Source: a phage. Taken from it: DNA of 64,000 bases. The translations under genes were made by a program, and so were the position numbers. The stretch lies in sequence record PX418213.1; one strand, given 5' to 3'. Shown piece by piece: positions 1 through 64,000 of this stretch (positions within the stretch are counted from its first letter, which is position 1; each line of letters opens with the position of its first letter). The notes below the pieces were generated by a model. The model was not told the origin of the DNA, did no database searches, and saw nothing but the letters and a program-made list of their open reading frames with translations.

Positions 1-2
1 AT

Positions 3-176
3 GAAGTAAAATGTAATCTTGAATTTGTGTATAATAGAGTGTTAAAAGTATACCAACGTAGCCCCAATGGGTACGAAGATATTACTTGGAGCATTAAACA
101 GTATCTTAAAGATATATACTCTAGTTTTTCTGACGAAGACCTAGAAACAGTTGCAGTGGAGTTTAATAATGACTAA
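3..176 (+). CDS. hypothetical protein, 3' fragment (gene starts upstream of the window)
   Basis: Frame is open from the window edge to TAA at 174-176; its stop overlaps the next start (ATGACTAA). Confidence 0.3.
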   Translation, partial: EVKCNLEFVYNRVLKVYQRSPNGYEDITWSIKQYLKDIYSSFSDEDLETVAVEFNND

Positions 177-375
177 GAATGTGAAACACCTTAAATATCG
201 CTTAATTTACAATGGACGTATGGAAACAGAAGACCTAGCCCAATTAGCTATTAATTCTAATGAGGTTACAGTGCGTGCGCTGGCAATTGAAAAGTTGCGT
301 GCCTCTTATGAAAATCGTGTTATGGAACTAGAGGAGAAACTTTATGGCATTCTCGAAGCCGATGCTACCAGATAA
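169..375 (+). CDS. hypothetical small protein (about 68 aa)
   Basis: ORF track 151..375; ATG at 169 preceded by GGAG about 8 nt upstream, so the start is refined from TTG 151. Confidence 0.4.
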   Translation: MTKNVKHLKYRLIYNGRMETEDLAQLAINSNEVTVRALAIEKLRASYENRVMELEEKLYGILEADATR

Positions 376-565
376 TGGTTTAAATGCCGCTTTGGAAAAT
401 GCATTAATGCAGCAGTGGGAAACTGGCTATAAGGATGGTGTTGAATCCTGTGCTACTATGCTAGAAGTTATTGCTAATACCTTAATGGAGAAAGGCAATA
501 AAGAATTAGCTGAGCTATTAGACAGTATTGGGCAAAACTTCAGAGAACAGGTGAAAAATGCGTAG
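344..565 (+). CDS. hypothetical protein (73 aa)
   Basis: ORF track; short overlaps with both neighbours, typical of phage gene packing. Confidence 0.35.
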   Translation: MAFSKPMLPDNGLNAALENALMQQWETGYKDGVESCATMLEVIANTLMEKGNKELAELLDSIGQNFREQVKNA

Positions 566-1376
566 ATTAATTATTATTAGCGGTGCAGGTTTGAGTGTTG
601 AAAGTGGTGTACGAGCTTTTCGTACTGATACTACTAGTGGTAAAGCACTGTGGGATGACTATGATCTAGAAGAAGTATGTAATATTCATGCCTTTCGTGG
701 TAATTTTTATCATAAAACCCATATGTTTTACAACAAGCGTCGTGAAGAGCTAAAAACTGTTGAACCCAATCTTGCGCATTTGCGTATTGGTGAATGGTAT
801 AAACAATATCCAGGTCAAGTAGTAAACTTGACTACCAACGTTGATGACCTTATTGAGCGTGCTGGAGTTCCACATAGTGACATTCTGCACATTCACGGAT
901 ATTTAAAAGAGGTTGTTGTAGCTGATAGCTACAATAGTAGCAATAAACGGATTATTGATGTAGGATACAATTCTGTTGATCCAGATGATTATAAATGGGT
1001 TAAACCTAATGTAATCTTCTTTGGAGAGCATGCTCCTGCATACGCAGAAATGTATAATGTTTTTGATGGTATTACCAGTCAAGATATGATCATTGTGGTT
1101 GGTTGCTCTAACCAAGTAATTAACTTCTACTGGGAATTATTTCCTGTTCTTAATTTGACTGCTGCGAAACTTATGGTTGTTAACTATTATGATAGTGCCC
1201 TAGCGGCGGAACCGGGCTATCAAGGTATGACTCGTAGTGAGATGTACCAGCTGGAAGAACGTGGTATCCCTTACTGGAGTAAAGGTGCAGTAGATGCTTT
1301 CAGTGATCCTGATTTTATTGCTCGTGTAGAAGCTCATTTAGAGGGTAGACCTTATGTGTCGAGAAGCAAGAAATAA
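558..1376 (+). CDS. SIR2-family (sirtuin-like) NAD-binding protein
   Basis: N-terminal IISGAGLSVESGVRAFR resembles the sirtuin GAGIS.ESGIP.FR Rossmann motif; NVIFFGEH (FGE motif), HIHG (catalytic His-Gly) and VVGCSN are present; no Zn-ribbon cysteine pairs, as in many prokaryotic SIR2 domains. Confidence 0.6.
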   Translation: MRRLIIISGAGLSVESGVRAFRTDTTSGKALWDDYDLEEVCNIHAFRGNFYHKTHMFYNKRREELKTVEPNLAHLRIGEWYKQYPGQVVNLTTNVDDLIERAGVPHSDILHIHGYLKEVVVADSYNSSNKRIIDVGYNSVDPDDYKWVKPNVIFFGEHAPAYAEMYNVFDGITSQDMIIVVGCSNQVINFYWELFPVLNLTAAKLMVVNYYDSALAAEPGYQGMTRSEMYQLEERGIPYWSKGAVDAFSDPDFIARVEAHLEGRPYVSRSKK

Positions 1377-1551
1377 TGAATGGGATATTTTTATAACTGA
1401 GTCTGGCACTTGGTGTTATAGGTTTGCCTACAGGTTTGCCTACAGGTTTCCTAGTGTAAGAAAACGGTTGGGATACGCATATAAAATTATCTATACTATG
1501 GATAATATATGGTTATCCTCTGGAGATGAGGAGAAACAGGTATGTCCATAG
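1354..1551 (+). CDS. doubtful small ORF overlapping a 12-bp tandem repeat
   Basis: ORF track only; the YRFAYRFAYRF stretch is encoded by the direct repeat aggtttgcctac at 1421-1452; start lies inside the SIR2-like gene. Confidence 0.2.
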   Translation: MCREARNNEWDIFITESGTWCYRFAYRFAYRFPSVRKRLGYAYKIIYTMDNIWLSSGDEEKQVCP

Positions 1552-1724
1552 TTAAATCTGTGTATACACATCCAGATGATATATTTGTATGGGCGGATGG
1601 TAGTTGGTGCTATCGCTGTGAGCTGTGGGAAATGGATTATAAATCCGATGACTATGGTGTTATATATGTTGATACGGTTGAGTATGATACGTTCTTAGAA
1701 AGGAACAGAAATGGAAATAAGTAA
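1542..1724 (+). CDS. hypothetical small protein (60 aa)
   Basis: ATG preceded by GAGGAG; compact spacing with neighbours. Confidence 0.35.
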   Translation: MSIVKSVYTHPDDIFVWADGSWCYRCELWEMDYKSDDYGVIYVDTVEYDTFLERNRNGNK

Positions 1725-2217
1725 TACTCCAATTATTTTTCTAGACATTGATGGGGTGCTCAATTCGAGCATCTCCCACCATCATGCACCTGACGATGAG
1801 AAGATTTTCTTTGGAAGTGATTGGGTTTTCAAACCGCTTCTCAAGGCTTTTCAGGACTTTATTCGTCCTTCTCCAATAATGATTGTTGGAGTATCATCTT
1901 GGTTCTCTGTCAGAAATGAGATGGAGAACGTTCGGATTATGACCGGATTAGGTCTTATCGATCGTTTTCTTGGTACAACGGATTTTACTGGTGGTGGATT
2001 ATCTAGGGGTAATTCTGTTCTTCGTTTCGTCGAAAAGCATAAGCTCAAACATTGGTGTGTACTTGATGATGCGGGTGCTATGATGTATCAGTATCCAACG
2101 GTTATAGTCAACGGTAGAACTGGGATAAATCTTCAAGATTTAAAAGCTGTTAGCTATATGCTAGAATTTAGCCCAGATCTTGAAATGTGTAAATCCTTAC
2201 AACAATTTAAGGTGTAA
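1711..2217 (+). CDS. HAD-superfamily phosphatase or hydrolase
   Basis: N-terminal IIFLDIDGVLNSS matches HAD motif I (DxDG[TV]). Confidence 0.55.
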   Translation: MEISNTPIIFLDIDGVLNSSISHHHAPDDEKIFFGSDWVFKPLLKAFQDFIRPSPIMIVGVSSWFSVRNEMENVRIMTGLGLIDRFLGTTDFTGGGLSRGNSVLRFVEKHKLKHWCVLDDAGAMMYQYPTVIVNGRTGINLQDLKAVSYMLEFSPDLEMCKSLQQFKV

Positions 2218-2219
2218 AT

Positions 2220-2648
2220 ATGTTCAATAATGTATTCTCTAAAGAAGCTAACCCAATTTTGGTTAACTTTTGGCGTACTCTCCCGGCTAGCCTGTATAAT
2301 GAGGCTATTAACTCCTTGAAAATATGGTGTGAGAATAATGAAATCTCCTTTGCTTTTAAAGATGATATTGATGAGGGCCCCTGTATTGGTTTAACTGTGC
2401 AGGTAGAGGATGGTCTTGAAGAGATTGTCGGCTGGAAAGAGTTGGATGAAATGGGCTTAGTTTTTGCGTTAAACTATAAGCTGTTTATGCCTAACAAACA
2501 CCGTATTGCTATTAATTATAAAACCGGTGAATCTCCTGGTTTTCAGGTTAATGAACGTTATGGTTGGTCTTACTCACCAGAAGAAGTAAATGAGGGGATT
2601 CAGAAACTTCGACGTTTCGGGTATATAATCCCAGGTTTAACTGCTTAA
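2220..2648 (+). CDS. hypothetical protein, tandem paralog 1
   Basis: Shares with the next ORF the pattern D(D)PCIG...ELD(E/A)MGL(V/I)(F/V)ALN...GW/PGL. Confidence 0.45.
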   Translation: MFNNVFSKEANPILVNFWRTLPASLYNEAINSLKIWCENNEISFAFKDDIDEGPCIGLTVQVEDGLEEIVGWKELDEMGLVFALNYKLFMPNKHRIAINYKTGESPGFQVNERYGWSYSPEEVNEGIQKLRRFGYIIPGLTA

Positions 2649-2657
2649 GGAGGCAGA

Positions 2658-3050
2658 ATGGAACAAGTATATTGGCGTCAGATTGACCCTAGTTTGGTGA
2701 AACGTGCGGAGAAGCTGCTACAACGTTGGTTGGGGGTAAGACAAGCCTCCTTCACTTTTCCGGAACAGCAAATAGATGACCCCTGCATTGGTGTTTTCCT
2801 GTCTGGATATGCCGGGGAATGGGAATTGGATTGGAATGAATTGTCTGCTATGGGCTTGATTGTTGCCCTAAACTTCTCTATATTCCATCCACGTGGTTTG
2901 GCCATATGTCGTGTGCCTGATGACGGTTGTTCGCCCCATCTTTTACAGGTGGAAGATGATATTTGGGAGTACACTCCAGATATTCTCAAAGAGGCTAAAG
3001 AACAATTAAACCGTGTTGGGATATATGTTCCGGGATTAAATGATGAATAA
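2658..3050 (+). CDS. hypothetical protein, tandem paralog 2
   Basis: Paralogous to 2220..2648; preceded by AAGGAGG. Confidence 0.45.
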   Translation: MEQVYWRQIDPSLVKRAEKLLQRWLGVRQASFTFPEQQIDDPCIGVFLSGYAGEWELDWNELSAMGLIVALNFSIFHPRGLAICRVPDDGCSPHLLQVEDDIWEYTPDILKEAKEQLNRVGIYVPGLNDE

Positions 3051-3237
3051 GGAATTTTGGAAAATAAAAGGTAAGATTTCTAAGTGGAATACTACAGGGA
3101 AAATTAGTAAGTCTCTAGAGATAGAGATAGCTAGAATGTTTACTGATCCTGATTTTGATATAGGAAAGCTAAGTAAAGTAGATGCTAAAAAAGTAGATAA
3201 GTATATGGAAGAGATTAGAAGTATTTTAAGTGTCTAA
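3040..3237 (+). CDS. hypothetical small protein (65 aa)
   Basis: ORF track; followed by an intrinsic terminator. Confidence 0.35.
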   Translation: MMNKEFWKIKGKISKWNTTGKISKSLEIEIARMFTDPDFDIGKLSKVDAKKVDKYMEEIRSILSV

Positions 3238-3244
3238 TCCACAT

Positions 3245-3270
3245 AACCGAGTCATTTTGGCTCGGTTTTA
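3245..3270 (+). terminator. rho-independent terminator
   Basis: Stem aaccgag / ctcggtt with 9-nt loop, followed by a T-run. Confidence 0.55.
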
Positions 3271-3313
3271 CCCGTACTCAAGACCAATGATAGCACCATC
3301 CGGAAAATTTTAC

Positions 3314-3342
3314 TTGCAGGATGCCCAAAATCTTGATATAAT
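3314..3342 (+). promoter_or_regulatory. sigma70-type promoter
   Basis: TTGCAG, 17 nt, TATAAT, in an AT-rich context. Confidence 0.4.
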
Positions 3343-3841
3343 ATTTATATTGAATTGAGAGACATTAGTAAAAATTGATTTTGCTAATTTTTCTTGTTTA
3401 CAATCCGCGATACGGAACAGTTAGGCTGCCCCATTAAGGGTTGTTTTAACTGTTACGTGTTAGTTTTTAAACAAATAATTAATAGAATACTTAGCGATCT
3501 ACATCCCGTAGGAACCCTGGTAAGGCCTCGAAGCAACCTAGTGTGAGGTGGTTGTGAAGTGAGACGGGAAGAGTGAAAAACTCTGAGAAGTGATGACGTA
3601 AGGTATACTACATCTAGTATGAGCTAGTACATGAAGCATTAGGTGAGCAAATCTGGCTTAGCGGCCATCCTCAAGGATTTGTGCGGTATAGTGAAGCGGC
3701 AGTGTAGCGTGAAAGGGGAAGTTGCCACCCCCCTTCAGTATTTGCGATTAATTTGTTGAGAAATTGACAGTAACAGTTGTTCTATTCTTTCTGAATAGTC
3801 CTAAAGAAAACTTATTTCATTTCCAACACAGGAGTATTGTT

Positions 3842-6628
3842 GTGTTCTCAATCCTACAAGGTCATGCAGGATTTCATCGCGATTTAGCCACAGGCAATTG
3901 GCGAGAAGTTAAAGCAGAAGACTATCTTTTTGCTAAAAGATTTTCCTCAAAGCATCCTGAAGGTAAACCAGCTTCAATGCCCTTCAAGTTTGATGTAATT
4001 GATGAAGTTGATCCTCAAACCCTAGTAGAAATGCTTCCTCTTATGAGACGTTTAACGTCTGACCCTCATATCGTTGCGGTACGAGGTCGATGTCTTGCAC
4101 CTAAAAATAATGTGCGACGTAAGAAGGGCAACTTTAATATATCTAACCCAAGTCATATAATTGCAATGGACGTGGATGGTATTGTAGATACAGGTGGTTG
4201 TAACAAGTTTGATCTTGTTGGCATGGCTCGACATATTATTAGAATGTTAAATAGTATTAGTGAGGATATGTTTCCTCTTGATGCAGGGTTTATTGCTCAT
4301 GCATCGTCTTCGGCTGGACTAAAACCAGGTATCCGAATGCACTTAATACTAGAATCTAATGTTAAAGTAACTCAGGGTCAAATCAAATTCTTATTTACAT
4401 CTATCAACGAAAGTAGTAGACAAAAGTATGGCTTTGATATTGCCGACTTAGCCTATTACTCTTCCGTACAGCTCCATTACTTTGCAGATCCGTTATTTAT
4501 CGATGGTATAGTAGATCCGTTTAAAGCGGAGGGTGCTTCACGTCTGGTATTTGTTAAGGGTTCTAAAGTAAATTTACCCAATAATCTGGTTGACTATGAA
4601 ACAACTAGGGGTGAGTTTAAAGAGGAGTTTTACTCTTTACTCGATCAAATTAAAGGTAAAAAAGCTGCCTCTGATAAAGTAGAGGAAACTATCAGCGAAC
4701 TAGAAGAAGCTGAGGATGGAGTGTATCTACGTATCATACCTAAACTCTATCACAGAGCTTTAGAGGATGGTGTTGACTTTGCATGGCTAGAAAAAGAAAT
4801 CCGTCCAGCCTTATCAGAGTATATTGCAACTAAAGATAATAGTCGTAATATTCAAGATTACTTTAATAACGGTCGTAAACAGGCTCTGAAAGCATTTGTT
4901 AATAATTCTAAACGTGATATACCGGATGTTTTAAAAGGTATTCCACTTAAAAAACTAGAAACTAATTCTCTAGAAACTGATAACTTCTTGAAATTAAATA
5001 CTGTACCACCAGAAGGTTATATGACTTTTGTAAAAGCAAGTCTAGGTACAGGTAAAACTACAGCGGTTGTGCGTTGGTTAGACTCAGGAGTTATTAAAGG
5101 TAATTTCTTAGCAATTACCAATACTAGAGCGCTAGTATCTTCAAATGCTAAGAAATTTAGTGCAGGACAATATGATAAGTCTGTAGATATGCTTAATTTT
5201 AAGCGTGGTGCTATTGACCGTATGTCCACAACTATTCACTCTTTGCATAAGTTCAAGAGTTTTATTGGTCAAATTGATGCAATCTTTATCGATGAATGTG
5301 ATGCTGTAATGAATGACCTATTATTCGCCCCGGTTGTTAAACAACGTCGTGAATGTATTCAGGTTCTTCGAGACATTCTTGCAACTGCAAAAATCATTAT
5401 ATTATCTGATGGGGATATTAGTGCAGAAACAATTGAAGCATATGGTTCTTTGATTGAGTTTGATAAACCGGTTGCATTTTATAATCATCACCGTAAAATG
5501 CTATCAAAAGCTCATGCTTATGAGTTCCCGGATGAATCCAGTATTTGGGTTGCACTTCAGACTTCTCTAGAGATGGGTGAGAAATCTATCCTAGTATCTG
5601 ACTGTGGGCCGGATGAACTGAATGAGAAGGGCATGGCATTACGTCGTAATACGGGTGCGTTAGTTAAGGAAATCCACTCAAACTCTACGTCTGATGTAGA
5701 TATTCGACGTATTCTGGATTACACAACTAATGAGCTAATTGATCAACAAATTGATTGCTTATTATGTAGTCCATCGGTAACAAGTGGTGTTGACTTTAAC
5801 TACTTTGATAACGTATTCGTTATTACTAGAACCTCAAACCAAGCGCCAAACATGCGTTTCCAAGCAATCAGGCGCGACCGTGGTGCTCAGAACATTTATT
5901 ATTTTATTGATAAATCTACGAGTGGGTTCTCCGCAGGTTCTGAGCAATATAACATTGATGAAGGTTGGCTGGAGTTAGCACAGCAATTATACGCACGTCG
6001 CAGGGAGCTGGAATCTAGAAACTATACTAGTACTCTACGTTATTACTTGCTTGATCAGGGTGCAACTATTGATATTTTCAGTGAAAGCTGGGGAAATATC
6101 GAAGGTGCAGGAAAAGAGTATACGGAAGAGCGAATCAAAGCTATTTTGTATTCAACTCCTGATTATTGTGCTCCACGCCATGCAGATGCGTATGAAGCTA
6201 AACTACTTCTTGTTCGCTATTACCATCTTGAGTCTATTAAAGATGTAACAGTTGAGCATGTTGAACAATATATCAAAGATAAACCGAATGATCGAGCTGC
6301 ATTCTTCCATAAGATGCACGAGATGTTCTGGGAAGATATTAAGAAGTGTTCAAATGTCACTATCAAACCCTTTATAGAAGCTCTGAAAGGTAAGAAGAAA
6401 GATTTCTTCCTTAAAACAGGTCAGAGTGCTAACCCAAAATATGCGAGAATGTATCTTGGTATGATGGGTATTGGCAAGGATATGAACACGGAGAATATTG
6501 TAGACTGGTACAGAACCTATTGTAAAATCGAGTGTATGCCAATCCCCCTAAAATTCATGACAGAGGAAGAGAAGGCCATGGCAGAAGAAGTAATGTCCGA
6601 ACTTGGAGCAACCAATGAAGATACATAA
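3842..6628 (+). CDS. large helicase-domain protein (possible replication initiator or origin-binding helicase)
   Basis: Walker A ASLGTGKTT and DExD-like box IFIDECDAV; start refined to in-frame GTG 3842 preceded by AGGAG at 7-nt spacing (ORF track starts at 3764). Confidence 0.5.
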   Translation: MFSILQGHAGFHRDLATGNWREVKAEDYLFAKRFSSKHPEGKPASMPFKFDVIDEVDPQTLVEMLPLMRRLTSDPHIVAVRGRCLAPKNNVRRKKGNFNISNPSHIIAMDVDGIVDTGGCNKFDLVGMARHIIRMLNSISEDMFPLDAGFIAHASSSAGLKPGIRMHLILESNVKVTQGQIKFLFTSINESSRQKYGFDIADLAYYSSVQLHYFADPLFIDGIVDPFKAEGASRLVFVKGSKVNLPNNLVDYETTRGEFKEEFYSLLDQIKGKKAASDKVEETISELEEAEDGVYLRIIPKLYHRALEDGVDFAWLEKEIRPALSEYIATKDNSRNIQDYFNNGRKQALKAFVNNSKRDIPDVLKGIPLKKLETNSLETDNFLKLNTVPPEGYMTFVKASLGTGKTTAVVRWLDSGVIKGNFLAITNTRALVSSNAKKFSAGQYDKSVDMLNFKRGAIDRMSTTIHSLHKFKSFIGQIDAIFIDECDAVMNDLLFAPVVKQRRECIQVLRDILATAKIIILSDGDISAETIEAYGSLIEFDKPVAFYNHHRKMLSKAHAYEFPDESSIWVALQTSLEMGEKSILVSDCGPDELNEKGMALRRNTGALVKEIHSNSTSDVDIRRILDYTTNELIDQQIDCLLCSPSVTSGVDFNYFDNVFVITRTSNQAPNMRFQAIRRDRGAQNIYYFIDKSTSGFSAGSEQYNIDEGWLELAQQLYARRRELESRNYTSTLRYYLLDQGATIDIFSESWGNIEGAGKEYTEERIKAILYSTPDYCAPRHADAYEAKLLLVRYYHLESIKDVTVEHVEQYIKDKPNDRAAFFHKMHEMFWEDIKKCSNVTIKPFIEALKGKKKDFFLKTGQSANPKYARMYLGMMGIGKDMNTENIVDWYRTYCKIECMPIPLKFMTEEEKAMAEEVMSELGATNEDT

Positions 6629-7133
6629 ACCAATGCCTCCTATGGCATTTATCCTGAAAAAGCTTAAGTATGATGAAAGTACTGGGGACTTAATTTGGTT
6701 ATCTGGCCCAAGGAAGGGAAGGGTAGCGGGCTCCAAAATGAAAACTGGGAGACAGTTAGAGTTTACTATAAAGGGAGAGCGGACAGCTTACTTAGCCCAT
6801 AGAATAATCTGGTTTATAAAAACAGGCGAAGATCCTGGGGATAAAACTATCGACCACAAAGACGGGGATAACTTAAACAACTTGTGGGATAATTTACGTA
6901 AGGCTACCTACTCCGAAAATGGAAAGAATAAGAAGTGTTCTACTAATTCTACCGGATTCACTGGAGTTGTAAAACGAGGTAATAGGTATATGGCCTACGC
7001 TTACTGTGATGGAAAGCAGCATATTTTTGGTAGACGAGATACCCCGGAAGAAGCCCATCAGCTATACCTTATGGGAGTTAAAGAACTGTTTGGTGAATTT
7101 AATCCCTCGGAGAGATATGACAGTGAAGAATAA
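6615..7133 (+). CDS. HNH homing endonuclease with AP2-type DNA-binding domain
   Basis: IDHKDGDNLNNLWDNLR (HNH His-Asn-Asn core) followed by GFTGVVKRGNRYMAYAY (AP2-like); ATG 6615 preceded by GGAG. Confidence 0.6.
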   Translation: MKIHKPMPPMAFILKKLKYDESTGDLIWLSGPRKGRVAGSKMKTGRQLEFTIKGERTAYLAHRIIWFIKTGEDPGDKTIDHKDGDNLNNLWDNLRKATYSENGKNKKCSTNSTGFTGVVKRGNRYMAYAYCDGKQHIFGRRDTPEEAHQLYLMGVKELFGEFNPSERYDSEE

Positions 7134-7350
7134 AAAATGGGAAACAAGGAAGTTCCCAGTAAAAGAACGTAAAGTTCCTGCTTACAACACTTCGGAAAAG
7201 CTATGTAGGGTGGTTCCTGCTAGACTAGCTGGCATCCCTAACATATCCGAGTGGTTACTTAAACAACGGAAAACAAACGTGTCTCTTCGCATCGGCTTTG
7301 AGTTAGATAAAGTCTATGCTGAACTTGCTTCTTTGCTCAAGGAATCGTAA
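7117..7350 (+). CDS. hypothetical small protein (about 77 aa)
   Basis: In-frame ATG 7117 preceded by GGAGAG; the ORF track version starts at 7006 inside the HNH gene. Confidence 0.35.
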   Translation: MTVKNKKWETRKFPVKERKVPAYNTSEKLCRVVPARLAGIPNISEWLLKQRKTNVSLRIGFELDKVYAELASLLKES

Positions 7351-7358
7351 AAATTTAT

Positions 7359-7387
7359 TTGCTTTCAGGAAAATTTTTCTGTATAAT
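7359..7387 (+). promoter_or_regulatory. strong sigma70 promoter, N25 type
   Basis: TTGCTT, 17 nt, TATAAT, AT-rich upstream, leader cataaatttgagagaggag then ATG 7419; the block 7350-7418 matches the canonical T5 N25 promoter as I recall it. Confidence 0.75.
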
Positions 7388-7418
7388 AGATTCATAAATT
7401 TGAGAGAGGAGTTTAAAT

Positions 7419-8123
7419 ATGGCTGGTTCTCGCAGAAAGAAACATATCCATGAAATCCCTGATGAAGTCTTTAAAAAGGTTATAGAGCATCTGGAGAACG
7501 GTGGTACTAAGAAAGCAGCATGTGAAATGCTCGGCGTATCATCCAATCCAACTATGGAAAGGATGATTGAGGAGTGGCAAGACCGCCAGATCCAAGTTGC
7601 CGAAATGAAGAAAAAGAAACGCGGCACACTTATTGAAGGCATTGAGTTAGCTAACGTTATTGAGCAGTATTTATCTGGTGATTCTTTCGAAGAAATTGCC
7701 GATCGTAATTACCGCTCTGTAGCAATGGTTAAATCTGTTCTGGAACGATATGGTGCTCTACTTCGTTTGAACGATATTGTAGATCCATTGAATCCTCCAA
7801 TTATTCCTGATGATGCTGTAGCAGAAGAATTTGCAGTTGGTGAGCTTGTTTGGGTTCCTGGATACCAGTGTATTGGTGAAATCAAAAAAGCAATGGATAA
7901 TCCTGTTGGTTGCTATCGTGTATGGCTTCTATCAGAAGGCAAACAACAGAACGTCCATTATATGAATTACGAGCTGGCTTCTGTTAAACATCTGGAAAAA
8001 TTAGGGGTTGACGTAAAATCTCTAGGGTACAAGTGGACTCGTGAAGAAGTAATTTCATTAATTAATGAAGCTGTTAAGGCTGCCTTGAAACTTGATAAAG
8101 AAAAAGGAAAACGCCGTGAGTAA
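7419..8123 (+). CDS. putative helix-turn-helix DNA-binding protein (234 aa)
   Basis: First gene downstream of the N25-type promoter; HTH-like segment TKKAACEMLGVSSNPTMERMI. Confidence 0.4.
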   Translation: MAGSRRKKHIHEIPDEVFKKVIEHLENGGTKKAACEMLGVSSNPTMERMIEEWQDRQIQVAEMKKKKRGTLIEGIELANVIEQYLSGDSFEEIADRNYRSVAMVKSVLERYGALLRLNDIVDPLNPPIIPDDAVAEEFAVGELVWVPGYQCIGEIKKAMDNPVGCYRVWLLSEGKQQNVHYMNYELASVKHLEKLGVDVKSLGYKWTREEVISLINEAVKAALKLDKEKGKRRE

Positions 8124-8367
8124 GCTAACAGATTTGCTTAAAGATGGGGAAGTAAAAACTCTGTATCGTAGAAGCTGGGATAATGATAATAATGGCTTAG
8201 TATTACTAACTCTAGATGCTGACTCAGATGTAGTTACCCAACATACCTGGGTAGCTGGTAATTATCCCTATAGTGAGGTTGTTACGTTAACAGTATGCGA
8301 AGCTATTGCCGACGATTGGGAGGTTGCCAGCATCGATGATATGCTCGCTGTTGGCCTGGTGGAGTAA
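8116..8367 (+). CDS. hypothetical protein (about 83 aa)
   Basis: In-frame GTG 8116 preceded by AAGGAA; ORF track starts at 8092. Confidence 0.35.
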   Translation: MSKLTDLLKDGEVKTLYRRSWDNDNNGLVLLTLDADSDVVTQHTWVAGNYPYSEVVTLTVCEAIADDWEVASIDDMLAVGLVE

Positions 8368-8384
8368 CTACAGAAAAATTTCAG

Positions 8385-8412
8385 TTGCTTAATCCTATAA
8401 TTCTTGATATAA
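8385..8412 (+). promoter_or_regulatory. sigma70 promoter
   Basis: TTGCTT, 16 nt, TATAAT, upstream of 8471. Confidence 0.5.
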
Positions 8413-8470
8413 TATTCTCATAGTTTGAAAGAACTATTCTGTTTAATTCTTAATTAAGGAAATATAAAAT

Positions 8471-8881
8471 ATGACTACTCCAACTCAGTGGACTGATGAA
8501 CTGTTCGAAAAAATGTCTTCCGAATACGTTGCTCGTATGGAGCAATTCCCAGAGGATGAACGTCCGGGTGTTAGCATGGAAATTGTTAGCGAAATTGCCC
8601 AGGAAAATGGTGTAACTCCGAACGGTTTTCGTATGAAGCTGACTAAAGCAGGTTTGTATATCAAGAAAGCTGCTGGCTCCGCTTCTAAATCTAGCGCATC
8701 TACTGGAGAAAAAGCTTCTGGTGGTTCTCGTACTTCCAAAGCCCAAGCTCATGCCGATCTTCGTTCAGCATTCTCTGATGCTGGCTTAGCACCAGATTTT
8801 CTGGATGATGCAATTATCGACAAACTGACCGGTAAAGCGGCTGCTCATCTGGCAGAAGCAATCCGAGCTATCACTAAGTAA
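8471..8881 (+). CDS. hypothetical early protein (136 aa)
   Basis: Own promoter and AAGGAA site; codon usage resembles highly expressed host genes (ctg, cgt, gct rich). Confidence 0.45.
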   Translation: MTTPTQWTDELFEKMSSEYVARMEQFPEDERPGVSMEIVSEIAQENGVTPNGFRMKLTKAGLYIKKAAGSASKSSASTGEKASGGSRTSKAQAHADLRSAFSDAGLAPDFLDDAIIDKLTGKAAAHLAEAIRAITK

Positions 8882-8917
8882 TTTTTAGATAAATCCACCA
8901 ACAAAAGGAACACAGTT

Positions 8918-9214
8918 ATGACCAAAGCTGAAATTATCGCACAATGTGAAAAATTTGGTGAGTTTTATCTTCATTACGAGAAACTTCGTCAGAAAGGAAC
9001 CACGTACCTTCAGGGTACGATGGAATTTGATCCAGCCCAAGATAAATATCTGGCTGAGCGTATTAAACGTGAACGTATTCGTAAAGCGAAAGATGATGAG
9101 ATCCTTGTCTTCTCTCGTACTAATGATAGCTTCCGTTTTATTCCTGTCGAGAAAGTCCGTCGTGTGACTAGCCTCCAATCAGAGTTAGATCGTGCTTCTC
9201 CAGTAGGCCGATAA
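8918..9214 (+). CDS. hypothetical protein (98 aa)
   Basis: ORF track; AAGGAA upstream; terminator downstream. Confidence 0.45.
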   Translation: MTKAEIIAQCEKFGEFYLHYEKLRQKGTTYLQGTMEFDPAQDKYLAERIKRERIRKAKDDEILVFSRTNDSFRFIPVEKVRRVTSLQSELDRASPVGR

Positions 9215-9224
9215 GAAACCAATT

Positions 9225-9246
9225 AGCCCCTATATGGGGCTTTTTG
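9225..9246 (+). terminator. rho-independent terminator
   Basis: Stem agcccc / ggggct, loop tatat, then TTTTT. Confidence 0.6.
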
Positions 9247-9264
9247 TGTATTTGGGATAAGTAA

Positions 9265-9573
9265 ATGAGCGAACAGGTAAATCAAAACTATGAAGGACAC
9301 GTTGATGACCAGTCCATCATACTCTGGGAGAAGGAGGGAGAACAAATAAGATTAACAGTATCTGAATTTCGTGGGAATCTATACATGGGTATTCGTTACT
9401 GGCTTCTTGATATTAATGATGAATGGTTTCCAACGAAATCTGGCTTCTCTTTTCCTTACACCCTAGAAACAACATCACAGCTTTTCTATGCGTTTACACA
9501 GATTCTTAGCGAATCTGAGGTTTTACATGAAGTACAGAAACGAGCTGAAGAACTCAAAGCCAAGAATGCCTAG
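9265..9573 (+). CDS. hypothetical protein (102 aa)
   Basis: ORF track; flanked by terminators. Confidence 0.45.
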   Translation: MSEQVNQNYEGHVDDQSIILWEKEGEQIRLTVSEFRGNLYMGIRYWLLDINDEWFPTKSGFSFPYTLETTSQLFYAFTQILSESEVLHEVQKRAEELKAKNA

Positions 9574-9590
9574 TTCTTGGCTTTTTCTTT
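9559..9590 (+). terminator. rho-independent terminator
   Basis: Stem gccaaga / tcttggc followed by tttttcttt. Confidence 0.6.
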
Positions 9591-9600
9591 ATAAATGTAT

Positions 9601-9629
9601 TTGCTTTCAACTCAGTTTTGTTATATAAT
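9601..9629 (+). promoter_or_regulatory. sigma70 promoter, N25 type
   Basis: TTGCTT, 17 nt, TATAAT; downstream leader gagagggttgcaaaGTG. Confidence 0.55.
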
Positions 9630-9659
9630 ATTTATATAAATTAATGAGAGGGTTGCAAA

Positions 9660-9932
9660 GTGAAAAAGATAAATATAAGTACACTTAAACCTTTCCCATA
9701 TATCGGACAGCCTCTTATACTTATGTGGGAGGAGAAGATTAATGGAGAAAAGTATTCTAAAATTAGAAGTGGGTATAAGCTGATTTCACTTCATTACGAA
9801 AAAGAAATATTAACAGCTGAAATATACTCTCCATTGTCAGATAGGCTAGTAAAAACCACGTATTTGCATCTCTGCAAAAATTTTACATGGCACGGATCCA
9901 CTAGACAGCCCACGTACTATGAGGCAGAATAA
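9660..9932 (+). CDS. hypothetical protein (90 aa, GTG start)
   Basis: ORF track; stop overlaps the ligase start (TAAATG). Confidence 0.4.
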   Translation: MKKINISTLKPFPYIGQPLILMWEEKINGEKYSKIRSGYKLISLHYEKEILTAEIYSPLSDRLVKTTYLHLCKNFTWHGSTRQPTYYEAE

Positions 9933-10904
9933 ATGACTAATATAAAAGACTTTATTAAACGTTGTCAAGAAGCGTATTACCAGGGAATGTCTTTAATCTC
10001 TGACGAAGAATATGATCGTCTGATTAAAAGATTTCCGTTAGAAGAAGAGATTGGCCCTAAGGGCGATATTCCACATCTGTATCGTATGTATTCTTTACAG
10101 AAAGTTTATTATAATCGTGGAGATAAACCCCCATTTAACCCATTAGGTCAGGTAGAAACTGACAAGTTAGATGGTTGTGCGATTTCTCTATTATATATTA
10201 ATGGCGAATTTGTTCAAGCGCTAACTCGTGGTAATGGCATTTTAGGGAATGATGTCACAAGCAACGTAAGATTGCTGAATATCCCTGAAAAGATTTCCCA
10301 AAAAGTACCTACTCAAATCACTGGTGAAGTTCTAATTACAAAAGAAGTAGAAAATAAACGTAACTTTGCCTCTGGTGCTATTAACCTCAAAGATAGCGAT
10401 GATTTCGTACAACGTATCGGGGAAGGTGGTTTAATCTTCGTTGCATACGGTATCCAGTGTTCTGCTGAATCTGTAGGTATTACAGAATCGTATTTAAAAG
10501 ATATGCTCTGGCTAGAGAATGAAGATTTCTTAACAGTTGTTAATGTGCGTTCCTTCTTTAAATGGATTCCGACGGACGGTAAAGTTGTTCGTATTAATGA
10601 CAACAACAAATTCTTCCGAGAAGGCTGGACTAATAAATTCCCTCGTGGGGCATTCGCTATTAAAGAGGATGAAGAAGGCGAGATTACAACTCTTACTAAA
10701 GTTGAATGGCAGGTAGGGGCTTCTGGTAAAGTAACTCCAGTTGGTTATTTCGAACCGGTAATTATTGATGATGCTACAATTGTTAAAGCGACTCTTAATA
10801 ACGTTGATTATATTAACTCTCTTGATCTAGAGATCGGTTGCCAGATTCGAGTGATTCGTGCTGGTGGTGTAATCCCGTGCATAGTAGAGCGAGTATACGA
10901 TTAA
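9933..10904 (+). CDS. NAD-dependent DNA ligase, N-terminal adenylation-domain ORF
   Basis: Adenylation lysine motif DKLDGCAISL (KxDG); ends with a stop well before the Zn-finger/HhH/BRCT part. Confidence 0.7.
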   Translation: MTNIKDFIKRCQEAYYQGMSLISDEEYDRLIKRFPLEEEIGPKGDIPHLYRMYSLQKVYYNRGDKPPFNPLGQVETDKLDGCAISLLYINGEFVQALTRGNGILGNDVTSNVRLLNIPEKISQKVPTQITGEVLITKEVENKRNFASGAINLKDSDDFVQRIGEGGLIFVAYGIQCSAESVGITESYLKDMLWLENEDFLTVVNVRSFFKWIPTDGKVVRINDNNKFFREGWTNKFPRGAFAIKEDEEGEITTLTKVEWQVGASGKVTPVGYFEPVIIDDATIVKATLNNVDYINSLDLEIGCQIRVIRAGGVIPCIVERVYD

Positions 10905-11047
10905 TACATAACCCTTTGCTACCCATCTACCATATCGGAATTATAAAGTGGTTATTGACATTTTCGCCGCTTAGGTATATACTATTATCATTCAGTTGAG
11001 GGATAGAAAGTTATGGCGAGGGTAAGCAAAGTTAGTTAAAATTGTAG

Positions 11048-11076
11048 TTGCTAAATGCTTAAATACTTGCTATAAT
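11048..11076 (+). promoter_or_regulatory. sigma70 promoter inside the ligase intergenic gap
   Basis: TTGCTA, 17 nt, TATAAT; a second candidate with TTGACA lies at 10955-10983. Confidence 0.5.
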
Positions 11077-11106
11077 ATTTATATAAATTGATAAGGAAGA
11101 AATTTG

Positions 11107-11886
11107 ATGAAAATCGAAATTCCAACACAATGTCCCTCTTGTGGTTCTAAGCTAGATCTTGTCAACGGACAATTATTCTGTCGGAATAAGTCCAACTGTC
11201 CAGCGCAATCAAGTAAGTTAATTGAGAACTTCTGTTCAAAAATGAAGTTAAAGGGCTTTGGCCCAAAAACTATTGAGAAGCTGGAGCTGACGAAGATTTC
11301 AGAACTATTTTACCTAACCGAAGAAGATTTGGTTAGAGCCGTGGGTAGCAAGGTTGCCGCTAAGTTAATTAGCGAATTAAATACTAAAGTTCGCGGAGAC
11401 ATTGACTTTGGTTCAGTTCTCGGTTCTTTAGGAATCCCTCTAATTGGAGAGGTTGCAGCAAAGAAATTATCCCAAAATTGCACTAGCTTCCACGATGTGA
11501 AGGCTGACGGCAAGGCTGGAGAAAACTATAAAGCCTGGCTAAATTCCCCACAAGGCAAGGATGTTATCGAACTACCGTGGAAATTCTCAACTGGTATTAA
11601 GGGCACTAAAGCTAATATTATCATTACGGATGAATTAGTTGCCCGGCCAAATGGAATCACGGTATGTATTACCGGATCTTTGCAAGATTTTGCAAATAGA
11701 ACGGATGCAACAAACTATTTAGAAAGTCTAGGATATACGGTTAAGAAATCCGTTACCAAAGACGTTAAATACCTAATCTGTGAGGATGAATCAAAACGTT
11801 CTTCCTCATCTTATAAGAAAGCCGAAACGAATGGGATAGAAATCCTGTCGATTAAAGAACTATTGGAGAAAAATAATAATGTCTAA
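11107..11886 (+). CDS. NAD-dependent DNA ligase, C-terminal ORF (Zn finger, HhH, BRCT-like)
   Basis: CPSCGSKLD...CRNKSNC zinc-finger pattern; BRCT-like ITGSLQDF segment; ATG 11107 preceded by AAGGAAGA. Confidence 0.6.
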   Translation: MKIEIPTQCPSCGSKLDLVNGQLFCRNKSNCPAQSSKLIENFCSKMKLKGFGPKTIEKLELTKISELFYLTEEDLVRAVGSKVAAKLISELNTKVRGDIDFGSVLGSLGIPLIGEVAAKKLSQNCTSFHDVKADGKAGENYKAWLNSPQGKDVIELPWKFSTGIKGTKANIIITDELVARPNGITVCITGSLQDFANRTDATNYLESLGYTVKKSVTKDVKYLICEDESKRSSSSYKKAETNGIEILSIKELLEKNNNV

Positions 11887-12646
11887 ACTGAACTGGAACG
11901 TAGAAGGTGTAACCGAGTCTCTGAAAGCAAAAGCCACTGCTCTGGGTGTTGCTGTAATCTCTCAAGAACAAGTAGCTGCTATCGCTGCTGAACTGGCCGC
12001 TGAAACTGGCAAAGATGTTACTGCTCGCTCTGTTGGCTCTAAACTGCGTAAAGAAGGTTTTGAAGTACAGAAAGCTAACGAAGTACAGAAATCCCCGTGG
12101 ACTCCTGAGCAGGAAGCTGAACTGGTTGATTTCCTGAACGCTCATGCTGGTCAGTATACCTATGCTGAGATCGCTGCTGCTGTAGCTGGTGGTCAGTTCG
12201 GTGCTAAACAGGTACAGGGTAAGATTCTGAGTCTGGAAATGACCGCTTCTGTTAAACCAACCGAAAAAGCTGCTGCTGTTCGTTCCTTCACTCCGGATGA
12301 AGAAACTGATTTTGTTAATCAGGTTGTTGCTGGTGCTACTATTGAAGCTATCGCTGCTCACTTCGGTCGCAATATTAAGCAGATCCGCGGTAAAGCTCTG
12401 AGTCTGCTTCGTGAAGGTCGTATCGCTGCTATGCCAGTACAGGAAACTTCAAGTGCTAAAACTCGTGAAGATCTGTTAGAAGGTCTGGATCTGGTTAACA
12501 TGACTGTTGCTGAGATCGCTGAGAAAACTGGTAAGTCTGAGCGCGGTGTTAAATCTATGCTGTCTCGTCGTGGTCTGGTTGCTAAGGACTATGATGGTGC
12601 CGCTAAGCGTGCTAAACTGGATGCAAAAGCTGCGGCTGCTGAATAA
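11879..12646 (+). CDS. putative DNA-binding protein with four tandem HTH-like repeats
   Basis: Four internal repeats of the form (T/Y)xAEIAxxxGxxxxxVxxKxLSL..G; host-optimal codon usage suggests high expression. Confidence 0.4.
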   Translation: MSKLNWNVEGVTESLKAKATALGVAVISQEQVAAIAAELAAETGKDVTARSVGSKLRKEGFEVQKANEVQKSPWTPEQEAELVDFLNAHAGQYTYAEIAAAVAGGQFGAKQVQGKILSLEMTASVKPTEKAAAVRSFTPDEETDFVNQVVAGATIEAIAAHFGRNIKQIRGKALSLLREGRIAAMPVQETSSAKTREDLLEGLDLVNMTVAEIAEKTGKSERGVKSMLSRRGLVAKDYDGAAKRAKLDAKAAAAE

Positions 12647-12663
12647 TCTGGTAAATTAAACCT

Positions 12664-12697
12664 AAGGGGAGGGGGCTATGCTCCTTCCCCTTTTTGC
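12664..12697 (+). terminator. rho-independent terminator
   Basis: 12-bp stem (two G-U pairs) aaggggaggggg / ctccttcccctt followed by TTT. Confidence 0.55.
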
Positions 12698-12728
12698 ATT
12701 TAGAAGGCACGAAAGCGTGCAAAGGAGA

Positions 12729-14201
12729 ATGACCTTGTTTAACGTGCAAGCTGTAGTGTTGAAGATGCTTCTAGCTTCCGAACAGAAGCAAATAGCATTG
12801 GAAACATTCTCAAAACTGCATAAAGATCATTTTAATGACGCTTTCTCCTCAATTTACCAAGCCGTCCAGAATTATTATAAAAAATATAACACAATGCCGT
12901 CCATTGACGCACTTATGCTTGAAGCTAATAGGAACGCCCGCCTTTCTCAAGCTCTAGTCGTCTTAGCTAACACTCAAATTCCAGAAGTGAGCATGGAACA
13001 GGCACTTGAAGTCCTAGAAGCCGAATATACACAGGATTTATTCCTGAAGCTTCTAGAAACAGACGTGCTTCAAGATTTAACAATGCTGGATCAGGGAGAA
13101 ATTCTCAACCGAGTTGCCTCCCTTCACTTAAAATTAGAAGAGAAAGTAACGAATACTGGAAAAGTATTCAACGCAGATAACATGCGTATTTTCCAGAGAG
13201 AAGAAGATACCAAACTGAACTTAATCGCTCTTGGTATTTGTAATGAGTTCGACGCTCAAATTGGTTTAGCTCGCACAGAAACGTTACTGCTTGGTGGTTG
13301 GCGTGGTACTGGTAAATCCATTATCTGTTCAAACATACAGGTTCAGCAATATTTGAATGGGGATATTGCTCCATACTTCTCAATTGAGATGAAAGAACAT
13401 GAGGTATTTAGACGTAATCTAGCCATGTTAGCTGGTGTATCAGCATTAGCAATGCGTAATAATACTCTAGAAGGTGCAGCTCTGTTGAGATTAGCCAGAA
13501 CTAGAGCTAGAATGTTTAATGGTGGTGAAGAGCTTTTCGATAACTTCGTTAAACAGTACACAATGGCTAAGATGAGTGATTTCTACGATATGGAGAGTAA
13601 GCTAATAGAAGGATATGAGCTACATACTCCTATGATTATTGTTTATGACCCTGAGCTGTCTATTACAACAGTTGACGTAGAATTAAATAAATTAGTTGCT
13701 AGATATGGTGATAAAGTTACAGTAGCTTTACTGGACTATATTAACCAAACCCGACTTCCAGACTCTAAAACCATTGATATGTATGACTGGAAAGAACAGA
13801 TGGTTGTCAGCTCGTCTTTCAAATCTATCTGCCAGAAACATAACGTGGCTGGTGTAGCTCCTTACCAGATCGATCAAGATGGTAGAACACGTATGTCAAA
13901 GGGGATTCTTGATTCCGCAGACATGGCTGCTAATCTTAATGCTGCAAAAGCTGATAATGGTCAAGGTGCTATTATGTTTGACTTCGTTAAGACTCGTTCT
14001 TCTGATAGCGTGAAGTTTATGCCTAAAATGAACTGGGAAACTCTGCGAATGGATAACACTACCAACCTAGCAATGGAAGATATATCTCAAATGGAAGCTG
14101 AGTTCGTTATCCCTATTGAGAAGGATAAGCCGGCTCAACCTAAACGTGCTAAGAAAGACAAAACTGAAAATTCAACAGGTGAACAGGCCAGCGATATATG
14201 A
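12729..14201 (+). CDS. DnaB-like replicative helicase
   Basis: Walker A GGWRGTGKS in the C-terminal RecA-like domain; ORF track start 12678 lies inside the upstream terminator, so ATG 12729 (or in-frame TTG 12735 with better AAGGAG spacing) is more likely. Confidence 0.6.
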   Translation: MTLFNVQAVVLKMLLASEQKQIALETFSKLHKDHFNDAFSSIYQAVQNYYKKYNTMPSIDALMLEANRNARLSQALVVLANTQIPEVSMEQALEVLEAEYTQDLFLKLLETDVLQDLTMLDQGEILNRVASLHLKLEEKVTNTGKVFNADNMRIFQREEDTKLNLIALGICNEFDAQIGLARTETLLLGGWRGTGKSIICSNIQVQQYLNGDIAPYFSIEMKEHEVFRRNLAMLAGVSALAMRNNTLEGAALLRLARTRARMFNGGEELFDNFVKQYTMAKMSDFYDMESKLIEGYELHTPMIIVYDPELSITTVDVELNKLVARYGDKVTVALLDYINQTRLPDSKTIDMYDWKEQMVVSSSFKSICQKHNVAGVAPYQIDQDGRTRMSKGILDSADMAANLNAAKADNGQGAIMFDFVKTRSSDSVKFMPKMNWETLRMDNTTNLAMEDISQMEAEFVIPIEKDKPAQPKRAKKDKTENSTGEQASDI

Positions 14202-15088
14202 GTAGAATAACAGAACTACTTGATCTGAAAGGCATTGAATATAAAGACACAGGTGGGGACATCCTCATCTGTTGTCTCAATCCAGATCATGACGATAAAC
14301 ACCCAAGTTTGCGTATTGATCCTGAAACAGGTATTATGCACTGCTTGAGTTGTGGCTTCGGTAAAGGTATACCGAGCATTTACCATTATTTTAATGAGAC
14401 TCAGTACCGACAGTCCCCAAGACTATCGCAGGTACGCAAAAAGATTTCAGAGATTAGGAATGGATCAACGAATCTTGCAATTCCTGAATCTGCTTACCTT
14501 TTCGAAGGTGATTTCCGAGGTATAAGTTCTAAGACCTTGAAGAAATATTTTGCTTTCCAACACCAAGCAGACTGGGAAGGCAGAATTGTATTCCCAATCA
14601 CAGATGCTGTTGGACGCAATATCCTATTTTTGGGTCGTTCTATAAACAGTTCTGCCCCTCCTAAATACTTAGTAAAACCAAAACAAGTTTCACCACCTAT
14701 TTTCCCTGTACGATATAATACTCCAGTTCTTATTCTAGTTGAAGGTATCTTTGATATGCTGAACCTAGAGGATAATGGTATAGACTATGCTTCTTGCTGC
14801 TTTGGTACACATCAGTTTACTTCGGATAACATTGCAGATAAGTTCAGCCCTTATATTATTGCTGGTGTAAAAGTTGTTGTTATCTTACTAGATAATGATG
14901 CTTCTGGTAATAAGGCTGCACAAGCATTGGCCAAATTAATTCGCACAAAAACGCGTTTAACACCTGTAGTTGCTAACTTTCTCCTGCCTGAAGGCAAAGA
15001 TCCGGGTGATTTAAACAAAGATGAAATTGATATGTTAGCAAAACGTATTGAAATTTTAGTTGCTGAATCGCTTAAAGATTTGGTATAA
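14198..15088 (+). CDS. DnaG-like DNA primase (zinc-binding plus TOPRIM)
   Basis: CCLNPDHDDKHPSL...HCLSCGFG zinc-binding motif; TOPRIM residues LVEG and LDNDASG; ATG overlaps the helicase stop (ATGA). Confidence 0.65.
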   Translation: MSRITELLDLKGIEYKDTGGDILICCLNPDHDDKHPSLRIDPETGIMHCLSCGFGKGIPSIYHYFNETQYRQSPRLSQVRKKISEIRNGSTNLAIPESAYLFEGDFRGISSKTLKKYFAFQHQADWEGRIVFPITDAVGRNILFLGRSINSSAPPKYLVKPKQVSPPIFPVRYNTPVLILVEGIFDMLNLEDNGIDYASCCFGTHQFTSDNIADKFSPYIIAGVKVVVILLDNDASGNKAAQALAKLIRTKTRLTPVVANFLLPEGKDPGDLNKDEIDMLAKRIEILVAESLKDLV

Positions 15089-15150
15089 TATATTGGTAAG
15101 TTAGAGAAGAAACACTGAAGTTATACTTACTTACCAAGAGGAGATTAAAT

Positions 15151-17718
15151 TTGAAAATCGCAGTAGTTGATAAAGCTCTAAATAACACTCGTTACGATAA
15201 ACATTTCCAGCTATACGGCGAGGAAGTTGATGTATTCCATATGTGTAACGAGAAGTTATCTGGTCGTTTGCTTAAAAAGCACATTACTATTGGAACACCA
15301 GAAAACCCATTTGATCCGAATGATTATGATTTTGTTATACTAGTAGGTGCTGAACCTTTCCTGTATTTCGCAGGTAAGAAAGGTATTGGTGACTATACTG
15401 GTAAACGTGTAGAGTATAATGGATATGCTAACTGGATTGCGAGTATCAGCCCAGCCCAGTTACACTTTAAGCCTGAAATGAAACCAGTTTTCGATGCAAC
15501 AGTAGAGAATATCCACGATATTATCAATGGTCGTGAGAAGATTGCAAAAGCTGGTGATTACCGTCCTATTACTGACCCTGACGAGGCAGAAGAATATATC
15601 AAGATGGTGTATAATATGGTTATCGGACCTGTCGCATTCGACTCCGAAACCTCAGCACTATACTGTCGAGATGGTTATCTGCTTGGTGTTTCTATGTCTC
15701 ACCAAGAATATCAGGGTGTATATATCGATTCTGATTGTCTCACAGAGGTTGCAGTATATTATCTCCAGAAAATTCTGGATAGTGAAAACCACACTATTGT
15801 TTTTCACAACTTGAAGTTTGATATGCACTTTTATAAGTACCATCTGGGACTTACTTTTGATAAAGCACATAAAGAACGTAGGCTCCATGATACCATGTTG
15901 CAGCATTATGTTCTGGATGAACGTCGTGGTACTCATGGCTTGAAATCTCTAGCAATGAAGTATACCGATATGGGTGACTATGACTTTGAACTAGATAAGT
16001 TCAAGGAGGATTACTGCAAAGCACATAAAATCAAGAAAGAAGATTTCACCTATGATTTAATTCCGTTTGATATTATGTGGCCTTACGCTGCAAAAGATAC
16101 CGATGCCACCATACGTTTGCATAACTTCTTCTTACCAAAAATTGAGAAGAATGAAAAACTTTGCAGTCTGTATTATGACGTTCTAATGCCTGGTTGCGTA
16201 TTTCTCCAGCGTGTTGAGGATCGTGGTGTACCTATTTCTATTGATCGTTTAAAAGAAGCTCAGTACCAGTTAACACATAATCTGAATAAAGCTCGTGAAA
16301 AGCTGTATACTTATCCAGAAGTCGTTCAGCTAGAGAAAGATCAGAACGAAGCGTTTAACCCAAACTCTGTTAAACAACTCCGTGTTCTTCTGTTTGATTA
16401 TGTTGGCTTAACTCCAACAGGTAAATTGACGGATACTGGAGCAGACTCTACAGATGCAGAAGCTCTGAACGAACTGTCTACGCAGCATCCAATTGCTAAA
16501 ACTCTGCTAGAGATTCGTAAGCTAACTAAGCTGATCTCTACTTACGTTGAGAAGATTCTTCTGAGCATTGATGCTGATGGTTGCATTCGTACTGGCTTCC
16601 ACGAACACATGACTACTTCTGGTCGTCTGAGTTCTTCTGGTAAACTGAACCTGCAACAGCTACCTCGTGATGAATCTATTATCAAGGGTTGTGTAGTAGC
16701 TCCTCCCGGGTATCGTGTAATCGCGTGGGACTTAACAACTGCGGAAGTTTATTATGCTGCTGTTCTATCTGGTGATAGAAATATGCAACAAGTATTTATC
16801 AACATGAGAAATGAACCAGATAAATACCCTGACTTCCACTCTAACATCGCACACATGGTATTTAAGCTCCAATGCGAACCTCGTGATGTTAAAAAGTTAT
16901 TCCCAGCTCTGCGTCAGGCTGCTAAGGCAATTACCTTCGGTATTTTGTATGGTTCTGGCCCGGCTAAAGTAGCTCATTCTGTTAATGAAGCTCTTCTGGA
17001 ACAAGCTGCTAAGACAGGTGAACCGTTTGTAGAGTGTACTGTTGCAGATGCTAAAGAGTACATTGAAACTTACTTCGGTCAGTTCCCGCAGCTTAAGCGT
17101 TGGATTGATAAATGTCATGACCAGATCAAGAATCATGGATTTATCTATAGTCACTTTGGTCGTAAACGTCGTCTGCATAATATCCATTCCGAAGACCGTG
17201 GTGTTCAGGGTGAAGAAATCCGTTCTGGATTTAACGCAATCATTCAGTCTGCTTCTTCTGATAGTCTCCTTTTAGGTGCTGTAGATGCAGATAATGAGAT
17301 CATTTCTCTTGGCCTAGAACAAGAGATGAAGATTGTTATGCTGGTTCATGACTCCGTAGTTGCTATTGTTCGTGAGGATTTGATCGACCAATACAATGAA
17401 ATCCTGATTCGTAATATTCAGAAAGACCGTGGTATCAGTATTCCTGGCTGTCCGATTGGTATTGATTCAGATTCTGAAACTGGAGGTTCTCGTGACTATT
17501 CTTGTGGTAAGATGAAGAAACAGCACCCATCAATCGCTTGTATTGATGATGATGAATATACTCGTTATGTCAAGGGTGTATTACTTGATGCAGAGTTCGA
17601 GTATAAGAAACTAGCTGCAATGGATAAAGAGCATCCAGATCATAGCAAATACAAGGATGATAAGTTTATTGCTGTATGTAAAGATTTGGATAACGTGAGA
17701 AGGATTCTCGGTGCTTGA
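15151..17718 (+). CDS. family-A DNA polymerase with 3'-5' exonuclease domain
   Basis: Exo motif FDSETSALY; Pol I motif A AWDLTTAEVYY, motif B RQAAKAITFGILYGSG, motif C LVHDS; 855 aa; TTG start after GAGGAG. Confidence 0.85.
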   Translation: MKIAVVDKALNNTRYDKHFQLYGEEVDVFHMCNEKLSGRLLKKHITIGTPENPFDPNDYDFVILVGAEPFLYFAGKKGIGDYTGKRVEYNGYANWIASISPAQLHFKPEMKPVFDATVENIHDIINGREKIAKAGDYRPITDPDEAEEYIKMVYNMVIGPVAFDSETSALYCRDGYLLGVSMSHQEYQGVYIDSDCLTEVAVYYLQKILDSENHTIVFHNLKFDMHFYKYHLGLTFDKAHKERRLHDTMLQHYVLDERRGTHGLKSLAMKYTDMGDYDFELDKFKEDYCKAHKIKKEDFTYDLIPFDIMWPYAAKDTDATIRLHNFFLPKIEKNEKLCSLYYDVLMPGCVFLQRVEDRGVPISIDRLKEAQYQLTHNLNKAREKLYTYPEVVQLEKDQNEAFNPNSVKQLRVLLFDYVGLTPTGKLTDTGADSTDAEALNELSTQHPIAKTLLEIRKLTKLISTYVEKILLSIDADGCIRTGFHEHMTTSGRLSSSGKLNLQQLPRDESIIKGCVVAPPGYRVIAWDLTTAEVYYAAVLSGDRNMQQVFINMRNEPDKYPDFHSNIAHMVFKLQCEPRDVKKLFPALRQAAKAITFGILYGSGPAKVAHSVNEALLEQAAKTGEPFVECTVADAKEYIETYFGQFPQLKRWIDKCHDQIKNHGFIYSHFGRKRRLHNIHSEDRGVQGEEIRSGFNAIIQSASSDSLLLGAVDADNEIISLGLEQEMKIVMLVHDSVVAIVREDLIDQYNEILIRNIQKDRGISIPGCPIGIDSDSETGGSRDYSCGKMKKQHPSIACIDDDEYTRYVKGVLLDAEFEYKKLAAMDKEHPDHSKYKDDKFIAVCKDLDNVRRILGA

Positions 17719-17726
17719 TTTCAAAT

Positions 17727-17747
17727 TGCCCGTATATGCTTTACGGG
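17727..17747 (+). other. hairpin immediately after the polymerase stop
   Basis: gcccgta / tacgggc stem with 7-nt loop; no strong T-run. Confidence 0.3.
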
Positions 17748-17758
17748 CGTTTGTATCA

Positions 17759-18208
17759 ATGGAGCAAGAAGGTGATTATTCCGTAATTACAACAAGATAT
17801 AATAAATATGTGCTAGATAACAGGAAGTTGCCTGGCACTTTTTCTCAACGTAGGCTTATTCTATTTGAGAAACGGAAAGAATTACCATACAAGCTCTACC
17901 CTATTAGAGGTAGAATATCAATGTTGTCTCAATTAGTTGGGTCAAAGCGTAACCAATTCATAGATTCTGATGGAAATCTTATTAATTGGAAGAAAACTAC
18001 GTTCTATGATGTTGTCACCTCTAAAGTTTTGCATTCAGCTAGAATTTATAACGGAAAATACCAATGCTATGTAGCTAAAGTTCCATATCCATTTGTATTA
18101 TCCTATGTTCCAGCTTATATAAGCTATATTCTGGTAAATAATAGCCCTGTTATTTATCAAGTCCATCAAGAGGAGCCTGAAATTCCTAGACTTAGAATAA
18201 AATTATGA
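17759..18208 (+). CDS. hypothetical protein
   Basis: ORF track 17711..18208; first ATG downstream of the hairpin is 17759; start uncertain. Confidence 0.3.
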   Translation: MEQEGDYSVITTRYNKYVLDNRKLPGTFSQRRLILFEKRKELPYKLYPIRGRISMLSQLVGSKRNQFIDSDGNLINWKKTTFYDVVTSKVLHSARIYNGKYQCYVAKVPYPFVLSYVPAYISYILVNNSPVIYQVHQEEPEIPRLRIKL

Positions 18209-19557
18209 AGGTTGTTATATCTAATAAAGCCTATTTCAAGCCCGATGATGAACTTTGGGATTATTGTAGTAAGCAAACCACTTATCACATAGAGACAATG
18301 ACTAGTAAATACCCTATTATGTATAAGAATAGTGGTGTTGTTGCTAAAGAGATTAAGTGGATTCCTATCACGCGTCTGGATTTACTAGATGCTAAAGGAG
18401 TAAAATACGAATTAGTAGATAAACGTACATTAGCTCCGGTAGATATACCAAAACCTAAGTTCAAGCTGCGTGAAGAAGACCAGCTCCCAATATATGAAGA
18501 GTGCGATGATACTTGTATTATTAATGGTAAGCCTGGATTTGGTAAAACTATCCTAGCCCTTGCACTTGCGTATAAATTTGGCCAGAAAACTCTGGTAATA
18601 TGTACGAATACATCCATTCGTGAGATGTGGGCAGCAGAAGTTCGTAAATGGTTTGGGTTTGAGCCTGGTATCATAGGTTCTGGGAAATATAACATTGATC
18701 CACCAATTGTGGTCAGTAATATTCAAACAGTGAATAAACATGCGAATAATCTTTCTAAAGTATTCGGTACTGTTATAGTTGATGAAGTTCATCATTGTGT
18801 GGCTACAACTTTCACTAACTTCCTAGAAATATCATGTGCTCGCTATAAGATTGGACTATCCGGTACATTAAAACGAAAAGATGGTCTACAAGTTATGTTC
18901 AAAGATTTCTTTGGATATAAGATCTTTAGCCCACCGGTTAATAATACTGTTGCACCTACAATCCATAGGTACTCCGTGCCTGTTGAGTTATCAGGAAACC
19001 AAAACGTACCATGGGCATTACGTGCTAATGATGTGTACAATCATCCTGAGTATCGAGAGACTATTATAAACCTGGCACACTTATACGTGAATATGGGGCA
19101 TAAAGTACTCATTGTAAGTGACAGAACAGAGTTAATCCAAACAGTACTAGAAGCTCTTGCACAGCGTGGTGTTACAACATATGAAATTATAGGGGCAACC
19201 CACTTAGATGACCGATTAAAAATCCAGGAAGATATAGCAAAAGGTGGACCTTGTGTACTTGCAGCAGCTCAAAGTATCTTCTCTGAAGGTATTTCTCTTA
19301 ATGAGTTGTCTTGTTTAATAATGGGAAGTCTTATTAATAATGAGTCTCTCATTGAACAGCTTGCAGGACGTGTTCAACGTATTGTCGATGGTAAACTCGA
19401 CCCTATTGTTGTAGATCTAATCATGAAAGGTGGCACTGGACTAAGACAGGCTTCTGGACGTATGGCAGTATATCGTAACAATGGGTGGAAAACTATTACC
19501 ATGACTCCGGAGAAAGCAGTTCAATTAGCTAAAATTGCATTTGGCAACAGCTCATAA
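18205..19557 (+). CDS. SF2 DNA helicase
   Basis: Walker A GKPGFGKT, DEVH box VDEVHHC, C-terminal helicase motifs QLAGRVQR. Confidence 0.7.
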   Translation: MKVVISNKAYFKPDDELWDYCSKQTTYHIETMTSKYPIMYKNSGVVAKEIKWIPITRLDLLDAKGVKYELVDKRTLAPVDIPKPKFKLREEDQLPIYEECDDTCIINGKPGFGKTILALALAYKFGQKTLVICTNTSIREMWAAEVRKWFGFEPGIIGSGKYNIDPPIVVSNIQTVNKHANNLSKVFGTVIVDEVHHCVATTFTNFLEISCARYKIGLSGTLKRKDGLQVMFKDFFGYKIFSPPVNNTVAPTIHRYSVPVELSGNQNVPWALRANDVYNHPEYRETIINLAHLYVNMGHKVLIVSDRTELIQTVLEALAQRGVTTYEIIGATHLDDRLKIQEDIAKGGPCVLAAAQSIFSEGISLNELSCLIMGSLINNESLIEQLAGRVQRIVDGKLDPIVVDLIMKGGTGLRQASGRMAVYRNNGWKTITMTPEKAVQLAKIAFGNSS

Positions 19558-19569
19558 ATGATGTATAAT
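19541..19569 (+). promoter_or_regulatory. sigma70 promoter
   Basis: TTGGCA, 17 nt, TATAAT. Confidence 0.45.
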
Positions 19570-19640
19570 ATATACATAAATTTGAGAGAGAAAGTTTCGG
19601 ATTGATAAGAAAGTCCGAAGCAGAAAAATAAAAATTTTAG

Positions 19641-19670
19641 TTGCTAAATTCTCTCGAAATCTAGTATAAT
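19641..19670 (+). promoter_or_regulatory. sigma70 promoter
   Basis: TTGCTA, 18 nt, TATAAT; leader cataaattcgaggag. Confidence 0.5.
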
Positions 19671-19777
19671 ATATACATAAATTCGAGGAGAAAACAAAAA
19701 TTAAATTCTTCGATTATGAAAAGCTATACTTACTAGCTAGAGGAAATTCCGACCTAATTATTAAGTTATTCAAAAGA

Positions 19778-20062
19778 ATGCTTACAGAGCCTGATGCTCA
19801 CCAATTATTGGTCGGTTCCTCATTCATTTTGAATGAATCAACAATAGTTGATAATCCAAATAAATTGTCTAATAGACAACTGGCAGAATATCTAGGAATT
19901 TTAAGTCTACGAAATTATGCCGAATACAAGTTTACAAACGATCCTAGTTTGGACATACAATATGTTCCAGTATGGATACCACGTTTAGTAATCGACATTA
20001 ACCCACTAATCGCAATTAACAAATCGAAATTAATCTTTAAAGAGGAAATAAAATATGGCTAA
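19778..20062 (+). CDS. hypothetical protein (94 aa)
   Basis: ORF track; weak ribosome-binding site. Confidence 0.3.
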   Translation: MLTEPDAHQLLVGSSFILNESTIVDNPNKLSNRQLAEYLGILSLRNYAEYKFTNDPSLDIQYVPVWIPRLVIDINPLIAINKSKLIFKEEIKYG

Positions 20063-20828
20063 GTCTTGGGGCGAAACTACTGGCGGTTCTAACGATAAAA
20101 TCGAATTCCTGAAGTTCAACAACGGTATCACTCGTGTTCGTATCGTTTCTGGTGTTCTTCCACGTTATGTTTATTGGCTGACTAATAAAGACGGTAACGC
20201 AGCTCCTTTCGAGTGTCTCCGTTTTAACCGTGACAAAGAGAGCTTTGTTCGTGGTAAAGCTGATCCGGTTCATGAGATGGGCTTCTTCGAGAAAGAGCTG
20301 GATAAAGATGGTAATCGTGTTCCGCTGAAACCGAAGAAAAACTATATCGCTTTTGTTATCGACCGTTCTGATAACAAACTGAAAGTAATGGAAGTCAAGG
20401 CTACTATTCTGAAAGGCATCCAGTCTATCATGAAGCAGTTGAGCCTGGCAACTCCATTTGATATTGATATTTCTATCGAGAAAAAAGGTAAAGGTTTCGA
20501 TACTGAGTATGATGTACAGCAGATTGCTGCTATGCAGTTCCAGATTAAGCTGCAAGATCCTAACAGTGCGGAATCCAAGCAATATGCTGCGGATGTAGAT
20601 CTGATCGGTGAAGCTATGTGTGATGAAGATGGCGACATCATTAAGTTCGAAAAAGTTCCTTCTCTGGAACAAACCTATCCGGTTCCTACCTATGAAGAGC
20701 AGAAAGAAGCAATTCTAGCCTTCATGGAGGGTCGTGAGAATAAAGATGATGATGCCAAATCTGGTAATAGCAATGCAGGCTCCCAGAAAGGTATTGACTC
20801 AGAAGCTGCAAGCGATCTGGACGACTAA
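20055..20828 (+). CDS. putative ssDNA-binding protein
   Basis: Strong AAAGAGGAAA site; highly-expressed-type codon usage; acidic C-terminal tail EAASDLDD as in SSB-type proteins; no diagnostic motif, so tentative. Confidence 0.35.
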   Translation: MAKSWGETTGGSNDKIEFLKFNNGITRVRIVSGVLPRYVYWLTNKDGNAAPFECLRFNRDKESFVRGKADPVHEMGFFEKELDKDGNRVPLKPKKNYIAFVIDRSDNKLKVMEVKATILKGIQSIMKQLSLATPFDIDISIEKKGKGFDTEYDVQQIAAMQFQIKLQDPNSAESKQYAADVDLIGEAMCDEDGDIIKFEKVPSLEQTYPVPTYEEQKEAILAFMEGRENKDDDAKSGNSNAGSQKGIDSEAASDLDD

Positions 20829-20834
20829 TAAATA

Positions 20835-20859
20835 GAGGGGCTTCGGCCCCTTTCTTTTT
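20835..20859 (+). terminator. rho-independent terminator
   Basis: gaggggc-ttcg-gcccct followed by TTTCTTTTT. Confidence 0.65.
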
Positions 20860-20864
20860 AACCA

Positions 20865-21842
20865 ATGAGAATATTATTTAGTGCTGATCATCATATCAAA
20901 CTAGGACAAGATAAAGTTCCAAAGGAATGGCAGAAGCGTCGCTTCCTGATGCTAGGAGAACGGTTAAATGATATATTCCATAATCATAACTGTGATCTTC
21001 ATATTGCTGGTGGTGATATACTTGATGTTGCCGACCCGTCGTCAGAAGAAATAGAACTGCTTGAACAGTTCATGTCAAGACTCGACCATCCAGGTAAAAT
21101 CTTTACTGGAAATCATGAAATGTTAACTAAAACCATTTCATGTCTATATCATTATGCAGGAGTTATTAATAAAGTAACGAGTGGGAAGTGGGAAGTAGTT
21201 ACCAAACCATATCGTTCCCCTGAATTTGATATTGTTCCGTATGATGAAATCCATAAGTCTAAGTGGAAACCATCTGAATCAAAACTATGTTTCACGCATG
21301 TTCGTGGTGAAATCCCTCCACATGTAAAACCAGAAATTGATCTAACTAAGTATAACTGTTATGATACTGTAATTGCTGGCGATTTACATTCTTATACTAA
21401 TAGCCAGACTATCGGGTCTACTAGACTCCTCTACCCAGGATCCCCATTAACTACATCGTTTCATAGAGAACGCACAAAAGGTACAAATGGTTGTTTTATC
21501 ATTGATACCGACACATTAAAAGTAGAATGGATTGAACTCGGTGATTTACCACAACTGATTCGTAAAACAATCGGAGCTGGTGAAGAGATGGAACCTAGTG
21601 ATTATGATCGTGTAGTCTATGAAGTTACTGGTGACGTTGTTCAATTAAAGTCTATTAAAGACTCTGATTTATTAGATAAGAAGATTAACCATCGAGTTAC
21701 TAAAGATGCTAAGTTAAATCTTGTTGATCTTGATATGTTAGGTGAACTTGAACTTTACTTCCGTGAAGTCGAGAAGCTATCTCAAGGCGACATTGATAGA
21801 ATCTTGGCTAGAGCTGCGAAATATGTCAAAGATTACAATTAA
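20865..21842 (+). CDS. SbcD/Mre11-like metallophosphoesterase nuclease
   Basis: Calcineurin-like motifs ADHH, GGDILD, GNHE. Confidence 0.65.
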   Translation: MRILFSADHHIKLGQDKVPKEWQKRRFLMLGERLNDIFHNHNCDLHIAGGDILDVADPSSEEIELLEQFMSRLDHPGKIFTGNHEMLTKTISCLYHYAGVINKVTSGKWEVVTKPYRSPEFDIVPYDEIHKSKWKPSESKLCFTHVRGEIPPHVKPEIDLTKYNCYDTVIAGDLHSYTNSQTIGSTRLLYPGSPLTTSFHRERTKGTNGCFIIDTDTLKVEWIELGDLPQLIRKTIGAGEEMEPSDYDRVVYEVTGDVVQLKSIKDSDLLDKKINHRVTKDAKLNLVDLDMLGELELYFREVEKLSQGDIDRILARAAKYVKDYN

Positions 21843-23661
21843 GACACTAAAATTTAGTAACGTTATGTCTTACGGTAAAGACATCGTAATTCATTTCGAT
21901 AAGAATCCAGTTACTCAACTAATTGGTGGCAATGGGCTAGGGAAATCCACTATTGCTACTGTTATTGAAGAACTATTTTATAATAAGAACTCACGTGGTA
22001 TTAAGAAGGATGCTCTGTTCTCTTGGTCTTCTCCGAAAAAAGAGTATGATATGCACGCTTACTTCTCGAAAGATGAAGATGAGTATGAATTGCATAAAGT
22101 AGTTAAATCAACTGCTAAAGTAACTCTTATTAAGAATGGGGAAGATATTAGTGGGCACACGGCAACTCAAACATACAAGATGATTGAAGAGATTATGGGT
22201 GGTGACTTCCAAACATTCACCAAACTAATTTATCAATCAGTGGGTTCCAATCTAGACTTTCTAAAAGCAACAGACGCAACACGTAAGGCTTTTCTTGTTA
22301 ACTTGTTCAATCAAGAACAGTACAAAGAAATGTCAGAAACTATTAAGGCTGACCGTAAAGAAATAGCAAATACTCTAAATAATTTGCAAGGCCAAATGGC
22401 TGTAATTACGAAAATCCTTAATGGAAAGAATAATCTGGGAACTTTGCAGGAACCTGTAGAAGTACCAGAGTTTGATGAAGAGCCATTAGCACAAGAACTT
22501 ACTGAATCGAAAATTAAGGCGGCATTAGCCAAGTCTCAAGAGGCTAATATTACTAAATTGCGTAATTTGGACAAAGCTGTACAAGTTGCCGAACAATCTT
22601 TCGAGCCTTTCAAAAATTTACCTGCGCCCACTGACCAAAATGAAGAGATCTCGAGTGTTACGCGTGACCTAACGATTGTGACCTCACGTGCGTGCGAAGT
22701 CAAGAAACGTTATCAGAGGTTCAAGCAGGAAGCTTCAAATACTGAATGTCCTACTTGTGGTACTCATCTGGATACAACTGCTGCTCAAAAAGCAATGGAT
22801 ATGGCTAGAACAGAATACGATCCTCTGTTCAAAGAAAAGCAATCTCTTGAAGCTAAGCTAGAACAGCTGAAGAAAGAACAACTTGAGTACGTTGCGTATA
22901 CTAGAGCAAAAGATGCTTTGGATAAGGCAGTAGCAGCTAGAGACGAGTTCAAAAACTCAATGAGTGATGCTTCTTTTGAAGAACTCAATGTGCAAATCCT
23001 ACAGGTGCAAATCCGACAATTAGAACAGGAAATCGCTGATGGCCGTTCTAAGGTTGCAATTGCCAAAGAGCATAACGCAAATGTAGAATTAGCCAATGCA
23101 AAATATAAAGCGAAACTAGAACAGATTGAGAAAGCTGAGGCAGAAATGTCTGAGATTACTTCCAAACTGGATGAAGTATCAGAAGCTGTTGCTGATCTCG
23201 ATATTCTGATCGCCGCATTGAAAAATCTGGTAGGGTATAAGCTAGAGCATAGTGTGAAAGTATTTGAAGAACTAATTAATAAATACCTTTCCATTATGAC
23301 TGGCGGTAAGTTCGCACTTGGATTTGAACTTGATGAAACAAAATTACAAGTAGTAATTTTCAATGATGGAAACCGTACCAGTATGGAGAACTGCTCTACT
23401 GGTCAGCAAAGTCGAATCAACCTAGCAACTCTGTTAGCTATTCGAATGCTGCTAACATCTATTAGTAAAGTTAATATTAATCTTCTATTCCTTGATGAAG
23501 TAATTAGCTTTATTGATACTAAAGGACTTGATACCCTTGTTGAATTGTTAAATGAGGAAGAAAGCCTAAATTCTATCATTGTTTCTCATGGGCATACGCA
23601 TCCATTAGCCCATAAGATTACTGTCAAAAAAGATGCAGAAGGATTTTCCTACTTAGAATAA
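21823..23661 (+). CDS. SbcC/Rad50-like ATPase
   Basis: Walker A GGNGLGKST, long coiled-coil middle, C-terminal LLFLDE Walker B region; ATG 21823 chosen over ORF track 21742, which overlaps the nuclease gene by 100 nt. Confidence 0.65.
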   Translation: MSKITIKTLKFSNVMSYGKDIVIHFDKNPVTQLIGGNGLGKSTIATVIEELFYNKNSRGIKKDALFSWSSPKKEYDMHAYFSKDEDEYELHKVVKSTAKVTLIKNGEDISGHTATQTYKMIEEIMGGDFQTFTKLIYQSVGSNLDFLKATDATRKAFLVNLFNQEQYKEMSETIKADRKEIANTLNNLQGQMAVITKILNGKNNLGTLQEPVEVPEFDEEPLAQELTESKIKAALAKSQEANITKLRNLDKAVQVAEQSFEPFKNLPAPTDQNEEISSVTRDLTIVTSRACEVKKRYQRFKQEASNTECPTCGTHLDTTAAQKAMDMARTEYDPLFKEKQSLEAKLEQLKKEQLEYVAYTRAKDALDKAVAARDEFKNSMSDASFEELNVQILQVQIRQLEQEIADGRSKVAIAKEHNANVELANAKYKAKLEQIEKAEAEMSEITSKLDEVSEAVADLDILIAALKNLVGYKLEHSVKVFEELINKYLSIMTGGKFALGFELDETKLQVVIFNDGNRTSMENCSTGQQSRINLATLLAIRMLLTSISKVNINLLFLDEVISFIDTKGLDTLVELLNEEESLNSIIVSHGHTHPLAHKITVKKDAEGFSYLE

Positions 23662-23664
23662 AAC

Positions 23665-24147
23665 ATGGCTGTAGATAGTAGAGAGAAAGGTAAACGTGGT
23701 GAATATCAGGTAAGAGATATTTTACGTGAACGTACAGGTCTTGAGTGGGAACGTGTTCCTGGCTCTGGTGCTTTTGGCCAGAGCCACGGATTGAAGGGTG
23801 ACATCTACCTTCCACCACAAAGCGGACACATTAGTAAATACTGCTTCGAAGTTAAGTGGTATAAAGATGATAATATATCAAGTAATTTATTTAATGTTGG
23901 TGAATCCACTCTAGAGAAGTGGTGGCAGCAGTGCTCACGTGAAGGTGAGCAGATGAACTCCAAACCTGCATTAATATTCAAAAAAGACAGAGGACAGTGG
24001 TTAATAGCTTTGGATAGCTCAGACCCGATGGTTGACAACTTAATGAGTCGTACCCATATGGTATTAAATAAGAAAGACATGGAAATCGTAATTGGTTTAT
24101 TTGAGCCGTGGCTACATCATGCATCTGTTGAGGACTTAATTAAATAA
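23665..24147 (+). CDS. putative PD-(D/E)XK nuclease
   Basis: GDIY ... FEVK arrangement resembles the PD-(D/E)XK core; tentative. Confidence 0.35.
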   Translation: MAVDSREKGKRGEYQVRDILRERTGLEWERVPGSGAFGQSHGLKGDIYLPPQSGHISKYCFEVKWYKDDNISSNLFNVGESTLEKWWQQCSREGEQMNSKPALIFKKDRGQWLIALDSSDPMVDNLMSRTHMVLNKKDMEIVIGLFEPWLHHASVEDLIK

Positions 24148-25022
24148 TGAGTAAATCCTGGGGAAAATTTATTGAAGAAGAGGAAGCTGAAATGGCTTCC
24201 CGTCGTAACCTAATGATTGTCGATGGAACTAACTTAGGCTTTCGCTTCAAGCATAACAATAGTAAAAAACCATTTGCCTCAAGTTATGTTTCCACTATTC
24301 AATCTCTTGCAAAATCTTATTCTGCTAGAACTACAATAGTTTTAGGAGATAAAGGGAAGTCTGCATTCCGCTTAGAGCATCTCCCAGAGTATAAAGGGAA
24401 TCGAGATGAGAAATACTCGCAGCGTACGGAAGAGGAGAAAGCGTTAGATGAGCAGTTCTTCGAGTATTTGAAAGATGCTTTCGAATTATGTGAAACTACA
24501 TTCCCAACTTTCACTATTCGTGGTGTAGAAGCAGATGATATGGCAGCTTATATTGTTAAGCTGATAGGGCATCTATATGCTCATGTTTGGCTAATTTCTA
24601 CCGATGGTGACTGGGATACTTTATTAACTGATAAAGTTTCTCGCTTCTCTTTCACAACACGTCGTGAATATCATCTTCGTGATATGTATGAACATCATAA
24701 TGTTGACGATGTAGAGCAGTTTATCTCCCTGAAAGCAATTATGGGTGATTTAGGGGATAATATCCGAGGTGTTGAGGGTATTGGGGCAAAGCGTGGGTAT
24801 AATATTATTCGTGAATTTGGTAACGTTCTGGATATTATTGATCAGCTTCCACTGCCTGGAAAACAGAAATATATACAGAATTTAAATGCTTCGGAAGAAT
24901 TGCTTTATCGAAACCTAATTCTGGTTGATTTACCTACCTACTGTGTGGATGCTATTGCTGCTGTAGGTCAAGATGTATTAGATAAATTTACAAAAGATAT
25001 TTTGGAGATTGCAGAACAATGA
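24147..25022 (+). CDS. flap endonuclease / 5'-3' exonuclease
   Basis: N-terminal MIVDGTNLGFRF and FEN-family acidic clusters; 291 aa. Confidence 0.75.
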   Translation: MSKSWGKFIEEEEAEMASRRNLMIVDGTNLGFRFKHNNSKKPFASSYVSTIQSLAKSYSARTTIVLGDKGKSAFRLEHLPEYKGNRDEKYSQRTEEEKALDEQFFEYLKDAFELCETTFPTFTIRGVEADDMAAYIVKLIGHLYAHVWLISTDGDWDTLLTDKVSRFSFTTRREYHLRDMYEHHNVDDVEQFISLKAIMGDLGDNIRGVEGIGAKRGYNIIREFGNVLDIIDQLPLPGKQKYIQNLNASEELLYRNLILVDLPTYCVDAIAAVGQDVLDKFTKDILEIAEQ

Positions 25023-25465
25023 TTAAAATTAAATTAACTCATCCAGATTGTATGCCTAAGATTGGCTCTGAAGATGCCGCAGGTATGGATCTGCGAGCGT
25101 TCTTTGGTACTAACCCTGCTGCAGATTTACGTGCTATTGCACCAGGCAAATCTCTTATGATTGACACCGGTGTCGCGGTAGAAATTCCGCGAGGTTGGTT
25201 CGGTTTGGTAGTTCCTCGTAGCTCCTTAGGTAAGCGTCATCTGATGATTGCAAACACCGCAGGAGTGATTGACTCAGACTATCGTGGAACTATTAAGATG
25301 AACCTTTATAACTATGGTTCTGAAATTCAAACTCTGGAAAATTTTGAAAGACTTTGTCAGCTAGTAGTAGTACCACACTACTCAACTCATAATTTTGAAA
25401 TCGTTGACGAACTAGGGGAGACTAATCGTGGAGAAGGCGGATTTGGAAGTTCAGGAAGCAAATAA
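25019..25465 (+). CDS. dut: dUTP diphosphatase (dUTPase)
   Basis: dUTPase motifs AAGMDLRA, RSSLGKR, GVIDSDYRG. Confidence 0.8.
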   Translation: MIKIKLTHPDCMPKIGSEDAAGMDLRAFFGTNPAADLRAIAPGKSLMIDTGVAVEIPRGWFGLVVPRSSLGKRHLMIANTAGVIDSDYRGTIKMNLYNYGSEIQTLENFERLCQLVVVPHYSTHNFEIVDELGETNRGEGGFGSSGSK

Positions 25466-25691
25466 TTTTACTGATCCTAATATGGTAGGTGTTGATACTA
25501 ATACATCAACTTATCAGATTAAAACTACTGAACCAGAAACGTTTGTGCTAAAAACAGATAAAGAGGGTAATGTTACCTTCTGGGATCCTGAAGGTTTTGT
25601 AGAGCTTTGTACTAATACAGATAATGAGCAGTTAAAATTACTACTAACTATTTATAATCTTGGTATTATAGAAGGTTGTAGAAGCGAATAA
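25428..25691 (+). CDS. hypothetical protein (87 aa)
   Basis: ORF track; overlaps the dUTPase 3' end in another frame. Confidence 0.3.
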   Translation: MEKADLEVQEANNFTDPNMVGVDTNTSTYQIKTTEPETFVLKTDKEGNVTFWDPEGFVELCTNTDNEQLKLLLTIYNLGIIEGCRSE

Positions 25692-25697
25692 TAGAAA

Positions 25698-25734
25698 AAC
25701 CCCAGTGGATTTTGTCCACTGGGGTTTCTTTTTT
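25698..25734. terminator. bidirectional intrinsic terminator between convergent early and late transcription units
   Basis: Perfect 12-bp stem aaccccagtgga / tccactggggtt, A-run upstream and T-run downstream. Confidence 0.7.
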
Positions 25735-28700
25735 ACTGTGCCCTATTTGCTAACAAAGAGTTAACTACTAGAGTTAGGTCTGCAATTTGCTTTTTAAGAT
25801 CAGATACTTCTGATTCTAGAGCTGTGATCCTGCTATCAGATTCTCTGCCTGCTTGTACTAGTAGACCTGTTACAGCAGCATAGTCAACAGAATAGAAACG
25901 TTCCTCGCCAACTAGTTGCTCACCAGTAAGTGTAGGCCCTTCAAGATCTGTATATTTTGTAAATCCACTTACAGCCTCCGGTAGCGCTTCCATCACTTCC
26001 TGAGCTATAACACCAGCGTAAGGCAGCCCATTTTCCTTAAGGGTATAAGTATAACCTTTCATTTTGCGCAATGATTCAGTGGCGTTTTGGATTTCCTCAA
26101 TATTATCCTTCAGATCTCTATCGGATGACTGAGTAATGTTTGTTGCTTCAACTTTTCCATTAACATTAAAAACACGGGATCCATCAGAACTTTGCTGAGC
26201 ATAAAACAAATAACCATCTGGTAGCTTACATTCAACAACAGATGGCCTTCCAGTAGTATTACCCCATAGTAGGATAGTAGCACTTTTTGCTGACGTCTGG
26301 TTATTTTCGTATTTGAATTCACGACCATTACTTCTTCTAACAGAAATACCACTACCATCAGCAAATATTCCGCCGCTATAGTTAGGAGTTCTTAATGTGA
26401 TATTATCACTTACAGTTAGAGTACTGCCGTTCATATCGTTATGTAGGATAACATCCTTAGCAGCCCCACCTTTTCCCACGTACCACAGTCTAGCAGAATC
26501 TGTTCTACATGCTAAATAACCAACTTGAGACGTATCGGTTCCGGTAAGTCTTATTGATAAGGCCTCACCAGCTTTAGCTATCGAAACAGGAACACCAAAA
26601 TCAGCAAATTTATCTGTGATTAATCTGTTCCATGTTCCAATAGTACCACCCTCAATACTTCTAGCCCAGAATTTAGATCCACGACCTACAAACTGGGTAG
26701 CATAATTACCGCTAAACCCTACATGGATACCACCATATACAACATTATTTTCCGGAGTATTAACTTGACCCGCAACACCATAAAATTTATTGATAGTATT
26801 ATGTTGGGTATTCCAGTCTATACCAGTAGAAGATAAAATACCAGAAGGAGCTGAAAAGGTTCCATCCTTATTGAAGTTAAAGAATTTATGGCTAGCAGAA
26901 CTACTCATATCTCTAACAATAATTTGTCCTGCTTCTTCGGTTGCCCTAAACTCACTCTGCCCTACTATGTTATCGTCACTATTTACCAGTTGAGATGTAT
27001 ACGTATTTTTTGTTACAGCATCACCTCTAGCAGAATAACTATTAGCACCGACAACACTACCATTAAAAGTAAAAGAAGGTGCAGTAGCAGAAAAAGCATC
27101 TCCAGTACTAAGGTTATTAGTTAGGGCAAAATTATTAGATAATCCCTGGCGGAAAGGATGGGTAGAGTAGTAACCAGAACCACCACCAGTAAAGTTCAGA
27201 ATATTCTTCACATTACCTTCTGTGTTCCCATCACCCGCATCTGTTACCCCAAACTTAAATTTAACACCGTTAGTACCTAATACATAATCCTCAGTTGGAA
27301 CAATTATCTCAACCTTAGGGTCTGTCATAATATTTACAGGGAATGCCTTATAGTGTACATACACTGCTATATGCTGGGCGTAGTCTTTGTTACTACCCTT
27401 TATACATAAGATCCCTAGTTCATTAGGGTCGTATGTTGTAAACATGCCGTGTGCCATAGTGGGACTATCACTCCAACCCCCACAAGTTACATATCCAGAG
27501 AAAACATTATTGTTCATCTCATGGGACGCAGATCTACCAGGAGTACGCACAAATATAGGTACAGGCGTAATACCATAACCATTGGTACCCCCAGTGTAGA
27601 TTATAACTGGGTAATATTTTCCATCTACAGCACCTGCGGGTGCATTGATAGTCTGGTAATCACCCATAAATCCAGTAGTAGGTATACCTAAATTTCGTTG
27701 GGTTACAGTAAGATCCCTAACAGCTATAGTCTCCGTATTTATCTCATTTGGTACGTATAATTGGCCATTGTGTTTAAAATGGAATGTTTTATAAGATGGA
27801 CCAGTATCTTCCCCCATAACCTGTAGAGTTGCAGCCGCAACCCCATCAGCAAGTTTCTCTGGGTATAGGCGCATACGTACCCTTTGAGTACCATCTGTAG
27901 CTCTTAGATAGCTATTAATAATACCGCCGGCAGCTACAGTACTATCACTATATCCAGTTAAAGCCAAACCAGCAAATAAAGGAGCATGTTGAGAACCTAG
28001 TTCTATAAGCTGTCTACAATAACTAGGATCGTAGCTATTAAGAATAGACCCCCAAGGAGACCACGTTGAAGTACCTGGGTTATAGCTACGTTCATATATT
28101 CTATTAGAACTAAAGGTAATGTATATCTGACAACATCCTGGGGTTCCATTAGCACTATTTTGTAGTACCATTAAGTTTCCAGCTTCTTGAATAGGGTAAT
28201 TACGGGCTGTAGTTGCATTAGCTGATAGGCTCTGGTAGTAGAAACCTGCGTAATCACCATTAAGGTCATTCAAGTTCTGCCCTGTTAAGGTAGAAAATCT
28301 ACGATACATTACTTCTAGATTTCTACGCGCATCAGAAGTATTATTACCGCCAGTACCGCCATGGGATACGTCTAGTGGAATCCACCTTTTTTCTGTGTCA
28401 CTATATGCTCCCCAAGAGTTGTCAGTAAGTCCTAGACGCATAGTCTTAGAAGCATTGTAGACCCAGGTTTCGCTTCCCCACTGATCTAACCTATCAATCT
28501 TCAAGTTTACTTTAGAAGTAGCTACATCTGACAAGCTTATGGCATTACCTATAAAATTTCCATTAATCTGAAAGTTTCCATCAATACTTAATCCTGCGTA
28601 CTTATTAGTATTAGTATCTGATTGTAGGTGTATAGTAACCCATTCTTTGTTATCGCCACGTACTTCGGAGTACAACCTATAGCGTGCCCTCTGTGCACCG

Positions 28701-29812
28701 GAATTATTGTTTAAATATCCACTTATAATACCAGAGGCTGCCCGGGCCTTATCGGACACATTTACTAAATTAACATTCGCAAATTGAGGGTTATTGAGCG
28801 CCCCTAGACCAATTCTAGTTCTGTATGCATCAGAGGATTCAGGTGCATAAAAGGCAGACCATGTAGACCATACAGATTTGGCAGAATCATACCACCTAGA
28901 AAAATAGAAGTCTTGTGTATTATATGGTCTATATATTTGGTGACAACCATCTACTGTATTAGCAGCATTTTTTATTACCTCCAGTGATCCTGCTGCTCTA
29001 ACTGGATAACCTTTTTCTGTGGTAGCAAGGGCATTAGCGGACTGATAATAAAAACCGGCCTGACCCCCTTTAAGAGTATCTAAGTTAGTATCATCTAGGT
29101 TTACTCTTGATTGATGGAATACTTCTAGATTAAGGCGAGCGGCAGATTTATTAGGTATATCATCTAAATTTTGAGATTTAGAAAGAAAATTACTAGGAGC
29201 AACTATATCCGCATATTCCTTAGCCTTTAACTCGCTAGCTTTTGCATTAGTCTCAGAAGTTTTAGCAGCTGTCTCACTAGCCTTTGCCTTAGTTTCTGAA
29301 GTTTTAGCAGCAGATGCAGACGCAGCAGCATTAGTTTCTGAGGTTTTTGCTGCTGAAGCAGAAGCAGCCGCAGCAGTTTTACTACTATTAGCATTAGTCT
29401 CAGAAGTTTTAGCTGCGGTTTCACTAGCTTTTGCGTTAGTCTCTGAAGTTTTTGCAGCTGTCTCGCTAGCTTTTGCATTGGTCTCAGAAGTCTTAGCAGC
29501 TTTAGCACTATTAGCAGAAGCAGTAGCAGAAGAAGCAGACTGAGTTGCAGACTGCTGGGAAGATGCAGCAGAAATTTCTGCTTCATTCTCAGAATCTTTG
29601 GCATTTAGCTCCGACTGTTTAGCATTAATCTCTGATTGTTTAGCTGCTGCAGCAGAAGCTTTGGAGGATTCTATTGCAGTAGTTAGCTCACCAGCAGTGA
29701 TAGAACTAATAGAATTAGAAAGCACAACTGTATACTTAGGATATTTACTTGCAGTTATACTATTCTGGTCCATAGTGACCATTTGCTGTAGAATTATTTT
29801 AGTTATAGCCAT
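25733..29812 (-). CDS. L-shaped tail fibre protein with C-terminal intramolecular chaperone domain
   Basis: 1359 aa; C-terminal SDRDLKDNIEEIQ...GYTYTLKENG segment resembles the self-cleaving chaperone domain of fibre and tailspike proteins; position is last in the tail operon. Confidence 0.7.
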   Translation of the reverse strand: MAITKIILQQMVTMDQNSITASKYPKYTVVLSNSISSITAGELTTAIESSKASAAAAKQSEINAKQSELNAKDSENEAEISAASSQQSATQSASSATASANSAKAAKTSETNAKASETAAKTSETNAKASETAAKTSETNANSSKTAAAASASAAKTSETNAAASASAAKTSETKAKASETAAKTSETNAKASELKAKEYADIVAPSNFLSKSQNLDDIPNKSAARLNLEVFHQSRVNLDDTNLDTLKGGQAGFYYQSANALATTEKGYPVRAAGSLEVIKNAANTVDGCHQIYRPYNTQDFYFSRWYDSAKSVWSTWSAFYAPESSDAYRTRIGLGALNNPQFANVNLVNVSDKARAASGIISGYLNNNSGAQRARYRLYSEVRGDNKEWVTIHLQSDTNTNKYAGLSIDGNFQINGNFIGNAISLSDVATSKVNLKIDRLDQWGSETWVYNASKTMRLGLTDNSWGAYSDTEKRWIPLDVSHGGTGGNNTSDARRNLEVMYRRFSTLTGQNLNDLNGDYAGFYYQSLSANATTARNYPIQEAGNLMVLQNSANGTPGCCQIYITFSSNRIYERSYNPGTSTWSPWGSILNSYDPSYCRQLIELGSQHAPLFAGLALTGYSDSTVAAGGIINSYLRATDGTQRVRMRLYPEKLADGVAAATLQVMGEDTGPSYKTFHFKHNGQLYVPNEINTETIAVRDLTVTQRNLGIPTTGFMGDYQTINAPAGAVDGKYYPVIIYTGGTNGYGITPVPIFVRTPGRSASHEMNNNVFSGYVTCGGWSDSPTMAHGMFTTYDPNELGILCIKGSNKDYAQHIAVYVHYKAFPVNIMTDPKVEIIVPTEDYVLGTNGVKFKFGVTDAGDGNTEGNVKNILNFTGGGSGYYSTHPFRQGLSNNFALTNNLSTGDAFSATAPSFTFNGSVVGANSYSARGDAVTKNTYTSQLVNSDDNIVGQSEFRATEEAGQIIVRDMSSSASHKFFNFNKDGTFSAPSGILSSTGIDWNTQHNTINKFYGVAGQVNTPENNVVYGGIHVGFSGNYATQFVGRGSKFWARSIEGGTIGTWNRLITDKFADFGVPVSIAKAGEALSIRLTGTDTSQVGYLACRTDSARLWYVGKGGAAKDVILHNDMNGSTLTVSDNITLRTPNYSGGIFADGSGISVRRSNGREFKYENNQTSAKSATILLWGNTTGRPSVVECKLPDGYLFYAQQSSDGSRVFNVNGKVEATNITQSSDRDLKDNIEEIQNATESLRKMKGYTYTLKENGLPYAGVIAQEVMEALPEAVSGFTKYTDLEGPTLTGEQLVGEERFYSVDYAAVTGLLVQAGRESDSRITALESEVSDLKKQIADLTLVVNSLLANRAQ
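29226..29520 (-). repeat. in-frame tandem DNA repeats inside the fibre gene
   Basis: Imperfect repeat units (for example gcattagtctcagaagttttagcagc) encoding AAKTSETNAKASET-type repeats. Confidence 0.6.
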
Positions 29813-30234
29813 TATTGAGTTACTCCATCACTAATATAAACCTTGCCTTCCATAATACGGAAAGAACTAGCAGCACTACCAACAGCTGTTCTAGTAATAA
29901 TTACATCATAGTATCCAGCCAATCTCTGTCTAGGGTTATATCTATCTCTTTCTTTGGATGCTTTGGAAGCAATAGTAGTTACAGCACTAACAGGTAGACT
30001 TATAGAGGCTACTCCTTGCGCAGCATCAACAATAGATGTAGTAAAAGATGCTAAAGTTTCAGCCCCATCTTCTAAGCTACTTTTAATACTTCCTCTAAGA
30101 GAAAAGCCAGTAAGATCTACTGGCTTAGATGTAGCAGGATAAACACTATCATCTACATCCATAAATTGCATAAGTAAACCATAAGGTACGTTCTCATCTA
30201 CTACTAAATCAATAACTCTATTTTCTGTACTCAT
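29812..30234 (-). CDS. tail collar protein (p132-like, 140 aa)
   Basis: Position and length within the T5-type tail gene order. Confidence 0.45.
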
Positions 30235-30238
30235 TATT

Positions 30239-32341
30239 TTACCTTATATGGATATACCCGTTTTGCAGGTCTATCTTCATTTTGTAAGATCCCTCTGGGT
30301 TAGAGGATAGTGCTGCTGCACGATCATATATAATATTTACACCAATTTGTGATAAGAAAGCATTGTTAGCAACAATTTTACTAGCAGTTACCGTACCATT
30401 AACTATCATATCACCGTGTAAAACCATTGCAGGGCTAGTCCATGCTGAACCATTCCACTGCCTAGTAAACGCTGTTCCCGGTGCCCCACTTTTATACTCA
30501 GTTAATACATCATATTTAACAGGGCCAGTACCAAAGTTAGATGTAAAGAATGAATTAGCCTGAGAATCATTCCATGCTGTTAAATTAGCGATAGCAAGAG
30601 AATACATTCCAGGACCACGTTGTCCTGTATCTCCTGGTCTACCATCAGCTCCTGGTTTACCATCCGCTCCGGGCCTACCATCAACACCTTCAGTACCACT
30701 CCATTGAACTACATCTGACCAACTGGTTCCTGATACTAATTGGTTAGTAACAGGGTCTAGAGTACCAGTAGAGCAGTAAATATTCTGAGTATTAGATGTT
30801 CTATTCGGTGGAGTTTTAGACCAACCAGAAGGTGGATATGCAGGGCTTGTTGGTTTAGCAGGTAATGAAGTATCTAGAATATAAATAAATACTGTTTGTT
30901 TACCCTGTATACCCGTTGCTATATCAATGTCACCATTAGGTGTACCAATCACAACTCCACTAGAAATTCTTAAGGTATCACCATCATAACGAATGTATTG
31001 TGTAGCATTACCAATATCTAGTTTTGGCTTCGCAGTGGCATTATCCATCCCCATCCAAATACCAGATTTTGTATCTCCCCAAGCTTTACCTTGAGTATAA
31101 ATTGCTGGGTTGTCTTGACCAGTTAGGTTAGTCATGACAAAATTCGCAGCATTAATAGTTTTAGTGATTACGCTACCATCAACGTTAACAATCTTTTTAA
31201 TCGGGTCAAAAGAGATAGGTGCTTTTCCTTCAGCATCTAGAAGCCCTATGTTAATAGCACCGGTGGCAGCATCTATTAGGAAGGTTTGTTTCCAGGTAGA
31301 TCCATCTTTGATCTTACCTTTGATATATGCGTAGTTTACTTCGATACCAGTTTCATTAACAAAACTATTGTCTAACGGTGTGCTCTCATTTAATATAAAT
31401 GTCTGTACCGCGGAATCAGTAACATCTTGGGCATCTGGTCCCCAGGCAATAGATGACACTTTAAATTTATGTTCTACTTTCCATGGGAAGGATATAATCG
31501 TTGCAGCTTGTGCAGCACCTACGTTAATTTTTTGTGCTTTAGTCCATCCAGTTCTTGCAAATTCTGCTGAATCTATATAAGAGACAACGAATTCACGAAC
31601 GTTGGCACCTGCACCCCTATTCCAGTCCCATTGCACACGTAAATCATAGCGTTCTTTACCGTCTGCTATACGCGCAGCTTTAAACGCAATATTAACAGGA
31701 GCTGTAGGAGGTACAAAGTTATATCTAACTTCAAAGACAGTAGGATACTCATAGTATCCAGATGAATCAATAGTTACCCCATCTGGTAGGGATATTTGTC
31801 CAGAAATTCTTACCTTATAGGATCCGATTGGCACACCACCAAACATAATAGTTGGCATCAACGCACCAACGTAATATTTAACCCACGGATTATTAGCATT
31901 AGAATTATTTTTTAATTCTATAGTACAATAATCAGCTTCTCCTGTAGTATCTATATAAACTATTGGCGCTCCAACACCTACGTCTACAGGCTCTGATTCA
32001 CATCTAGCACCTGTAATTCTAGGTGCTGACTTCATTTTAAAAGTTTGTTTGTCAGATAGATTAATACCTATCTGAGCATTAAGTAGTTCAGAGTCTATTA
32101 TAGAATCATAAAATGCACCCTGAACTTCATAAGTTGTTGTAGGTTTTAGATTATTAATAGTTACAGAGAAGGTATCAACCCCAGTAAAATCTCTACGAGT
32201 AACGTTGCTACCTTCTTTAAGCCAAAAAGACCTGCCTATAACGTCATAATCAGAGTAGATAGAATGCTGGATATACGCCAACGTATATCCAGTTAAGACG
32301 CTATTTAGGACCATTTTAGCTGGTGCATTATTTGAAATCAT
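30239..32341 (-). CDS. baseplate / central fibre protein (pb4-like) with collagen-like G-X-Y stretch
   Basis: 700 aa; [24 protein letters not shown]; position downstream of the hub protein. Confidence 0.5.
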
Positions 32342-35191
32342 TTAAATAGTAGCCCAACCAACAGATTGCTCACCATTTTCCCCCTCTGCTCTAATCCTAA
32401 ATCGTAGTTTACGATTAATTCCTAAAGCACCTGAGTTTAATAGTGCAAAATCCGCCTTATTATATGTTAATAGATAGTCATAGGTATAGGCATCCTCTAT
32501 CCTAATACTACGAAGCATTCTATCCTGAGAATCATGTATTTCTAGAGTGTAATAGATTTCTGGGATTATTTCTTCCTCAGGTATCTTATCCCAAGCAAGT
32601 TTCACGTCTGGACCAACAAATTCAGTCACATCTCCAGAAGCTGTATTAGTTACTCTGAAGTTACTAACTACACTCAAGTTTCTAGCAGAGTTAAGATCCA
32701 CGGAAAGAGTAACAGGAGAACTACGTCTACCGTTAATATCAACAGCACGTAACTCAAAAATAGCTAAACCAGCAGGCTCACCTATAATCTCCTGAATCAT
32801 CCTTTCATTAGGATTATTCTCTAATTGCTGAATTATGTAAGGATCTACATGTCCTGAATGAGCTATAGAATAATATACTACGTTATTAGTAAGACTAGGT
32901 AGCCAAGATAGTTCCCCATTTTTACCTATAGCACCTATCATACCACCAGGAGTTGGTGTATATTTAAAGTCTCTAGGAGGAAGAACATTATTACTAATAT
33001 CTGGAATATCATTGCCACTATTATCCACTTGATCAGAATTGATGAATACATCTTCACCATATTCTTGTAGTGTTAAGTTAATCTTACCATCACGAGTATT
33101 TTCTACCTCATCTACTAAGAAGAACTTGTCTTTCCATCCATAACGCTCATAAGTAAAAGCAATCGGATCATTTGGCTCTATACCAATGAACTTATAGGGT
33201 ACTGAGAAGCTAAGTGTACGTGAGTACCTGGACTTTTTAAGCTCTCTATCAGCGTAACTACGAGCGGTGTAGTAGTTAGTAATATTTGCAAAAGATAGCT
33301 GAAGTTTTTTATCCAAACCCTTATCTTGTTCTTTAAACTTAGAGTTATAGAATGTAATAGAGTTTGTTTTCCAGCTTAGTGCAGGATCCACTAAAGATGC
33401 TTGTACTGAGTTAAACTTATTCCTACCAGTAGTATCAGATAAGTCTAAGTCCCCATAAGTATCTAGAAAACCTATTTTCAAAGGAGTTGTAGAGTGCTTC
33501 TCTACAGTTATTCTATACTCACCAGATAAGTTATTTATAGCACCACCAAAAGAGTCCAGTACTCCCTGAACGTTTTTAAATACTGATTCGGAGGTGTCTA
33601 ATATAGTATTTAACTGGACTACTTGGCGGTGTTCAGAAATAGAATCACTCCAACCAATATATCTCCAATAGGGTTGCCAGCTAACCTGATAAGATTCATC
33701 AATTATATCTAGAATTTTTGCTTCTGATATAATTTTTTGTAGTGGAAACTGGTCTAGAGTTATATTAGCTCCATAACGTTCAGAGGTTAGATAGTCCATG
33801 AGCTGCCAGATACCGTTAAGGCTAGTTTTATCAGCTTTAACAGACCCATCAGAGCTATATACTTTGACTTTCTTACCTTGTACTTCAGCACTAATTTCTG
33901 GAATTTCAGTTCTATTCTCATTAATAGTAAATCTAACTACAGCGTAGGCTGTGTCTAATAGCTTATAACGAGAATCCCAGTATTCTGGGCCATTGCCATT
34001 TTGATTCTGTAAATAGAAACCTTTTCTTTTAGCAATATCCACTAATACTTGAGCTGCTGTCTGGTCTGGTTTGCCATGAAAGGTCCATATTCTTATGTCA
34101 CCATTACCATCATTATACTTATACTCCTGACCATGAACAGAAGGTTGAGAAGTACTTGTACCAGCAGCTAGTCTATGCATTGTATCACCTACTAGTTTTT
34201 TACGACCGAAGCAGGTTCTAGTATTGGAATCTGTTTCATCGAAACAGATCATTGGGCTGTCACCAATATAGAAATCTAGGAATCCATCAATTTCTCCTTC
34301 CGAGAAAGCGTAGACTACGTACACTATATTAGGATTATTTAGCTCAGTATCTGCAAAAATAGGTATACCAGGAATTTTCTGGACACCGTATACTACAGGT
34401 ATAAATTTAGCTGCTAAGTTAAAGTCTAGGTCAACTTCTTTAGTTACAGTCTCATAGTATTTTTTAAGGCTATAGCTTCTAGACAAACCAAATAACTTTT
34501 TCTTAGACTGAAGTTTATAACGTTCTTCTTTTACTTGATATTTAGCTAATATAGTGGTACTTTTATTAGAGTGGAAGAATCCATAGTCTTCTTGATACTC
34601 GGGACGTTTAGCACCATTTGATGGCTGAAGAGTTCCATTAACAACTTCAAGTCCTCGGTGAGAAGCATCATCGGTATAGCGACCGTTTACCCTATCAAAA
34701 TCATAGAACTGGTTAGAACAGTTCCATGTTATAACAGAAGTTCCTATACCGGAAGTACTAACATTATCCTTTATTCCGCCGCCAGTAATTTTACCACGAA
34801 AGAATAGTAAAGGTCCATTAGTATCAGGATCTACAGGAAGAATATTACCTTCTTCATCAATTATAGCTTGATGTATAGTGATAGTTCTATCTAAGAAAGA
34901 TACTCCATTTTGAACTAGTTTTAATACTTCATCTTCTGCTGTACCAGTTATGGTAAAAGATAGACTACCAATAGATAGTTCACGGTTTTGTTTGTGGGAG
35001 CCGATACTTTTTACTTTACCGGATCTATATAATATTCCGTTATAAGTAACATCTCTAAAGTAGTCAGTTAAATAAATATAAGTAGCAGCAGAGCCTGATG
35101 AACTAGGAAGCTCTAAAGCTATAAGACAAGCTGTTTTTAGCTTGTCATGAGTATTAAGATATGTTTTAGCACTATCGAGTATCTGCTTCAT
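32342..35191 (-). CDS. baseplate hub protein (pb3-like)
   Basis: 949 aa large tail protein immediately downstream of the distal tail protein. Confidence 0.55.
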   Translation of the reverse strand: MKQILDSAKTYLNTHDKLKTACLIALELPSSSGSAATYIYLTDYFRDVTYNGILYRSGKVKSIGSHKQNRELSIGSLSFTITGTAEDEVLKLVQNGVSFLDRTITIHQAIIDEEGNILPVDPDTNGPLLFFRGKITGGGIKDNVSTSGIGTSVITWNCSNQFYDFDRVNGRYTDDASHRGLEVVNGTLQPSNGAKRPEYQEDYGFFHSNKSTTILAKYQVKEERYKLQSKKKLFGLSRSYSLKKYYETVTKEVDLDFNLAAKFIPVVYGVQKIPGIPIFADTELNNPNIVYVVYAFSEGEIDGFLDFYIGDSPMICFDETDSNTRTCFGRKKLVGDTMHRLAAGTSTSQPSVHGQEYKYNDGNGDIRIWTFHGKPDQTAAQVLVDIAKRKGFYLQNQNGNGPEYWDSRYKLLDTAYAVVRFTINENRTEIPEISAEVQGKKVKVYSSDGSVKADKTSLNGIWQLMDYLTSERYGANITLDQFPLQKIISEAKILDIIDESYQVSWQPYWRYIGWSDSISEHRQVVQLNTILDTSESVFKNVQGVLDSFGGAINNLSGEYRITVEKHSTTPLKIGFLDTYGDLDLSDTTGRNKFNSVQASLVDPALSWKTNSITFYNSKFKEQDKGLDKKLQLSFANITNYYTARSYADRELKKSRYSRTLSFSVPYKFIGIEPNDPIAFTYERYGWKDKFFLVDEVENTRDGKINLTLQEYGEDVFINSDQVDNSGNDIPDISNNVLPPRDFKYTPTPGGMIGAIGKNGELSWLPSLTNNVVYYSIAHSGHVDPYIIQQLENNPNERMIQEIIGEPAGLAIFELRAVDINGRRSSPVTLSVDLNSARNLSVVSNFRVTNTASGDVTEFVGPDVKLAWDKIPEEEIIPEIYYTLEIHDSQDRMLRSIRIEDAYTYDYLLTYNKADFALLNSGALGINRKLRFRIRAEGENGEQSVGWATI

Positions 35192-35802
35192 AGACTTTCC
35201 CTCAAGGAAAGTGAAATACCAGAGTAAGTACCATTGTTATTTAATGTAGAACCAAAAGAATCAGCATTCATTAGCTTAGTTCTAAATAAGATACCATTAA
35301 AAACTGGTTTTTCACTACCCGTAGTAGTAATAAATAGGTCAGGGTATAAGGATAAGTTCCATACATTTCCTGAGCTAGTAAAATTTGTTATTTTATAGAC
35401 TTTTGGGTGATTTGATAATTTAAATAGATCTCCAGCTTTTGGTAGTCCTGTCAAGGTTCCATTAGTATTTAGTATAATCTGAGAACCTTTCTGTCCTGCT
35501 GGTATAGTAACATTTTTAGTATCACCACGTACTCTAAATGCTTCATACTGAGGTAGAAGTACTTCTAGATAATCTCCAGTTCTTTTATATTCTAAAATTT
35601 TAGAATCTAGGAACGCATATTCATCTGGGAAAAGTTCCGGGTATGAGATATTAATTCCCCAGTATTGAGCAGATATTTTAACCTCTTTGACTTTACCATT
35701 AGGTAATTCATCACGAATCATAGGGTCATTATCTACTACGTTGACGCTTTCAAAACCTAACCCTGGGTATTCTGGGTTCGTGTATGGATCTGGTAGTCTC
35801 AT
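35188..35802 (-). CDS. distal tail protein (pb9-like)
   Basis: 204 aa; directly downstream of the tape measure gene; stop overlaps the hub start. Confidence 0.5.
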   Translation of the reverse strand: MRLPDPYTNPEYPGLGFESVNVVDNDPMIRDELPNGKVKEVKISAQYWGINISYPELFPDEYAFLDSKILEYKRTGDYLEVLLPQYEAFRVRGDTKNVTIPAGQKGSQIILNTNGTLTGLPKAGDLFKLSNHPKVYKITNFTSSGNVWNLSLYPDLFITTTGSEKPVFNGILFRTKLMNADSFGSTLNNNGTYSGISLSLRESL

Positions 35803-35870
35803 AGTTAATTTCTCCTCTTTAATAACAATATTATAATAGTATTGGAAAATTTTATCAAGAAATTTTTATT

Positions 35871-35904
35871 TTTCCATAAAGAAAAGGAGGACATAAAGTC
35901 CTCC
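35871..35904 (-). terminator. intrinsic terminator after the tape measure gene
   Basis: Stem ggaggac / gtcctcc followed on the minus strand by a T-run. Confidence 0.5.
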
Positions 35905-35911
35905 TCCAATA

Positions 35912-38900
35912 TTACATATTACCAAGAGATTTAAGGGTGGATCCATTCTCATTAAGAGCCAGTTCCACGGCATCTCTTAAAGCAGTGCTGTTATTCGATG
36001 CAAAATCTCTAAAGCTAGCAGCATCCATTGTGCTAATATTCAGAATGATTGGTCTTCCAGAGGTAGTCTTTGATCCATCGGAAAGCTGATCATTAGGTGT
36101 GGCTTTCATAGGAACCATAGGAGTTACTACTTCGGTACCGTGCTCACCCATTTGATAGCTAACTCCAGGGTACATCATACCACCCTCAGCACGCGGAACA
36201 AATGAGTTGGCATTACCAATACCCTTATCACCACGTAAGTAGGATAATTCTCCTGAACTAGCTTGCATAGATACATCAATGTTCTTCTGTCGCTCACCTA
36301 AAGTTAGGTACTGAGTAGTATCTGCTCCAGAATCTGCAATAGAAGACATACCAGATGCAGAAGATGCTTGAGCAAGAGCTAAGGCACCTGCCAAACCTGC
36401 CGCCACCATCAAAGGAATAGAGAACGGGTATGGTACAGCTGTTGCCGCTTGCATTACTGCTACTGCTGTCTGGATAATAATTTGTTTCTTAGCTGCATCT
36501 TGCTGAATTTTTAACTTTTCAGCTTCTAACTTTTTCAGTTTAGCTTTAGATGCTTCAGATTTACCATCTCGTTTCTGTTCTGCTGCAATAGCCTGGTCAA
36601 TCGCACTAACCTGCTGACTAGCACTATACTGAATCACAGAAGATACAGCTTGCATACCTGCTGCGATCGTAGAAGTAGTATCTAAAGACCCCATGGAGAA
36701 CTGAATCATAGCATTGGTTAAATTACCCATGCTTTGAGCCACAGCAGTTGCTTCGGAGTTTAGCTCAGATAACTTAGAGATTGCCTGATCATAAGAAGCC
36801 ATTCTATTTCCCATATCAGCAAAATCTTTGTCTTTTCCAGATAGTCCAGTTGTAGGGGTATACACAGCACCTAAAGAAGACCCAACAGAAGCTTGCATTT
36901 GAGCATTGCGTTGTGCTGTTAAAGCTGACATCTGAGCCCTTGTCTTAGCTATTTCAGCATTCCAGCGCATTTGCTCGTTAGCATTACCTTTGGTAAGTTC
37001 TTTCATCTGAGTATAAAAATCTAACTGCATTTCCATTTTTTGCATTTCCCCTGCCAGAGGGAACATGGAAGTTAGAGTATTTTCAAAGGCTTCTTGCCTT
37101 TTACTGGTCATTTCAGCTTGCTGGTCCTGACGGAATTTCCATATTTCACGCTCAATTTGGGCTTGAGAACGTCTAGACTGTTCGGCCTCTTTCTGTTTAT
37201 CAGCTTGTTTTGTATACCATTCGTACTTCTCTTTTTCAATGGTCAATTCAAGATTTAACTGTGCTAGACGATACTGAGTATCTGTCATAGTACGGTTATT
37301 TAAGAGAGCTATCTCACGATCTACACCCAGAATTTTATCAGTATAATCCTTAACCTTCTTCTGAGCTTCCATACCCTGATTAGTAAGTTTAAGTTTCTCC
37401 AGCTGAATTTTTTCAATTTCTTTCTCAACAGCTTTATTTCCCTGGTTTGTTTGAAGTACACGGCGTAGGGCAGCTTCTTGCTCTTCTAACTGTTGTAACT
37501 CTAAACGTCTACCTGCTTCTTGTGCTTTTTCTTTATCCTTAGTTTGGTTGTATACATCAGCTATCTTCTGTTGAACTGCTAACTGATTTTTAGTTTCATT
37601 ACCAGTTAGTTTAACATACTCAGATAAGGCCTGAGACGCAGTTTTCATTTCAGACAGAGTGTTATAGCCTAGGTTAAGATTTTTAACATACTCATCTGCA
37701 CTTTTACCAGTACCTAGAGATAGAGATTCTATGTTTTTTATAGCATCTGCTAAAGTAGCACTAGTCTTAGCAGCAGTATCTGTATTCTGAGCAACGTTCT
37801 GTATATCATTAGCTAAGTCACTAGCAGTTTTCTTAGTCTGATTATATGCTTTTTGTTGTTCAGTTAGTCCTTTTAATACAGTAGAGTTAAAATCGTATAC
37901 AGCATCAGGATCAGTAGTATCTCTCTGTAGATTAATCTGTTTCTGAAACTCTGGATTAGCCTTTGCAGCAGCAGCCCCAGCAGCTTGATACGCTGATTTC
38001 CAAGCAGTAAGATTCTCTGTAGAATCATTAACTTCTTTATCCAAGCGTGCTACTTGTAGTCCCATAGCGGCAGTTTCTGCTACAAATTGTTTATTAGCTT
38101 CCGAAGCACCTGCTGCTGCAAGACCAACAGGAATACCTTCACCAACTTGACGTATAGCTAGTTTTGTGTAGAAATCTGCTTGTTCCATTCGTTTATCGAA
38201 CTCAGATTTTAGCTTATTACGCTTATCAAGAGATTCCTTATACATATCTAGAGCTTTATTATAGCCTTCTTCAGAAGCGGCCAAACTTAAAGCAACAGCA
38301 CCAACGTTGGTAGGATCTATCTGTCTATTAGTTTTTTCTTGAGCCCTAGCTGCTTCAGCAGATACAGAAGCCTGAGAAGTATAAAATACTGTGTTGATAG
38401 CATCAATTACTGGTCCTAAGTACTTAGCAGCAGCTTGTTGTACTGTTCTTAGTGCAGCATCTGCGTTAGCAGCAAACTGCTCCCACGGAGTAGCACGTAA
38501 AACTTCATCTAAGTAACCAAAACGTTTAGTAGATTCTGCTATAACAGCATTAGCATATGCTTGCTGTTTCTGGAAAGTGGTAAGACTATTAATGTTATAA
38601 GTTATGCCTGTGTTTGCAGCATTTAACTGTTTAACGTAATCAGCATAAGCATCGTTAAGACGAATAGTAACACCAAGTTCATCCAGAAGTTCGATTTCTT
38701 GTTTAGATACACCCTTAATTACACGGTTAAGTGCATCAGTCATATCAACACCAAGAACAGCGGCAGCACGACGAGCTACTAAACCAAATTTATTAAGTTG
38801 TTCAGCATCAAATCCATAAGCGGATGCTGAGGATGCTTGCCTCATAGCTTCTTCAAAAGAGATTGCATAGCCAGCTGCCTCTTGTAGTGATCTAGCAAGA

Positions 38901-39595
38901 GACTGAACAGGAGTACCTGTCTGAGTACCAACTATAACACCAAATTTTTCTAGACGATTTAACTGATCACCTAGTTTAAGCTGTTCGAATGCAGATTGCA
39001 AAACGAAGATGTTAGAAGCAATAGCAGCGTATAATAAAGGTAAACCACCACCAACTTTAGCCATTGCCGCAAAATCACGAGTTGCACCACGTGCTGAGCC
39101 AGAAGTATTACCAATAGCTCTAGAAGCTCTACCAGCGGCACCAGCAGTATCATTAAAACCTCTAGCTGTACCGCCTAAGACTCTATTGGTGTCATACAAT
39201 CTATCTTGAACTTTCTCTGTTGCAGCTGCAACATCATTACCCATTGCTTTAACAGATCTAGAAACTCCATCGAATCCAATCTCTAGTTTATCTGTTACTT
39301 CAATAAGTTGGATAGCAAGGTCATCTAACTTAGCCCCTATATCATTTATAGATTTAGTAACACTAAGCATACCTCGGCTTGCTTGCATTTTAGTAAGACT
39401 TTTCGCTGCTCTATCCGCTGCCCTCTCAATGGAGTAAAGGGTTTTGGGCATTTTACCTAACTGTTCATTTGTCAGTTCGGAAGCAGCAGCAGCGTTTTCC
39501 AACGCATCAGATACGTTTTCAATAGACTTTGCAGTACGAGTTGCCCCCTTCTGCTTAACGTCTATTAGTAATTCTCGTATTAGCTTATCAGTCAT
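35912..39595 (-). CDS. tail tape measure protein
   Basis: 1227 aa, largely alpha-helical and Ala/Gln-rich; follows the chaperone pair. Confidence 0.8.
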   Translation of the reverse strand: MTDKLIRELLIDVKQKGATRTAKSIENVSDALENAAAASELTNEQLGKMPKTLYSIERAADRAAKSLTKMQASRGMLSVTKSINDIGAKLDDLAIQLIEVTDKLEIGFDGVSRSVKAMGNDVAAATEKVQDRLYDTNRVLGGTARGFNDTAGAAGRASRAIGNTSGSARGATRDFAAMAKVGGGLPLLYAAIASNIFVLQSAFEQLKLGDQLNRLEKFGVIVGTQTGTPVQSLARSLQEAAGYAISFEEAMRQASSASAYGFDAEQLNKFGLVARRAAAVLGVDMTDALNRVIKGVSKQEIELLDELGVTIRLNDAYADYVKQLNAANTGITYNINSLTTFQKQQAYANAVIAESTKRFGYLDEVLRATPWEQFAANADAALRTVQQAAAKYLGPVIDAINTVFYTSQASVSAEAARAQEKTNRQIDPTNVGAVALSLAASEEGYNKALDMYKESLDKRNKLKSEFDKRMEQADFYTKLAIRQVGEGIPVGLAAAGASEANKQFVAETAAMGLQVARLDKEVNDSTENLTAWKSAYQAAGAAAAKANPEFQKQINLQRDTTDPDAVYDFNSTVLKGLTEQQKAYNQTKKTASDLANDIQNVAQNTDTAAKTSATLADAIKNIESLSLGTGKSADEYVKNLNLGYNTLSEMKTASQALSEYVKLTGNETKNQLAVQQKIADVYNQTKDKEKAQEAGRRLELQQLEEQEAALRRVLQTNQGNKAVEKEIEKIQLEKLKLTNQGMEAQKKVKDYTDKILGVDREIALLNNRTMTDTQYRLAQLNLELTIEKEKYEWYTKQADKQKEAEQSRRSQAQIEREIWKFRQDQQAEMTSKRQEAFENTLTSMFPLAGEMQKMEMQLDFYTQMKELTKGNANEQMRWNAEIAKTRAQMSALTAQRNAQMQASVGSSLGAVYTPTTGLSGKDKDFADMGNRMASYDQAISKLSELNSEATAVAQSMGNLTNAMIQFSMGSLDTTSTIAAGMQAVSSVIQYSASQQVSAIDQAIAAEQKRDGKSEASKAKLKKLEAEKLKIQQDAAKKQIIIQTAVAVMQAATAVPYPFSIPLMVAAGLAGALALAQASSASGMSSIADSGADTTQYLTLGERQKNIDVSMQASSGELSYLRGDKGIGNANSFVPRAEGGMMYPGVSYQMGEHGTEVVTPMVPMKATPNDQLSDGSKTTSGRPIILNISTMDAASFRDFASNNSTALRDAVELALNENGSTLKSLGNM

Positions 39596-39604
39596 GTTTT
39601 ATTT

Positions 39605-39643
39605 TTCCCAATAAAAAAGGCTCTGGGCAAATCACCCAGAGCC
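39605..39643 (-). terminator. intrinsic terminator / attenuator between chaperone and tape measure genes
   Basis: Stem ggctctggg / cccagagcc followed on the minus strand by TTTTTTATTGGGAAAA. Confidence 0.5.
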
Positions 39644-39678
39644 AAGCCTCATCGTGGAACGCCCATTGGAGGAAACTT

Positions 39679-40134
39679 TTACCGTGCTCGAGATTTAGCA
39701 TGTGGCTTAACGTTAGGAATCCTTCCGTTTTGCGGTTTATGCTTCTCAGCACGTTTACGTGCAGCATCTACAGCTTTAGCATCAAATATATTGATAATGT
39801 GTAGAACAAATTCTTTTTCTATAGGATCAGTAATCCCATAAATATCAAATAAAACACCTAATGCAGCCTTATCCTTACCTATAAAAATAGGAAAGTCACC
39901 CGGTATGAAACAGTCAATTAGACTGTTATAAATATTCATACTAATAGCTACAATAGGTGGAAAATCCTCAAGTTCAACGGGCATAGCCTTAGGATCAGGC
40001 TCTATACCCATTGACTCACAAAGTATTAAATATTGTTGTTTGGTCATTTTAGATGCTGAGCTTTTAATACATTTATCTGCAAAATCAGCAACAGCATCTA
40101 GAAGTTCTTTACGCTTTTGCGCTACGAAAAGTAT
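39679..40134 (-). CDS. tail assembly chaperone, downstream (T-like) frame
   Basis: ORF track 39679..40047; this frame is open upstream to 40134 and overlaps the end of the upstream ORF by about 25 nt in the +1 frame. Confidence 0.35.
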   Translation of the reverse strand: MLFVAQKRKELLDAVADFADKCIKSSASKMTKQQYLILCESMGIEPDPKAMPVELEDFPPIVAISMNIYNSLIDCFIPGDFPIFIGKDKAALGVLFDIYGITDPIEKEFVLHIINIFDAKAVDAARKRAEKHKPQNGRIPNVKPHAKSRAR

Positions 40135-40513
40135 CTAAGTGGAACACTGTCTGGTTGATCCAAGAATCAAACGCAGCAGAGTTCTGCATAAGCATTACAG
40201 CATTATCGCGACTAAAAGGAACTTCAGTCTCAGGATCAGCATCTGTTTCAATCAGCATCAGTTTTTCAACGTCACCTACAGTCAAACCAGTCCAACCTTT
40301 AATAGCAGCATCAACGAAGGCTTCAATGAACTTATCATCATCCTGTACCTGAATCAAAGTACCATTAACCCACTCATCACGTTTAGCAGAAGTGATAACT
40401 CGTTTAGAAGTAGCACGAGACATATAATTAAGCTCTAGCTTAAAATTCGGCATGCCTGGGTATGAGAGAGTGACAGTACGAGTTTCTAGAGTAATATCTT
40501 TTAAGTTAATCAT
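40109..40513 (-). CDS. tail assembly chaperone, upstream (G-like) ORF
   Basis: 134 aa acidic protein between tail tube/collar genes and the tape measure gene. Confidence 0.4.
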   Translation of the reverse strand: MINLKDITLETRTVTLSYPGMPNFKLELNYMSRATSKRVITSAKRDEWVNGTLIQVQDDDKFIEAFVDAAIKGWTGLTVGDVEKLMLIETDADPETEVPFSRDNAVMLMQNSAAFDSWINQTVFHLDTFRSAKA

Positions 40514-41409
40514 TATTTTCTTTCTCCAAAGAAGTTTATTTCTACAGGATCTGAATCAGCAGTAGGTATTACATCATACTCTACCTGATACAAATCTGAG
40601 AAGTTTAGGCGTTTTGAAATACGTGCTAAAGGGAATGTTATAGAAACATATTTATTCTTAATAATTAGTGGAGTTCTTGTTTCAGGGTCTAGATTCAAGA
40701 ACTTATCTCCTACCAATCTCTTAACGTAATAGAAAGCTAGCGTTGCGGAAGCATTCATTTCATTGACATAAGCTCGTTTATTAGTATAAACTTTATTTAT
40801 ATCAAATATACTTCTATCTTCTCTCCAAGAACATTGTTGCTGGAAGGACATAGATGCTGAAACTAATGCAGGCAATGGTGCGCTATTAGTATACACAGCT
40901 GGAGGACTATACGGAAGTACTTCACCTTGTGTAATTGTATACCCATCACGGAAAGTAGATACTTCAGAGAATTTTCCAGACTCAATACCAACATTTAGAA
41001 TTGGTATACTCTTATCTAGAGAAAAATCAACTGTTGATACATAACAGTTTTCGAAATAAATACAGCTATTATTATAATTAATAATATACATATTGAACAT
41101 AATAGGTTCAATATTGGGAGTATTTCTTGGCAAAAATAAAGAATTTCCCTCACGCGTGAATCCCATCCAATCAAAGAAATTAGATTCAATAAGCGTAGTA
41201 CTGAAATTTATTGCCAATGAAATAGATGAAGGATCTTGAGCATTAATAATAGAGTCTGCATAGTTAGTACGATTATGGATAGTACGTCTAAGAGTCTTAA
41301 ACTCTTGAAAAGACGTACTAGCATCATAGTTAGAGAGGGCATCGAAATGATACCCCCTACCATCGTACTCAATAACTATTTTAGACTCTCGCATGAGAGA
41401 ATAAAACAT
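40513..41409 (-). CDS. tail protein (p140-like, 298 aa)
   Basis: Position and length. Confidence 0.4.
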   Translation of the reverse strand: MFYSLMRESKIVIEYDGRGYHFDALSNYDASTSFQEFKTLRRTIHNRTNYADSIINAQDPSSISLAINFSTTLIESNFFDWMGFTREGNSLFLPRNTPNIEPIMFNMYIINYNNSCIYFENCYVSTVDFSLDKSIPILNVGIESGKFSEVSTFRDGYTITQGEVLPYSPPAVYTNSAPLPALVSASMSFQQQCSWREDRSIFDINKVYTNKRAYVNEMNASATLAFYYVKRLVGDKFLNLDPETRTPLIIKNKYVSITFPLARISKRLNFSDLYQVEYDVIPTADSDPVEINFFGERK

Positions 41410-41413
41410 TTAA

Positions 41414-42805
41414 TTAACCACCTGTTACAGTAATCTGTTTAGTGCCTTTAACTCCGGAACCATCTTTAGCAGTAGCTTCCACAGTTACTGCACCAGTTTT
41501 ACTAGCATTTGCTGTTAGTAACCCTGTTGCATTGATAGTAGCTGCATCACCGGCAGTGATAGCCCAGGTAACATCCTTATTCCTTGCGGAAGAGGGAGTA
41601 ACTTCAACACTCATCTGAAGAGTTTGTCCAGTCCGAACAGAAGTAGCCTCACCGGCAGATTTAACAGTAATTGCAGTTACAGCATCAGTAGCACCATCAC
41701 CATTAACAATCAAGTTATTAATAGTTGTTTTAGTATATTTACTAGAGAAACCTAAGTAACCTTCATCACCAGCATCCAGCTCTGACGGAATAGCCTTAAA
41801 CTCTACTGATGTACCAAGTACATCATCAGTCTCAATCGTAGGGATGTTAACGTGCGCTTGTTTAGCTACCAGAATAGCTGCAGGACGTTCATCCTCATAC
41901 TCGCCACCAAGTACTAGAGCTATTTCGAAGCGGTTAACTACCTTCAGAGTTTTAATAAGATCTTTATACAGTTCCATAGAACCAAGAGATTTATCATTCA
42001 GGTAAGCAGTTAATGAACCAGTTAATTCAAAAGCACCGGTAAAGGAACCAATTGGAATAGTAACACGGGACATTACATTAGGTGTTAAATAAGTAATGTT
42101 GTTGTTAATAGTAAAAGTACCACCGGTAATCGGTATGTCATAAGACTTATTGGTATCCATGTCCTTGATCTTCAAGATCGTTAGTTTGTTCTTAATATAA
42201 GAACCCTGGATAGTCATATAAGTTTCATCATCAATACCTAGCTGATCTGGGTCAAATGGGGCGGAATCCAGAGGAATAAGCTGATTACCATTACCAGACC
42301 AAGTTACACGGCCGATATCTTCGATATCAACGTTAACTTCTGCCTGATTAATCTGACAGGAATCAATATAACTCCATGCTTTATCAGTCAGAATATAAAT
42401 ATGTAACATTGCTAACTCATGATAGGAGTTATCTTTGAAGTTAACCATGAAGTTAGTTGCATTATTGTGCGCCCCTGTATTACCTTCTAAGTTAATAGCT
42501 TTACCACTAGAAAGTGCATGCCATAACATATAGTCAGGAACAATTTGTTTGCTAGTAGTTTTATCTTTATACGGTAGGATGTAAGTAGAGAAACTCCACT
42601 CAGCTGCGTTTAAAGAGTCGTTAAAACGTTTAGAACCACGAGTTGGACGCGGACCAGCTTCATTAACAGTAATATCTGTTGAGTTACTGTCCTGACCCCA
42701 AGAAATATCATCCTGAACTAGAATCTCTTGCGTGTTGGTCTTATTATGACCAGTCTTAACCGTAGACACGAAGATTCGAGTATTACGTAATAGTTGTAAA
42801 GACAT
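41414..42805 (-). CDS. major tail tube protein with C-terminal Ig-like domain
   Basis: 463 aa; C-terminal region TVKSAGEATSVRTGQTLQMSVEVTPSSARNKDVTWAITAGDAATINATGLLTA is typical of Big_2-like Ig domains. Confidence 0.7.
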   Translation of the reverse strand: MSLQLLRNTRIFVSTVKTGHNKTNTQEILVQDDISWGQDSNSTDITVNEAGPRPTRGSKRFNDSLNAAEWSFSTYILPYKDKTTSKQIVPDYMLWHALSSGKAINLEGNTGAHNNATNFMVNFKDNSYHELAMLHIYILTDKAWSYIDSCQINQAEVNVDIEDIGRVTWSGNGNQLIPLDSAPFDPDQLGIDDETYMTIQGSYIKNKLTILKIKDMDTNKSYDIPITGGTFTINNNITYLTPNVMSRVTIPIGSFTGAFELTGSLTAYLNDKSLGSMELYKDLIKTLKVVNRFEIALVLGGEYEDERPAAILVAKQAHVNIPTIETDDVLGTSVEFKAIPSELDAGDEGYLGFSSKYTKTTINNLIVNGDGATDAVTAITVKSAGEATSVRTGQTLQMSVEVTPSSARNKDVTWAITAGDAATINATGLLTANASKTGAVTVEATAKDGSGVKGTKQITVTGG

Positions 42806-42831
42806 TTAATTATTTTCTCCTAATCTGTAAC

Positions 42832-43317
42832 TTATCTGCGAAGTGACCTACGTGGAGGCTGATACCTCACTGTTACATTTATTTCTGCTAAACCATATGG
42901 GGCCAGTAGACCCTCATCTGTACTAACTGATGTAATGATCATATCAGTTGCCTCACATGGGAAGGTCGATCCATTAGGTTTACTAACAGTATATTCTAAA
43001 TTTCCACCTGTGTCAATAACGGTTTTTATATCCGCTACGAGTTTTTCAAGTTGCTCTTGAATGTCTGTTTTCTCTTTATCGTACACTAGGATTGGAAGTT
43101 CTAAAAACATCCACTGTTGGCCTGAAGGAAGATACTGCCCAGTTTCAGTTCCGATATGAACTGCCACATAAGGAAACTCTCGTATTTCCTCAAATTTATA
43201 AGTTTGACGAGAAACGTTTCCATATAGGTTATTAAAATATTCGTCAGGTTGAGAGCCATCCAGCTGTTTAGATATACGGTCAACCAGAGCTTGTGCAATA
43301 CTTGTTCTATGATCCAT
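42832..43317 (-). CDS. tail terminator protein (161 aa)
   Basis: Position immediately upstream of the tail tube gene; length. Confidence 0.45.
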   Translation of the reverse strand: MDHRTSIAQALVDRISKQLDGSQPDEYFNNLYGNVSRQTYKFEEIREFPYVAVHIGTETGQYLPSGQQWMFLELPILVYDKEKTDIQEQLEKLVADIKTVIDTGGNLEYTVSKPNGSTFPCEATDMIITSVSTDEGLLAPYGLAEINVTVRYQPPRRSLRR

Positions 43318-43320
43318 TTA

Positions 43321-44088
43321 TTATGTTCCTTGATTAACCTTGATTTTATATCTAGAGTGAATCAGGTCTCTTGCAGCTTTTGCTATAGCCTCACCAATAA
43401 GTTTTTGGGGGTTTCTAGCACCAGGATAAGGTCGTAGAGATAGTCTCCTGTAGGTAGATACTGCAGGGTTGAACACAGAATATGGACGAGTCATATAATT
43501 ATATGTTACGTTCAATTCAGGAGAGCCTTTACTAGTCTCTGCATCTCTAAGCATAACATCCTTAATTTTCAGAGAATTTGCAAAGCGACCGGTTCTAAAT
43601 TTTAATGGCGCTCCTGTCTTTTTCATATCCTTTATTAAGTACTCTTTAGCAACTATCTCTAATATAACCTTCATATTGCTATTAGACACAAAACGTCCAG
43701 AAGCACCTGTTACTGCACCAGAGTATCCATCTTCAACATCACTAGGATCACCAAAGTTTACCTCTACTCTGCCTGTAGAACGTTTTTTACCTACTGAGGA
43801 TTTTTTACCAGCAGTTGCTTGTATTAGATTCTCCAGAGCACCTAAATCTCCAGAAAGATCTAAACTAGAGGATACAGCTTTTAGTATAGAGGCTGTTCTA
43901 ACATCAAGAAGATTTTGGGATACAGGTTTTGAAAACTTAAAAGATACTTGAGCAACAGTACCATCTCTGGTAGGATCTTTTAGCCCTGTTTCAACAGAGT
44001 ACACAACAGTATTCTTATTATTTTCAGATCGTCCTGCAGTATCTAGCTGCTCTTTAATAATTTGTTTAGCTAGATCGGAAAGAGACAT
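43321..44088 (-). CDS. head-tail connector / tail completion protein (255 aa)
   Basis: Position only. Confidence 0.35.
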   Translation of the reverse strand: MSLSDLAKQIIKEQLDTAGRSENNKNTVVYSVETGLKDPTRDGTVAQVSFKFSKPVSQNLLDVRTASILKAVSSSLDLSGDLGALENLIQATAGKKSSVGKKRSTGRVEVNFGDPSDVEDGYSGAVTGASGRFVSNSNMKVILEIVAKEYLIKDMKKTGAPLKFRTGRFANSLKIKDVMLRDAETSKGSPELNVTYNYMTRPYSVFNPAVSTYRRLSLRPYPGARNPQKLIGEAIAKAARDLIHSRYKIKVNQGT

Positions 44089-44600
44089 TATACTCTCCTA
44101 TATACTTCAATAATAGTACGAATATGCTCTGGGATACCAGACTTAGTGCTATTGAAGGTTACTGTTTCACCACCAATTGTTTTAGCTTGGCGGTAATCTT
44201 GTTTGTGCCAATGATCTACTAGCATACACGCTGCAAGTTTGAGATCTTCAGGTATTGGATTAAACCCACCTTGTGTATATGCTACATCCATATAACCTTC
44301 TGGAGGATTAAATTTGAGAAGGATAATACCGTCAGAGTATAGCTTATACTGCTCTGGGTCAATCTCATTATCGTTAATCGTCACTTTAGTTACGGAGGTA
44401 GCAGATGGTGAACTCAGAAAATATTTCCTACGTGTAGGTTTTGTATTGATTAACTGGTCTACCGCATCAGCATCATCCATGCCTAGAAGGCTCGTAATCA
44501 GCGCATTGGCAGCAGTAATCATCATTTCTACACCAGATTCTAATTCAGGTCGTTTTAACCCACCATATAATCTATAATCTTCGGCTGTGATGATTTGCAT
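44088..44600 (-). CDS. head completion (connector) protein (170 aa)
   Basis: Position directly after the capsid gene and its terminator. Confidence 0.4.
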   Translation of the reverse strand: MQIITAEDYRLYGGLKRPELESGVEMMITAANALITSLLGMDDADAVDQLINTKPTRRKYFLSSPSATSVTKVTINDNEIDPEQYKLYSDGIILLKFNPPEGYMDVAYTQGGFNPIPEDLKLAACMLVDHWHKQDYRQAKTIGGETVTFNSTKSGIPEHIRTIIEVYRRV

Positions 44601-44610
44601 TTATTTTCCC

Positions 44611-44638
44611 AATAAAAAAGGAGAGCCGAAGCTCTCCT
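44611..44638 (-). terminator. intrinsic terminator after the major capsid gene
   Basis: Stem aggagagc / gctctcct, loop cgaa, followed on the minus strand by TTTTTTATTGGGAAAA. Confidence 0.6.
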
Positions 44639-44658
44639 TATCGGCTGAAAAGCCTGTA

Positions 44659-45351
44659 TTAAACGGCAGCGTAAGCACCAGATACAACGCCATTATTAAA
44701 GTAACGTTGCAGGTTAACACGCTGAGTAACGTAGTATGCATCACGCTGTTTACCAGCTTGGCGCTCACGTTCAACAGTAACAGCACGCTGACGTGGCATT
44801 ACGAAGTTATCTTTATAAACAATAACTGCGAACTCTTTATCAGCCGCTTTAGCTGGGAAGTACTCAGAAACTACAACCGGCAGACCGTAAATACGACCAA
44901 CTTGACCTTGCAGTTTAACAGCATCATTACCAACCTGGGAAACATCCTGCCATTCTTCATCTTCCAGCAGATCGTAGTAAGCATCCATAGATACAATCAG
45001 TACCAGTTTGCTCAGCTTCAGGCCATGACGGCCCAGTTTACGACGCAGTTTAGAGATAGTTTTAGCAGTTACCATAACAGAACCATCAGCTTTAGCTTCG
45101 GTAGTAACTTTAGCACTATCTTCACTAGCAAGAGTCAGCAGACCTTTCGGTTTACCAGAACCATCACCAGTCATGAAAGCTTCTTCGATAGAAACAGCAT
45201 GTGCTTCAATCAGACGCTTACGCAGCAGCGGCAGCAGGGAGAAGATTGCATCTTCTTCAGTTTCATCAGTAATAAAGGACTTAGCAGCCAGTTTGTAGGT
45301 CTTAAACGTCACGAATGATACGCTGAGAGAAGATAGTTTCATAGCTTTCAC
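44659..45351 (-). CDS. major capsid protein (HK97 fold), downstream reading-frame segment
   Basis: MCP-like C-terminal sequence GLPVVVSEYF; begins in a different frame from the upstream delta-domain ORF. Confidence 0.55.
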   Translation of the reverse strand: MKAMKLSSLSVSFVTFKTYKLAAKSFITDETEEDAIFSLLPLLRKRLIEAHAVSIEEAFMTGDGSGKPKGLLTLASEDSAKVTTEAKADGSVMVTAKTISKLRRKLGRHGLKLSKLVLIVSMDAYYDLLEDEEWQDVSQVGNDAVKLQGQVGRIYGLPVVVSEYFPAKAADKEFAVIVYKDNFVMPRQRAVTVERERQAGKQRDAYYVTQRVNLQRYFNNGVVSGAYAAV

Positions 45352-45862
45352 TAGAAACTTCTACAGAAGAAGACTGATTCACTGCTTTAAGGTGATTCTG
45401 ACCATGTTCAGTTTCGAATACGCCTTTTTCCATTACATAGGACAACAGAACCAGTTTTTCTACTTCGTCTTCAAAGTTTTCCTGAGTACCGTACAGTGCT
45501 TTAGCAACACTATCACCAACGAAGGAACGACCTTCACGAGCTGTTAGCAGAGATTTGATTTCGTCCTGAAGACCAACAATAGTTTCCTGCTGTTTTTCTA
45601 CGGTTTGTGCAAACAGTTCTGCACTCTTCTTAGATTTCTCATCCAGCGACTTAACCAGTTCCAGAGCCTCTTCCAGACGCTTACGATCTTCGCCAACTGC
45701 TTTAGAAACCAGGTCATTCATACGAGCCAGTTCTTTTTCTTCCTGCTCTTTACGCATACGTTCAGCTTCCTGAGCTTTCTGAGCAGCGGTCAGACCTTCC
45801 AGAGATTTAGCCAGATCACCCAGACCAAGTTCTTCTTTCAGCTTATTAATATCAATAGTCAT
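45302..45862 (-). CDS. major capsid protein precursor, N-terminal scaffolding (delta) domain segment
   Basis: Coiled-coil-rich 186 aa ORF directly after the protease gene; ends at TAA 45302 in a frame offset by one from the downstream MCP segment. Confidence 0.5.
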   Translation of the reverse strand: MTIDINKLKEELGLGDLAKSLEGLTAAQKAQEAERMRKEQEEKELARMNDLVSKAVGEDRKRLEEALELVKSLDEKSKKSAELFAQTVEKQQETIVGLQDEIKSLLTAREGRSFVGDSVAKALYGTQENFEDEVEKLVLLSYVMEKGVFETEHGQNHLKAVNQSSSVEVSSESYETIFSQRIIRDV

Positions 45863-45879
45863 TTTTAAATAATTCTCCG

Positions 45880-46512
45880 TTATTCTTTAACGTAGCCTAA
45901 AGCTATCGCAAGTTTTTCTAGTTCAGAAAGATTACGTTCTTGAGCTGGGACAGCCTTAGAACTTATTGCAGTAAAAGATTTACGCCATTCAGTATAATCA
46001 TGACCATTCATGCTCTTAGCGAGATTGAACGTTGAGTCCTGATTACAAGGTACAGAAACTACCGAAACTTCGTATAGTTCTAAATCTTTAATAATAAATA
46101 TATCAGTAGCTTCATCCCACTCTGCATCTAGGCAGCGGAATCCGATACTAAAAGTTTTCAGTACACCGTTTTTAATTAGTGAAAAGATAGCAGGATCAGA
46201 ACTTTCATAGATCTCGCATTCGATTTCGAGACCCATTTCAGTAGGGTTAAGATCAATACACTTGCCGATTGGACGACGATGGTCGTGTCCGAAAAGAATA
46301 ATAGGGTTTTTCATGTAGTTAGCGAGTGCATTAGATGTTTTCCATGCGGAGGCAGGAATTACATCACCAGCGCGATCTTTACTAATTGTATTAGCGAATC
46401 CGCGGATTTTTACAACACCTTCTTTGGATTCGCTATCAATAGATTTAATATAAGCATCTAAATGAACCGGTGCTGATTTTAACTTGTTATAGTCAATAGC
46501 AGCTTGTGTCAT
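45880..46512 (-). CDS. prohead maturation protease
   Basis: 210 aa; between decoration and capsid genes; GFANTISKDRAGDVI region is protease-like. Confidence 0.65.
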   Translation of the reverse strand: MTQAAIDYNKLKSAPVHLDAYIKSIDSESKEGVVKIRGFANTISKDRAGDVIPASAWKTSNALANYMKNPIILFGHDHRRPIGKCIDLNPTEMGLEIECEIYESSDPAIFSLIKNGVLKTFSIGFRCLDAEWDEATDIFIIKDLELYEVSVVSVPCNQDSTFNLAKSMNGHDYTEWRKSFTAISSKAVPAQERNLSELEKLAIALGYVKE

Positions 46513-46515
46513 TTA

Positions 46516-47007
46516 TTAGCCTCCAACACCTGGATTAACCGTTACTGTACATGCAGTAGAAGGTTTACTAACTTTCTTGCTATCTGTAACCGTTACTTTA
46601 TAGACTCCAGAATCATCAGTAGCTGCTGCAGGCTTAGTATAGGTAGCTCCTGAAGCCTCTGGAATAGGAGAACCATCTTTAGTCCATGCATAAGTATATG
46701 GACCAGTACCACCGGTTGCAGTAACAGAAAGTGTTAATGCTGCTCCCTCTTCAACTGACATGCTAGCAGTTAAATCTTTAGAAAGAGTTAATGGTGGGGC
46801 CGGTGGAGCAGAAGGAACTGCTTTACCATATGCCTCTACAAATTTCTTCCATACTTTGCGGTTAGTATGCGCAGATGAAAGTCCTAGTTCTCTACGCAGA
46901 AAAGCATAGCTAGGAACATATTTATGCGCAGCAACCGTAGCAAAGAAGATATGAGATTCTGGTAGTTTTTCACCAAAAATGGTCTTTAGACCACTATAAT
47001 CAATCAT
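46516..47007 (-). CDS. capsid decoration protein with C-terminal Ig-like domain
   Basis: 163 aa; C-terminal LTLSVTATGGTGPYTYAWTKDGSPIPEASGATYTK is Ig-like. Confidence 0.6.
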   Translation of the reverse strand: MIDYSGLKTIFGEKLPESHIFFATVAAHKYVPSYAFLRRELGLSSAHTNRKVWKKFVEAYGKAVPSAPPAPPLTLSKDLTASMSVEEGAALTLSVTATGGTGPYTYAWTKDGSPIPEASGATYTKPAAATDDSGVYKVTVTDSKKVSKPSTACTVTVNPGVGG

Positions 47008-48104
47008 TCTTTATCTCCCTCGGTGGAACCTTGAGGTCTACCACCTTCTTGACCGGATACGCCTGTTGCAGAACCAGCGACGTTAGCAGGAATACGAATC
47101 TTATTCATCTGCTCATCATCTAAAGGCTCAAGGTTCAGCTCTAAACGAGCTTCGTTACCAGTTATAATACCATTATTAACCAATGAGGTTAAATGTTTAG
47201 CCTCAGATTCTTTATCTGGTGTTAATGCAGCTACTTCCTTAGTATTAGGAGTAATCTTATAACCAAAAAAGAAAGTAAGAGAACTAGTCAGCTTGTTCAG
47301 CATAGGAATGATAGTCATGTAATAGAACAGTTCGATATTTGGTCGAATGTTCGCATTATTACCACCATCAAGTAGCACTTGCGGAACACCAAAGGCTAGA
47401 CAGATGGATTTATTAAATCCTTCAATGTCTTCCTTAAAGTCTATCAGGACAGAAGACTGACCCGTACTAGGATTATAATCGAGTTGTAATTCTTCTTGTT
47501 TACGCTCACGCAATTTCTTGTTCAGGATTTCATCCGTCTCAAGAATAAGACCAATCACGGTTCCGTTATCGAGGAATTTCTCTTTAAAGTTGAGCATCTT
47601 GGAACGCTTCTCAAGAGAATCAATAACAGTAGCAACACGAGATTGTCCAGAAATTTGAGAATTTGTGCCACACACGTAACTGTTATCCTTTATAAAGATA
47701 ATCTCATCTACGCGATAGTCTATCTGATTATTAAATATAAATTTTTTGATAAACTTATTGGCATCTGCCTCTACTTGCATTAGTGCAGCAGGGACATGGT
47801 AAAGTGCTGTGCCATCCCAATAGATGTATGCACAACCTTCAAAAAGTAGGTCAGTGACTACAAGTCTACGGAATGTGCTTATATCCATGAATGGATTAGG
47901 TCGTACATTTAAGAGAGTAGTATAAGAACACTCCGCCGCACTATCTATAACCATATTAGCAGTTCTATTGAGAATCTCAATTTTACTGTAGGCTTGTCCA
48001 GTGGTAAAAGGCTTACGGTTAGTGCGATGACTAACTGGTTCCATGTCTCTTATAATACGTTGACCCGGATTTAGCTTTTCAGTAATCCAGCTTTTAAAAC
48101 CCAT
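47004..48104 (-). CDS. portal protein
   Basis: Position upstream of the protease; ICLAFGVPQVLLDGG resembles the conserved portal core. Confidence 0.55.
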   Translation of the reverse strand: MGFKSWITEKLNPGQRIIRDMEPVSHRTNRKPFTTGQAYSKIEILNRTANMVIDSAAECSYTTLLNVRPNPFMDISTFRRLVVTDLLFEGCAYIYWDGTALYHVPAALMQVEADANKFIKKFIFNNQIDYRVDEIIFIKDNSYVCGTNSQISGQSRVATVIDSLEKRSKMLNFKEKFLDNGTVIGLILETDEILNKKLRERKQEELQLDYNPSTGQSSVLIDFKEDIEGFNKSICLAFGVPQVLLDGGNNANIRPNIELFYYMTIIPMLNKLTSSLTFFFGYKITPNTKEVAALTPDKESEAKHLTSLVNNGIITGNEARLELNLEPLDDEQMNKIRIPANVAGSATGVSGQEGGRPQGSTEGDKE

Positions 48105-48556
48105 TATAAGAACCTTGCGAATCCTGATTTTGTTTCAGTCTTGACTTGTGTCTTTTCTTGAGGATTCTGTAATTTGTCTTTCTGCTTTTGAACCCACACT
48201 TTTTGCTTATTAGCAGAAAATAAAGGAGGTTCTTTTGTATAAACCTTATGTAATAATTGGTGGTGATGCTGGCAGAGTGTTACTACTTCTTCAATTAGCT
48301 CTCGCTCATATTGCTTATAGAATGCTTCCCTATTAGATAGGGTAATCTCCTCATCAGTGAAATCTAATTGATTTTCTTTAGCGAATTTTTTAACTAATTG
48401 AGAAATAGTAAAATAATGATGTAACTCTAGGTCATCATTACTACCACAGATTGCACAGCAATCACCCCTCCTATACCTAGATTTAATGCCGTCACGCATA
48501 ATCGATATGGCGTCACGTTTGAATTTTACATTGGTGGCCATGTTCCTCCAATCCAA
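48104..48556 (-). CDS. HNH endonuclease
   Basis: CCAICGS...LELHH...LCQHHHQLLH zinc-binding HNH signature. Confidence 0.65.
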   Translation of the reverse strand: MDWRNMATNVKFKRDAISIMRDGIKSRYRRGDCCAICGSNDDLELHHYFTISQLVKKFAKENQLDFTDEEITLSNREAFYKQYERELIEEVVTLCQHHHQLLHKVYTKEPPLFSANKQKVWVQKQKDKLQNPQEKTQVKTETKSGFARFL

Positions 48557-49205
48557 AGTTACTTAGAAAGACTACTATATCCTCTGGAGCAACATTAAAA
48601 AATTCTGTGCTTCCTGTAAATTTTGAAAACCCACAGTTTTTATTATAGTACTCTCTATGGACTTCTTTTTCTAAATCTAGAGCAGTTTCTCTATCAGGTA
48701 GATGATATGTGGTAAACAAGTATAAATCTGAAAATCCAGACTCTCTTTTAACCTCGTTCAACCGCTTCTCGGGGTATAAACTTATACCTACTTTAGTACC
48801 CATAGAGGAGGACATGATATAGAGAAACCCGCCATTATCCCATTTAAGGGAGCAATAAGGACATCTTCTACCCTGCGTCAACCCATCTAAGGCAATATAG
48901 CATTCATGACCATTGTTACAGCGTAGATGCAGTTTTGTTTTTGCATTAGTATAGTTATTTAATAGTGTATACCCTATACTGGATACCCTATTATTAACTT
49001 CATCTAGCGATATATTATTAGGAGCGCAATGTGGGCAACTCCTTCCCATATGAAGTATAGAATGCGGCGTTGCTTCCCAAACGTGTGCTCTTTGGCACAT
49101 AAATAATGTTTTTGTACGTTGGTTTACATATTCACCGACAATTCGGATTCCACGATCAGCTAATCTAGTATTTATATCTTTTATTGTTAGCTTTTGTCGA
49201 CCCAT
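48513..49205 (-). CDS. GIY-YIG-like nuclease (possibly T5orf172 family) with duplicated N-terminal zinc-ribbon motifs
   Basis: Two repeats of the (I/Y)xLxxxYxNxxTKxxxxC...H...CPxC(A/S) pattern, then GFLYIMSS...KVGIS resembling GIY...YIG. Confidence 0.4.
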   Translation of the reverse strand: MGRQKLTIKDINTRLADRGIRIVGEYVNQRTKTLFMCQRAHVWEATPHSILHMGRSCPHCAPNNISLDEVNNRVSSIGYTLLNNYTNAKTKLHLRCNNGHECYIALDGLTQGRRCPYCSLKWDNGGFLYIMSSSMGTKVGISLYPEKRLNEVKRESGFSDLYLFTTYHLPDRETALDLEKEVHREYYNKNCGFSKFTGSTEFFNVAPEDIVVFLSNFGLEEHGHQCKIQT

Positions 49206-49376
49206 AGAATCTCCTACACCCCATGTAGAGCACTAATTTTTCTTGTTTACGTTCTATTATGGGAGAAGTTCTCCCGATCAATGAATATAGTATACATAAT
49301 CGTATCGAATTTGTAAAGGGGATTTTAAAATGCAGGAATGGGATACCAACTGAGTAGTATCCCATCCTATACTTAT

Positions 49377-50693
49377 TTATTTACCACGGGAAATAGAGTA
49401 AATTCCATAGCGCAGCGCATCACAAAGGTGAGAGTTAGCATCATGACGTGGTTTTTCACGTGATAATTTTTCCTCACCTTCTTGGAAATCCCACTTATAG
49501 TTCTGCAATGCATGGATTAATGAGGAACATGAAGCATCTACAATAATCTTACCCTGCTGGAATAGTGCTTGTAAACATGCTAGACCATCTAGGACAGATT
49601 TCTTAGCAGGAGCTGATGCAATTTCATGTTCATACGCTAAATCCTGACGGAACTGGGCAGCCGCGGAGTCAACGAAGATACGATCTACGTTATAACGATC
49701 TATACAGTGCTGAATATACGCAGCATGCTGAGCTGTGGTTTTCTCCGCCTGCTGATACTCTTCTAATACATAGTAAGTATCCGTATCGTAATGATATTTA
49801 ATAGTAAGAACTGCTGTAGGATCACGATAACCAACGTCAATACCGAGCAACGTTTCGAAGGCTTCATCATCTTTAAAGAAGTGACGCATACCTTTAAGGT
49901 CTTTAACATGATCGATAGCATTAAAGGTGTCAAAGATCTGACCTTCGAATACAGAGAAGTCAGCCTCGTATTCTTGGCGGAAGTAGTTTTTACTAACAGT
50001 ACGACGTGCTTCCTCAATGTCATTCAGGTCAGCACGTGGATTATCACGATATGTACCATGAATAGACACCCAGTTAGGCAACGTATCATCAAACCCATAG
50101 GCATAAAACTCTTTAAACCAGTTACCACCACGAGGAGTAGAGATAAACAGAGCCTTAGAATTAGGTTTATCTAGAGTAGGACGCAACTGAACCCTGAAGG
50201 CATCACCACCTACATCAGAAATTGCAGCCTCATCAAAGATGATAAAATCATATGAACGTCCAACTGCGGAGTCAGCCTGAGCCGCAGAAGCTAGTTTAAA
50301 TAAAGAACCATTAGCTAACTCAATCTCCTTATCTTTAGCGTTCTCACGTTCGGTTTGTAGGCCGTACTTTTTAATAAGACCACGAATCTGAGACCATCCG
50401 ATATTGGCCAGTGAGTAGTTAGGGGCAACTACTAGCACTTTCACATTAGGTTCAAGCAACTTTAGGAACCCAAGTGTATATGCGATGAAGGACTTGCCCA
50501 CACGGCGTGATACACACGCCGTTACAAAACGATGTCTAGGATCTTCTAGCGCATTGATAATTGCTATTTGAGGACCATTAGGTGTAATACCTTCTTGCGC
50601 CAATATTCCAGAAACAGGTAGACGAAAGAAACGTTTATCTATCCCGAAATCAATAACATCTACCGTATTAACGTAGGGTCTTGATACTTCCAT
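49377..50693 (-). CDS. terminase large subunit
   Basis: Walker A CVSRRVGKS, Walker B-like FIIFDEAA, C-terminal nuclease region; 438 aa. Confidence 0.8.
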   Translation of the reverse strand: MEVSRPYVNTVDVIDFGIDKRFFRLPVSGILAQEGITPNGPQIAIINALEDPRHRFVTACVSRRVGKSFIAYTLGFLKLLEPNVKVLVVAPNYSLANIGWSQIRGLIKKYGLQTERENAKDKEIELANGSLFKLASAAQADSAVGRSYDFIIFDEAAISDVGGDAFRVQLRPTLDKPNSKALFISTPRGGNWFKEFYAYGFDDTLPNWVSIHGTYRDNPRADLNDIEEARRTVSKNYFRQEYEADFSVFEGQIFDTFNAIDHVKDLKGMRHFFKDDEAFETLLGIDVGYRDPTAVLTIKYHYDTDTYYVLEEYQQAEKTTAQHAAYIQHCIDRYNVDRIFVDSAAAQFRQDLAYEHEIASAPAKKSVLDGLACLQALFQQGKIIVDASCSSLIHALQNYKWDFQEGEEKLSREKPRHDANSHLCDALRYGIYSISRGK

Positions 50694-51175
50694 TACTTCT
50701 TACCTCCAGTAGCTAGGGAAGTAATTAAGTCCATGTAGTTTTGATCCCCAGCTCCAGCAATAATATTATTCTGGATGTTGGTCTGGTTAGCTGGAGTACG
50801 GGCTGCTGCCTTCACTTTCTCCAACTCTACCATCATTTTCATCTCTTCCATCTTCATCTTGTGTGCCTTCCAGAGGATATCCATAATATCTTGGTCAGAA
50901 CCCATTCCAGTTTCTTCCAGTTCCTCCAGCTTACGTTTAATAACTTCATCTAGAACACCGAACAAACGATCTCTGTTACGGAAACCACTCTCCATAAAAA
51001 TATCGTTTAAGTAGTTCTTAACTTCACTACGATTCATAATATCTCGGAAAGCAATCTCGGACATTCCAAGACTACGTGCGGCAGAAGGCACATCGCTGCC
51101 ACACTGTAAATAAGCTTCAATCACATCCATCCCTTCAGGGGACATAAGATCTGGTACTAATACATCATTTGCCAT
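50693..51175 (-). CDS. putative terminase small subunit / DNA-binding protein
   Basis: Immediately upstream of the large subunit with overlapping stop/start; HTH-like [17 protein letters not shown]. Confidence 0.35.
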
Positions 51176-51185
51176 ATTTCCTCCT

Positions 51186-52973
51186 TTAGGTAAGGCGTTG
51201 AACTGTTACTCGTAATCTCGGTAAGAAAACTGCGGCGGATTCATTTGCATGTATAACTACACCTAACTCAGCTTTACCGTTACCCAAATTTTTAATAGTA
51301 TAAATAAATCCACTTCTAGTAAATGTTAAATCATCAGGTCGACTAGCCCACTGCTGTGTATAGCTATAAGAAGCTGTAGTATGGAAGGGCACCAAATGAT
51401 TAGGTGGTAAAGTTAATATTTGATGGAATACCCCGTCACCACCGGTATAACTTTGTTGTCTTCTACCTTGCACCTGCCACGCAGTACCACCGTATGTTCG
51501 TATAGGACCTCCTGCTGTATTAAGATTTCCGGCAACTACTTCAGTAGTTAGGATTACTGTAGAGTTTGCATTAGGTAATCCAAGACCCACTGTAGATAGA
51601 GCTACGTACTTATTCCCAGTACCTGGGTAAGAAGGATTTATGTCATCACCTATGTACGTACTAGCTACGTTATTTGGTAGTAATCGTAAAGGTACTGAAG
51701 AAGGCCCCCAAACAACTCCGTGCTCATTACCTATAGTATTATTATTGGAATTAACATACCATTGTTTACCAGCAGAGAATTTGTAAATACTTATCTGAGA
51801 CTTAGAACCACCATAATTTACAGGTGACCACAAAGAACCTTTGTTAGAGCCTACAATTTCACATCTTGCTGTAGTATCCCCAAAGACTCCGGTATAAGCA
51901 ACGTTATTACCAATGTACTCCATATCAGGTCTAGATGATAAGTTACCAAAAGCATTCTGATTAATGAATTTGTAACTAGTGTTTGGAAGACTAACACCTT
52001 TTATAGTAAAGTTAGAAGGACTTATACGAATGTCGGATCCAGTAAAAGGATTACTAGCAACGCTCATACTACCATTAGAGTATCTAAGATTCAGCACATA
52101 CCAAATAACCCTAGTCGGAGTAATATTATAGCTATCTTGAACATACTTCTTCTTTGCTGCCTGTGATGCTAAATTAGATGTCGAGCCTCTGCATACATAA
52201 ACCTTATTCGGATAGGTAGAAGAATTATATAGTACACTCACATTACTTGGCGTAGTGCCTTTTTTACCCGCGTATCCACGTATATTAGAGTTACAAACAT
52301 AAAACCAATTATGACCTCTTTTTCCCGCCCCTATAGGAGCTTGCCAATTAGGGTGCCAGAAGTCAACATTACCACTATTTATCGATACTTTAGATGCTCC
52401 AGCTGGAAATCCTGCTAAAGTCCATGCCCTACCTATAGCTTCACCGGCGTATGCCCCACCAGGTCTATATAAATTAAACCCAGAAGCCTGTGATATAGTA
52501 CCACCAGTACCTTGTCTAGCTATTGACTCTTCATGTCCCAGACTAGAGTTATAAGTATAAGTACCATGTGCTAAACTATTACCAGATGCAAAAGCTGACG
52601 TAAGACCTAATTCAGCACCAGCCCTGCCAATAGGGGGATCTTCAAAAAATGCAAGAAATTGTCCAACCTGGGATTGAGTACCATTAAGAAAAGCTCTATG
52701 TGTACCATTTATCTCAACAGCGGTTAGTATAACTCTACCAGGATCATTACTCTTTAGGTTAGCTATCACAGAAGGCATCTGGCATACGTAGAAACCATTC
52801 CCAGCGCTACTTAATGCACTTTCATAAGTACTCTCAACTAGAACAAATGGCATATCAGAGTGAAATATAGTATTGGCATTAGGAGTTTTGTGAGCATTAA
52901 TATCCCCACCATTCACTTTGTTTAGTGATAATACAGTTTTACCATCACTATATTTTCCAGCGAAAAAACCCAT
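51186..52973 (-). CDS. receptor-binding tail protein (pb5-like)
   Basis: 595 aa, Gly/Asn/Ser/Thr-rich; divergent from an adjacent lipoprotein gene, as in the T5 oad/llp arrangement. Confidence 0.5.
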
Positions 52974-52998
52974 ATAATCTCCTATTATAAAAATGTAT

Positions 52999-53027
52999 TT
53001 GCTTTCATCCCTCTATTTTGCTATAAT
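52999..53027 (+). promoter_or_regulatory. sigma70 promoter, N25 type, for the lipoprotein gene
   Basis: TTGCTT, 17 nt, TATAAT, then tagattcataaatt leader nearly identical to the 7359-7400 promoter. Confidence 0.6.
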
Positions 53028-53058
53028 AGATTCATAAATTAGAAATGGAGAGATAAAT

Positions 53059-53325
53059 ATGAAAAAGTTTGTGATTGCACTAGTTGCCGCAGTTATGTTA
53101 TCTGGTTGTGCACCTGCTCCCAAACCATTTTGTACGGGATTTGTAAAATCTTTTGGTGGTGCGGGAGAAGAACATTACGGTCTCAAGGTTCAAAAAGTTC
53201 GTATTAAGGGAGACCGCTTTCCAGTAGTACAGCTCCGTACTAAGTTTGGATGGTGGGATCTCAGTCAGTTTGACCTTAAATATGGTGATTGTAAATTTAA
53301 ACTAGAACAATCTAATTACTTGTAA
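53059..53325 (+). CDS. llp: lipoprotein, lytic-conversion (receptor-blocking) type
   Basis: Signal peptide with lipobox MLSGC; small size; divergent from the receptor-binding protein gene. Confidence 0.55.
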   Translation: MKKFVIALVAAVMLSGCAPAPKPFCTGFVKSFGGAGEEHYGLKVQKVRIKGDRFPVVQLRTKFGWWDLSQFDLKYGDCKFKLEQSNYL

Positions 53326-53501
53326 TTAGTATAAAACAAAAAGACATCCAAGTAAACTAAATTTTTTATTTCTTGGATGGTGTACTGGCAGAAAACACTA
53401 TGCAAGAAAAGTAGAAGTCCTTCTAGGAAGTCACAAGCATGGTTGGTTATGCACAAATTTTAAAATATTTCAAAATACCACATTTACGGGGCACGAAAGA
53501 T

Positions 53502-53630
53502 ATGTCAAACAAAAGAAAGAACAGACGCGGAGAAGTGTATGAAGCGTGGATTAATATTTACGGATTTGGTTTTGTATTATTCCTAATCTTCGTGGGTTTT
53601 TGGTTAGCAGCTATGGCGGGGTGGATTTAA
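53502..53630 (+). CDS. small single-pass membrane protein (array member 1)
   Basis: MSNKRKNRRGEVYEAWINIYGFGFVLFLIFVGFWLAAMAGWI; ORF track version starts at 53439. Confidence 0.35.
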   Translation: MSNKRKNRRGEVYEAWINIYGFGFVLFLIFVGFWLAAMAGWI

Positions 53631-53785
53631 TGGAATGGGTAACTATTGGCATATTCGTCTTATTGATACTTCTCTTCGTAGGCTTACGTGTAATAGATAC
53701 CTCTGTAACCCAAACAGAAATTAAATTAATGCAGTTGAGTAATAGATTATCTAGAATTGAAACTTTATTAGAGGAGCGTAAATAA
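53630..53785 (+). CDS. small single-pass membrane protein (array member 2)
   Basis: MEWVTIGIFVLLILLFVGL...RIETLLEERK; ATG overlaps the previous stop (TAATG); GGGTGGA upstream. Confidence 0.4.
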   Translation: MEWVTIGIFVLLILLFVGLRVIDTSVTQTEIKLMQLSNRLSRIETLLEERK

Positions 53786-53892
53786 TGGAATGGGTAATTA
53801 TTGCACTACTGGGGATTGTGATTATTGGGCAATGTATTTTAGATAATCACCTAGCTAGAATTGAAACCTTATTATTGGAGAAACGTAAATGA
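53785..53892 (+). CDS. small single-pass membrane protein (array member 3, 35 aa, absent from the ORF track)
   Basis: MEWVIIALLGIVIIGQCILDNHLARIETLLLEKRK, a clear paralog of member 2; TAATG overlap; GAGGAG upstream. Confidence 0.4.
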   Translation: MEWVIIALLGIVIIGQCILDNHLARIETLLLEKRK

Positions 53893-54083
53893 TGGAAGTG
53901 ACAGTTACACTAATAGTAATATTAGTCTGGGTAATCCTCATTGTCTCTCGTATCGTGTACCTCCGCCTAAAAACTCTAGAAGCTCAGGTGAAACAACAAC
54001 AAGTTATTCTAGAAAAGCTAGTACTACTGCAACGTTGTGATAGCACCCGTATTCTGCAAATTGAGAGGGAATTAGATGTTTAG
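53889..54083 (+). CDS. small single-pass membrane protein (array member 4)
   Basis: MMEVTVTLIVILVWVILIVSRIVYLRLKTLEAQ...; ATGA overlap with member 3. Confidence 0.4.
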   Translation: MMEVTVTLIVILVWVILIVSRIVYLRLKTLEAQVKQQQVILEKLVLLQRCDSTRILQIERELDV

Positions 54084-54321
54084 TATTATAATTGCTTTTA
54101 TTATCGGGATACTCGCGGGGGTTTTCGGAACGACTGCGGCAATCAACAAGCATCGTAAATATATTGCGGGAGTGACGCGGGAAATTGCGGAAAGGGAGCG
54201 GAAGTTTGACGAGAAACGTGCGGAGTTTGAGCGGGAGTGGTCGGATGGATCTCGGGCGTCGCGGAAGAGATTCCGTGAGTTCAGACCAGAACACAGGTTT
54301 GATGACCCTTCTATGCGCTAA
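54076..54321 (+). CDS. small membrane-anchored protein with charged C-terminal tail (array member 5)
   Basis: MFSIIIAFIIGILAGVFGTTAAI then Arg/Glu-rich tail; overlaps member 4. Confidence 0.4.
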   Translation: MFSIIIAFIIGILAGVFGTTAAINKHRKYIAGVTREIAERERKFDEKRAEFEREWSDGSRASRKRFREFRPEHRFDDPSMR

Positions 54322-54432
54322 TTTGACTTTTGCCAAATTTCATAAGATTACACATGGAGGTGTGTCCAGTGGGTTGGGAGAGAATACTTAGTCTGCTAAC
54401 CGCCACCCCCGTTACTATTACCATGCTAAATG

Positions 54433-54471
54433 TTTCACCCTGCAACCATTTTAATTGCAAGGTGAAACAAT
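54433..54471. other. hairpin between convergent genes
   Basis: 14-bp stem with one mismatch, gtttcaccctgcaa / ttgcaaggtgaaac. Confidence 0.3.
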
Positions 54472-54485
54472 TTCAACTTTAATTA

Positions 54486-55262
54486 TTACGCGACTTTTAG
54501 TTTCTCAATATATTGTTGCGGGCTGCAACTATATTCTGCGCGTTCTTCTTCTGTCATACTTTCCCAACATAGTTTTAAGCGATCGGCTAGGAACTGATAA
54601 TCATTATCATCCTCGAGCGATTCATCAATAAAGGTTCCGCCTATCAATGCCACGCCGATTGATAGAATATCATTAACGGCTTGCGCGTCCAACGTTTTAA
54701 ATCCGTATGATGCCGCCGCTGATAATACACCTTTATGATCATCAATCATTGTAAAATCAGCGTTCGGGTATAGCTGTTTAAATAATCCAAAGTAGTAACT
54801 TTTATATACTGCGTCCTTGCTGTGGTATATTTCGCTAACCTTATCAGCTTCAAAATATTTGTGCAGTGTATCGCGGGAAAATACACGGATATTACTATCC
54901 CCACGCCCGCGCAAGCCTTGCTTGCGTAGGAAGTAATAATCTGATTTGCTCATCAGGCGAGCGGTACAAATAAGGTTTAAGGTATTTGCGTCATTCATGC
55001 ATTGGCGCATATATTCAACTAATGGTAATAAGGTGTCTTGCATTATTAAATGATGCTTGCAAGCCTCGTTTTTGTATTTATTTAAATCTAAATTCCCGTC
55101 GCTATCAAAGCAAGGCGCTACGCGATGGAATGAGTTAACGATAGTGCCATCAAGATCCCAAATCATGACGCGGGAAACATGAGGAAAGCTACGGGTAATA
55201 TTCGTTTTAACTTGATTCATTTTGTTACGTTCTCCATTAAAGGGATGTAGTTTATCCAGCAT
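54486..55262 (-). CDS. dmp: HAD-family phosphatase, likely deoxynucleoside 5'-monophosphatase (dmp-like)
   Basis: HAD motif I VMIWDLDGTIV; sits in a pre-early-like block next to an A1-like gene. Confidence 0.5.
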   Translation of the reverse strand: MLDKLHPFNGERNKMNQVKTNITRSFPHVSRVMIWDLDGTIVNSFHRVAPCFDSDGNLDLNKYKNEACKHHLIMQDTLLPLVEYMRQCMNDANTLNLICTARLMSKSDYYFLRKQGLRGRGDSNIRVFSRDTLHKYFEADKVSEIYHSKDAVYKSYYFGLFKQLYPNADFTMIDDHKGVLSAAASYGFKTLDAQAVNDILSIGVALIGGTFIDESLEDDNDYQFLADRLKLCWESMTEEERAEYSCSPQQYIEKLKVA

Positions 55263-55300
55263 TGCCCGCTATCTATCAGCGGGCAATAATAAATCAACTA

Positions 55301-55693
55301 TTAAAGACCAAAGGCCAGCGCATCAGCGATAAAACTAATATCTTCTCCTGATACGTGGGAACGAATGCCCGCGCATGTAAATACCTTCGCGCTCATTAGT
55401 TGATCATCAAGACAAGCCGGACAAGGCGCGACAACTGCAAACGCTAGGCCGGATTTCACGGCGTCGATGATAATCGTTTCCTGCTTCACCGTATCAACAT
55501 AAACGCCTGCGGCCTTGATGTGACTACTTGCGCGGCCTTGCGTATAGGCGAAAGTCGTGATCTGCAGCGCCTCGTTAAACTCGAGTAAATCATCAACAAC
55601 GTGACCGGCCTCAACGTGATACCGCTCCCCATTAGAATAAACCAGAACGATTGAGGATTGAGCGCGATCGAATGGAATATTTTGCTTTTTCAT
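55301..55693 (-). CDS. hypothetical protein (130 aa)
   Basis: ORF track; contains HVE and PCPAC motifs but with spacing atypical for cytidine deaminases. Confidence 0.35.
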   Translation of the reverse strand: MKKQNIPFDRAQSSIVLVYSNGERYHVEAGHVVDDLLEFNEALQITTFAYTQGRASSHIKAAGVYVDTVKQETIIIDAVKSGLAFAVVAPCPACLDDQLMSAKVFTCAGIRSHVSGEDISFIADALAFGL

Positions 55694-55760
55694 AGTTATA
55701 AAACTCCAATTAATTTAATAAGGGAAATAAGCGAGGTATATACCCCGCTTATAAATTTAA

Positions 55761-57446
55761 TTATGCGAAAAACTTACCGTTTTTAAAGTCAATCAAAGTG
55801 CGCTGGCCGTTCGCATAGGTAATTAAATGCGTTTGCGTCCAGCTTGACGCGCCAACGTTATAGCCCATATCTAGGGAACCAGCAACGCCCGCCGTATATA
55901 CGCCGCCGTAAATGCTGGCGGTGTGAGTGTGCCCCGTGTTTAACTTGCCCAATTTCTTAAACTGCTTAGGATTGCCACGGCTGCCGTTTATGCCGTTGTG
56001 ACCGTGTACGCCGCATTCAATGCCTGCAATCTTGAAAGATTGATCAGTCGTTAGGAAAATCGCGTTAAACTCGCAACCTGCGACGGTACGCAGCGCATAA
56101 TCTAGCACGTTGAAAGTATCATCCTGCCTTGCAATAGCTGCATAGATAGCGGCATTCAGGCGGTGATATAATTCCGCGTTTGCTGGATCGTCTTTAATGT
56201 TAGCATTGCGATCATCAAGCCAACGGGATAGCGCCAGATCGTGGTTTGATTCCACAATGATTGTTTGACTAAAATCACGTTCCATTGATTCCAGCACGCG
56301 CCCGGTATCGATGAGATCATCCAGAACCTTATCACGTCCGGCTGCATACTGTTTCGCTAGAAATACACCAGAAGCGCGGTTATGGTGGTTGCGCGATGTA
56401 AAATCATGCACGTCATGCACAAATTGATATTTTGGCTTGAGAATATCCACTAGCCCATAAGTATCACCGTGCCCCCATGACGCTGCGGCGCACTCCTCAT
56501 CAAGTTTTTCGGCGTGTATGTCGCCATATTGCAAGCCTAAAACATGCCCCGACGTTTCAAAGCATCCGGTGGGAGTAGCGCAAACGTTCAGATCGTAAAA
56601 CATGCCGCTTTCGTCCATCGTTTCAAGCTGGCGCACAAAAAACTCACCGTCTTCGTCGAACTCAACAATCAGCGCACCGAAATTATGCAATGCTTCCGCT
56701 TTCTGTCCTGCTTTCTGCTGAATGTAGTTTTTAAGCGTTGCCGTTCCGGTGGAATACATGCGGCGCACTACTTCACCTTTGAGAGCTGGCACGCTTTCGG
56801 CGGTGATTTTAGCGTGACCAATTGCCAGACCTTCCAGATTAAGCGCGGTTGCAGTTTCTGCGAATCCAGACAGCGGATAGTCTGCGGTGGGCAAAACATT
56901 AATTTCAGCCATGAAAGCGAAACGGCGGTTATTTAAAAACACGTTTTTACTGCAAATATATTTATCAAACGCGGAATCATATTTGATTCCGTCTGCGCCT
57001 TCCCCATTCTGGAATCCGTTTTTATTATAAATATACTTGCTAACCAGCAAATCAGCGCCGATAAATTGGGCGTATTGCTCCAACGCGGCTAAAAAGTTTT
57101 TATGCGGGAAAGTATTATTTTGAATCGACGTTAGAATAAAGCGTTTACCTTGTTTTACTTCCCACTGTTCCACCGTGCTAGAAATAATTCCAGCCGCTTC
57201 GGGGCGCTCGTCGTTTTTAATGGCTTTTGCTACTTTCGCCGCTTTTGGTTTCGCTGGTTTATTTGCTTCCAGCCAATCACAAATCGCGGTGGAGTGTTTT
57301 GCAGTATCGTAAACCGCTTTCGAAATATCGTCACAAACTTCCAGCTTGGTGGCGCGCAGACGTTTACCATAGAAATTAAAGTCAGCGGCCAGCTTCAGGA
57401 TAACGGTTTGCTTTTCTGCGGAAATAATCATAGTAATAAGCTCCAT
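55761..57446 (-). CDS. A1: A1-like pre-early protein with metallophosphoesterase domain
   Basis: 561 aa; calcineurin-like motifs YGDIH, ESNHD, GHxH-like GHTH; adjacent to an A2-like gene. Confidence 0.55.
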   Translation of the reverse strand: MELITMIISAEKQTVILKLAADFNFYGKRLRATKLEVCDDISKAVYDTAKHSTAICDWLEANKPAKPKAAKVAKAIKNDERPEAAGIISSTVEQWEVKQGKRFILTSIQNNTFPHKNFLAALEQYAQFIGADLLVSKYIYNKNGFQNGEGADGIKYDSAFDKYICSKNVFLNNRRFAFMAEINVLPTADYPLSGFAETATALNLEGLAIGHAKITAESVPALKGEVVRRMYSTGTATLKNYIQQKAGQKAEALHNFGALIVEFDEDGEFFVRQLETMDESGMFYDLNVCATPTGCFETSGHVLGLQYGDIHAEKLDEECAAASWGHGDTYGLVDILKPKYQFVHDVHDFTSRNHHNRASGVFLAKQYAAGRDKVLDDLIDTGRVLESMERDFSQTIIVESNHDLALSRWLDDRNANIKDDPANAELYHRLNAAIYAAIARQDDTFNVLDYALRTVAGCEFNAIFLTTDQSFKIAGIECGVHGHNGINGSRGNPKQFKKLGKLNTGHTHTASIYGGVYTAGVAGSLDMGYNVGASSWTQTHLITYANGQRTLIDFKNGKFFA

Positions 57447-57527
57447 TAAAGGGATAAAAAACGTTTGTTATTGGCAAATGTTGCCAAATATAACGCCTCC
57501 AATAATAGGCGTTATAATTTGCAATAT

Positions 57528-57725
57528 TTAACTAATAGGCATCAGGCTAGAACTAACACCGCAAACAACGGCGGCAATAAAACAAATCAGGCCCAAACGC
57601 TTCGCTAACTTAGATTTGCGTTTAAAATAATACGAATCTAAATCATTTTGAAAATATGCGAACAATAACGAGGCCGCCACAATAAATAGGCCTAAAATTA
57701 AGGATTCAGTAGGAAAGAAAATCAT
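57528..57725 (-). CDS. small membrane protein (two predicted TM segments)
   Basis: MIFFPTESLILGLFIVAASLLFAYF...LICFIAAVVCGV; ORF track version 57528..57773. Confidence 0.3.
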   Translation of the reverse strand: MIFFPTESLILGLFIVAASLLFAYFQNDLDSYYFKRKSKLAKRLGLICFIAAVVCGVSSSLMPIS

Positions 57726-57782
57726 TTTAATAACTCCAATTAAAGGGAAATTATAGTGGGGAATAATCCCCACTAATTAAAT

Positions 57783-58190
57783 TTATTCACCTGCGGCTTG
57801 TTTTACCTCATCGGCAACGCCTAACAACTGCGCCACGGCGTCCAGCGTTTCCAGCTTCGCGCTTTCAAGGCTTGCCAGATCATCGGCGTCCTTGATAATG
57901 CCGGAATCGATAGCGTGTTTTGCAATTACTCGCACATAGTGAGCTTTACGGATTGAGCTGCCGCCGCCAACCTTGCGCGGCTTGTCGCTTTTTTGGTAGG
58001 CTTTCGCGCTGGTCAATTTCGAACGAACTGACACGGGAGAAGCCGCACCAACTGCTTTCGCGATCTCTTTCAAGCCGTCGCTATTTGCGAATTCTAGCCC
58101 GTTTTCATTGATTAACTGCTGATACATGGAAACAGCCTGCTGGGTGTTTTCTTCGTTCCAGGAAAATTTTGCGGCTTTAACGTTAGTCAT
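57783..58190 (-). CDS. A2: A2-like pre-early DNA-binding protein (135 aa)
   Basis: Size and position immediately upstream of the A1-like gene; basic C-terminal half. Confidence 0.45.
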   Translation of the reverse strand: MTNVKAAKFSWNEENTQQAVSMYQQLINENGLEFANSDGLKEIAKAVGAASPVSVRSKLTSAKAYQKSDKPRKVGGGSSIRKAHYVRVIAKHAIDSGIIKDADDLASLESAKLETLDAVAQLLGVADEVKQAAGE

Positions 58191-58290
58191 GGTAAAAACT
58201 CCAATTAATTTAATTTAAGGGATTAAATGATTAACTAATGTTAATCGTTATATGCCCCGAACTACTGGGGCATATAAAGTTAACACTAAT

Positions 58291-58542
58291 TTATAAAACG
58301 GCTTCCCATTTTTCGTTGCGTTGAACAACCTTTACAACGTCGCCGGATTTAACGCGAACGTTATAAATCGGCTTGCCGTTGTTACTGCGCTCATTTTCAG
58401 CGTATACCGCGTCGATTGTATCGAACGGCATGAGCGCCGCGCCTTTAATACGTTCGGCTTTTCCGGTCAATTCATCCGTTTTAGTAACGAAAGGAATAAA
58501 AACGGATTGACCAACTTTCGGCGCATTAATAACGTTTTTCAT
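58291..58542 (-). CDS. hypothetical small protein (83 aa)
   Basis: ORF track; first gene of the minus-strand pre-early-like unit. Confidence 0.4.
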   Translation of the reverse strand: MKNVINAPKVGQSVFIPFVTKTDELTGKAERIKGAALMPFDTIDAVYAENERSNNGKPIYNVRVKSGDVVKVVQRNEKWEAVL

Positions 58543-58774
58543 GGTATAAACTCCAAGTTATTTGTGGATTGTTCCGCATTATCTGCTACTTTCTAGCAGA
58601 CAATAAGAAAAAATCCGCTAGCCATTATAAAATCAATTTAAGGAACTCCACGCGGGCCGCTATATCCCAGTTAGGGGGCGGGATGCATTATGGTAAGCAC
58701 CGACCGTCAGATTTTATCAAGTTATCGCTCTTATCGAACTGGGTACATCTTAAAGCCTATCGGCTAGGGTGTCA

Positions 58775-58948
58775 AATAGTTTTTTCGTTTTCTTTTAAGT
58801 TAGGATCTTCCCAACTGAATAGCATTTCGCAAAATATTTTCCCATCTTTATGATGGTAAGCTATTTCACTTCCGTGGTTAGCACAAAAATTAATCACCGC
58901 TTCAGCTTGTTCTACCGTGATATTGTTAGCCGTTTCTTTGATTTTCAT
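58775..58948 (-). CDS. hypothetical small protein (57 aa, absent from the ORF track)
   Basis: ATG at 58948 preceded by AAGGAA at 8-nt spacing; translation MKIKETANNITVEQAEAVINFCANHGSEIAYHHKDGKIFCEMLFSWEDPNLKENEKTI. Confidence 0.3.
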
Positions 58949-59373
58949 ATCGTCGATTCCTTATAATGTAATAAGTTTACCGCCGATAGGCTTTAAGATA
59001 TACCCAATTTTTAAAGAGCGCGGCGGTAAACTTCCCGCCGTGTAGTTCGTCATTGCCGCCCTACGAGATAAATAATAACAAACAACGAAAAAGGCGCAAC
59101 CTTATATTTGTAAAGAAATGTAAAGACAAACGCCACCGGACACCGTGCGGCGACCTGGGCGCAGCGCATTAAAATTAAAAGAAACGGGCGCGCGAATAAC
59201 ACAAAACATAGCAGATAGGCAAGTAATTTTTTCACTTATATTTGCTTTGGGGGTATTGACAAAATCTAAAAAGCTCGTGGCAGCGATAAACGACGTGGCC
59301 CCTTATGATTGGATGGCCAAAAACTTTATTGCGTTCTGGGGCGTTTTAGGCGCATTCTAGCCTTGTTGATAAC

Positions 59374-59834
59374 TTATCCACAGAAGCAAAAATGAAATTT
59401 TCCTAGTTATCCACTTGACTTTTATTTTCCAGTGGATAACTACTTATTTTATGAAATAAATTAATTGACTTTTATTTGCTAGTATGCATCGGAAAGATAG
59501 CAGACTAATAATTGCTAGGATGATGATCATGCTGGTGGATTGTAACGGCCTGAATTATTAGCAGACTGTTAATCAGGGAAAATCTCATTAGCCAACTAAC
59601 TATTTCATGATATATAATATACTTATAAATTAATGAGAAATAATAACTATAAGAAATCATCATCATTATAATAATAACTATAAGAAATCATCATCATTAT
59701 AATAATAACTATAAGAAACTATCGGCATAAGTGAGAACCACTATCATTTAAGTTATCCACAACGTTATCCACAGCACAAAATAATTTGACACGATAGGCG
59801 GCGATATGAGGGCTTTTACACAGACTTATCCACA
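59374..59834. promoter_or_regulatory. cluster of DnaA-box-like 9-mers in an AT-rich intergenic region
   Basis: TTATCCACA at 59374, 59744, 59755, 59826; TTATCCACT / AGTGGATAA inverted pair at 59407 and 59431. Confidence 0.55.
59640..59727. repeat. tandem direct repeat, 31-bp unit, about 2.6 copies
   Basis: ataataactataagaaatcatcatcattata repeated with period 31. Confidence 0.7.
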
Positions 59835-59860
59835 GGTTATCCTACTGTATAAATATACAG
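59821..59860. repeat. left arm of a 40-bp inverted repeat containing a DnaA box
   Basis: cagacttatccacaggttatcctactgtataaatatacag; reverse complement of 63118-63157 with one mismatch. Confidence 0.7.
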
Positions 59861-59956
59861 GGTAAAAAGGCAGTGTTAACGACTGCAATCAATTTTAGGC
59901 GGCCTAAAACGCTTTCTAACGAGCTAAACGCTGCGGGGTAATATTAAAGTAAAGAC

Positions 59957-60003
59957 CCAACACGTCGCCCTGATGGCTTCAGTGCGTCGCCCTGGTGGCT
60001 TCG
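59957..60003. repeat. tandem direct repeat, about 22-bp unit, two copies
   Basis: cgtcgccctgatggcttc / cgtcgccctggtggcttc. Confidence 0.5.
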
Positions 60004-60149
60004 CCGTGTTTTGCTCGTTACTACACCGCTGCGCGGTTAGCATAAAATTAGGCGTTAGGCAAGAAAAATAAAAAAGTAAAATAATCTTTGCCTATGCTAG
60101 AAAATTACCTTTATCATTCACTCACCGATTAACGAGAGGGGCCGAACAA

Positions 60150-61136
60150 ATGAGGCTATATAAACCAGATAACGCAACCGTCTTAAAAGGTGCGCTGCGT
60201 AACCTGCTGGACGGTAGCAGAACAACCAGCATTAAGCATTTTGTTTTCAATATTGAAACTATTCATCAAAACTTTTTTGATGATTATGATGCTTATAATA
60301 TGAATAGTTTTCTACCGTTATATAAGCAAGGGGCAACGCTTGTTTTATATAATCAGGATTATCAATTACTTACTAGTCGGGGGCCGGATACTGATTTCAT
60401 AATAGTAAAAGGCAACACAGTAAAAGCCTATGATACTGGGGCGGGCCTAGAAGTTTTTTCAATAGAAAACTATGAGGCCAATGATAATGATCTTTATGAC
60501 GTAGAAAATTTTCTCGATTCATTTTGGCGTTATTTATCAGTTGGCTGGAATCGGTCGGATTCTGATGGGTATCGTTTTGCGGCTATAATGGCCTTTGATG
60601 ATAACGGTAATTTTTTGCTACCGTCGGAGTTATATAATCGGGTATATGAAGGCGATATTGTTGACGCCGGATTTTCTTTCGAAAGGGAAGAAAGTATTGG
60701 CAATATAGAAAAACATGTTGTAAATTCTAACACTAAAAACGTTCACACTCAAACTACTGAAAACAAAGGAAAAAATACCATGACCAAGATTGCTAACATC
60801 GTTGCCGCTAATAAATCCGCCGTTGTAAACGCTGCAAAACTGGAAGCGGGTAAAATTGCACTAACTCAAATCACGAAAGTAGCGGCTAAAAAAGCACCGT
60901 TCATGATCAGAGGCTATATTGATACGCCGATTGGTCGCGTAGTGATCGCTAACCTGCTGAGTGTAGCGGTTGACCAGTACGCCCCGAGTAACCAGAAAGC
61001 GAAAGCGGTAGCAAGCGCGGCAATGGAAGCGGCTATGTTAGAAATGGTGCAATCTTTTAACATCGCTGAGATGATCGATGAAATGGTAAAAGGTATCGAT
61101 ATTTCTACTTTTACCAATAACACCGAAAACGAGTAA
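60150..61136 (+). CDS. hypothetical protein (328 aa; possibly two fused domains or genes)
   Basis: ORF track; internal ATG at about 60780 preceded by AAGGAAAA starts an Ala/Val-rich C-terminal part. Confidence 0.4.
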   Translation: MRLYKPDNATVLKGALRNLLDGSRTTSIKHFVFNIETIHQNFFDDYDAYNMNSFLPLYKQGATLVLYNQDYQLLTSRGPDTDFIIVKGNTVKAYDTGAGLEVFSIENYEANDNDLYDVENFLDSFWRYLSVGWNRSDSDGYRFAAIMAFDDNGNFLLPSELYNRVYEGDIVDAGFSFEREESIGNIEKHVVNSNTKNVHTQTTENKGKNTMTKIANIVAANKSAVVNAAKLEAGKIALTQITKVAAKKAPFMIRGYIDTPIGRVVIANLLSVAVDQYAPSNQKAKAVASAAMEAAMLEMVQSFNIAEMIDEMVKGIDISTFTNNTENE

Positions 61137-61253
61137 TAAATAATCTAATGTAAAGTTTTGTAAAGGTCGCCTTTTATGGTGGCCTTTTTTGTTATAATGC
61201 CTTTACACCGTTCGAGGACGGTTGAAATTTTCCCAAAATTTTGGAGGCTTAAA

Positions 61254-61484
61254 ATGGTTGCTTTTTCTTCTGCTAGTCATCTTTTCACTGGAAAAGGCTG
61301 GGTATCAAATCGCTGGATCATTCAAGAAATGGTGCAAGAGTACGGCATCGCTAAAACTTATACTACCATACAGGCGCTTTATGATAATGATCAGATTGAT
61401 CAGCAAACGGCGGGCTTTTTACTGGATACCCTGAAGGCGGAGCACTGTACCAAAAAACAAGCGGCCAAAATTATTTTAATGTAA
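61254..61484 (+). CDS. hypothetical small protein (76 aa)
   Basis: ATG 61254 preceded by GGAGG; ORF track start 61176 overlaps the upstream intergenic region. Confidence 0.35.
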   Translation: MVAFSSASHLFTGKGWVSNRWIIQEMVQEYGIAKTYTTIQALYDNDQIDQQTAGFLLDTLKAEHCTKKQAAKIILM

Positions 61485-61492
61485 TCAATAAC

Positions 61493-61511
61493 GGGGGATA
61501 TAATATCCCCC
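61493..61511. other. perfect palindromic hairpin
   Basis: gggggatataatatccccc. Confidence 0.4.
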
Positions 61512-61533
61512 ACTAACTAGGGGAGTATTACAA

Positions 61534-61713
61534 ATGGTTATTTTTCGAGCTTTTTTAGCGGGTATCTTGGGCGCTATTCTTACTCTTTTTGCTACCGCTT
61601 ACGGTATCCAAGATTATTGCGGCTTAGTAGTCACAAAACCTATGGTTACTATTGGCGCGGGTATCGCTGTATTTTCTTATCTGCTGGGCTGCATGACTAG
61701 TAAAGGAGAATAA
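61534..61713 (+). CDS. small membrane protein (59 aa, absent from the ORF track)
   Basis: ATG preceded by GGGGAG; two hydrophobic segments (FLAGILGAILTLFATAY and VTIGAGIAVFSYLLG). Confidence 0.3.
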   Translation: MVIFRAFLAGILGAILTLFATAYGIQDYCGLVVTKPMVTIGAGIAVFSYLLGCMTSKGE

Positions 61714-61715
61714 AA

Positions 61716-61928
61716 ATGATCCGCAACGTTTCTCTTGCACGTTCGAAAGGCTTTGCGCTGGTGGATGCTAACACGTTCGAGCGTCCTGATTGTAAAATTG
61801 AATATGTAGCACGTAATAAAAATGCCTTTCGTGTTACTGAAAAGAAATTCGACAAGCGCGGCAACGTGATCCTTGAAACGGTCAGGCACTTTGCCACCTT
61901 TTACGCTGCGTTTCGTGGGGTACTATGA
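61716..61928 (+). CDS. hypothetical small protein (70 aa)
   Basis: ATG preceded by AAAGGAG. Confidence 0.45.
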   Translation: MIRNVSLARSKGFALVDANTFERPDCKIEYVARNKNAFRVTEKKFDKRGNVILETVRHFATFYAAFRGVL

Positions 61929-62056
61929 AAAGCGTTATTGTTGTTCTCCTTGCAATGGCTGGCGGTTTTATCGCCACCTTATTTAGGAATGACCCCGTTT
62001 CGCTGGGGATCTTTATGCTTTTATCTGGATACCTGATCGGGAGGTTATGCAAATGA
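61925..62056 (+). CDS. small membrane protein (43 aa, absent from the ORF track)
   Basis: ATGA overlap with the previous stop; hydrophobic MKSVIVVLLAMAGGFIATLF. Confidence 0.3.
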   Translation: MKSVIVVLLAMAGGFIATLFRNDPVSLGIFMLLSGYLIGRLCK

Positions 62057-62397
62057 TCATTTACGAGGGCAATCGTTTTGTTGCTAACTGCCGCCCGGCA
62101 TTGTTAGCAAACTATTTAAACCAGCTTTCGCCAGCTTATAAGGGCGTTATTAATATTTATGAGGGCAAGGCGCATTATAAAATCAATGCGGTCGTTGCCC
62201 GTGAACTAGCGTTTCAATTTTTAACCTTCGCATCTTGCGACGTTCAGGTAATGGGTGAGGCATTAATCGCAGAAAATGAGGATGATTTTATTAATATTTT
62301 TCGCAAGATATGCACCGAGCGCCTGATAATGAAAGGCGCGTATATTCAATCCACGGCTGATAGTATTGAAACAGCGTTTCGAAAGGTGGCGCAATGA
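62047..62397 (+). CDS. hypothetical protein (116 aa)
   Basis: ORF track; overlapping start and stop with neighbours. Confidence 0.4.
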   Translation: MQMIIYEGNRFVANCRPALLANYLNQLSPAYKGVINIYEGKAHYKINAVVARELAFQFLTFASCDVQVMGEALIAENEDDFINIFRKICTERLIMKGAYIQSTADSIETAFRKVAQ

Positions 62398-62609
62398 GTG
62401 AAATTACTTGGAATATGTTGCTGAAGGTTAAACGGGTAAAATTAACGCAGGATTTATGGGGAGTAGGTAAAACTGGGGATGTATTCACTGTGTTTAAAGA
62501 CGCCCATCATAGGTTTATAAGAAGGAATAACAATACCGGTACAGCGTTTTATTTAATTGATTTAATCAAATTACATGGTGAGGATATTTTCAAACTAGAA
62601 TATGAGTAA
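62394..62609 (+). CDS. hypothetical protein (71 aa)
   Basis: ORF track; ATGA overlap with the previous gene. Confidence 0.4.
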   Translation: MSEITWNMLLKVKRVKLTQDLWGVGKTGDVFTVFKDAHHRFIRRNNNTGTAFYLIDLIKLHGEDIFKLEYE

Positions 62610-62664
62610 CTATATAATTTTGGCGTATTGCAATGAGATAGCCAACTAATAACGGAGCGTTATT

Positions 62665-62859
62665 ATGAGCAATAAAATTGTTGTAACCAAAACTACTACG
62701 ATGGTAGACGTTTTTTACGTGCCCAATACGCCGGAGAATCGACAAGCGGTTGAGCGTGGGGAATATGATAAAGTGATCTATGATCACGATGGTTATTATC
62801 AGTATTTGGTGGATTCATACGGGGAGGAGGAAAAGATCACGCATCAACTACCTGACTAA
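62665..62859 (+). CDS. hypothetical protein (64 aa)
   Basis: ORF track; last gene of the plus-strand cassette. Confidence 0.4.
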   Translation: MSNKIVVTKTTTMVDVFYVPNTPENRQAVERGEYDKVIYDHDGYYQYLVDSYGEEEKITHQLPD

Positions 62860-63117
62860 TAATCACGGGGCGCAACTATCCGGGAGTGCCCCCAATTTTC
62901 AAACGATAATCATTCTCATTTGACCGCGCTCGCGATGGTTAGCCTGCTAATGGTTCGGGTGTTACGTGTCGCCTTGTGTGATCGTTAGCGTGCTAACTAA
63001 TTTTCAAGCCTCCTCCAATTTTGCCCTTGTTTTAGTATCTCCACCAAAATAAAACGCGTTAGAATGCGTTTGAGAGCGTTTTAGCGGTATATTAGAATTA
63101 TTCACTACATAGGAATA

Positions 63118-63157
63118 CTGTATATTTATACAGTAGGATAAGCTGTGGATAAGTCTG
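63118..63157. repeat. right arm of the 40-bp inverted repeat, with DnaA-box-like sites
   Basis: ctgtatatttatacagtaggataagctgtggataagtctg; further TGTGGATAA at 63207-63215. Confidence 0.7.
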
Positions 63158-63250
63158 TTAATAACGCCTCAAAATGGCTAGGATTCTGTCAAGTCAAATC
63201 GTGCTGTTAATAAGTCTGTGGATAACTTAAATAACAGTGTTTCTCACTTC

Positions 63251-63500
63251 CGTTCTTAAATGAGAATCATTATCATTTGCATTTCACTATCTAACTAATA
63301 ATCATTCCACTTTTTAAATGAGAATCGTTCCACTTCCTGAATAATTTTCGTTCCACTTTCTAAATGATAATCGTTATCATTTGCATTCCTCTTTCTAAAT
63401 GCGAATCATTCCACTTCTTAAATGAGAATCGTTTCACTTTTTAAATGAGAATTATTATCATTCTCATTCCGCTTTTTAAATGAGAATGATTCTTATTATC
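63251..63500. repeat. array of about seven direct repeats with a Fur-box-like palindromic core
   Basis: TTAAATGAGAATC(A/G)TT(A/C/T) units, for example 63256-63274 and 63360-63378; each matches the Fur consensus GATAATGATAATCATTATC at about 15 of 19 positions; an isolated copy at 62905-62920. Confidence 0.6.
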
Positions 63501-63510
63501 ATTCGTATTT

Positions 63511-63534
63511 AGCGCAGGGCAATTGCCCTGCGCT
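63511..63534. other. perfect 24-bp palindrome
   Basis: agcgcagggcaattgccctgcgct followed by TTTT; possible terminator or dimeric protein site. Confidence 0.5.
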
Positions 63535-63537
63535 TTT

Positions 63538-63760
63538 GTGCAAATCCGACATTGCTCCACGGGTGTTACGTGCGGGCGTGTATGTGCGAATCCGACAATT
63601 TTTGGTAGTGTGCAAATCCGACTCGAAAAATTTTTATAGTGTGCAAATCCGACAATGAATTTTTCTAGAAACTCCAGCAATCTCGAACTGCGCATCAATC
63701 CTGTGGAGTATGTGCAAATCCGACATGGTTTTTCTAGGATTAAGATGTGCGAATCCGACA
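63538..63760. repeat. six dispersed direct repeats of a 14-bp motif GTGC(A/G)AATCCGAC(A/T)
   Basis: Copies at 63538, 63584, 63609, 63641, 63712, 63747, spaced 25-71 bp, all in the same orientation. Confidence 0.7.
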
Positions 63761-64000
63761 AGATTTTTGTGACTTCGATGAGAGGGTGTGTGATTGTGTG
63801 AGTTTGAGGAGAAGTTGAGAGAGCGAGTGAAACTTGGGGGAACTGCGAGAGGGGCGCATGTTTGGTGCAGGGCACCTGATTTGCGGGGATTTTGGGGAAG
63901 AGTTGAGAAGATTTGGGTTAATTTGAGATTAGGGGAGATAAAGTAAAATTTTATTAGCAAAATGGGGCAAAATAGCTTGACAAGTGAAAATTTCTGTGGC

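Follow-up and report, generated by a model that had tools for sequence, protein, structure and literature searches.

Five short genes of the T5.159-T5.162 type, encoding predicted inner-membrane proteins, between llp and the terminal repeat of a T5-like phage

The genes and their conservation

The DNA analysed here (the window) is a stretch of 64,000 nucleotides from sequence record PX418213.1, and it corresponds to the right-hand end of the genome of a T5-like phage (Tequintavirus). On the + strand, five consecutive short open reading frames of 35-81 aa, called ORF1 to ORF5, occupy positions 53502-54321, in agreement with the original prediction. They are flanked by the llp/cor lipoprotein gene on one side and, on the other, by the right terminal repeat, which is predicted to begin at about 54364. 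Their position next to an llp-like gene is also as it had been described: the array immediately follows a gene for a lipoprotein of 88 aa that has an LSGC lipobox and belongs to PHROG 1119.

The five frames are almost certainly genuine genes. Each codes for a bitopic inner-membrane protein consisting essentially of one long alpha-helix, and the unique part of the genome ends with this set. ORF1 (53502..53630, 42 aa) is the ortholog of T5.159 and matches the profile phrog_8596 with an E value of 6e-31. ORF2 (53630..53785, 51 aa) and ORF3 (53785..53892, 35 aa) both match phrog_6369 (E 2.9e-15 and 1.7e-25, respectively); ORF3 is the ortholog of T5.160 and ORF2 is an additional T5.160 paralog. ORF4 (53889..54083) is the ortholog of T5.161 (phrog_5851, E 9.1e-31) and ORF5 (54076..54321, 81 aa) is that of T5.162 (phrog_6447, 'membrane protein', E 1.8e-47). 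In each case the whole profile is covered by the match. The start of ORF1 is fixed, because the upstream in-frame ATG of its relatives reads ACG here. ORF4 can begin either at 53889, giving 64 aa, or with the second ATG at 53892, giving 63 aa. Two of the frames had been described as shorter than 60 aa. Three are this short with the boundaries then used, whereas a mechanical ORF lister extends ORF1 and ORF2 upstream to 63 and 61 aa, leaving ORF3 as the only one.

The T5 reference genome annotates T5.159-T5.162 as hypothetical proteins, with the remark 'contains single transmembrane domain'. The position, order, lengths, overlaps and annotation of these genes are as in the present phage, and the amino acid identity is 75-94%. 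T5 differs in lacking the 51-aa ORF2, the present phage having two genes of the T5.160 type. The two phages also differ in the adjacent llp, which belongs to the BF23/BtuB type here and to the T5/FhuA type in T5. The gene order, the strand and the location between llp and the terminal repeat (the dmp side) are common to T5, MM-1, DaisyDussoix, HildyBeyeler and 18 IMG/VR genomes. The cassette, annotated in T5 in 2005 and represented by four PHROG families (8596, 6369, 5851 and 6447), is thus already known and is no new kind of system, although its family had initially not been recognised. In the literature searched, T5.159-T5.162 are not named in the main text, and the papers on BF23, DT57C, Stitch and Shivani, as well as those related to the BASEL collection, do not discuss them.

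The dN/dS ratio is 0.12-0.40 in the annotated frames, compared with 0.45-2.35 in shifted frames, and it is always the annotated frame that has the lowest value. The individual values are 0.12-0.15 for ORF1, 0.20 for ORF2, 0.16 for ORF3, 0.40 for ORF4 and 0.30 for ORF5; llp, at 0.19, is similar. The frames are conserved, under purifying selection, in 26 related loci: ORF1, ORF3 and ORF5 were found in all 26, with ORF1 being 42 aa long in all of them and ORF5 being shortened in some, and ORF4 was found in 24. A loss of the frames from close relatives, which the original prediction had named as grounds for refuting it, is not observed. Absence of ORF4 and truncation of ORF5 occur in some natural isolates. 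At least a part of the cassette is present in about 446 T5-like phage records, and ORF2 is present in 38 of these (about 8%). The PHROG matches, with E values of 3e-15 to 2e-47, likewise go well beyond what chance would give.

The ORFs are very short and the repeat boundary is only 42 nt away, as might be expected if they were chance frames in a non-coding spacer and the region were conserved for its role as DNA, for example in packaging or in forming the repeat. However, the low dN/dS is confined to the annotated frame, the starts, stops and lengths are kept in the 26 loci, and a Shine-Dalgarno-like sequence precedes every one of the five starts. Synonymous divergence, which reaches about 0.39 per site across the loci, speaks against a DNA-level constraint. 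As judged from these sequence comparisons, the frame-specific purifying selection effectively refutes the non-coding explanation, which is extremely improbable. An antisense ORF of 110 aa at 54004-54336 was rejected, since selection acts on the + frame.

Membrane helices, predicted topology and relatives of the proteins

Each of the five proteins has a 19-residue segment with a mean Kyte-Doolittle hydropathy of 2.3-2.8, and the summed Hessa free energies of these segments are near zero or negative. This agrees with one transmembrane (TM) segment per protein, as had been anticipated. An N-terminal TM helix followed by a charged tail had been proposed for all five. Hydropathy and charge support this for ORF2-5, but ORF1 has the reverse layout: its N-terminus is basic (MSNKRKNRRGEVY) and its TM segment, residues 24-42, forms the extreme C-terminus. 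It is predicted to be tail-anchored, with the N-terminus inside.

The N-terminal TM segment is followed by a heptad-patterned helix in ORF2, by a short helix ending in ARIETLL in ORF3, and by a heptad helix with an invariant C-terminal QRCDSTRILQIERELDV in ORF4. Leucine, isoleucine, valine or methionine occupies 75-78% of the heptad a/d positions in the tails of ORF2-4 (9 of 12 in ORF4). The TM segment of ORF5 is situated at residues 1-19 and has the pattern G11xxxG15xxG18, in which all three glycines are invariant. It continues into a long Arg/Glu/Lys-rich helix, the tail having 18 K/R and 13 D/E residues. AF2 models show a single helix in both of the longest proteins, extending over residues 2-63 in ORF4 (pLDDT 88) and over residues 2-69 in ORF5 (pLDDT 76).

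The topology was assigned by the positive-inside rule only. The positive charges are on the N-terminal side of the TM segment in ORF1 (5 K/R) and on the C-terminal side in ORF4 (3 K/R) and ORF5 (NKHRK), and the C-termini of ORF4 and ORF5 are predicted to be inside, that is, cytoplasmic. The charge pattern of ORF2 and ORF3 is ambiguous.

The original prediction regarded the five proteins as paralogs. This is true of ORF2 and ORF3, which indeed have MEWV...RIETLL in common and find each other by hhalign (93%) and by reciprocal hmmsearch (E about 7e-5). The 5' ends of their genes contain a 21-nt direct repeat, 95% identical, with a spacing of 155 nt. ORF4 gives 19-20% in hhalign against ORF2 or ORF3, and every pair that includes ORF1 or ORF5 gives 5% or less. 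Within the window, hmmsearch found no link beyond that of ORF2 with ORF3 and no further paralogs. At the level of sequence, then, ORF2 and ORF3 are the only demonstrable paralogs, ORF4 is a weak relative at best, and ORF1 and ORF5 are unrelated. The junctions described as TAATG/ATGA are present between ORF1 and ORF2 and between ORF2 and ORF3 (both TAATG) and between ORF3 and ORF4 (ATGA or TGATG), but ORF4 and ORF5 overlap by 8 nt. Overlapping stop and start codons are frequent in phage genomes and, for this reason, are no proof of a stoichiometric complex.

A homolog of known function was not found for any of ORF1-5 in Pfam, NCBIfam, PADLOC or the PDB sequences, in which the matches were noise or TM-driven and below threshold. 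A SecE-like match of ORF1 (E 0.06) was rejected as reflecting architecture only. The ORF5 profile gave five matches among 1.84 billion representative proteins, all of them T5-like, and T5-like proteins were also the sole result of word-index searches with ORF5 and ORF4. In Pfam, ORF5 scores 22.2 bits (E 0.00013) against LapA_dom (PF06305), short of the gathering threshold of 28 bits, and 12.8 bits against the ZapG-like family (PF06295), below its threshold of 33.5 bits; PspB gave no match. Ten of 12 members of the ORF5 family match LapA_dom, none better than the 22.2-bit protein of the window. What the LapA domain, ZapG/YhcB and PspB have in common with the present proteins is an N-terminal TM segment that leads through a basic stretch into a long helix of charged or zipper-like character; in proteins of these types the helix that follows the TM segment is cytoplasmic. 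The similarity of ORF5 to LapA may be driven by composition, and ORF5 is not a LapA member.

A comparable arrangement is found in Klebsiella phage Roth39, which belongs to the Klebsiella T5-like group, presumably Sugarlandvirus. Two genes, of 74 and 153 aa, lie beside the gene of the receptor-binding protein (RBP) and divergent from it, in the same position as here, and their products have an N-terminal TM segment and a coiled coil, as in the present set. The 74-aa protein is marginally homologous to ORF4 (hhalign 54.6%, E 1.2e-4), and a T5-type promoter directly precedes its gene. Roth39 differs in that it has only these two genes and lacks an annotated llp; moreover, nothing in ORF1-5 corresponds to the long Ser-rich tail of the 153-aa protein. 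Serratia phage Kamaji and Proteus phage RP7 were rejected as carriers of equivalent arrays, the place between dmp and the terminase or RBP gene being taken by unrelated soluble proteins, and so was Vibrio phage JSF12, which has one large annotated gene there. Among these four phages, only Roth39 has TM and coiled-coil genes at the corresponding place.

The proposed transcription unit

A sigma-70 promoter of the T5 type, TTGCTT-N17-TATAAT, is situated on the + strand at 52999..53027, upstream of llp, and is proposed to serve the whole unit from llp to ORF5. The pattern TTGCT-N17-19-TATAAT occurs seven times in the window, compared with 0.43 occurrences expected, and all seven are on the + strand. 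Six are located at 7-20 kb and the llp promoter is the seventh; from 20 kb to the end of the window, no other promoter with the T5 consensus occurs. We infer that the six are early-region promoters and that the llp promoter is of the same, early type. The T5 and AKFV33 records have a promoter annotated at the matching place before llp.

The llp/cor-type gene (53059..53325, + strand), which lies outside the array, encodes a receptor-blocking lipoprotein of the BF23/BtuB type. Its product matches PHROG 1119, 'Cor superinfection exclusion protein', with an E value of 1.8e-26 and the Pfam lipobox family LPAM_1 with 23.9 bits, which is over the cutoff, and it is 97-100% identical among relatives of the BtuB type. 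The spacer between llp and ORF1 contains a weak hairpin at 53345..53379 (-12.8 kcal/mol, z -1.1 on the + strand; -13.7 kcal/mol, z -1.6 on the - strand). It has a U-rich tail on the - strand only, there being no U-tract on the + strand, a terminator scan made no call at this place, and the hairpin is not convincing as a terminator of llp transcripts. Neither a consensus scan nor an alignment of 22 spacers showed a conserved -35/-10 pair that could be a separate promoter of ORF1, and in phages with different llp modules the homology restarts only about 50 nt before ORF1.

Downstream of the array, the right terminal repeat is predicted, by homology to the annotated boundaries of T5 and MM-1, to begin with base 54364, 42 nt past the ORF5 stop. 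The first gene of the repeat is dmp (54486..55262, - strand), named as deoxynucleoside-5'-monophosphatase from the annotations in relatives and 88-97% identical in Tequintavirus and Epseptimavirus loci. Between the convergent ORF5 and dmp genes, inside the terminal repeat, there is a strong hairpin at 54431..54469 (-17.4 kcal/mol, z -4.2 on the + strand; -28.3 kcal/mol, z -6.3 on the - strand), which is likely to terminate transcription in both directions and to close the llp-ORF5 unit.

Since the only nearby T5-type promoter precedes llp, and no conserved promoter or good terminator lies between llp and the array, ORF1-5 are probably part of an early llp operon. There is a reasonable likelihood that llp and ORF1-ORF5 form one messenger extending from the T5-type llp promoter to the hairpin at 54431-54469, which would be translated from gene to gene by way of the overlapping stop and start codons. 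RNA-seq data (PMC13250531 Dataset S1) are available for Bas33/HildyBeyeler, a phage with these same five genes. The unstranded values at 20 min are 219/127 TPM for llp, 162/137 TPM for ORF2 and 462/408 TPM for ORF4, and a block of the second-step DNA transfer leaves these genes with counts of about zero (one read in total). The same data set assigns very low counts to ORF1, ORF3 and ORF5 (0.5-22 TPM, unstranded); we ascribe this to the way in which reads are assigned where tiny genes overlap, but real attenuation could also be the cause.

Possible roles in infection

In a genome-wide CRISPRi-ART knockdown screen, T5.159-162 fall into the class 'Not Fit' (PMC11879866 supplement), which we read as meaning that they are dispensable for growth of T5 in the laboratory. 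Our tentative view is that ORF1-5 are accessory inner-membrane proteins with cytoplasm-facing helices, serving exclusion or host takeover and not belonging to the core lysis machinery. A course of events may be envisaged for the set, although it is somewhat doubtful as a whole. The hydrophobic helices would insert into the cytoplasmic membrane with almost no periplasmic exposure, so that three parts would face the cytoplasm: in ORF1 the basic N-terminus, in ORF4 the tail resembling a leucine zipper, and in ORF5 the long charged helix; the tails of ORF2 and ORF3 are probably cytoplasmic too, but their charges do not settle the matter. Homo- or hetero-oligomerisation could be driven by the heptad tails and, in ORF5, by the GxxxG motif, and the assemblies might then bind host inner-membrane components inside the bilayer or on its cytoplasmic side. 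The most likely result would be an accessory, conditionally useful early function, which either shields the infected cell from secondary invaders at the level of the inner membrane or disables a host membrane function. The proteins would take no part in the virion, in replication, in receptor blocking or in the core lysis machinery.

Concerning exclusion, T4 Imm and Sp, HK97 gp15 and P22 SieA are likewise small non-essential membrane proteins, and ORF1-5, which adjoin the proven exclusion gene llp, are proposed to be an early guard of a similar kind. There is no sequence similarity of ORF1-5 to these proteins, and no match to the exclusion families Imm, Sp, Sie or Cor was found for ORF1-5 in Pfam, PHROG, NCBIfam or PADLOC, only llp matching Cor. 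Imm, Sp, gp15 and SieA have functional parts exposed to the periplasm or contain several TM segments, whereas ORF1-5 are predicted to have almost no periplasmic part, and a periplasmic block of incoming phage proteins is hard to picture with cytoplasmic tails. It is unlikely, though conceivable, that the five proteins form a single hetero-oligomeric inner-membrane complex, held together by zipper tails and GxxxG, which closes the membrane to the import of competitor DNA or toxins and so constitutes a second, receptor-independent layer of exclusion.

The proteins might instead act separately, each inhibiting or re-tuning a host inner-membrane machine in the manner of AcrZ or MgtS, without excluding other phages; a conceivable target would be a transporter, a protease, a component of cell division or of the envelope-stress response, or a defence effector bound to the membrane. 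The predicted early-type promoter, the cytoplasm-facing tails and the unaffected growth on laboratory K-12 are compatible with such a role, as are the sub-threshold likeness of ORF5 to the membrane-anchored helices of LapA and ZapG-like proteins and the constancy of the cassette while the RBP/llp modules are swapped. The number of genes differs among isolates, as expected of independent accessory genes, yet ORF1, ORF3 and ORF5 are present in every locus examined, which is more uniform than is typical of anti-defence genes, and no known defence or anti-defence family is matched. The mechanism overlaps with that preferred above and differs from it in the physiological outcome only. On balance, independent takeover functions without exclusion are rather unlikely. 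A dependence on llp is much harder to maintain. If ORF1-5 aided the export, lipidation, sorting or receptor blocking of Llp, full exclusion would need llp together with the downstream genes, and the probable co-transcription would be natural. The llp gene of DT57C, cloned alone in an insert ending at the start of ORF1, reduced plating only about 100-fold, compared with the more than 10^6-fold reported in an earlier study of BF23 by Mondigler et al. (2006), a discrepancy that the authors left unexplained (PMC4728585) and that might fit such help. However, Llp alone blocks the receptor according to the literature, and the predicted cytoplasmic tails are away from the periplasmic lipoprotein. The same small genes accompany the non-homologous T5/FhuA and BF23/BtuB types of llp, remaining constant while the RBP/llp modules swap, and Roth39 retains an ORF4-like gene with no annotated llp; for these reasons a role tied to Llp is very unlikely.

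Of the three roles suggested by the original prediction, namely superinfection exclusion, envelope modulation and lysis timing, the last is the least favoured. At least one of the proteins, ORF5 being the best candidate, would be an auxiliary holin, an antiholin or a holin regulator that tunes the T5 holin. The small size, single TM segment and charged C-terminal domain are holin-like, and a regulator would be non-essential. ORF5 does have a TM segment and a charged C-terminal tail, but this feature is non-specific, and the neighbours of the array are llp and dmp instead of a lysis cassette. The T5-type lysis cassette, comprising holin, endolysin and both spanins, is described as belonging to the early region, at another place in the genome (PMC4342426). 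The sole promoter near the array has the T5 consensus, is of the inferred early type and is common with llp; there is no dual-start motif, no neighbouring endolysin gene, and no link to a holin family in Pfam or PHROG. A lysis-timing function is accordingly quite improbable. The N-terminal TM segment, the coiled-coil helix and the nearby lipoprotein gene also recall the i-spanins of the lambda Rz type, in which the N-terminus is inside, the C-terminus outside and the coiled coil periplasmic. ORF1-5, at 35-81 aa, are much shorter than these and lie beside llp, whereas the T5-type spanins are in the lysis cassette. The i-spanin identity was rejected, the topology predicted for ORF4 and ORF5 being opposite and that of ORF2 and ORF3 ambiguous, and a spanin pair with the neighbouring lipoprotein was rejected because the sole lipoprotein gene nearby, llp/cor (PHROG 1119), encodes a receptor blocker.

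The present analysis adds to the earlier annotation which of the ORFs are related, the likely operon and the likely topology. The set, which is shared with the model phage T5, is conserved in practically all sequenced T5-like phages, and no homologs were found elsewhere. If the second exclusion layer is real, it would complement the block by Llp at the outer membrane and might explain why exclusion by llp alone was weaker in one study than in the earlier one. T5-like phages are often considered for therapy and biocontrol, and membrane-active accessory genes beside llp could affect competition between phages, the design of phage cocktails and the physiology of the host during infection.

Coding status and identity of the five small genes

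Five short open reading frames, ORF1 to ORF5 (42, 51, 35, 64 and 81 aa), occupy positions 53502-54321 of the plus strand, between the gene for an 88-aa receptor-blocking lipoprotein, llp (53059-53325, plus strand), and the deoxynucleoside-5'-monophosphatase gene dmp (54486-55262, minus strand). The gene for a receptor-binding tail protein (51186-52973) and A1 (55761-57446), both on the minus strand, lie further out. Inspection of the reading frames bore out the coordinates of the original prediction. The TAATG and ATGA junctions that it described hold for four of the five ORFs, but ORF4 and ORF5 overlap by 8 nt. A purine-rich Shine-Dalgarno-like sequence is situated 6-12 nt 5' of every start (5/5).

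The array was compared with 26 related loci: four fully annotated GenBank genomes, 18 from IMG/VR and four that are more divergent. ORF1, ORF3 and ORF5 are found in all 26, ORF1 having a length of 42 aa throughout and ORF5 being truncated or having an alternative C-terminus in some copies. ORF4 is found in 24 of the 26 and ORF2 in just a handful. The pooled Nei-Gojobori dN/dS values are 0.15, 0.20, 0.16, 0.40 and 0.30 for ORF1 to ORF5, respectively, and 0.19 for llp. The control, in which the alignments were read in the two shifted frames, gave 0.45-2.35. ORF1-5 are protein-coding genes under purifying selection; they are not an artefact, and the reading frames are conserved in close relatives. 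Opposite parts of ORF4 and ORF5 runs an antisense ORF of 110 aa with a TTG start (54004-54336, minus strand). Since selection acts on the plus frame, this ORF is very probably spurious, and its richness in Arg, Pro and Ser is what the complement of Glu/Arg-rich codons would give.

The family, which the original prediction did not recognise, is annotated in the T5 reference record at exactly this position as T5.159 (129 nt), T5.160 (108 nt), T5.161 (195 nt) and T5.162 (246 nt), each marked "contains single transmembrane domain". Over their full length, the window proteins fit the respective PHROG families. ORF1-5 are thus already catalogued, as conserved small membrane proteins specific to the T5 group plus a lineage-specific duplicate, and are not a new kind of system. 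Nor are they five paralogs, as had been proposed: a clear relationship exists just between ORF2 and ORF3, that of ORF4 is marginal, and ORF1 and ORF5 are unrelated. ORF2 adds a further member to the T5.160 family and was found by tblastn in 38 phage records versus about 446 with the cassette. The DNA of ORF2 and ORF3 is nearly identical at the 5' ends (21 nt, 95%) and similar at the 3' ends (29 nt, 86%), whereas the middles differ, which fits gain or loss of ORF2 by recombination between the repeated ends. Several GenBank and UniRef orthologs of ORF4 and ORF5 carry the names "tail assembly protein", "tail fiber protein", "receptor blocking protein" or "H-N-H endonuclease"; these are without support and look like propagated mis-annotations.

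Membrane helices, variation and distribution

A single strongly hydrophobic stretch of 19 residues is present in each protein. The proposed layout of an N-terminal transmembrane (TM) helix and a charged tail holds except in ORF1, which has the opposite arrangement: its N-terminus is basic and its anchor C-terminal. AlphaFold2 gives one unbroken helix for ORF4 (residues 2-63, pLDDT 88) and for ORF5 (residues 2-69, pLDDT 76). The heptad a and d positions are Leu, Ile, Val or Met at 75-78% in the tails of ORF2, ORF3 and ORF4, and at 24% in that of ORF5, a helix rich in Arg, Glu and Lys that bears an aromatic stripe (F44, F51, W55 and F66 invariant). G11, G15 and G18 are invariant in the ORF5 membrane helix. 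The positive-inside rule predicts that the N-terminus of ORF1 and the C-termini of ORF4 and ORF5 are inside, and gives no decision for ORF2 and ORF3. Among curated families the sole recurrent hint is a sub-threshold match between ORF5 and the segment of the LapA domain that comprises the TM and charged helices (22.2 bits, cutoff 28; 10 of 12 members), which we take as a likeness of architecture and not as membership.

The last 14 codons of ORF5 (54274-54321) occur in at least three alternative versions, EFRPEHRFDDPSMR, MSESGDKPVDRRSS and I[ND]GKS (loci L004-L006, L008, L013, L016, L020 and L022-L024). The alternative ends accompany insertions of 200-600 bp in the ORF5-dmp interval; in some phages the insertion contains a homing endonuclease gene. 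A recombination or homing breakpoint seems to lie at codon 67. In the EPS7-type Epseptimavirus loci (L022-L024) an extra acidic ORF of 104 aa (MQDEEKSFQEP...), split in IrmaTschudi, lies between llp and ORF1; thus genes are both gained and lost at either end of the cassette.

In all, 332 phage records match region 52900-54600. Nearly all are T5-like and named as Escherichia or Salmonella phages; identity to Escherichia phage ESCO30 is 95.6%. Records labelled as Corynebacterium, Listeria and Campylobacter phages also include this T5-like segment and are probably contaminated or mislabelled. Homologs of ORF4 and ORF5 outside T5-like phages were found neither among GenBank phages (444 records, every one with an identity of 60% or more) nor in a collection of 5.8 billion proteins, and an ORF5 profile run against 1.84 billion representatives gave five matches, all within the family. 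More distant Demerecviridae have other genes between the terminase/receptor-binding protein (RBP) genes and dmp: soluble acidic proteins in Serratia Kamaji and Proteus RP7, and a single large annotated gene in Vibrio JSF12. Klebsiella phage Roth39, which has no annotated llp, carries two TM-plus-coiled-coil proteins there (locus L027, 165-967, minus strand), adjoining the RBP gene. The 74-aa protein aligns marginally with ORF4 (54.6%), and the 153-aa protein has a long Ser-rich tail; a T5-type promoter drives both, and they are possible functional analogues of the array.

Transcription and position in the genome

A perfect match to the T5-consensus promoter, TTGCTT-N17-TATAAT, lies 31 nt before llp (52999-53027, plus strand). 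The window has seven exact matches to TTGCT-N17-19-TATAAT, all on the plus strand, versus 0.43 expected. Six cluster at 7-20 kb (7359-19670) and are presumably early-region promoters; the llp promoter stands isolated among minus-strand late genes. No conserved promoter lies in the 176-nt stretch that separates llp from ORF1; where the llp module is of another kind, homology returns just about 50 nt before ORF1. The spacer hairpin (53345-53379) is weak and lacks a U-tract on the plus strand, while a strong hairpin follows ORF5 (54431-54469). Because of this arrangement, and of the T5-type promoter directly before the ORF4-like gene of Roth39, we infer from sequence that llp and ORF1-5 form a single early transcript. 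A U-rich tract (UCUUUUUGUUUUAU) follows the weak spacer fold (z -1.6) on the minus strand alone, and the hairpin could stop antisense transcripts from the dmp side of the repeat, not llp transcripts.

In Bas33 (HildyBeyeler), a relative with the same five genes, transcription of the locus at 20 min is similar in level to that of llp, and blocking second-step DNA transfer leaves the locus essentially silent, with a single read in total (PMC13250531). The library was unstranded, and ORF1 and ORF3 had almost no assigned reads (PMC13250531), which we ascribe to the way reads are assigned where short genes overlap.

The annotated right terminal repeat of T5 and MM-1 starts 42-43 nt past the last small gene. 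Aligned onto the window, the predicted boundary falls at 54363/54364, inside the ORF5-dmp interval (54322-54485) and 42 nt past the ORF5 stop; the genome's unique part therefore ends with ORF1-5. As the repeat is about 9.6-10.4 kb long in relatives, the end of the window is probably the physical end of the genome record or close to it.

Possible role of the array

T5.159-T5.162 are named in the main text of no paper in the searchable full-text literature. A CRISPRi-ART screen of T5 scored all four as "Not Fit" (PMC11879866), which we read as knockdown not impairing growth on laboratory E. coli. Among the loci compared, the cassette does not vary with the receptor specificity of the adjoining RBP/llp module. 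Probable early co-expression with llp, helices predicted to face the cytoplasm and putative oligomerisation motifs, together with universal conservation in the group and dispensability in the laboratory, suggest to us that ORF1-5 are accessory inner-membrane effectors that would act within or beneath the cytoplasmic membrane. Their benefit might be the exclusion of competitors or, with similar weight, the manipulation of host membrane function. Lysis timing ranks well below both, since a complete T5-type lysis cassette sits elsewhere in the genome (PMC4342426).

When DT57C llp was cloned by itself, in an insert that stops at the start codon of ORF1, plating fell about 100-fold, whereas an earlier study of BF23 had found a reduction of more than 10^6-fold, a discrepancy that the authors of the DT57C study could not explain (PMC4728585). 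It may be relevant to ORF1-5, though only as a lead. The significance of the array is now modest; only experimental evidence of a shared complex, or of an exclusion mechanism not yet described, would raise it.

Follow-up and report, generated by a model that had tools for sequence, protein, structure and literature searches.

The question raised by this locus is what an inverted repeat carrying DnaA boxes does around a cassette of small genes in a phage genome. The window, i.e., the whole 64,000-nt stretch of sequence record PX418213.1 that was analysed, comes from a T5-like phage, and the region lies in its terminal repeat, the first-step-transfer (FST) DNA. T5-like phages matched the region at 88-94% identity, and in phage Spc35 the equivalent region falls within the annotated left terminal repeat/FST DNA.

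A T5-type inverted repeat around a pre-early operon

A sequence-only reading had described two 40-nt arms (59821-59860 and 63118-63157) as reverse complements, and comparison of the two confirmed this, with 39/40 positions matching and the sole mismatch at 59836 (G versus C); both arms also contain TTATCCACA, at 59826-59834 on the plus strand and at 63144-63152 on the minus strand. The full repeat, however, exceeds 40 bp and covers 132 nt (59729-59860 and 63118-63249, 103/132 identical), with the 40-nt arms as its inner ends. An extra inverted patch of 18 nt (59904-59921 and 63067-63084, 89% complementary) was found within the cassette, and the longest exact separated inverted repeat was 24 nt in the window versus 14-16 nt in 15 shuffles. 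The arms and the genes around them are as follows.

59729..59860, no strand: left arm, 132 nt, equivalent to IRC-spacer-IRD of T5 Repeat Region 2 (repeat comparison and T5 identity)
63118..63249, no strand: right arm, equivalent to IRD'-spacer-IRC' of T5 Repeat Region 3, candidate injection stop signal (T5 identity)
55761..58190, minus strand: leftward pre-early genes A1 (55761-57446) and A2 (57783-58190) (A1 homology, A2 relatives, Spc35 annotation)
60088..60117, plus strand: probable cassette promoter TTGCCT-18-TATCAT, preceded by an A-rich tract and identical in sequence in T5
60150..61136, plus strand: first gene, 328 aa, DUF7566, T5.011 homologue and orientation marker (PF24450, E 8e-111)
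61254..61484, plus strand: 76-aa gene (phrog_5145)
61534..61713, plus strand: gene for a 59-aa hydrophobic protein (phrog_5607)
61716..61928, plus strand: 70-aa gene matching the T5.015-type family, annotated as endonuclease (phrog_4227, E 2e-48)
61925..62056, plus strand: gene for a 43-aa hydrophobic protein (phrog_19184)
62047..62397, plus strand: 116-aa gene, second marker mirrored in Sugarland-type phages (phrog_4379)
62394..62609, plus strand: 71-aa ORF, variable gene, no PHROG or Pfam match
62665..62859, plus strand: 64-aa gene, the last of the cassette (phrog_6973)

Sequence comparison identifies the inverted repeat as the published IRC-spacer-IRD / IRD'-spacer-IRC' element of T5, a structure already described and missed by the sequence-only reading. 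The left arm of T5 was 83% identical to the left arm of the window, and the right arms were 92% identical. According to Davison (bioRxiv 10.1101/866236), the T5 repeat measures 131 bp, carries eight paired DnaA boxes, has a 52-bp spacer separating IRC and IRD and shows a variable arm-to-arm distance; the same source refers to Heusterspreute 1987 and Wang 2005 for this repeat. The expected repeat of ~131 bp was indeed present within the terminal repeat: one copy lies past the genes on the A2 side, the other where the large non-coding region begins. Compared over whole arms, length and box-pair spacing agreed with T5. The two elements share their locus, their length (131-132 nt), paired DnaA boxes 3 bp apart and a T5.011-017-type operon between the arms. 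T5 has seven DnaA boxes versus all eight in the window phage, in which no HNH gene separates Repeat Regions 1 and 2, but there is no essential difference. Among the related loci extending far enough (39 loci from ~28 genomes, T5 included), both arms occupied the same locus in 39/39.

Eight plus-strand ORFs (328, 76, 59, 70, 43, 116, 71 and 64 aa) fill 60150-62859, on the strand opposite to A1 and A2, as had been proposed. The cassette is the rightward pre-early operon of T5.011-017 equivalents, with a probable promoter of its own; in T5, a promoter upstream of gene 011 has been mapped experimentally. The DUF7566 protein, encoded by the first gene after the left arm, was 75% identical to its T5 counterpart, and A1 was 96% identical to T5 A1. 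The T5.015-type family is annotated as an endonuclease nicking abasic sites made by host Ung (PMC8201957).

DnaA boxes and LexA-like palindromes of the arms

Consensus DnaA boxes were concentrated at this locus, as 7 of the 11 in the window lie within 59374-59834 and 63144-63225. Eight DnaA/DnaA* boxes belong to the arms (starting at 59753/59765, 59814/59826, 63144/63156 and 63205/63217), arranged as two pairs per arm with 3 bp within a pair and 61 bp from pair to pair in both arms.

59753..59773, plus strand: DnaA box pair 1-2, TTATCCACA-3 bp-TTATCCACA (conservation 0.94 and 0.87 across 66 arms)
59814..59834, plus strand: DnaA box pair 3-4, TTTTACACA-3 bp-TTATCCACA (conservation 0.85 and 0.95 across 66 arms)
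59843..59862, no strand: LexA-operator-like palindrome TACTGTATAAATATACAGGG, inner end of left arm (CTGT-N8-ACAG, 23.4 bits, conservation 0.96)
63116..63135, no strand: LexA-operator-like palindrome TACTGTATATTTATACAGTA, inner end of right arm (CTGT-N8-ACAG, 26.2 bits, top site of the window)
63144..63164, minus strand: DnaA box pair, consensus TTATCCACA and variant TTATTAACA (consensus scan; variant read from the sequence)
63205..63225, minus strand: DnaA box pair, variant TTATTAACA and consensus TTATCCACA (consensus scan and repeat family)
59358..59731, no strand: repeat field outside the left arm, equivalent to T5 Repeat Region 1 (repeat families and box scan)
63250..63768, no strand: non-coding repeat field just outside the right arm, with at least five GTGCAAATCCGACA repeats and AT-rich repeats of the TAAATGAGAATC type

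The variant TTATTAACA fits the DnaA* class of Davison (bioRxiv 10.1101/866236). Each arm is a fixed array of two DnaA box pairs separated by a conserved TTGACA, with a near-consensus LexA operator at the inner end, and this internal architecture was alike in nearly all relatives. The left outer field contains more DnaA boxes (59374-59440) as well as a tandem array of three 31-bp repeats (59639-59731), and this equivalent of Repeat Region 1 is contiguous in the window phage because no HNH gene is inserted. On the other side, AT-rich repeats occupy 63257-63504, and the field corresponds to the DRE and DRD repeats of Davison (bioRxiv 10.1101/866236).

The inner palindromes were scored with a LexA matrix built from a set of operator sequences, and these training operators had a median of 20.2 bits. 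The top two sites of the 64-kb window were the inner ends of the arms (26.2 and 23.4 bits), followed by a site of 16.8 bits, and the best site in 30 shuffles reached 17.5 bits. Both palindromes show the CTGT-N8-ACAG dyad and AT-rich centre of the LexA (SOS) operators of Enterobacteria and their temperate phages, and by this matrix they fall in the range of the training set and score as high as the best E. coli operators; the right-arm palindrome TACTGTATATTTATACAGTA matches 19/20 positions of the LexA consensus. Across 66 arms from 33 genomes the palindrome had a conservation of 0.96, compared with 0.73 in the spacer and 0.69 immediately inside the arm, and in the five genera compared few parts of the arm were as well conserved as its inner 18-20 bp. 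The palindrome was retained even in genera whose A1 is just 43-74% identical to T5 A1, suggesting a binding partner that evolves slowly, e.g., a host protein. Moreover, in unrelated viral contigs an identical 19-mer immediately precedes DinI-family genes (19 loci) and PHROG 450 genes (21 loci), the latter with weaker similarity to an anti-repressor family. Known LexA (SOS) operators include those ahead of prophage dinI-type genes and of the anti-repressor gene tum of phage 186.

Unlike known LexA operators, the sites here belong to a strictly virulent phage, are joined to DnaA boxes, occur as a pair with ~3.3 kb between them and show no evident promoter overlap. The cassette promoter lies ~230 bp away and no convincing promoter overlaps either palindrome; the left one shares sequence with a weak leftward promoter-like match (TTAACA-16-TATATT, 59879-59852), the right one with none. 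Furthermore, T5-like phages grow on recA1 strains (the host of the T5-like phage ESCO40 is DH5a), and therefore RecA-dependent LexA cleavage cannot be required.

The missing overlap with a strong promoter, unusual for a LexA operator, also favours the reading that the inner palindrome is a site for a phage protein, either dimeric A2 or A1/A2 cleavage following the restriction-enzyme model of Davison, its likeness to an SOS box being coincidence or mimicry. A2 is an essential DNA-binding dimer that is needed for second-step transfer and associates with A1, and cleavage of FST DNA near the region is proposed by Davison (bioRxiv 10.1101/866236). Against this, the palindrome stays nearly constant while A2 (65% identity in the Sugarland type) and A1 (43% identity in PM135) diverge strongly, its half-site CTGTAT is exactly the LexA half-site with scores that match or exceed those of real operators, and unrelated phages use the identical 19-mer upstream of DinI-type genes. 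In addition, first-step transfer stops without phage protein synthesis, and therefore a stop factor must pre-exist in the cell. A phage-protein site is regarded as unlikely.

Possible role of the arms in DNA transfer

The reading that we consider probable is a conserved T5-type FST inverted repeat around a pre-early operon, whose arms would be DnaA/LexA sites, with a functional right arm, a dispensable left arm and passive inversions. The arms most likely serve as cis-acting sites for host proteins present before DNA entry, namely DnaA and, as proposed here, LexA. The right arm adjoins the pause point of DNA transfer and, with the adjacent repeat field, would be the functionally important copy, probably as part of an injection-stop or holding complex, whereas the left arm would be a dispensable second copy. 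In T5 the right arm spans 9411-9542, its relation to the injection stop signal (iss) being a comparison of position alone, and Davison (bioRxiv 10.1101/866236) places the shear point at ~9618, about 76 bp past the right arm, and proposes that the inverted repeat belongs to the injection stop signal. The right outer repeat field is a candidate for the remainder of this injection-stop region. The manner in which a cytoplasmic DNA-binding protein would halt DNA entry is not obvious.

The dispensability of the left arm is illustrated by the viable engineered T5 deletion hegG-017 (bioRxiv 10.64898/2026.04.02.716235). Mapping of its primers showed that ~5394-9160 was deleted, removing the left arm and cassette and keeping the right arm. 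Pairing of the two arms is hence not essential, because T5 without the left arm and cassette is viable; the multiple-deletion T5 mutant forms smaller plaques, and some contribution from the cassette or the left arm is therefore still possible. This viability weighs against a role of the arms as paired operators, in which bound proteins (e.g., DnaA oligomers) would bridge them and loop the 3.3-kb cassette, either controlling pre-early transcription or forming the injection-stop 'knot' of Davison. The inter-arm distance of about 1.6 to 4.1 kb among relatives and the flipping of the cassette without loss of viability also disfavour looping, and IRC and IRD are reportedly missing from Type 4 phages (Davison, bioRxiv 10.1101/866236). 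Conversely, nearly all relatives preserve the internal layout common to the two arms, and the same work argues that both arms must act within a single functional complex, citing a second FST band close to the left-arm position. On balance, looping between paired operators seems improbable.

A bolder version of the host-protein reading is that a strictly virulent phage family uses host LexA, along with DnaA, as an architectural factor. Pre-existing LexA, bound at the FST edge to a near-consensus operator adjoining the DnaA boxes, would help to keep the genome held or paused at the injection stop signal, and the second copy of the module would make the host-takeover cassette recombination-prone, flippable and exchangeable; this idea is offered as speculation with a rather low chance of being right.

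The DnaA boxes could alternatively mark a DnaA-dependent replication origin or related initiation site, as eight of them adjoin AT-rich repeats and five or more GTGCAAATCCGACA repeats, iteron-like, in an arrangement like that of oriC and plasmid origins. Closely spaced consensus boxes beside AT-rich repeats are common to the locus and to oriC-type clusters, but here the boxes form two inverted modules 3.3 kb apart in DNA without replication genes. Davison (bioRxiv 10.1101/866236) reports T5 origins mapped near the genome centre and FST DNA devoid of replication genes, and an origin at this locus is considered very unlikely.

Inversion history of the cassette

The bracketing repeats had also suggested an invertible or mobilisable segment. 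Mirrored blocks do exist: in Sugarland-type Klebsiella phages and Pectobacterium phage My1, these arms enclose an exact mirror image of the block, with identical gene families but reversed order and strand. The marker order was A+ L+ C+ M+ in AAS21, M- C- L- A- in Sealy and IME260, and E- C- A- in My1. Among Tequintavirus-type loci, by contrast, a single orientation was seen (36/36 IMG/VR loci with detectable arms). A bootstrap tree of the single gene A1 excluded a single origin of the inverted state and called for at least two orientation changes, indicating, by this one-gene count, two or more inversions of the block as the Demerecviridae evolved. The LexA-like operator ending each arm and these flips are what our sequence comparisons add to the known element; neither the LexA-like reading of the inner palindrome nor the inversion history was found in the searchable T5 literature.

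Inversion thus stands on the evolutionary time scale, as shown by the mirror-image relatives and the A1 tree, and fails as a programmed switch. The flipped junction was detected in 0/536 matching phage records. No recombinase or transposase was found among the eight cassette proteins by PHROG and Pfam profile matches, and no recombinase gene lies beside the cassette, where the neighbours are small ORFs, A2 and A1. The proposed mobility was not supported. A transposable element with terminal inverted repeats was rejected given no transposase, no target-site duplication and a position that is constant among the relatives; the sequences flanking the arms on the outside (...ATCGGCAT and CCGTTCTT...) show no relation to each other. 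The left-type and right-type spacers stay distinct, and therefore the arms are not homogenised by frequent exchange. The arms are neither mobile-element ends nor recombinase sites. A programmed Hin/Gin-type switch or a mobile element, although inverted repeats bracket the gene block, both orientations occur within the family and the palindrome centre is a 2-bp asymmetric AA or TT, is accordingly a reading that these results largely refute.

The inverted repeats and the 2-bp asymmetric core within a palindrome are shared with the Hin/Gin/Cin switches, from which the locus differs in having no serine recombinase gene, no identified enhancer and a uniform orientation among the 536 relatives. A further parallel is the flip-flop of plastid genomes and herpesvirus segments by homologous recombination between large inverted repeats, where a segment bounded by inverted repeats likewise occurs in both orientations with no dedicated invertase. 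The arms differ from those repeats in being short (132 nt, 40 of them nearly identical), and the orientations are fixed in different genera, with no isomers among close relatives. The inversions were probably passive, arising by homologous recombination across the inner 40 bp, where the arms are nearly identical. The gene content of the cassette also turns over between phages, and among the IMG/VR loci the 71-aa ORF was present in just one other genome.

Identity and architecture of the inverted repeat

The sequence-only reading described 40-bp inverted repeats around an oppositely oriented gene cassette, and the analysis bears this out at a level well beyond chance: 59821-59860 is the reverse complement of 63118-63157 with a single mismatch at 59836, TTATCCACA is present in both arms as claimed, and eight plus-strand ORFs fill the cassette, in opposite orientation to the neighbouring A1 and A2, both of them pre-early. 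Exact inverted repeats with separated arms reached at most 24 nt in the window, compared with 14-16 nt in 15 shuffles. The full repeat exceeds the 40 bp first described, and of the consensus DnaA boxes, which number 11 over the whole 64 kb, 7 lie at 59374-59834 and 63144-63225, with the variant box TTATTAACA as the inner-side member in each of the two right-arm pairs.

Main features of the element (window coordinates)
59729-59860 / 63118-63249: left and right arms of the full inverted repeat, 132 nt, 103 identities
59753/59765 and 59814/59826: starts of paired DnaA boxes, left arm
63144/63156 and 63205/63217: starts of paired DnaA boxes, right arm
59843-59862: left-arm palindrome TACTGTATAAATATACAGGG, fitting CTGT-N8-ACAG
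63116-63135: right-arm palindrome TACTGTATATTTATACAGTA, fitting CTGT-N8-ACAG
59904-59921 / 63067-63084: additional 18-nt complementary patch within the cassette
60088-60117: promoter-like site TTGCCT-18-TATCAT
60150-62859, plus strand: eight cassette ORFs

The region was 88-94% identical to many T5-like phages, and in Salmonella phage Spc35 its equivalent lies within the annotated left terminal repeat, i.e., the first-step-transfer (FST) DNA. Among 40 IMG/VR loci (about 28 genomes, T5 included) fetched with the A2 protein as anchor, both arms occurred at the equivalent place in every locus of sufficient extent, and the left and right arms of the window were 83% and 92% identical, respectively, to those of T5. 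Davison (bioRxiv 10.1101/866236) described a 131-bp inverted repeat in T5, comprising IRC-spacer-IRD at 6022-6152 and IRD'-spacer-IRC' at 9332-9462, with eight DnaA or variant boxes, always paired 3 bp apart, that are kept in 25 T5-like phages, and with poorly conserved ORFs and a variable distance between the copies; that description follows Heusterspreute 1987 and Wang 2005. The window has exactly this layout, the first-described 40-bp arms corresponding to its IRD and IRD' ends. The bracket as stated is not new, being the IRC/IRD repeat already known from T5. In addition, several phage records labelled Listeria or Campylobacter matched the T5-like region at ~90% identity (e.g., the 3.4-kb OR847365) and are probably mislabelled or contaminant sequences.

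Further repeats surround the arms. Directly outside the left arm, three tandem 31-bp AT-rich repeats (AATAATAACTATAAGAAATCATCATCATTAT) occupy 59639-59731. A second inverted repeat (58726-58764 / 58982-59020; 39 nt, 85% complementary, 217 nt apart), which may be IRA/IRA' of T5 Repeat Region 1, brackets a small leftward ORF at 58772-58948. Beyond the right arm, a field densely packed with AT-rich repeats of the TAAATGAGAATC type (63257-63504) is followed by a perfect GC-rich hairpin, GCGCAGGGCAATTGCCCTGCGC, at ~63512-63535 and then by at least five GTGCAAATCCGACA repeats (63536-63768). These two fields resemble iterons and match the DRE and DRD repeats of T5 as named by Davison.

LexA-operator-like palindromes at the inner arm ends

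The inner 18-20 bp of both arms fit CTGT-N8-ACAG, the LexA operator motif. Scored with a matrix of 25 E. coli operators, for which all bit values are approximate, the left and right palindromes reached 23.4 and 26.2 bits, respectively. The training operators themselves had 20.2 bits as their median and 24.7 as their maximum, no other site in the window exceeded 16.8 bits, and the best of 30 shuffles scored 17.5 bits. Across 66 arms from 33 genomes, palindrome conservation was 0.96, exceeded within the arms by the TTGACA spacer hexamer alone (0.97), with DnaA box 4 at 0.95 and box 1 at 0.94; conservation fell to 0.73 in the spacer and 0.69 immediately inside the cassette. The TTGACA hexamer, at 59786-59791 and at the mirrored right-arm position, was conserved above most DnaA boxes; no -10 element was found at a suitable distance from it.

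Paired palindromes also bracket 3.3-4.2 kb in Pectobacterium phage My1, Pantoea phage AAS21, the Sugarland-type Klebsiella phage Sealy, and Proteus phage PM135, in the last of which BLAST no longer picks up the long repeat and A1 shares only 43% identity with its T5 counterpart. Inverted repeats remain detectable at 7821-7957 / 11721-11857 in My1 (L042), 8141-8261 / 12107-12227 in AAS21 (L043), and 6087-6211 / 9390-9513 in Sealy (L045; flipped coordinates), where the repeat reaches ~70-85 bp on the inner side of the palindrome and only ~35 bp on its outer side, in contrast to the opposite pattern in T5 and the window. The palindrome is therefore a fixed point while the arms shift around it.

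Over 100 unrelated viral contigs also carry the palindrome 19-mer, which sits immediately upstream of DinI-family genes at 19 loci and of PHROG 450 small-protein genes at 21 loci, the PHROG 450 proteins having a weaker secondary match to an anti-repressor family. DinI-family genes and anti-repressor-like PHROG 450 genes are typical SOS-controlled contexts. Recognition of the palindrome by a phage protein, either A2 or A1/A2, is the main rival to LexA binding. As for its 2-bp centre, the palindrome (59845-59860, 63118-63133) had AA or TT in nearly all T5-like arms of loci L002-L041, among which neither AT nor TA was seen, whereas the unrelated viral contigs that share its flanks often had a TA centre (23 cases). 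The AA/TT state varies apparently independently among close relatives, the right-arm centre differing between the window and T5, and could reflect concerted flipping via template switching at the palindrome or selection for a three-A/T run.

Neither palindrome overlaps a convincing promoter, which counsels caution about the host-protein reading. The promoter-like site of the cassette is identical in T5 and agrees with the experimentally mapped T5 promoter upstream of gene 011; it lies ~230 bp further in, for which reason the palindrome was rejected as its operator. The text of Davison (bioRxiv 10.1101/866236) makes no mention of LexA or SOS, and no LexA-T5 link was found in the literature searched, the 1987, 2005, and 2015 papers lying outside its scope, so that an earlier mention is possible.

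Proposed role of the arms at the injection pause

T5 halts DNA injection after 8% of its genome has entered, and the mechanism has been asked about since the 1960s. To our knowledge, no experiment has ever defined the stop signal that acts in cis. The most conserved parts of the arm include a near-consensus LexA operator in addition to DnaA boxes, offering a second, easily testable host candidate. The arms most likely serve as modules bound by proteins that the host cell already contains when phage gene expression starts: DnaA and, probably, LexA. Davison proposed that box-bound DnaA anchors the DNA to the membrane, forming the injection stop signal (bioRxiv 10.1101/866236).

A viable, smaller-plaque T5 mutant lacking hegG to 017 was reported by Annor et al. 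(bioRxiv 10.64898/2026.04.02.716235). Their deletion primers, mapped here onto the T5 sequence, delimit a deletion of ~5394-9160 that removes the cassette together with all of the left arm (6098-6228) and spares the right arm (9411-9542), which indicates by primer mapping that the left arm is dispensable in T5, the repeats themselves being undiscussed in that preprint. The viability of this mutant argues against models needing both arms jointly, so that looping between the arms, raised in the sequence-only reading, is less likely, and it directs attention to the right arm, which together with the repeat field at 63250-63768 would be the functional copy at the injection pause. An origin function, in a region carrying DnaA boxes and iteron-like repeats, is also less likely. 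The LexA-operator reading, drawn from motif matches, and the dispensability of the left arm are modest, testable additions to the question of the pause.

T5-like phages grow on recA1 strains, as also seen in a record with host DH5a. RecA-dependent LexA cleavage therefore cannot be required, and LexA cleavage as a timer of second-step transfer was rejected.

Orientation and gene content of the cassette

The bracketing had been taken to suggest an invertible or mobilisable segment. Invertibility holds as evolutionary history and fails as a switch. In all 36 Tequintavirus-type loci with detectable arms, the cassette lies on the strand opposite to A1/A2. A query in which the left flank and arm run into the reverse-complemented right end of the cassette was searched against 50,697 phage records, and none of the 536 matching records contained the flipped junction (at least 80% query coverage in one place), leaving a programmed switch among the less likely explanations and leading to the rejection of programmed inversion. 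A mobile element was likewise rejected, as transposase, target-site duplication, and locus variation were all absent; no recombinase or transposase was found among the cassette proteins.

Mirror-image arrangements were nevertheless present among more distant relatives. In the Sugarland-type phages (L039, L040, and Sealy) and My1, the homologue of T5.011 is on the A1/A2 strand and adjoins the right arm, and across orientations the order and strand of gene families between the arms mirror each other exactly.

Order and strand of gene families (letters) between the arms
AAS21: A+ L+ C+ M+
Sealy and IME260: M- C- L- A-
My1: E- C- A-

In a neighbour-joining tree of homology-selected A1 proteins (500 bootstraps, bipartition counts), the split between Tequintavirus plus Sugarland type and AAS21, My1, and PM135 received 100% support, and the inverted phages were never monophyletic, indicating on this one gene tree that the orientation has changed at least twice in the evolution of the family. 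Since left-type and right-type spacers stay distinct within genomes, the arms must seldom exchange sequence, probably only across their near-identical inner 40 bp. The flips are interpreted as products of homologous recombination that occasionally takes place between arms, perhaps those of co-infecting phages, rather than of a programmed switch. Repeated inversion and gene turnover between the arms show that the host-takeover cassette is reshuffled in Demerecviridae.

The first cassette gene encodes a 328-aa DUF7566 protein homologous to T5.011, and a 70-aa product matches a family annotated as a nickase (T5.015) acting at abasic sites produced by host Ung (PMC8201957); the remaining genes are without assigned function. 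Turnover inside the cassette is exemplified by a 71-aa ORF (62394-62609) that has no PHROG or Pfam family and, among the IMG/VR loci, recurs in a single further genome (L015/L019). An Rfam search of 58500-64000 returned nothing at or above the gathering score, and a structured RNA was rejected. The sequence of the classical strong T5 promoter P_N25 matched the window exactly over 65 nt at 7349-7413, far from the terminal repeat, and was rejected as the cassette promoter. Two copies of the motif CGTCGCCCTG(A/G)TGGCTTC, 22 bp apart at 59963-60002, lie in the stretch from the left arm to the cassette promoter, compared with a single copy at the equivalent place in T5.

Follow-up and report, generated by a model that had tools for sequence, protein, structure and literature searches.

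The non-coding region under study carries one of two mutually inverted DnaA-box modules that are conserved in the terminal repeats of T5-like phages, each of them joined to a LexA-box-like palindrome. The window, by which we mean the whole stretch of 64,000 nucleotides of record PX418213.1 that was analysed, corresponds by alignment to the right end of a T5-like phage genome. DnaA-box modules are already known from T5-type first-step-transfer (FST) DNA, and the region adds nothing fundamental to them and no new origin. The additions are that conservation of the box arrays extends as far as Vibrio and Proteus relatives, in which everything around them has diverged, that a near-consensus LexA-like operator is fused to every array, and that Fur-box-like palindromes lie at the FST shear point. 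Taken together, these suggest that several host DNA-binding proteins, and not DnaA alone, read the stop region. The stop of T5 DNA entry at 8% and its restart have been a question since the 1960s, with a mechanism still called unknown in recent papers, one of them from 2026, and the DnaA-box modules stand first among the cis-acting candidates for the stop, as has already been proposed in print.

Position and gene context

The terminal repeat occupies positions 54363-64000 of the window and aligns collinearly with the left terminal repeat of T5, window position 54363 falling on T5 position 1 and 63999 on T5 10136. By this alignment, the gap of about 0.9 kb at 59236-60149 is identified as the central non-coding repeat block of the T5-like terminal repeat; the region under study maps to 5.3-6.3 kb of T5, and the T5 record AY587007 annotates IRB, IRC, IRD, IRB' and IRD'/IRC' at homologous places. 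The divergent gene sets that had been noticed around the region are A1, A2 and an hdi-family gene on the minus strand and a homologue of T5 gene 011 on the plus strand (Table 1), so that the gap lies inside the terminal repeat, with the dmp-A1-A2 genes running leftward on one side and the pre-early operon running rightward on the other. None of the ORFs inside 59236-60149 matched a PHROG family, and in a scan of the whole terminal repeat no Rfam match reached its gathering score.

The original prediction had linked the region to the T5 injection stop and had proposed alignment to the T5 first-step-transfer DNA as a check. The alignment upholds one part of that link, namely that the region belongs to the DnaA-box repeat region of T5-type FST DNA; it is not the injection-stop region itself, which lies just left of the FST/SST boundary, at about 7.9% of the genome (about 9.6 kb in T5). 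The region aligns instead as the left, promoter-proximal copy (T5 Repeat Regions 1 and 2), and the stop-proximal partner is the segment that we call module B.

Table 1. Coordinates, in the window, of the features discussed in the text.
Feature	Position	Strand	Remark
A1	55761-57446	-	gene left of the non-coding gap
A2	57783-58190	-	PHROG family 'DNA binding protein'
hdi-family gene	58291-58542	-	left flank of the gap
GC-rich 'IRB'-family element GCGTTCTGGGGCGTTTTAGGCGC	59330-59362	+	left bracket of the repeats; counterpart, by alignment, of T5 inverted repeat B
Upstream accessory DnaA-box cluster	59364-59441		head-to-head pair TGTTGATAA-c-TTATCCACA at 59364-59382 and 11-bp inverted repeat
One-mismatch DnaA box TTATCAACA	59364	-	
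Perfect DnaA boxes TTATCCACA	59374, 59753, 59765, 59826	+	
One-mismatch DnaA boxes TTATCCACT	59407 (+), 59431 (-)		
Candidate sigma-70 promoter-like element TAGCCA-18-TATAAT	59589-59618	+	points to module A; 10/12 in consensus scan
Module A (T5 'IRC-spacer-IRD')	59729-59862	+	core of the region
Module A DnaA boxes	59753-59761, 59765-59773, 59814-59822, 59826-59834	+ (all)	
DnaA box TTTTACACA	59814	+	
Module A TTATCC half-site	59837-59845		
LexA-box-like palindrome TACTGTATAAATATACAGGG	59843-59862		adjoins module A boxes
Promoter-like element near module A LexA-like box	59879-59852	-	its -10 lies inside the box
'IRB''-family element (IRB-related copy)	59897-59923	-	right bracket; its T5 counterpart by alignment is inverted repeat B' (6184-6209)
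Doubled GC-rich 18-nt element, then T-run	59963-60016	+	weak terminator-like site
Promoter-like element upstream of gene 011 homologue	60088-60117	+	position of T5 'T5P4'
T5 gene 011 homologue	60150-61136	+	right flank of the gap
IRB-related copy	63060-63084	+	
Promoter-like element near module B LexA-like box	63070-63098	+	just upstream of the box
Module B (T5 'IRD'-spacer-IRC'')	63116-63249	-	inverted partner of module A; adjoins the injection-stop region
LexA-like box TACTGTATATTTATACAGTA	63116-63135		module B
Module B TTATCC half-site	63133-63141		
Module B DnaA boxes	63144-63152, 63156-63164 (TTATTAACA), 63205-63213 (TTATTAACA), 63217-63225	-	
Fur-box-like palindrome array (TGAGAATCATTATCA and variants)	63258-63503		T5 DRC/palE-J repeats at the FST shear point

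The two DnaA-box modules

At least six DnaA boxes, including an inverted and a tandem pair, had been predicted. Between 59364 and 59845, a span of 482 bp, we count eight DnaA-type boxes, where the frequency in the unique part of the window predicts 0.14 (Poisson P = 3.6e-12), with inverted pairs at 59364/59374 and 59407/59431, the latter within the 11-bp inverted repeat AGTTATCCACT-N15-AGTGGATAACT (59405-59441), and tandem pairs with 3-bp gaps at 59753/59765 and 59814/59826. Perfect boxes number six in the whole 64 kb, all of them inside the terminal repeat; the two that lie beyond the region are at 63144 and 63217 on the minus strand. The conserved TTATCCTAC that follows the fourth box was considered as a further DnaA box and dropped, because its match is limited to the TTATCC half.

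Each module holds four boxes in the same orientation, arranged in two pairs with 3-bp gaps whose starts are 61 bp apart, a distance also found in Klebsiella phage KpGranit and Pantoea phage AAS21. Positions 59729-59860 and 63118-63249 form a 132-nt inverted repeat (78% complementary), and module B aligns to T5 9332-9463. Module A lies about 5.4 kb from the start of the terminal repeat at 54363 and module B 500-750 bp inside its right boundary; the two bracket the rightward pre-early operon.

Both module copies were found in all relatives compared. Among 29 unique relatives, 27 have module A free of indels, and the two modules align end to end without indels over 27 + 27 unique sequences. All 40 loci that were found through A2 (65-100% identity) and had sufficient upstream DNA carry the plus-strand boxes of module A and, except for the two copies of one contig (L041/L042) in which they are one-mismatch variants, the minus-strand consensus boxes of module B, the background box density elsewhere in these loci being 0-3 per 10 kb. 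In a tally of 230 boxes, positions 1, 2, 4, 8 and 9 are almost invariant and positions 3 and 5 vary within the DnaA consensus TTWTNCACA; the sole systematic departure is a change from C to A at position 6, and the inner boxes of module B (TTATYAACA) lie outside the published consensus. The two inverted clusters recur in T5-like phages of Klebsiella, Pantoea, Proteus and Vibrio, where A1 identity ranges from 74 down to 31%.

Orthologous modules are 81-99% identical, whereas the two copies within one phage share 73-79%; the copies are thus not homogenising each other, and around a conserved common core each of them keeps a separate spacer. The same figures, together with the copy-specific conserved spacers, rule out DNA-DNA pairing or gene conversion between the modules. 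The parts of the modules outside the boxes, namely the left arm AAGTGAGAAnCACT, a TTGACA and the copy-specific spacers, are as conserved as the boxes, and therefore DnaA is not the whole story.

Palindromes adjoining the modules

LexA recognises SOS operators with the consensus TACTG(TA)5CAGTA. The palindromes that adjoin the DnaA boxes have the SOS-box form CTGT-N8-ACAG with an AT-rich spacer, and differ from the LexA consensus TACTGTATATATATACAGTA by one mismatch at 63116 (19/20) and by three at 59843 (17/20), the chance expectation being 0.00. Their CTG is invariant, their CAG nearly so, and changes are confined to the central spacer, a pattern of variation that fits half-site recognition as in LexA operators. 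Unlike SOS operators, they are not consistently placed over a promoter and are fused to a DnaA-box array, which a LexA-like box adjoins in every distant lineage examined. Promoter-like hexamers stand beside both boxes in PX418213.1, and are not conserved in the relatives from Klebsiella, Pantoea, Proteus and Vibrio. A search for the composite DnaA and LexA pattern matched only contigs of 103-128 kb in IMG/VR and, among 185,579 species genomes, a single 3-kb MAG contig. The Fur-box-like palindromes are clustered beside the right-hand module (B). The preprint of Davison (2020) makes no mention of the adjoining LexA-like operator or of the Fur-like palindromes, and our searches of the literature on LexA in connection with T5, pre-early functions or T5-like phages found nothing relevant.

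Dinoroseobacter phage R5C and Sphingobium phage Lacusarx were chosen with host covariation in mind, as alpha-proteobacterial phages that have A1 homologues and whose hosts' LexA box differs. The context of the A1 homologue in both was unrelated, without DnaA or LexA boxes.

Possible functions of the modules

From the identity, architecture and conservation of the modules we infer protein binding and a role in the pause. Because FST DNA enters before any phage protein exists, the modules would be read by host proteins, and we give an even chance to the proposal that the resulting nucleoprotein complexes take part in two-step DNA transfer. DnaA would almost certainly be one reader and LexA probably another. 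At the inner membrane, their complexes would retain or organise the FST DNA and contribute to setting the pause at about 8%, the two modules possibly being bridged, and A1/A2 would later release it. This mechanism extends with LexA the hypothesis of Davison (2020, bioRxiv 10.1101/866236), who described eight boxes in 25 T5-like phages and proposed a DnaA-membrane stop model; that preprint also refers to Heusterspreute et al. (1987) for a description of the DnaA boxes and to a second FST band at about 5.8 kb, located near IRC. The literature holds that the injection stop occurs without phage protein synthesis, and a 2023 paper on BF23 notes a lack of experimental work on these sites. Against a role in the stop, the stop site is about 3.3 kb to the right of module A, and a protein on DNA already inside the cell would not obviously be able to halt DNA that is still outside. 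It also counts against such a role that T5 ejection pauses in vitro without cytoplasmic proteins.

A bolder version, which we consider very unlikely, takes the 132-bp modules as composite platforms on which host DnaA and LexA dock and which could let the phage sense the state of the host chromosome; in enterobacterial phages the Fur-like sites next to module B would accompany them. On its entry the FST DNA would be locked by LexA and DnaA; A1-driven destruction of the chromosome would then lead to SOS cleavage of LexA and to the release of DnaA from the degraded chromosome, and the altered occupancy of the modules would license second-step transfer. If this were true, the 60-year-old 'injection stop' would gain a molecular timer made of host repressors.

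The modules could instead control transcription, DnaA and LexA repressing, insulating or blocking elongation there and so delimiting the rightward pre-early operon, for example by preventing RNA polymerase, before A1/A2 act, from transcribing past the FST boundary and drawing DNA across it. The bracketing of the operon in every lineage, the promoter-like elements beside both LexA-like boxes, the terminators that the T5 annotation places just left of module B and the dampening of pre-early promoters by A1 reported in the literature are in keeping with such control, which nevertheless seems to us rather unlikely: the adjoining hexamers are not conserved in the Klebsiella, Pantoea, Proteus and Vibrio relatives, the literature places the characterised T5 pre-early promoters at other sites, which overlap hdi or precede gene 011, and module A stands upstream, not downstream, of the gene 011 promoter. 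Were the readers phage proteins, either the dimeric A2 or an A1/A2 nuclease cutting at palindromes, the likeness to DnaA and LexA sites would be only apparent. A2 is a DNA-binding dimer required for second-step transfer according to the literature, in line with its PHROG family; cleavage at palindromes by A1/A2 has been proposed by Davison, and the conserved outer half-sites of the palindrome would fit any dimeric reader. What makes phage readers improbable is the exact match to host consensus (9/9 for the R-box, 19/20 for LexA), its persistence in Vibrio and Proteus phages whose A1 is at 31-42% identity, and the working of the stop without phage protein synthesis.

Non-origin DnaA-box clusters acting through DnaA oligomers are known in E. 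coli as datA and DARS, and the region resembles them in being such a cluster. Decoys of this kind, titrating or remodelling DnaA and LexA and thereby disturbing host initiation or triggering SOS, would profit from high-affinity sites carried by the DNA that enters first. Each entering repeat brings about 8-12 DnaA sites and 2 LexA sites, however, into a cell with hundreds of DnaA boxes on its chromosome and more than 1000 LexA molecules. The region has no IHF core site of the datA/DARS2 kind, its element is carried by a virulent phage that destroys the chromosome, host DNA being degraded within minutes according to the literature, and neither the rigid geometry nor the inverted pairing is explained by titration. 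A decoy is accordingly a highly improbable explanation, and DnaA titration, which the original prediction had offered, may occur but found no specific support. Its other suggestion, that DnaA initiates replication here, at boxes adjoining an AT-rich unwinding element, is scarcely credible. The cluster does adjoin a stretch of 81-85% A+T, a local minimum of cumulative GC skew lies at 58-60 kb, and as in oriC-type origins oriented high- and low-affinity boxes are clustered in fixed register, in two clusters separated by genes. This layout is superficially like the bipartite origins that flank a gene in Bacillus subtilis and Helicobacter pylori. Yet T5 lacks the AT-rich repeat, whose copy number is variable, so that a conserved unwinding element is wanting, and the region has no DUE-type 13-mer within 2 mismatches, no IHF core site and one GATC in 914 bp; its box pairs have a 12-bp period, whereas the arrays of E. 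coli oriC have an 11-bp period. The cumulative GC skew, which had been proposed as a check, was followed in T5 as a proxy genome, where the global minimum falls at 53,630, near the replication genes and a gene annotated 'replication origin binding protein' (homologue at 3842-6622 of the window), and not at the box region; the small dip at 58-60 kb lies where gene orientation changes. Every perfect box of complete T5 sits in the terminal repeats. Electron microscopy, as cited by Davison (2020), mapped origins near the genome centre, and the same preprint points out that replication genes are absent during FST.

Accessory and variable elements

The upstream box cluster is one of two alternative alleles among 17 aligned relatives. 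Ten of these carry the same allele but read TTATCCCCA at 59374, while in the other seven, including SPC35, it is replaced by unrelated, box-free sequence. The alignment of T5 to the cluster covers only 32 bp at its right-hand edge, with no consensus box at this position; boxes similar to the cluster occur in KpGranit and AAS21. The perfect box at 59374 looks lineage-specific or accessory and not like an origin component.

Both repeats that had been predicted are present. The AT-rich 31-bp unit occurs in 2.6 copies with 100% matches and 85% A+T (TRF) at 59639-59718, and is a variable-number repeat: the spacer that holds it measures 56, 88, 104, 120, 150, 181 or 227 bp among relatives, in steps of roughly 31 bp, T5 having the minimum of 56 bp. 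The GC-rich direct repeat comprises 18 nt at a 22-bp period (59963-59980 and 59985-60002, 17/18 identical). Its folding as RNA did not differ from that of shuffled sequences (z = -0.01). Of 18 relatives scored, 15 have the element as a single copy; the one copy in T5 is diverged and falls below the scoring threshold, so that the doubling is private to PX418213.1. The 31-bp repeat and the doubled GC element, too, look lineage-specific or accessory, and neither looks like an origin component.

The candidate promoter that points to module A is conserved in T5 at about 5965-5995, where its counterpart is not among the experimentally characterised T5 promoters named in the literature. Its identity with T5 promoter PH207 was considered and ruled out: the PH207 and PN25 cores are present in T5 but lie in its early region (45,915; 63,156) and have no match here. 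The T5 promoter upstream of gene 011 has been characterised experimentally, and the T5 annotation places T5P4 at 6331-6420.

Compared with T5, the IRC-spacer-IRD segment occupies the same place between the A2/hdi side and gene 011, with the same length of 131-132 bp, the same inverted partner near the repeat end, the same 3-bp gaps within the box pairs and the same total of eight boxes, in a sequence that is 83% identical. Box 2 is complete in PX418213.1 and has a deletion in T5, and PX418213.1 further adds the four-box upstream cluster with its private perfect box, the 31-bp repeat and the second GC element.

A DnaA-box cluster in the terminal repeat

Positions 59236-60149 form a non-coding gap of about 0.9 kb in which no ORF matches a PHROG family. 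The gap separates divergent gene sets, as first described, and contains eight DnaA-type boxes, against 0.14 sites expected in the box span from the unique part of the window (Poisson P=3.6e-12). The predicted 31-bp tandem repeat and GC-rich 22-bp repeat are likewise present (see table). The statistics leave no doubt that the feature is real, yet it has already been described.

The window covers the right-hand end of a T5-like (Tequintavirus-type) genome, the nearest deposited repeats being those of GSP044, SPC35 and SSP1 (~93% identical). In a collinear alignment, T5 position 1 corresponds to window position 54363 and T5 10136, at the end of the annotated 10,139-bp T5 terminal repeat, to 63999. 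Since the terminal repeat starts at 54363, the cluster lies in its right-hand copy. Only a few bases separate the window end from the genome's right end. The terminal repeat is the DNA entering the cell first, known as "first-step-transfer" (FST) DNA. Part names in the table were transferred from the T5 annotation through the alignment; the block carries an HNH endonuclease insertion in T5 but not in the window. The original prediction related the cluster to the injection-stop region of T5. Alignment and annotation bear it out as a T5-type FST DnaA-box repeat, but the copy on the stop side is the inverted partner, IRD'-spacer-IRC' (module B), rather than IRC-spacer-IRD within the gap (module A).

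Coordinates of features in the window and in loci of distant lineages (L043-L047)
Feature	Position	Strand	Remark
Homologue of T5 "replication origin binding protein"	3842-6622		93% identical
PN25-type early promoters	7382, 19564, 19665, 53022		PN25 core exact at 7382
A1	55761-57446	-	left of gap; "DNA transfer protein"
A2	57783-58190	-	left of gap; "DNA binding protein"
hdi-family gene	58291-58542	-	left of gap
IRB (IRB-family element)	59330-59362	+	
DnaA boxes, one mismatch	59364 (-), 59407 (+), 59431 (-)		
DnaA boxes, perfect	59374, 59753, 59765, 59826		TTATCCACA
Promoter-like element	59589-59618		
31-bp tandem repeat	59639-59718		2.6 copies, 100% matches
IRC-spacer-IRD (module A)	59729-59860		
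DnaA box	59814		TTTTACACA
LexA-like box	59843-59862		TACTGTATAAATATACAGGG; 3 mismatches to TACTGTATATATATACAGTA
IRB' (IRB-family element)	59897-59923	-	
GC-rich repeat, 22-bp period	59963-59980 / 59985-60002		
T5 gene 011 homologue	60150-61136	+	right of gap
IRB-family element	63050-63090	+	
LexA-like box	63116-63135		TACTGTATATTTATACAGTA; 1 mismatch to textbook box TACTGTATATATATACAGTA
IRD'-spacer-IRC' (module B)	63118-63249		inverted partner; 132 nt, 78% complementary
Fur-like palindromes	54595-54609, 62904-62918, 63261-63275, 63365-63379, 63446-63460, 63487-63501		
DRD-type 22-nt repeats	63536-63766		five copies, core GTGCRAATCCGACA
Purine-rich (G/A) stretch	63770-63940	+	just before terminal-repeat end
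LexA-like boxes	3583, 7210		L043
LexA-like boxes	3426, 7431		L044
LexA-like boxes	4373, 7911		L045
LexA-like boxes	5165, 8264, 8939		L046
LexA-like box	384		L047
IRB-family element	~7150-7180		L043
IRB-family element	~7880-7910		L045
IRB-family element	~8905-8940		L046

Conservation of the modules

Forty loci were taken from IMG/VR via the A2 protein (65-100% identity). Module A has consensus boxes on the plus strand in every locus with enough upstream DNA, and module B has them on the minus strand in all loci except two copies of one contig, whose boxes there are one-mismatch variants. The modules lie ~1.8-4 kb apart, and the background outside them is 0-3 boxes per 10 kb. The 27+27 unique module sequences align end to end without indels. 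Orthologous modules are 81-99% identical, as against 73-79% between the two copies within one phage, and each copy conserves its own spacer, which means that neither copy homogenises the other and that pairing between them is not required. What the two modules have in common is a set of short motifs. Across 230 boxes, which are not phylogenetically independent, positions 1, 2, 4, 8 and 9 are nearly invariant, positions 3 and 5 vary within the DnaA consensus TTWTNCACA, and the sole systematic departure is C to A at position 6 (TTATCAACA or TTATTAACA), for the most part in module B's inner boxes. Beyond the boxes, AAGTGAGAAnCACT, TTGACA and the right-hand palindrome are equally conserved.

Distant Demerecviridae were reached by tblastn with A1 (identity 74% in Klebsiella KpGranit, 65% in Pantoea AAS21, 42% in Proteus phage 2, 35% in Vibrio D333 and 31% in Vibrio Chazly21). 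All five carry two clusters of boxes, perfect or nearly so, that flank the second pre-early operon, in opposite orientation in four phages and with mixed strands in D333; KpGranit and AAS21 preserve the 61-bp spacing of pair starts.

A LexA-like box in each module

The textbook LexA box is TACTG(TA)5CAGTA. A LexA-like box, corresponding to T5 "palindrome D", stands at the operon-proximal end of each module; the chance expectation for such matches in 64 kb is 0.00. CTG never varies among the module variants and distant lineages, CAG hardly does, and variation is placed in the central spacer. Every distant lineage examined has CTGT-N8-ACAG no more than tens of bp from a DnaA array, although no LexA-like box was scored alongside the second Chazly21 cluster. 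Exact matching of a composite pattern (LexA-like box, TAG, 5-14 nt, GTGGATAA) found only 103-128 kb contigs in IMG/VR and, among 185,579 species genomes, a single 3-kb contig of a "Clostridia bacterium" MAG (RZZU01000077.1, 3,015 bp), where T5-like phage DNA was probably binned with the MAG. This restriction marks the composite as a phage-family signature rather than a locus borrowed from a host. The Davison preprint (10.1101/866236) does not mention LexA or SOS, and the searchable literature contained nothing relevant linking LexA to T5 or T5-like phages; we claim no priority.

Accessory parts of the block

The 31-bp repeat is a variable-number tandem repeat that fills the spacer between the promoter-like element and module A. 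This spacer measures 56, 88, 104, 118-120, 150, 181 or 227 bp among relatives, T5 having the minimal 56 bp without the repeat. The GC-rich element, with neither an RNA-structure signal nor an Rfam match, scores as single-copy in 15 out of 18 relatives and is doubled in the window only; T5 has one diverged copy, below the scoring threshold. The upstream cluster (59364-59441) is an accessory part, one of two alternative alleles among 17 aligned relatives. Ten carry it, all with TTATCCCCA at the position of the window's perfect box, and seven, including SPC35, have unrelated, box-free sequence. T5 aligns only at its right-hand edge and has no consensus DnaA box in this stretch; boxes like those of the cluster also occur in KpGranit and AAS21.

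Possible roles

Davison 2020 (10.1101/866236) attributes the first mention of DnaA boxes in IRD'-spacer-IRC' to a 1987 paper, which a 2026 paper gives as Heusterspreute et al., Gene 52:155. Davison described eight boxes in 25 T5-like phages, as 3-bp-gapped pairs with two pairs per module, and proposed that membrane-bound DnaA gripping them causes the injection stop; the same preprint mentions an unexplained second FST band at ~5.8 kb, near IRC. A 2023 BF23 paper says that experiments on the boxes are lacking, and the 2026 paper treats the boxes as a proposed component of a still-unexplained mechanism. The element is thus already known, with a function that is still only proposed.

A DnaA-dependent replication origin, as originally proposed, is highly improbable. 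The gap has no DUE 13-mers within 2 mismatches, no IHF core site and one GATC, and its AT-rich stretch is dispensable; no origin-like feature other than the boxes is either present or conserved. In a T5 proxy genome assembled from positions 1-121,000, perfect TTATCCACA boxes occur in the terminal repeats only, the remaining ~101 kb holding just eight scattered consensus singletons. The proposed skew analysis places the global cumulative GC-skew minimum of T5 at 53,630, beside replication genes and near the gene for an annotated "replication origin binding protein" (59,615-62,401), while the window shows at 58-60 kb a small local dip coinciding with the gene-direction switch. Davison 2020 (10.1101/866236) also deemed an origin unlikely, because origins had been mapped close to the middle of the genome and the replication genes have yet to enter the cell.

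Injection stops without protein synthesis (Davison 2020, 10.1101/866236), so the module DNA would act before any phage protein, and the conserved motifs are exact matches to host consensus sites for hosts as far apart as Escherichia and Vibrio. The box arrays are therefore very likely read by host DnaA, and the palindrome plausibly by LexA, judging from the motifs. The main rival, in which the modules control or block transcription around the rightward pre-early operon, seems unlikely. Promoter-like hexamers adjoin both LexA-like boxes in the window; distant relatives do not conserve them, which leaves a classical operator role unproven. Readers encoded by the phage (A2, or A1 and A2) rank below it as a slim prospect, given action ahead of phage proteins. 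The best-supported role, to which we give an even chance, is that of Davison's model: a cis-acting nucleoprotein complex assembled on the modules would serve two-step DNA transfer, module B sitting at the stop and module A partnering it. The doubt concerns mostly role, not identity. Architecture and conservation are direct observations, from which the rest is reasoned. Conservation throughout the family, the LexA-like operator and the Fur-like palindromes add modestly to the published picture and give future experiments a sharper focus.

Other elements of the repeat

A GC-rich element of the IRB family, GCTTAGAAtCGnTTCTAGAGCGTTYTAGG, precedes the LexA-like box; still recognisable in Proteus and Vibrio phages, it may serve as one more site for protein binding. 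Fur-box-like 7-1-7 palindromes (TGATAATnATTATCA with <=2 mismatches) number seven in the window, against 0.83 expected, six of them in the terminal repeat. Four are grouped immediately to the right of module B, where the shear point of T5 FST DNA lies. The 3' end of dmp contains a perfect copy, likewise perfect in T5, SPC35 and KpGranit; the Vibrio phages have none. The DRD-type repeats sit between module B and the terminal-repeat end, followed by the strongly purine-rich stretch.

Follow-up and report, generated by a model that had tools for sequence, protein, structure and literature searches.

We have shown that the tandem repeats close to the end of this phage DNA (sequence record PX418213.1; the 64,000 nucleotides analysed are referred to here as the window) are, judged from their letters, the DRE/DRC block of the injection-stop-signal (iss) region, which a T5-like phage carries at the inner end of its terminal repeat. 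Four long units of the repeat array and an isolated copy at 62899 were found to have the make-up of Fur-type operators, each appearing as a pair of 19-bp sites with an offset of 6 bp. On the one hand, the array itself is not new, as it is the already described iss repeat block of T5-like phages. On the other hand, the reading of the iss repeats as Fur sites is new as far as the searchable literature goes, older subscription papers being outside that scope. The cause of the pause of T5 at 8% has stayed unexplained for about 60 years, and the only candidate host factor in the searchable literature is DnaA. Fur-like sites that appear to be of operator grade are located at the pause point in phages ranging from those of E. 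coli to those of Vibrio, and they would make Fur a second candidate host factor that can be tested. In this way the Fur reading, with its proposed mechanism, turns an old question about the T5 pause into a set of simple experiments.

The iss repeat block and its surroundings

A search of a phage collection showed 454 records that match the region, nearly all of them phages of enterobacteria, and the best full-length DNA identity of the region to any record in that collection was 92.7%. The homologous stretch of the T5 record NC_005859 (9140-10149) carries the annotation 'injection stop signal (iss)'; the record also places a 'major DNA single-chain interruption' at 9748/9749 and gives 10219 as the last position of the left terminal repeat. 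When the region was aligned with T5 and MM-1, the mean column identity was 83%. Position 54363 of the window (TGTCCA...) was aligned to T5 nucleotide 1, and position 64000 fell within about 2 nt of the end of the T5 terminal repeat. The stretch 54363-64000 is accordingly one terminal-repeat copy, probably the right one, and the window probably stops where the genome does. The stretch from 62860 to 64000 is non-coding, with no supported ORF. The earlier note on this DNA had placed the repeats in the terminal region of a T5-type phage, and this assignment fits the results: the region does seem to be terminal, from the alignment of the repeat end, and the phage is T5-type, from the matches in the phage collection and the iss annotation of the T5 homologue.

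The elements of the region (Table 1) follow one another in the same order as in T5, namely terminator, isolated box, DnaA boxes, array, nick palindrome, DRD repeats and repeat end. T5 Repeat Region 3 has this order in common with the present region, to which it is also homologous in sequence, and both lie at the inner end of the repeat; the comparison with T5 terminal repeats that the earlier note had proposed led to the DRE/DRC block already described. The literature on Repeat Region 3 reportedly includes Heusterspreute 1987, Wang 2005 and Davison 2015/2020. The DRE/DRC repeats of 'Repeat Region 3' have been characterized as extremely conserved and as a likely part of iss, with a function that could not be guessed (Davison 2020, bioRxiv 10.1101/866236), and a 2023 paper on the T5 region stated that experimental studies were lacking.

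In T5, a putative terminator is annotated at 9275-9296, soon after the last pre-early ORF. The two DnaA boxes of the present phage are each paired with a TGTTAATAA variant, and they correspond to the DnaA boxes in Davison's IRD'-spacer-IRC'. The homologue of the first major nick of T5 (7.9%) is located at 63533/63534 on the minus strand, where T5 9748/9749 maps to the junction between GCGC and TTTT. When 7.9% is taken of the 121,750 bp of T5, the resulting position 9618 falls inside T5's own array (9540-9719 in the record). The pause point measured for T5 (7.9%) coincides with the location of the array.

Table 1. Features in and around the terminal repeat, with positions in the window
Feature	Position	Strand	Description
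Terminal repeat copy	54363..64000	+	Both ends aligned to the T5 repeat; contains pre-early dmp, A1 and A2
dmp	54486-55262	-	Pre-early gene
Further Fur-type site TGATAATCATTATCA	54590..54614		18.0 + 17.6 bits; 7-1-7 motif with zero mismatches
A1	55761-57446	-	Pre-early gene
A2	57783-58190	-	Pre-early gene
Terminator-like hairpin GGGGCGC...GTGCCCC, then AATTTT	62867..62899	+	Read from sequence; ends rightward pre-early operon
Isolated Fur-type palindrome TCAAACGATAATCATTCTCATTTGA	62899..62923		Two 19-mers offset by 6 bp; 16.3 + 16.8 bits
Two consensus DnaA boxes TGTGGATAA (= TTATCCACA on the minus strand)	63144-63152, 63217-63225	-	From the sequence
Tandem array of nine head-to-tail units	63247..63505	+	Homologous to T5 DRE/DRC; GC 0.28
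Long unit 1, full Fur-type box TTAAATGAGAATCATTATCATTTGC	63256..63280		17.4 + 20.0 bits, 6 bp apart
Long unit 2, full Fur-type box CTAAATGATAATCGTTATCATTTGC	63360..63384		16.0 + 19.9 bits
Long unit 3, 25-bp palindrome AATGAGAATTATTATCATTCTCATT	63441..63468		16.1 + 21.4 bits; inverted repeat 92% complementary
Long unit 4, TTAAATGAGAATGATTCTTATTATCATT	63476..63503		10.3 + 21.7 bits
Perfect palindrome AGCGCAGGGCAATTGCCCTGCGCT, then TTTTGT	63511..63540	+	Inverted repeat; terminator-like on the + strand
Six copies of TGTGCRAATCCGACA (Davison's DRD repeats)	63537..63760	+	Between the array and the repeat end

Taken in register, the units of the array measure 35-23-23-23-35-23-23-35-39 bp. The present phage has nine units where T5 has six, and one additional block of 81 bp compared with T5 and MM-1. 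With Tandem Repeats Finder, 63285-63504 gave periods of 23, 35 and 81 bp, and a second repeat search returned the same families. The basic unit is TTCCACTTYYTAAATGAGAATCR, and the long units contain about 12 nt extra (TTATCATTTGCA or TTATCATTCTCA). A search for the 19-nt core AATGAKAATCRTTATCATT on both strands gave 17 matches compared with 0.16 expected. The repeats that the earlier note had described are real and go well beyond what chance would give.

The earlier note had also counted about seven units that share the core. This count is right for the half-site AATGAGAAT, which is present with at most one mismatch in seven of the nine units (63259, 63317, 63363, 63398, 63421, 63444 and 63479). 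It does not apply to the full 19-nt core: only the units at 63259, 63363 and 63444 contain that core with no more than one mismatch, and a fourth (63479) has three mismatches to it. The extra copy that had been noticed at 62905-62920 is real; it covers 62899-62923 in inverted orientation and is 91% complementary to unit 1 of the array. What the earlier note had missed was the known T5 repeat block and the fact that only four of the nine units are complete boxes.

Fur-type boxes in the long units

The complete Fur-type palindromes are confined to the four long units, and the five short units represent half-sites that score 5-8 bits each with the Fur matrix. This palindromic 19-bp matrix was made from the best site in each of 14 Fur-regulated promoters of MG1655; it was seeded with the consensus and is therefore somewhat biased towards it. 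The 14 promoter sites match the consensus at 11-17 of 19 positions and score 8.6-22.5 bits, or 7.7-21.3 bits when each is left out, with fhuF (22.5 bits), fepD-entS (21.5 bits) and ryhB (21.5 bits) as the top operators. The best scores of the long units (19.9-21.7 bits) are comparable to those of the best MG1655 operators, and the full boxes match the consensus at 14-16 of 19 positions. The earlier note had estimated about 15 of 19 positions and had remarked that real Fur operators often match no better; the estimate agrees with the full boxes, and the remark agrees with the MG1655 promoters.

Matrix scoring against shuffled sequence, which the earlier note had suggested as a check, clearly set the array apart. 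In 2000 dinucleotide shuffles of 63240-63510, the mean maximum score was 8.8 (sd 2.7) compared with 21.7 observed, and seven hits of at least 14 bits were observed in this stretch compared with a mean of 0.05 in the shuffles. Across the whole 64-kb window, all 11 hits of at least 16.0 bits (as printed) are located in the terminal repeat, which makes up 15% of the window. The same was seen independently of the matrix, since GATAATGATAATCATTATC with at most three mismatches occurs four times in the window (0.04 expected), each time in the terminal repeat. In addition, three of the long units contain the 7-1-7 motif TGATAATnATTATCA with no more than one mismatch; in long unit 1 it takes the form TGAGAATCATTATCA, which has one mismatch.

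The Fur-type sites occur in pairs offset by 6 bp (62899/62905, 63256/63262, 63360/63366, 63441/63447 and 63476/63482). Overlapping sites at a spacing of 6 bp are the arrangement by which real Fur clusters are recognized (Chen et al. 2007, PMC2189734). When one unit was compared by BLAST with E. coli genomes, it returned intergenic Fur boxes, one of them in prophage Qin at a point 233 bp upstream of nohA. Without gaps, units 1 and 2 agree with this nohA -233 site at 23 of 25 positions, the TTTGCAT flank included. Chen et al. (2007, PMC2189734) saw a gel shift of the nohA -233 site with 150 nM Fur, and the site had already been picked out by in vivo selection for Fur binding. Based on the identity to this gel-shift-verified site, we consider that Fur would very likely bind to the array in vitro.

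In terms of dyad and core, the array shares the 19-bp dyad and the 7-1-7 core with the E. coli Fur operators (fhuF, fepD-entS, ryhB, and nohA/nohB of Qin and DLP12), and it also shares with them the overlapping 6-bp-offset sites, the hexamer-phased extension and scores in the top range. Unlike these operators, the array has no known promoter under the boxes, and it shows a tandem 23/35-bp repeat, half-site units and an asymmetric linker. The putative promoter matches that overlap the boxes are weak (9/12), and no gene lies downstream. On the regulator side, ArgR, Zur, PerR, IHF and CRP all gave a worse fit than Fur when their consensus motifs were compared by eye. The copies of the repeat are not independent and there are hundreds of regulator motifs, so that a post-hoc match of one of them to an AT-rich palindromic repeat is not very improbable.

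The further Fur-type site listed in Table 1 falls within dmp, in the 3' part of the gene and some 230 bp in from the left repeat end, where the minus strand encodes EDDNDYQF. KpGranit has a site of 24.4 bits at the same position of dmp. We consider that the dmp-internal site is probably a by-product of the peptide DDNDYQ together with AT-rich codons.

Conservation of the boxes and their linker

The family was scanned at 64 loci with the A1 protein as anchor. Among relatives with an A1 identity of at least 65% and a locus reaching far enough upstream of A1, all carry the cluster, which is represented by 3-8 hits of at least 12 bits located 4.5-9.7 kb upstream of A1. The palindrome CAAATGAGAATnATTCTCATTTG is present in Klebsiella phage KpGranit, Pantoea phage AAS21, Pectobacterium phages My1 and DU_PP_V, and a Proteus phage, as well as in Vibrio phages PG07, VspSw_1, pVp-1 and phi 3 and in a metagenomic contig, the A1 identity of the phages that bear it going down to 31%. 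In most of these phages, the clusters were significant when compared with shuffles of each region, and the CAAATGAGAATnATTCTCATTTG boxes always adjoin consensus TGTGGATAA DnaA boxes. The phages of enterobacteria show a fixed order of DnaA boxes, Fur-like boxes and DRD repeats, and the DRD motif TGTGCRAATCCGACA was also found in KpGranit, AAS21, My1 and DU_PP_V. Vibrio phages Chazly21 and 70E37-4 showed no cluster within the flank examined.

The motifs are constant while the phage proteins diverge to about 30%, which fits a host ligand with conserved specificity. This constancy is not proof of a host ligand, because the phage DNA-binding protein A2 itself keeps an identity of 40-65% among the relatives, and a ligand from the phage would account for the conserved motif just as well. 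The linker TTCCACTT (reverse complement AAGTGG/AAGTTG), which is located on one side of the box, is conserved family-wide too. A symmetric Fur dimer is insufficient to account for such a one-sided linker; the conserved object is rather an asymmetric 23-mer, which leaves room for a second ligand.

At the other end of the genome, the half-site ATGAGAAT is located 17-39 nt from the left end in many relatives. The left-end element GGTAATGAGACTnnTTCTC is absent within the 64-kb window, and a Fur-like version of the left-end element is absent from both T5 and the present phage.

Candidate ligands at the injection stop

The T5 pause occurs without protein synthesis, and T5 ejection in vitro with FhuA alone is complete and shows no pause (Davison 2020, bioRxiv 10.1101/866236). 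Taken together, these two observations indicate that a pre-existing host factor is needed. In the reading that we find best supported, and which we hold tentatively at somewhat less than an even chance, a complex of Fur and DnaA forms on the DNA that enters last in the first step. Iron-loaded host Fur would bind to the long units and the isolated copy, and it may spread onto the half-site units between them. Both proteins are already in the cell; Fur at the array and DnaA at the two neighbouring boxes would load onto the last few hundred bp of the first-step-transfer DNA and would form a nucleoprotein complex at the 7.9% pause point. Such a complex may hold or mark the paused DNA, or it may block RNA polymerase coming from the rightward pre-early operon as it nears the DNA in the channel. 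A1 and A2 would then let transfer resume.

Some points weigh against this proposal. Five of the nine units score 5-8 bits, which does not fit a simple Fur account. A cytoplasmic protein sitting on DNA already inside the cell is also unable, on its own, to clamp the DNA still being pushed in. The clamping difficulty is common to the Fur proposal and Davison's DnaA model. In the searchable literature, we found no report of the effect of a fur mutant on T5 and no paper that links Fur with T5, with first-step transfer or with cosQ, an older mention being possible. Fur controls the TonB-dependent receptors FhuA and FepA, and FhuA is the receptor of T5. Accordingly, a link between the iron status of the host and the entry programme of the phage, if the Fur reading is true, would be biologically coherent.

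As the earlier note had given as its alternative, the units of the array may also be iterons for a phage protein, most plausibly A2 or another pre-early product, with the resemblance to Fur boxes being incidental or secondary. We regard this as possible and on the unlikely side. The real unit would then be the asymmetric 23-mer, whose spacing of 23 or 35 bp is like that of plasmid iterons, and the family-wide conservation of a linker that is not part of a Fur site is in line with it, as is the half-site near the left genome end of many relatives. A2 is needed with A1 for second-step transfer; it is present in all relatives, with the invariant V55-R56-x-K58-L59, and its AlphaFold model (pLDDT 85) is made up of helices only, the N-terminal half of the model being weakly similar to HTH/Myb-type folds. 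However, A2 is a candidate ligand with no known sequence specificity. It had no match in the Pfam library or among the sequences of solved structures, and a Foldseek search of its fold against the PDB gave no significant match, the best E being 0.67. On the basis of the confident AlphaFold model and this Foldseek search, the idea of A2 as a Fur mimic was rejected. The stop itself needs no phage protein synthesis (Davison 2020, bioRxiv 10.1101/866236), a ligand specific to the phage would not usually go with a motif that stays the same in phages whose A1 proteins share 31% identity, and the match to the verified Fur site, at 23 of 25 positions, runs into the flanks. If Fur is not the ligand, the exact conserved motif, consisting of half-site and linker, is still defined for finding the true binding protein.

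It is unlikely that the array is a packaging or end-processing element, which would mark the border of the repeat for recognition by the terminase, with Fur possibly as an accessory like IHF in lambda. The distance of 500-750 bp between the array and the repeat end is roughly matched in Pectobacterium phage My1, and many relatives carry the related element near the left genome end. Strong Fur boxes are also found beside cos, one in lambda at 48447-48471 next to cosQ/cosN (16.8 + 17.3 bits) and one as the cos-adjacent nohA -233 site of Qin (20.9 + 22.7 bits). Lambda cos, with IHF site I1 in cosB and with cosQ, likewise has a host-protein site near the end of a phage genome. In contrast to lambda cos, the present phage has a 9.6-kb direct terminal repeat rather than cohesive ends, and a distance of at least 500 bp places the array far from the cut site. 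Moreover, T5 and the present phage do not have the Fur-like left-end element, and the DRD repeats, being nearer to the end, are better candidates.

One or more Fur-repressed promoters in the array could drive a short RNA (roughly 63468-63540, about 70 nt) terminated by the palindrome, in the manner of RyhB or PrrF, and we consider this very unlikely. The promoter-like hexamers TTCACT-17-TATCAT (63433-63461) overlap box 3 and are followed on the + strand by the terminator-like hairpin, at which sub-threshold Rfam matches, PrrF among them, come to an end. However, with Rfam at a permissive threshold over 62000-64000, all matches were far below their gathering scores (24.8 compared with 90 for PrrF) and were driven by the hairpin. 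A scan for promoters and terminators yielded nothing but weak matches; the promoter match has 9/12 positions, with four such matches expected by chance in this AT-rich region, and the three experimentally characterised FST promoters are located elsewhere in FST DNA (2026 preprint).

Slightly less probable still is an origin-like element, in which the DnaA boxes and the AT-rich 23-bp direct repeats would serve as an unwinding or initiation region. As in the iteron origins of P1 oriR, pSC101, F and R6K, DnaA boxes stand beside AT-rich direct repeats of about 23 bp; here the two consensus boxes are located 30-110 bp from an array with a GC content of 28%, a basic period of 23 bp and iteron-like spacing. 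Iterons are as a rule not palindromic, whereas the long units are, and no cognate initiator gene was found. None of the ten terminal-repeat ORFs scanned looked initiator-like; for these Pfam gave only DUF7177 and DUF7566, two families whose function is not known, and no Fur-like, Rep-like or other DNA-binding family. The origins of T5 were mapped elsewhere, near the centre of the genome, and its replication genes are silent during the pause (Davison 2020, bioRxiv 10.1101/866236).

The least probable reading is the one favoured in the earlier note, that the sites on injected or replicated DNA act as a decoy that titrates Fur and derepresses iron-regulated genes such as those of siderophore receptors. 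The sites are of operator quality by the matrix, and on multicopy plasmids such sites do titrate Fur, as in the in vivo selection of nohA. However, roughly ten dimer sites per repeat would face Fur molecules that are said to number thousands per cell (Zheng et al. in 1999). New receptors would in any case be of no help to a phage that is already inside the cell. Within about 5 minutes, T5 degrades the DNA of the host and stops its synthesis of RNA and protein (Davison 2020, bioRxiv 10.1101/866236), so that no regulon would be left to derepress once replicated DNA could titrate Fur.

The proposal of Fur with DnaA at the injection stop can also be widened. Host Fur, together with DnaA, would then be the pre-existing host factor of iss, tailed phages would generally place Fur operators near their DNA ends, and Fur would be an accessory of entry or packaging. 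We consider this wider form doubtful; if it is true, phage DNA entry or packaging may be coupled to the iron status of the cell. Examples of Fur operators near DNA ends are found in the terminal repeats of T5-like phages, at the left end of many T5 relatives and on the cosQ side of lambda-type cos. A role of Fur at lambda cos is, like that at the array, putative. In lambda, a perfect 7-1-7 Fur motif is located directly to the left of cosQ.

Fur-type boxes at lambdoid cos regions and at T5-like left ends

Phage lambda (NC_001416) carries a perfect Fur 7-1-7 motif, which adjoins cosQ (GGGTCCT) on the left; its distance to the right cohesive end is 30-55 bp. The cos regions of two lambdoid prophages have boxes at lambda's position that score higher than that of lambda, and one of these boxes is the nohA -233 site, at which Fur binding has been verified by gel shift. 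Our literature search found no paper connecting cosQ with Fur.

We compared the left genome ends of T5-like phages using the last 100 nt of the comparison sequences L023, L028, L033, L035, L058, L057, L060, L068, and L077, together with window 54363-54410. The sequence GTCCAGTGGCCCCCCAGATGAGAATGAGTCTCATTACCGCCC, a Fur-like palindrome scoring up to 18.1 bits and located 17-39 nt from the first-injected end, opens the genomes of many T5-like phages, from close relatives through Vibrio cholerae phage phi 3. This palindrome and the array have the half-site ATGAGAAT in common. At the left end of T5 and of the terminal repeat in the window, the variant ...GAAAATACTTAGTCTGCTAACCGCC is found, which is not Fur-like.

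Variation of the array and its flanking elements

When window 63305-63431 was compared with T5 (L002, 3541-3720) and MM-1, the phage of the window showed an extra 81-bp block, consisting of one long unit and two short units. Close relatives have between about 4 and 8 strong boxes per array, and this variation in number indicates that the array expands and contracts. A Fur-like box on plasmid pO111_3 of E. coli O111, found as a BLAST neighbor of the phage array unit, precedes an autotransporter gene by about 200 bp.

The perfect 24-bp palindrome in the iss region carries the site GCGC|TTTT, which is homologous to the 7.9% major nick of T5. Together with the TTTTGT that follows, the palindrome looks like an intrinsic terminator of the + strand. 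All Rfam small-RNA matches, including that to the Fur-regulated PrrF, were sub-threshold, and every one of them ends at this palindrome.

The repeat known as Davison's DRD is also present in L014, L015, L057, and L059; it is kept in T5-like phages of Klebsiella, Pantoea, and Pectobacterium, and single copies occur in two Vibrio phages. Considering that DRD is nearer to the terminal-repeat end than the Fur-like array, we regard it as a candidate packaging signal.

Positions of the features in the window and in comparison sequences (scores in bits)
Feature	Source	Position	Sequence	Details
Palindrome, then TTTTGT	window	63511-63540	AGCGCAGGGCAATTGCCCTGCGCT	perfect, 24 bp
DRD repeat	window	63537-63760	TGTGCRAATCCGACA	six copies, between array and terminal-repeat end
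7-1-7 motif, 3' part of dmp	window	54590-54614	TGATAATCATTATCA	perfect; minus strand (dmp); 18.0 and 17.6
Sites at or near dmp motif position	relatives L014; L016	14859-14883; 15291-15309		
7-1-7 motif	lambda (L087)	48447-48471	GTAGATGATAATCATTATCAC	16.8 and 17.3
Qin cos region box, upstream of nohA	L085	2499-2527		
Box of another lambdoid cos region	L086	2502-2526		
Fur-like box	pO111_3 (L084)	2503-2527	TTTAATAAGAATCATTATTATTTGC	14.0 and 15.5
iss-region palindromes	window	62938-62951; 62985-62998	GGTTAGCCTGCTAA; CGTTAGCGTGCTAA	
Left-end sequence	window	54389-54402	AGTCTGCTAACCGCC	reverse complement GGCGGTTAGCAGACT

A Fur-type motif inside dmp and likeness between the repeat borders

About 230 bp separate the motif inside dmp from the left border of the terminal repeat. 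At the equivalent dmp position in KpGranit there is a site of 24.4 bits, and one of 16.6 bits lies near there in a Proteus phage. Because the motif in the window codes for EDDNDYQF, coding constraint combined with AT-rich codons may be the cause of its Fur-like appearance.

By eye, the two iss-region palindromes are similar to the left-end sequence listed in the table, a likeness that suggests a further element common to both borders of the terminal repeat.
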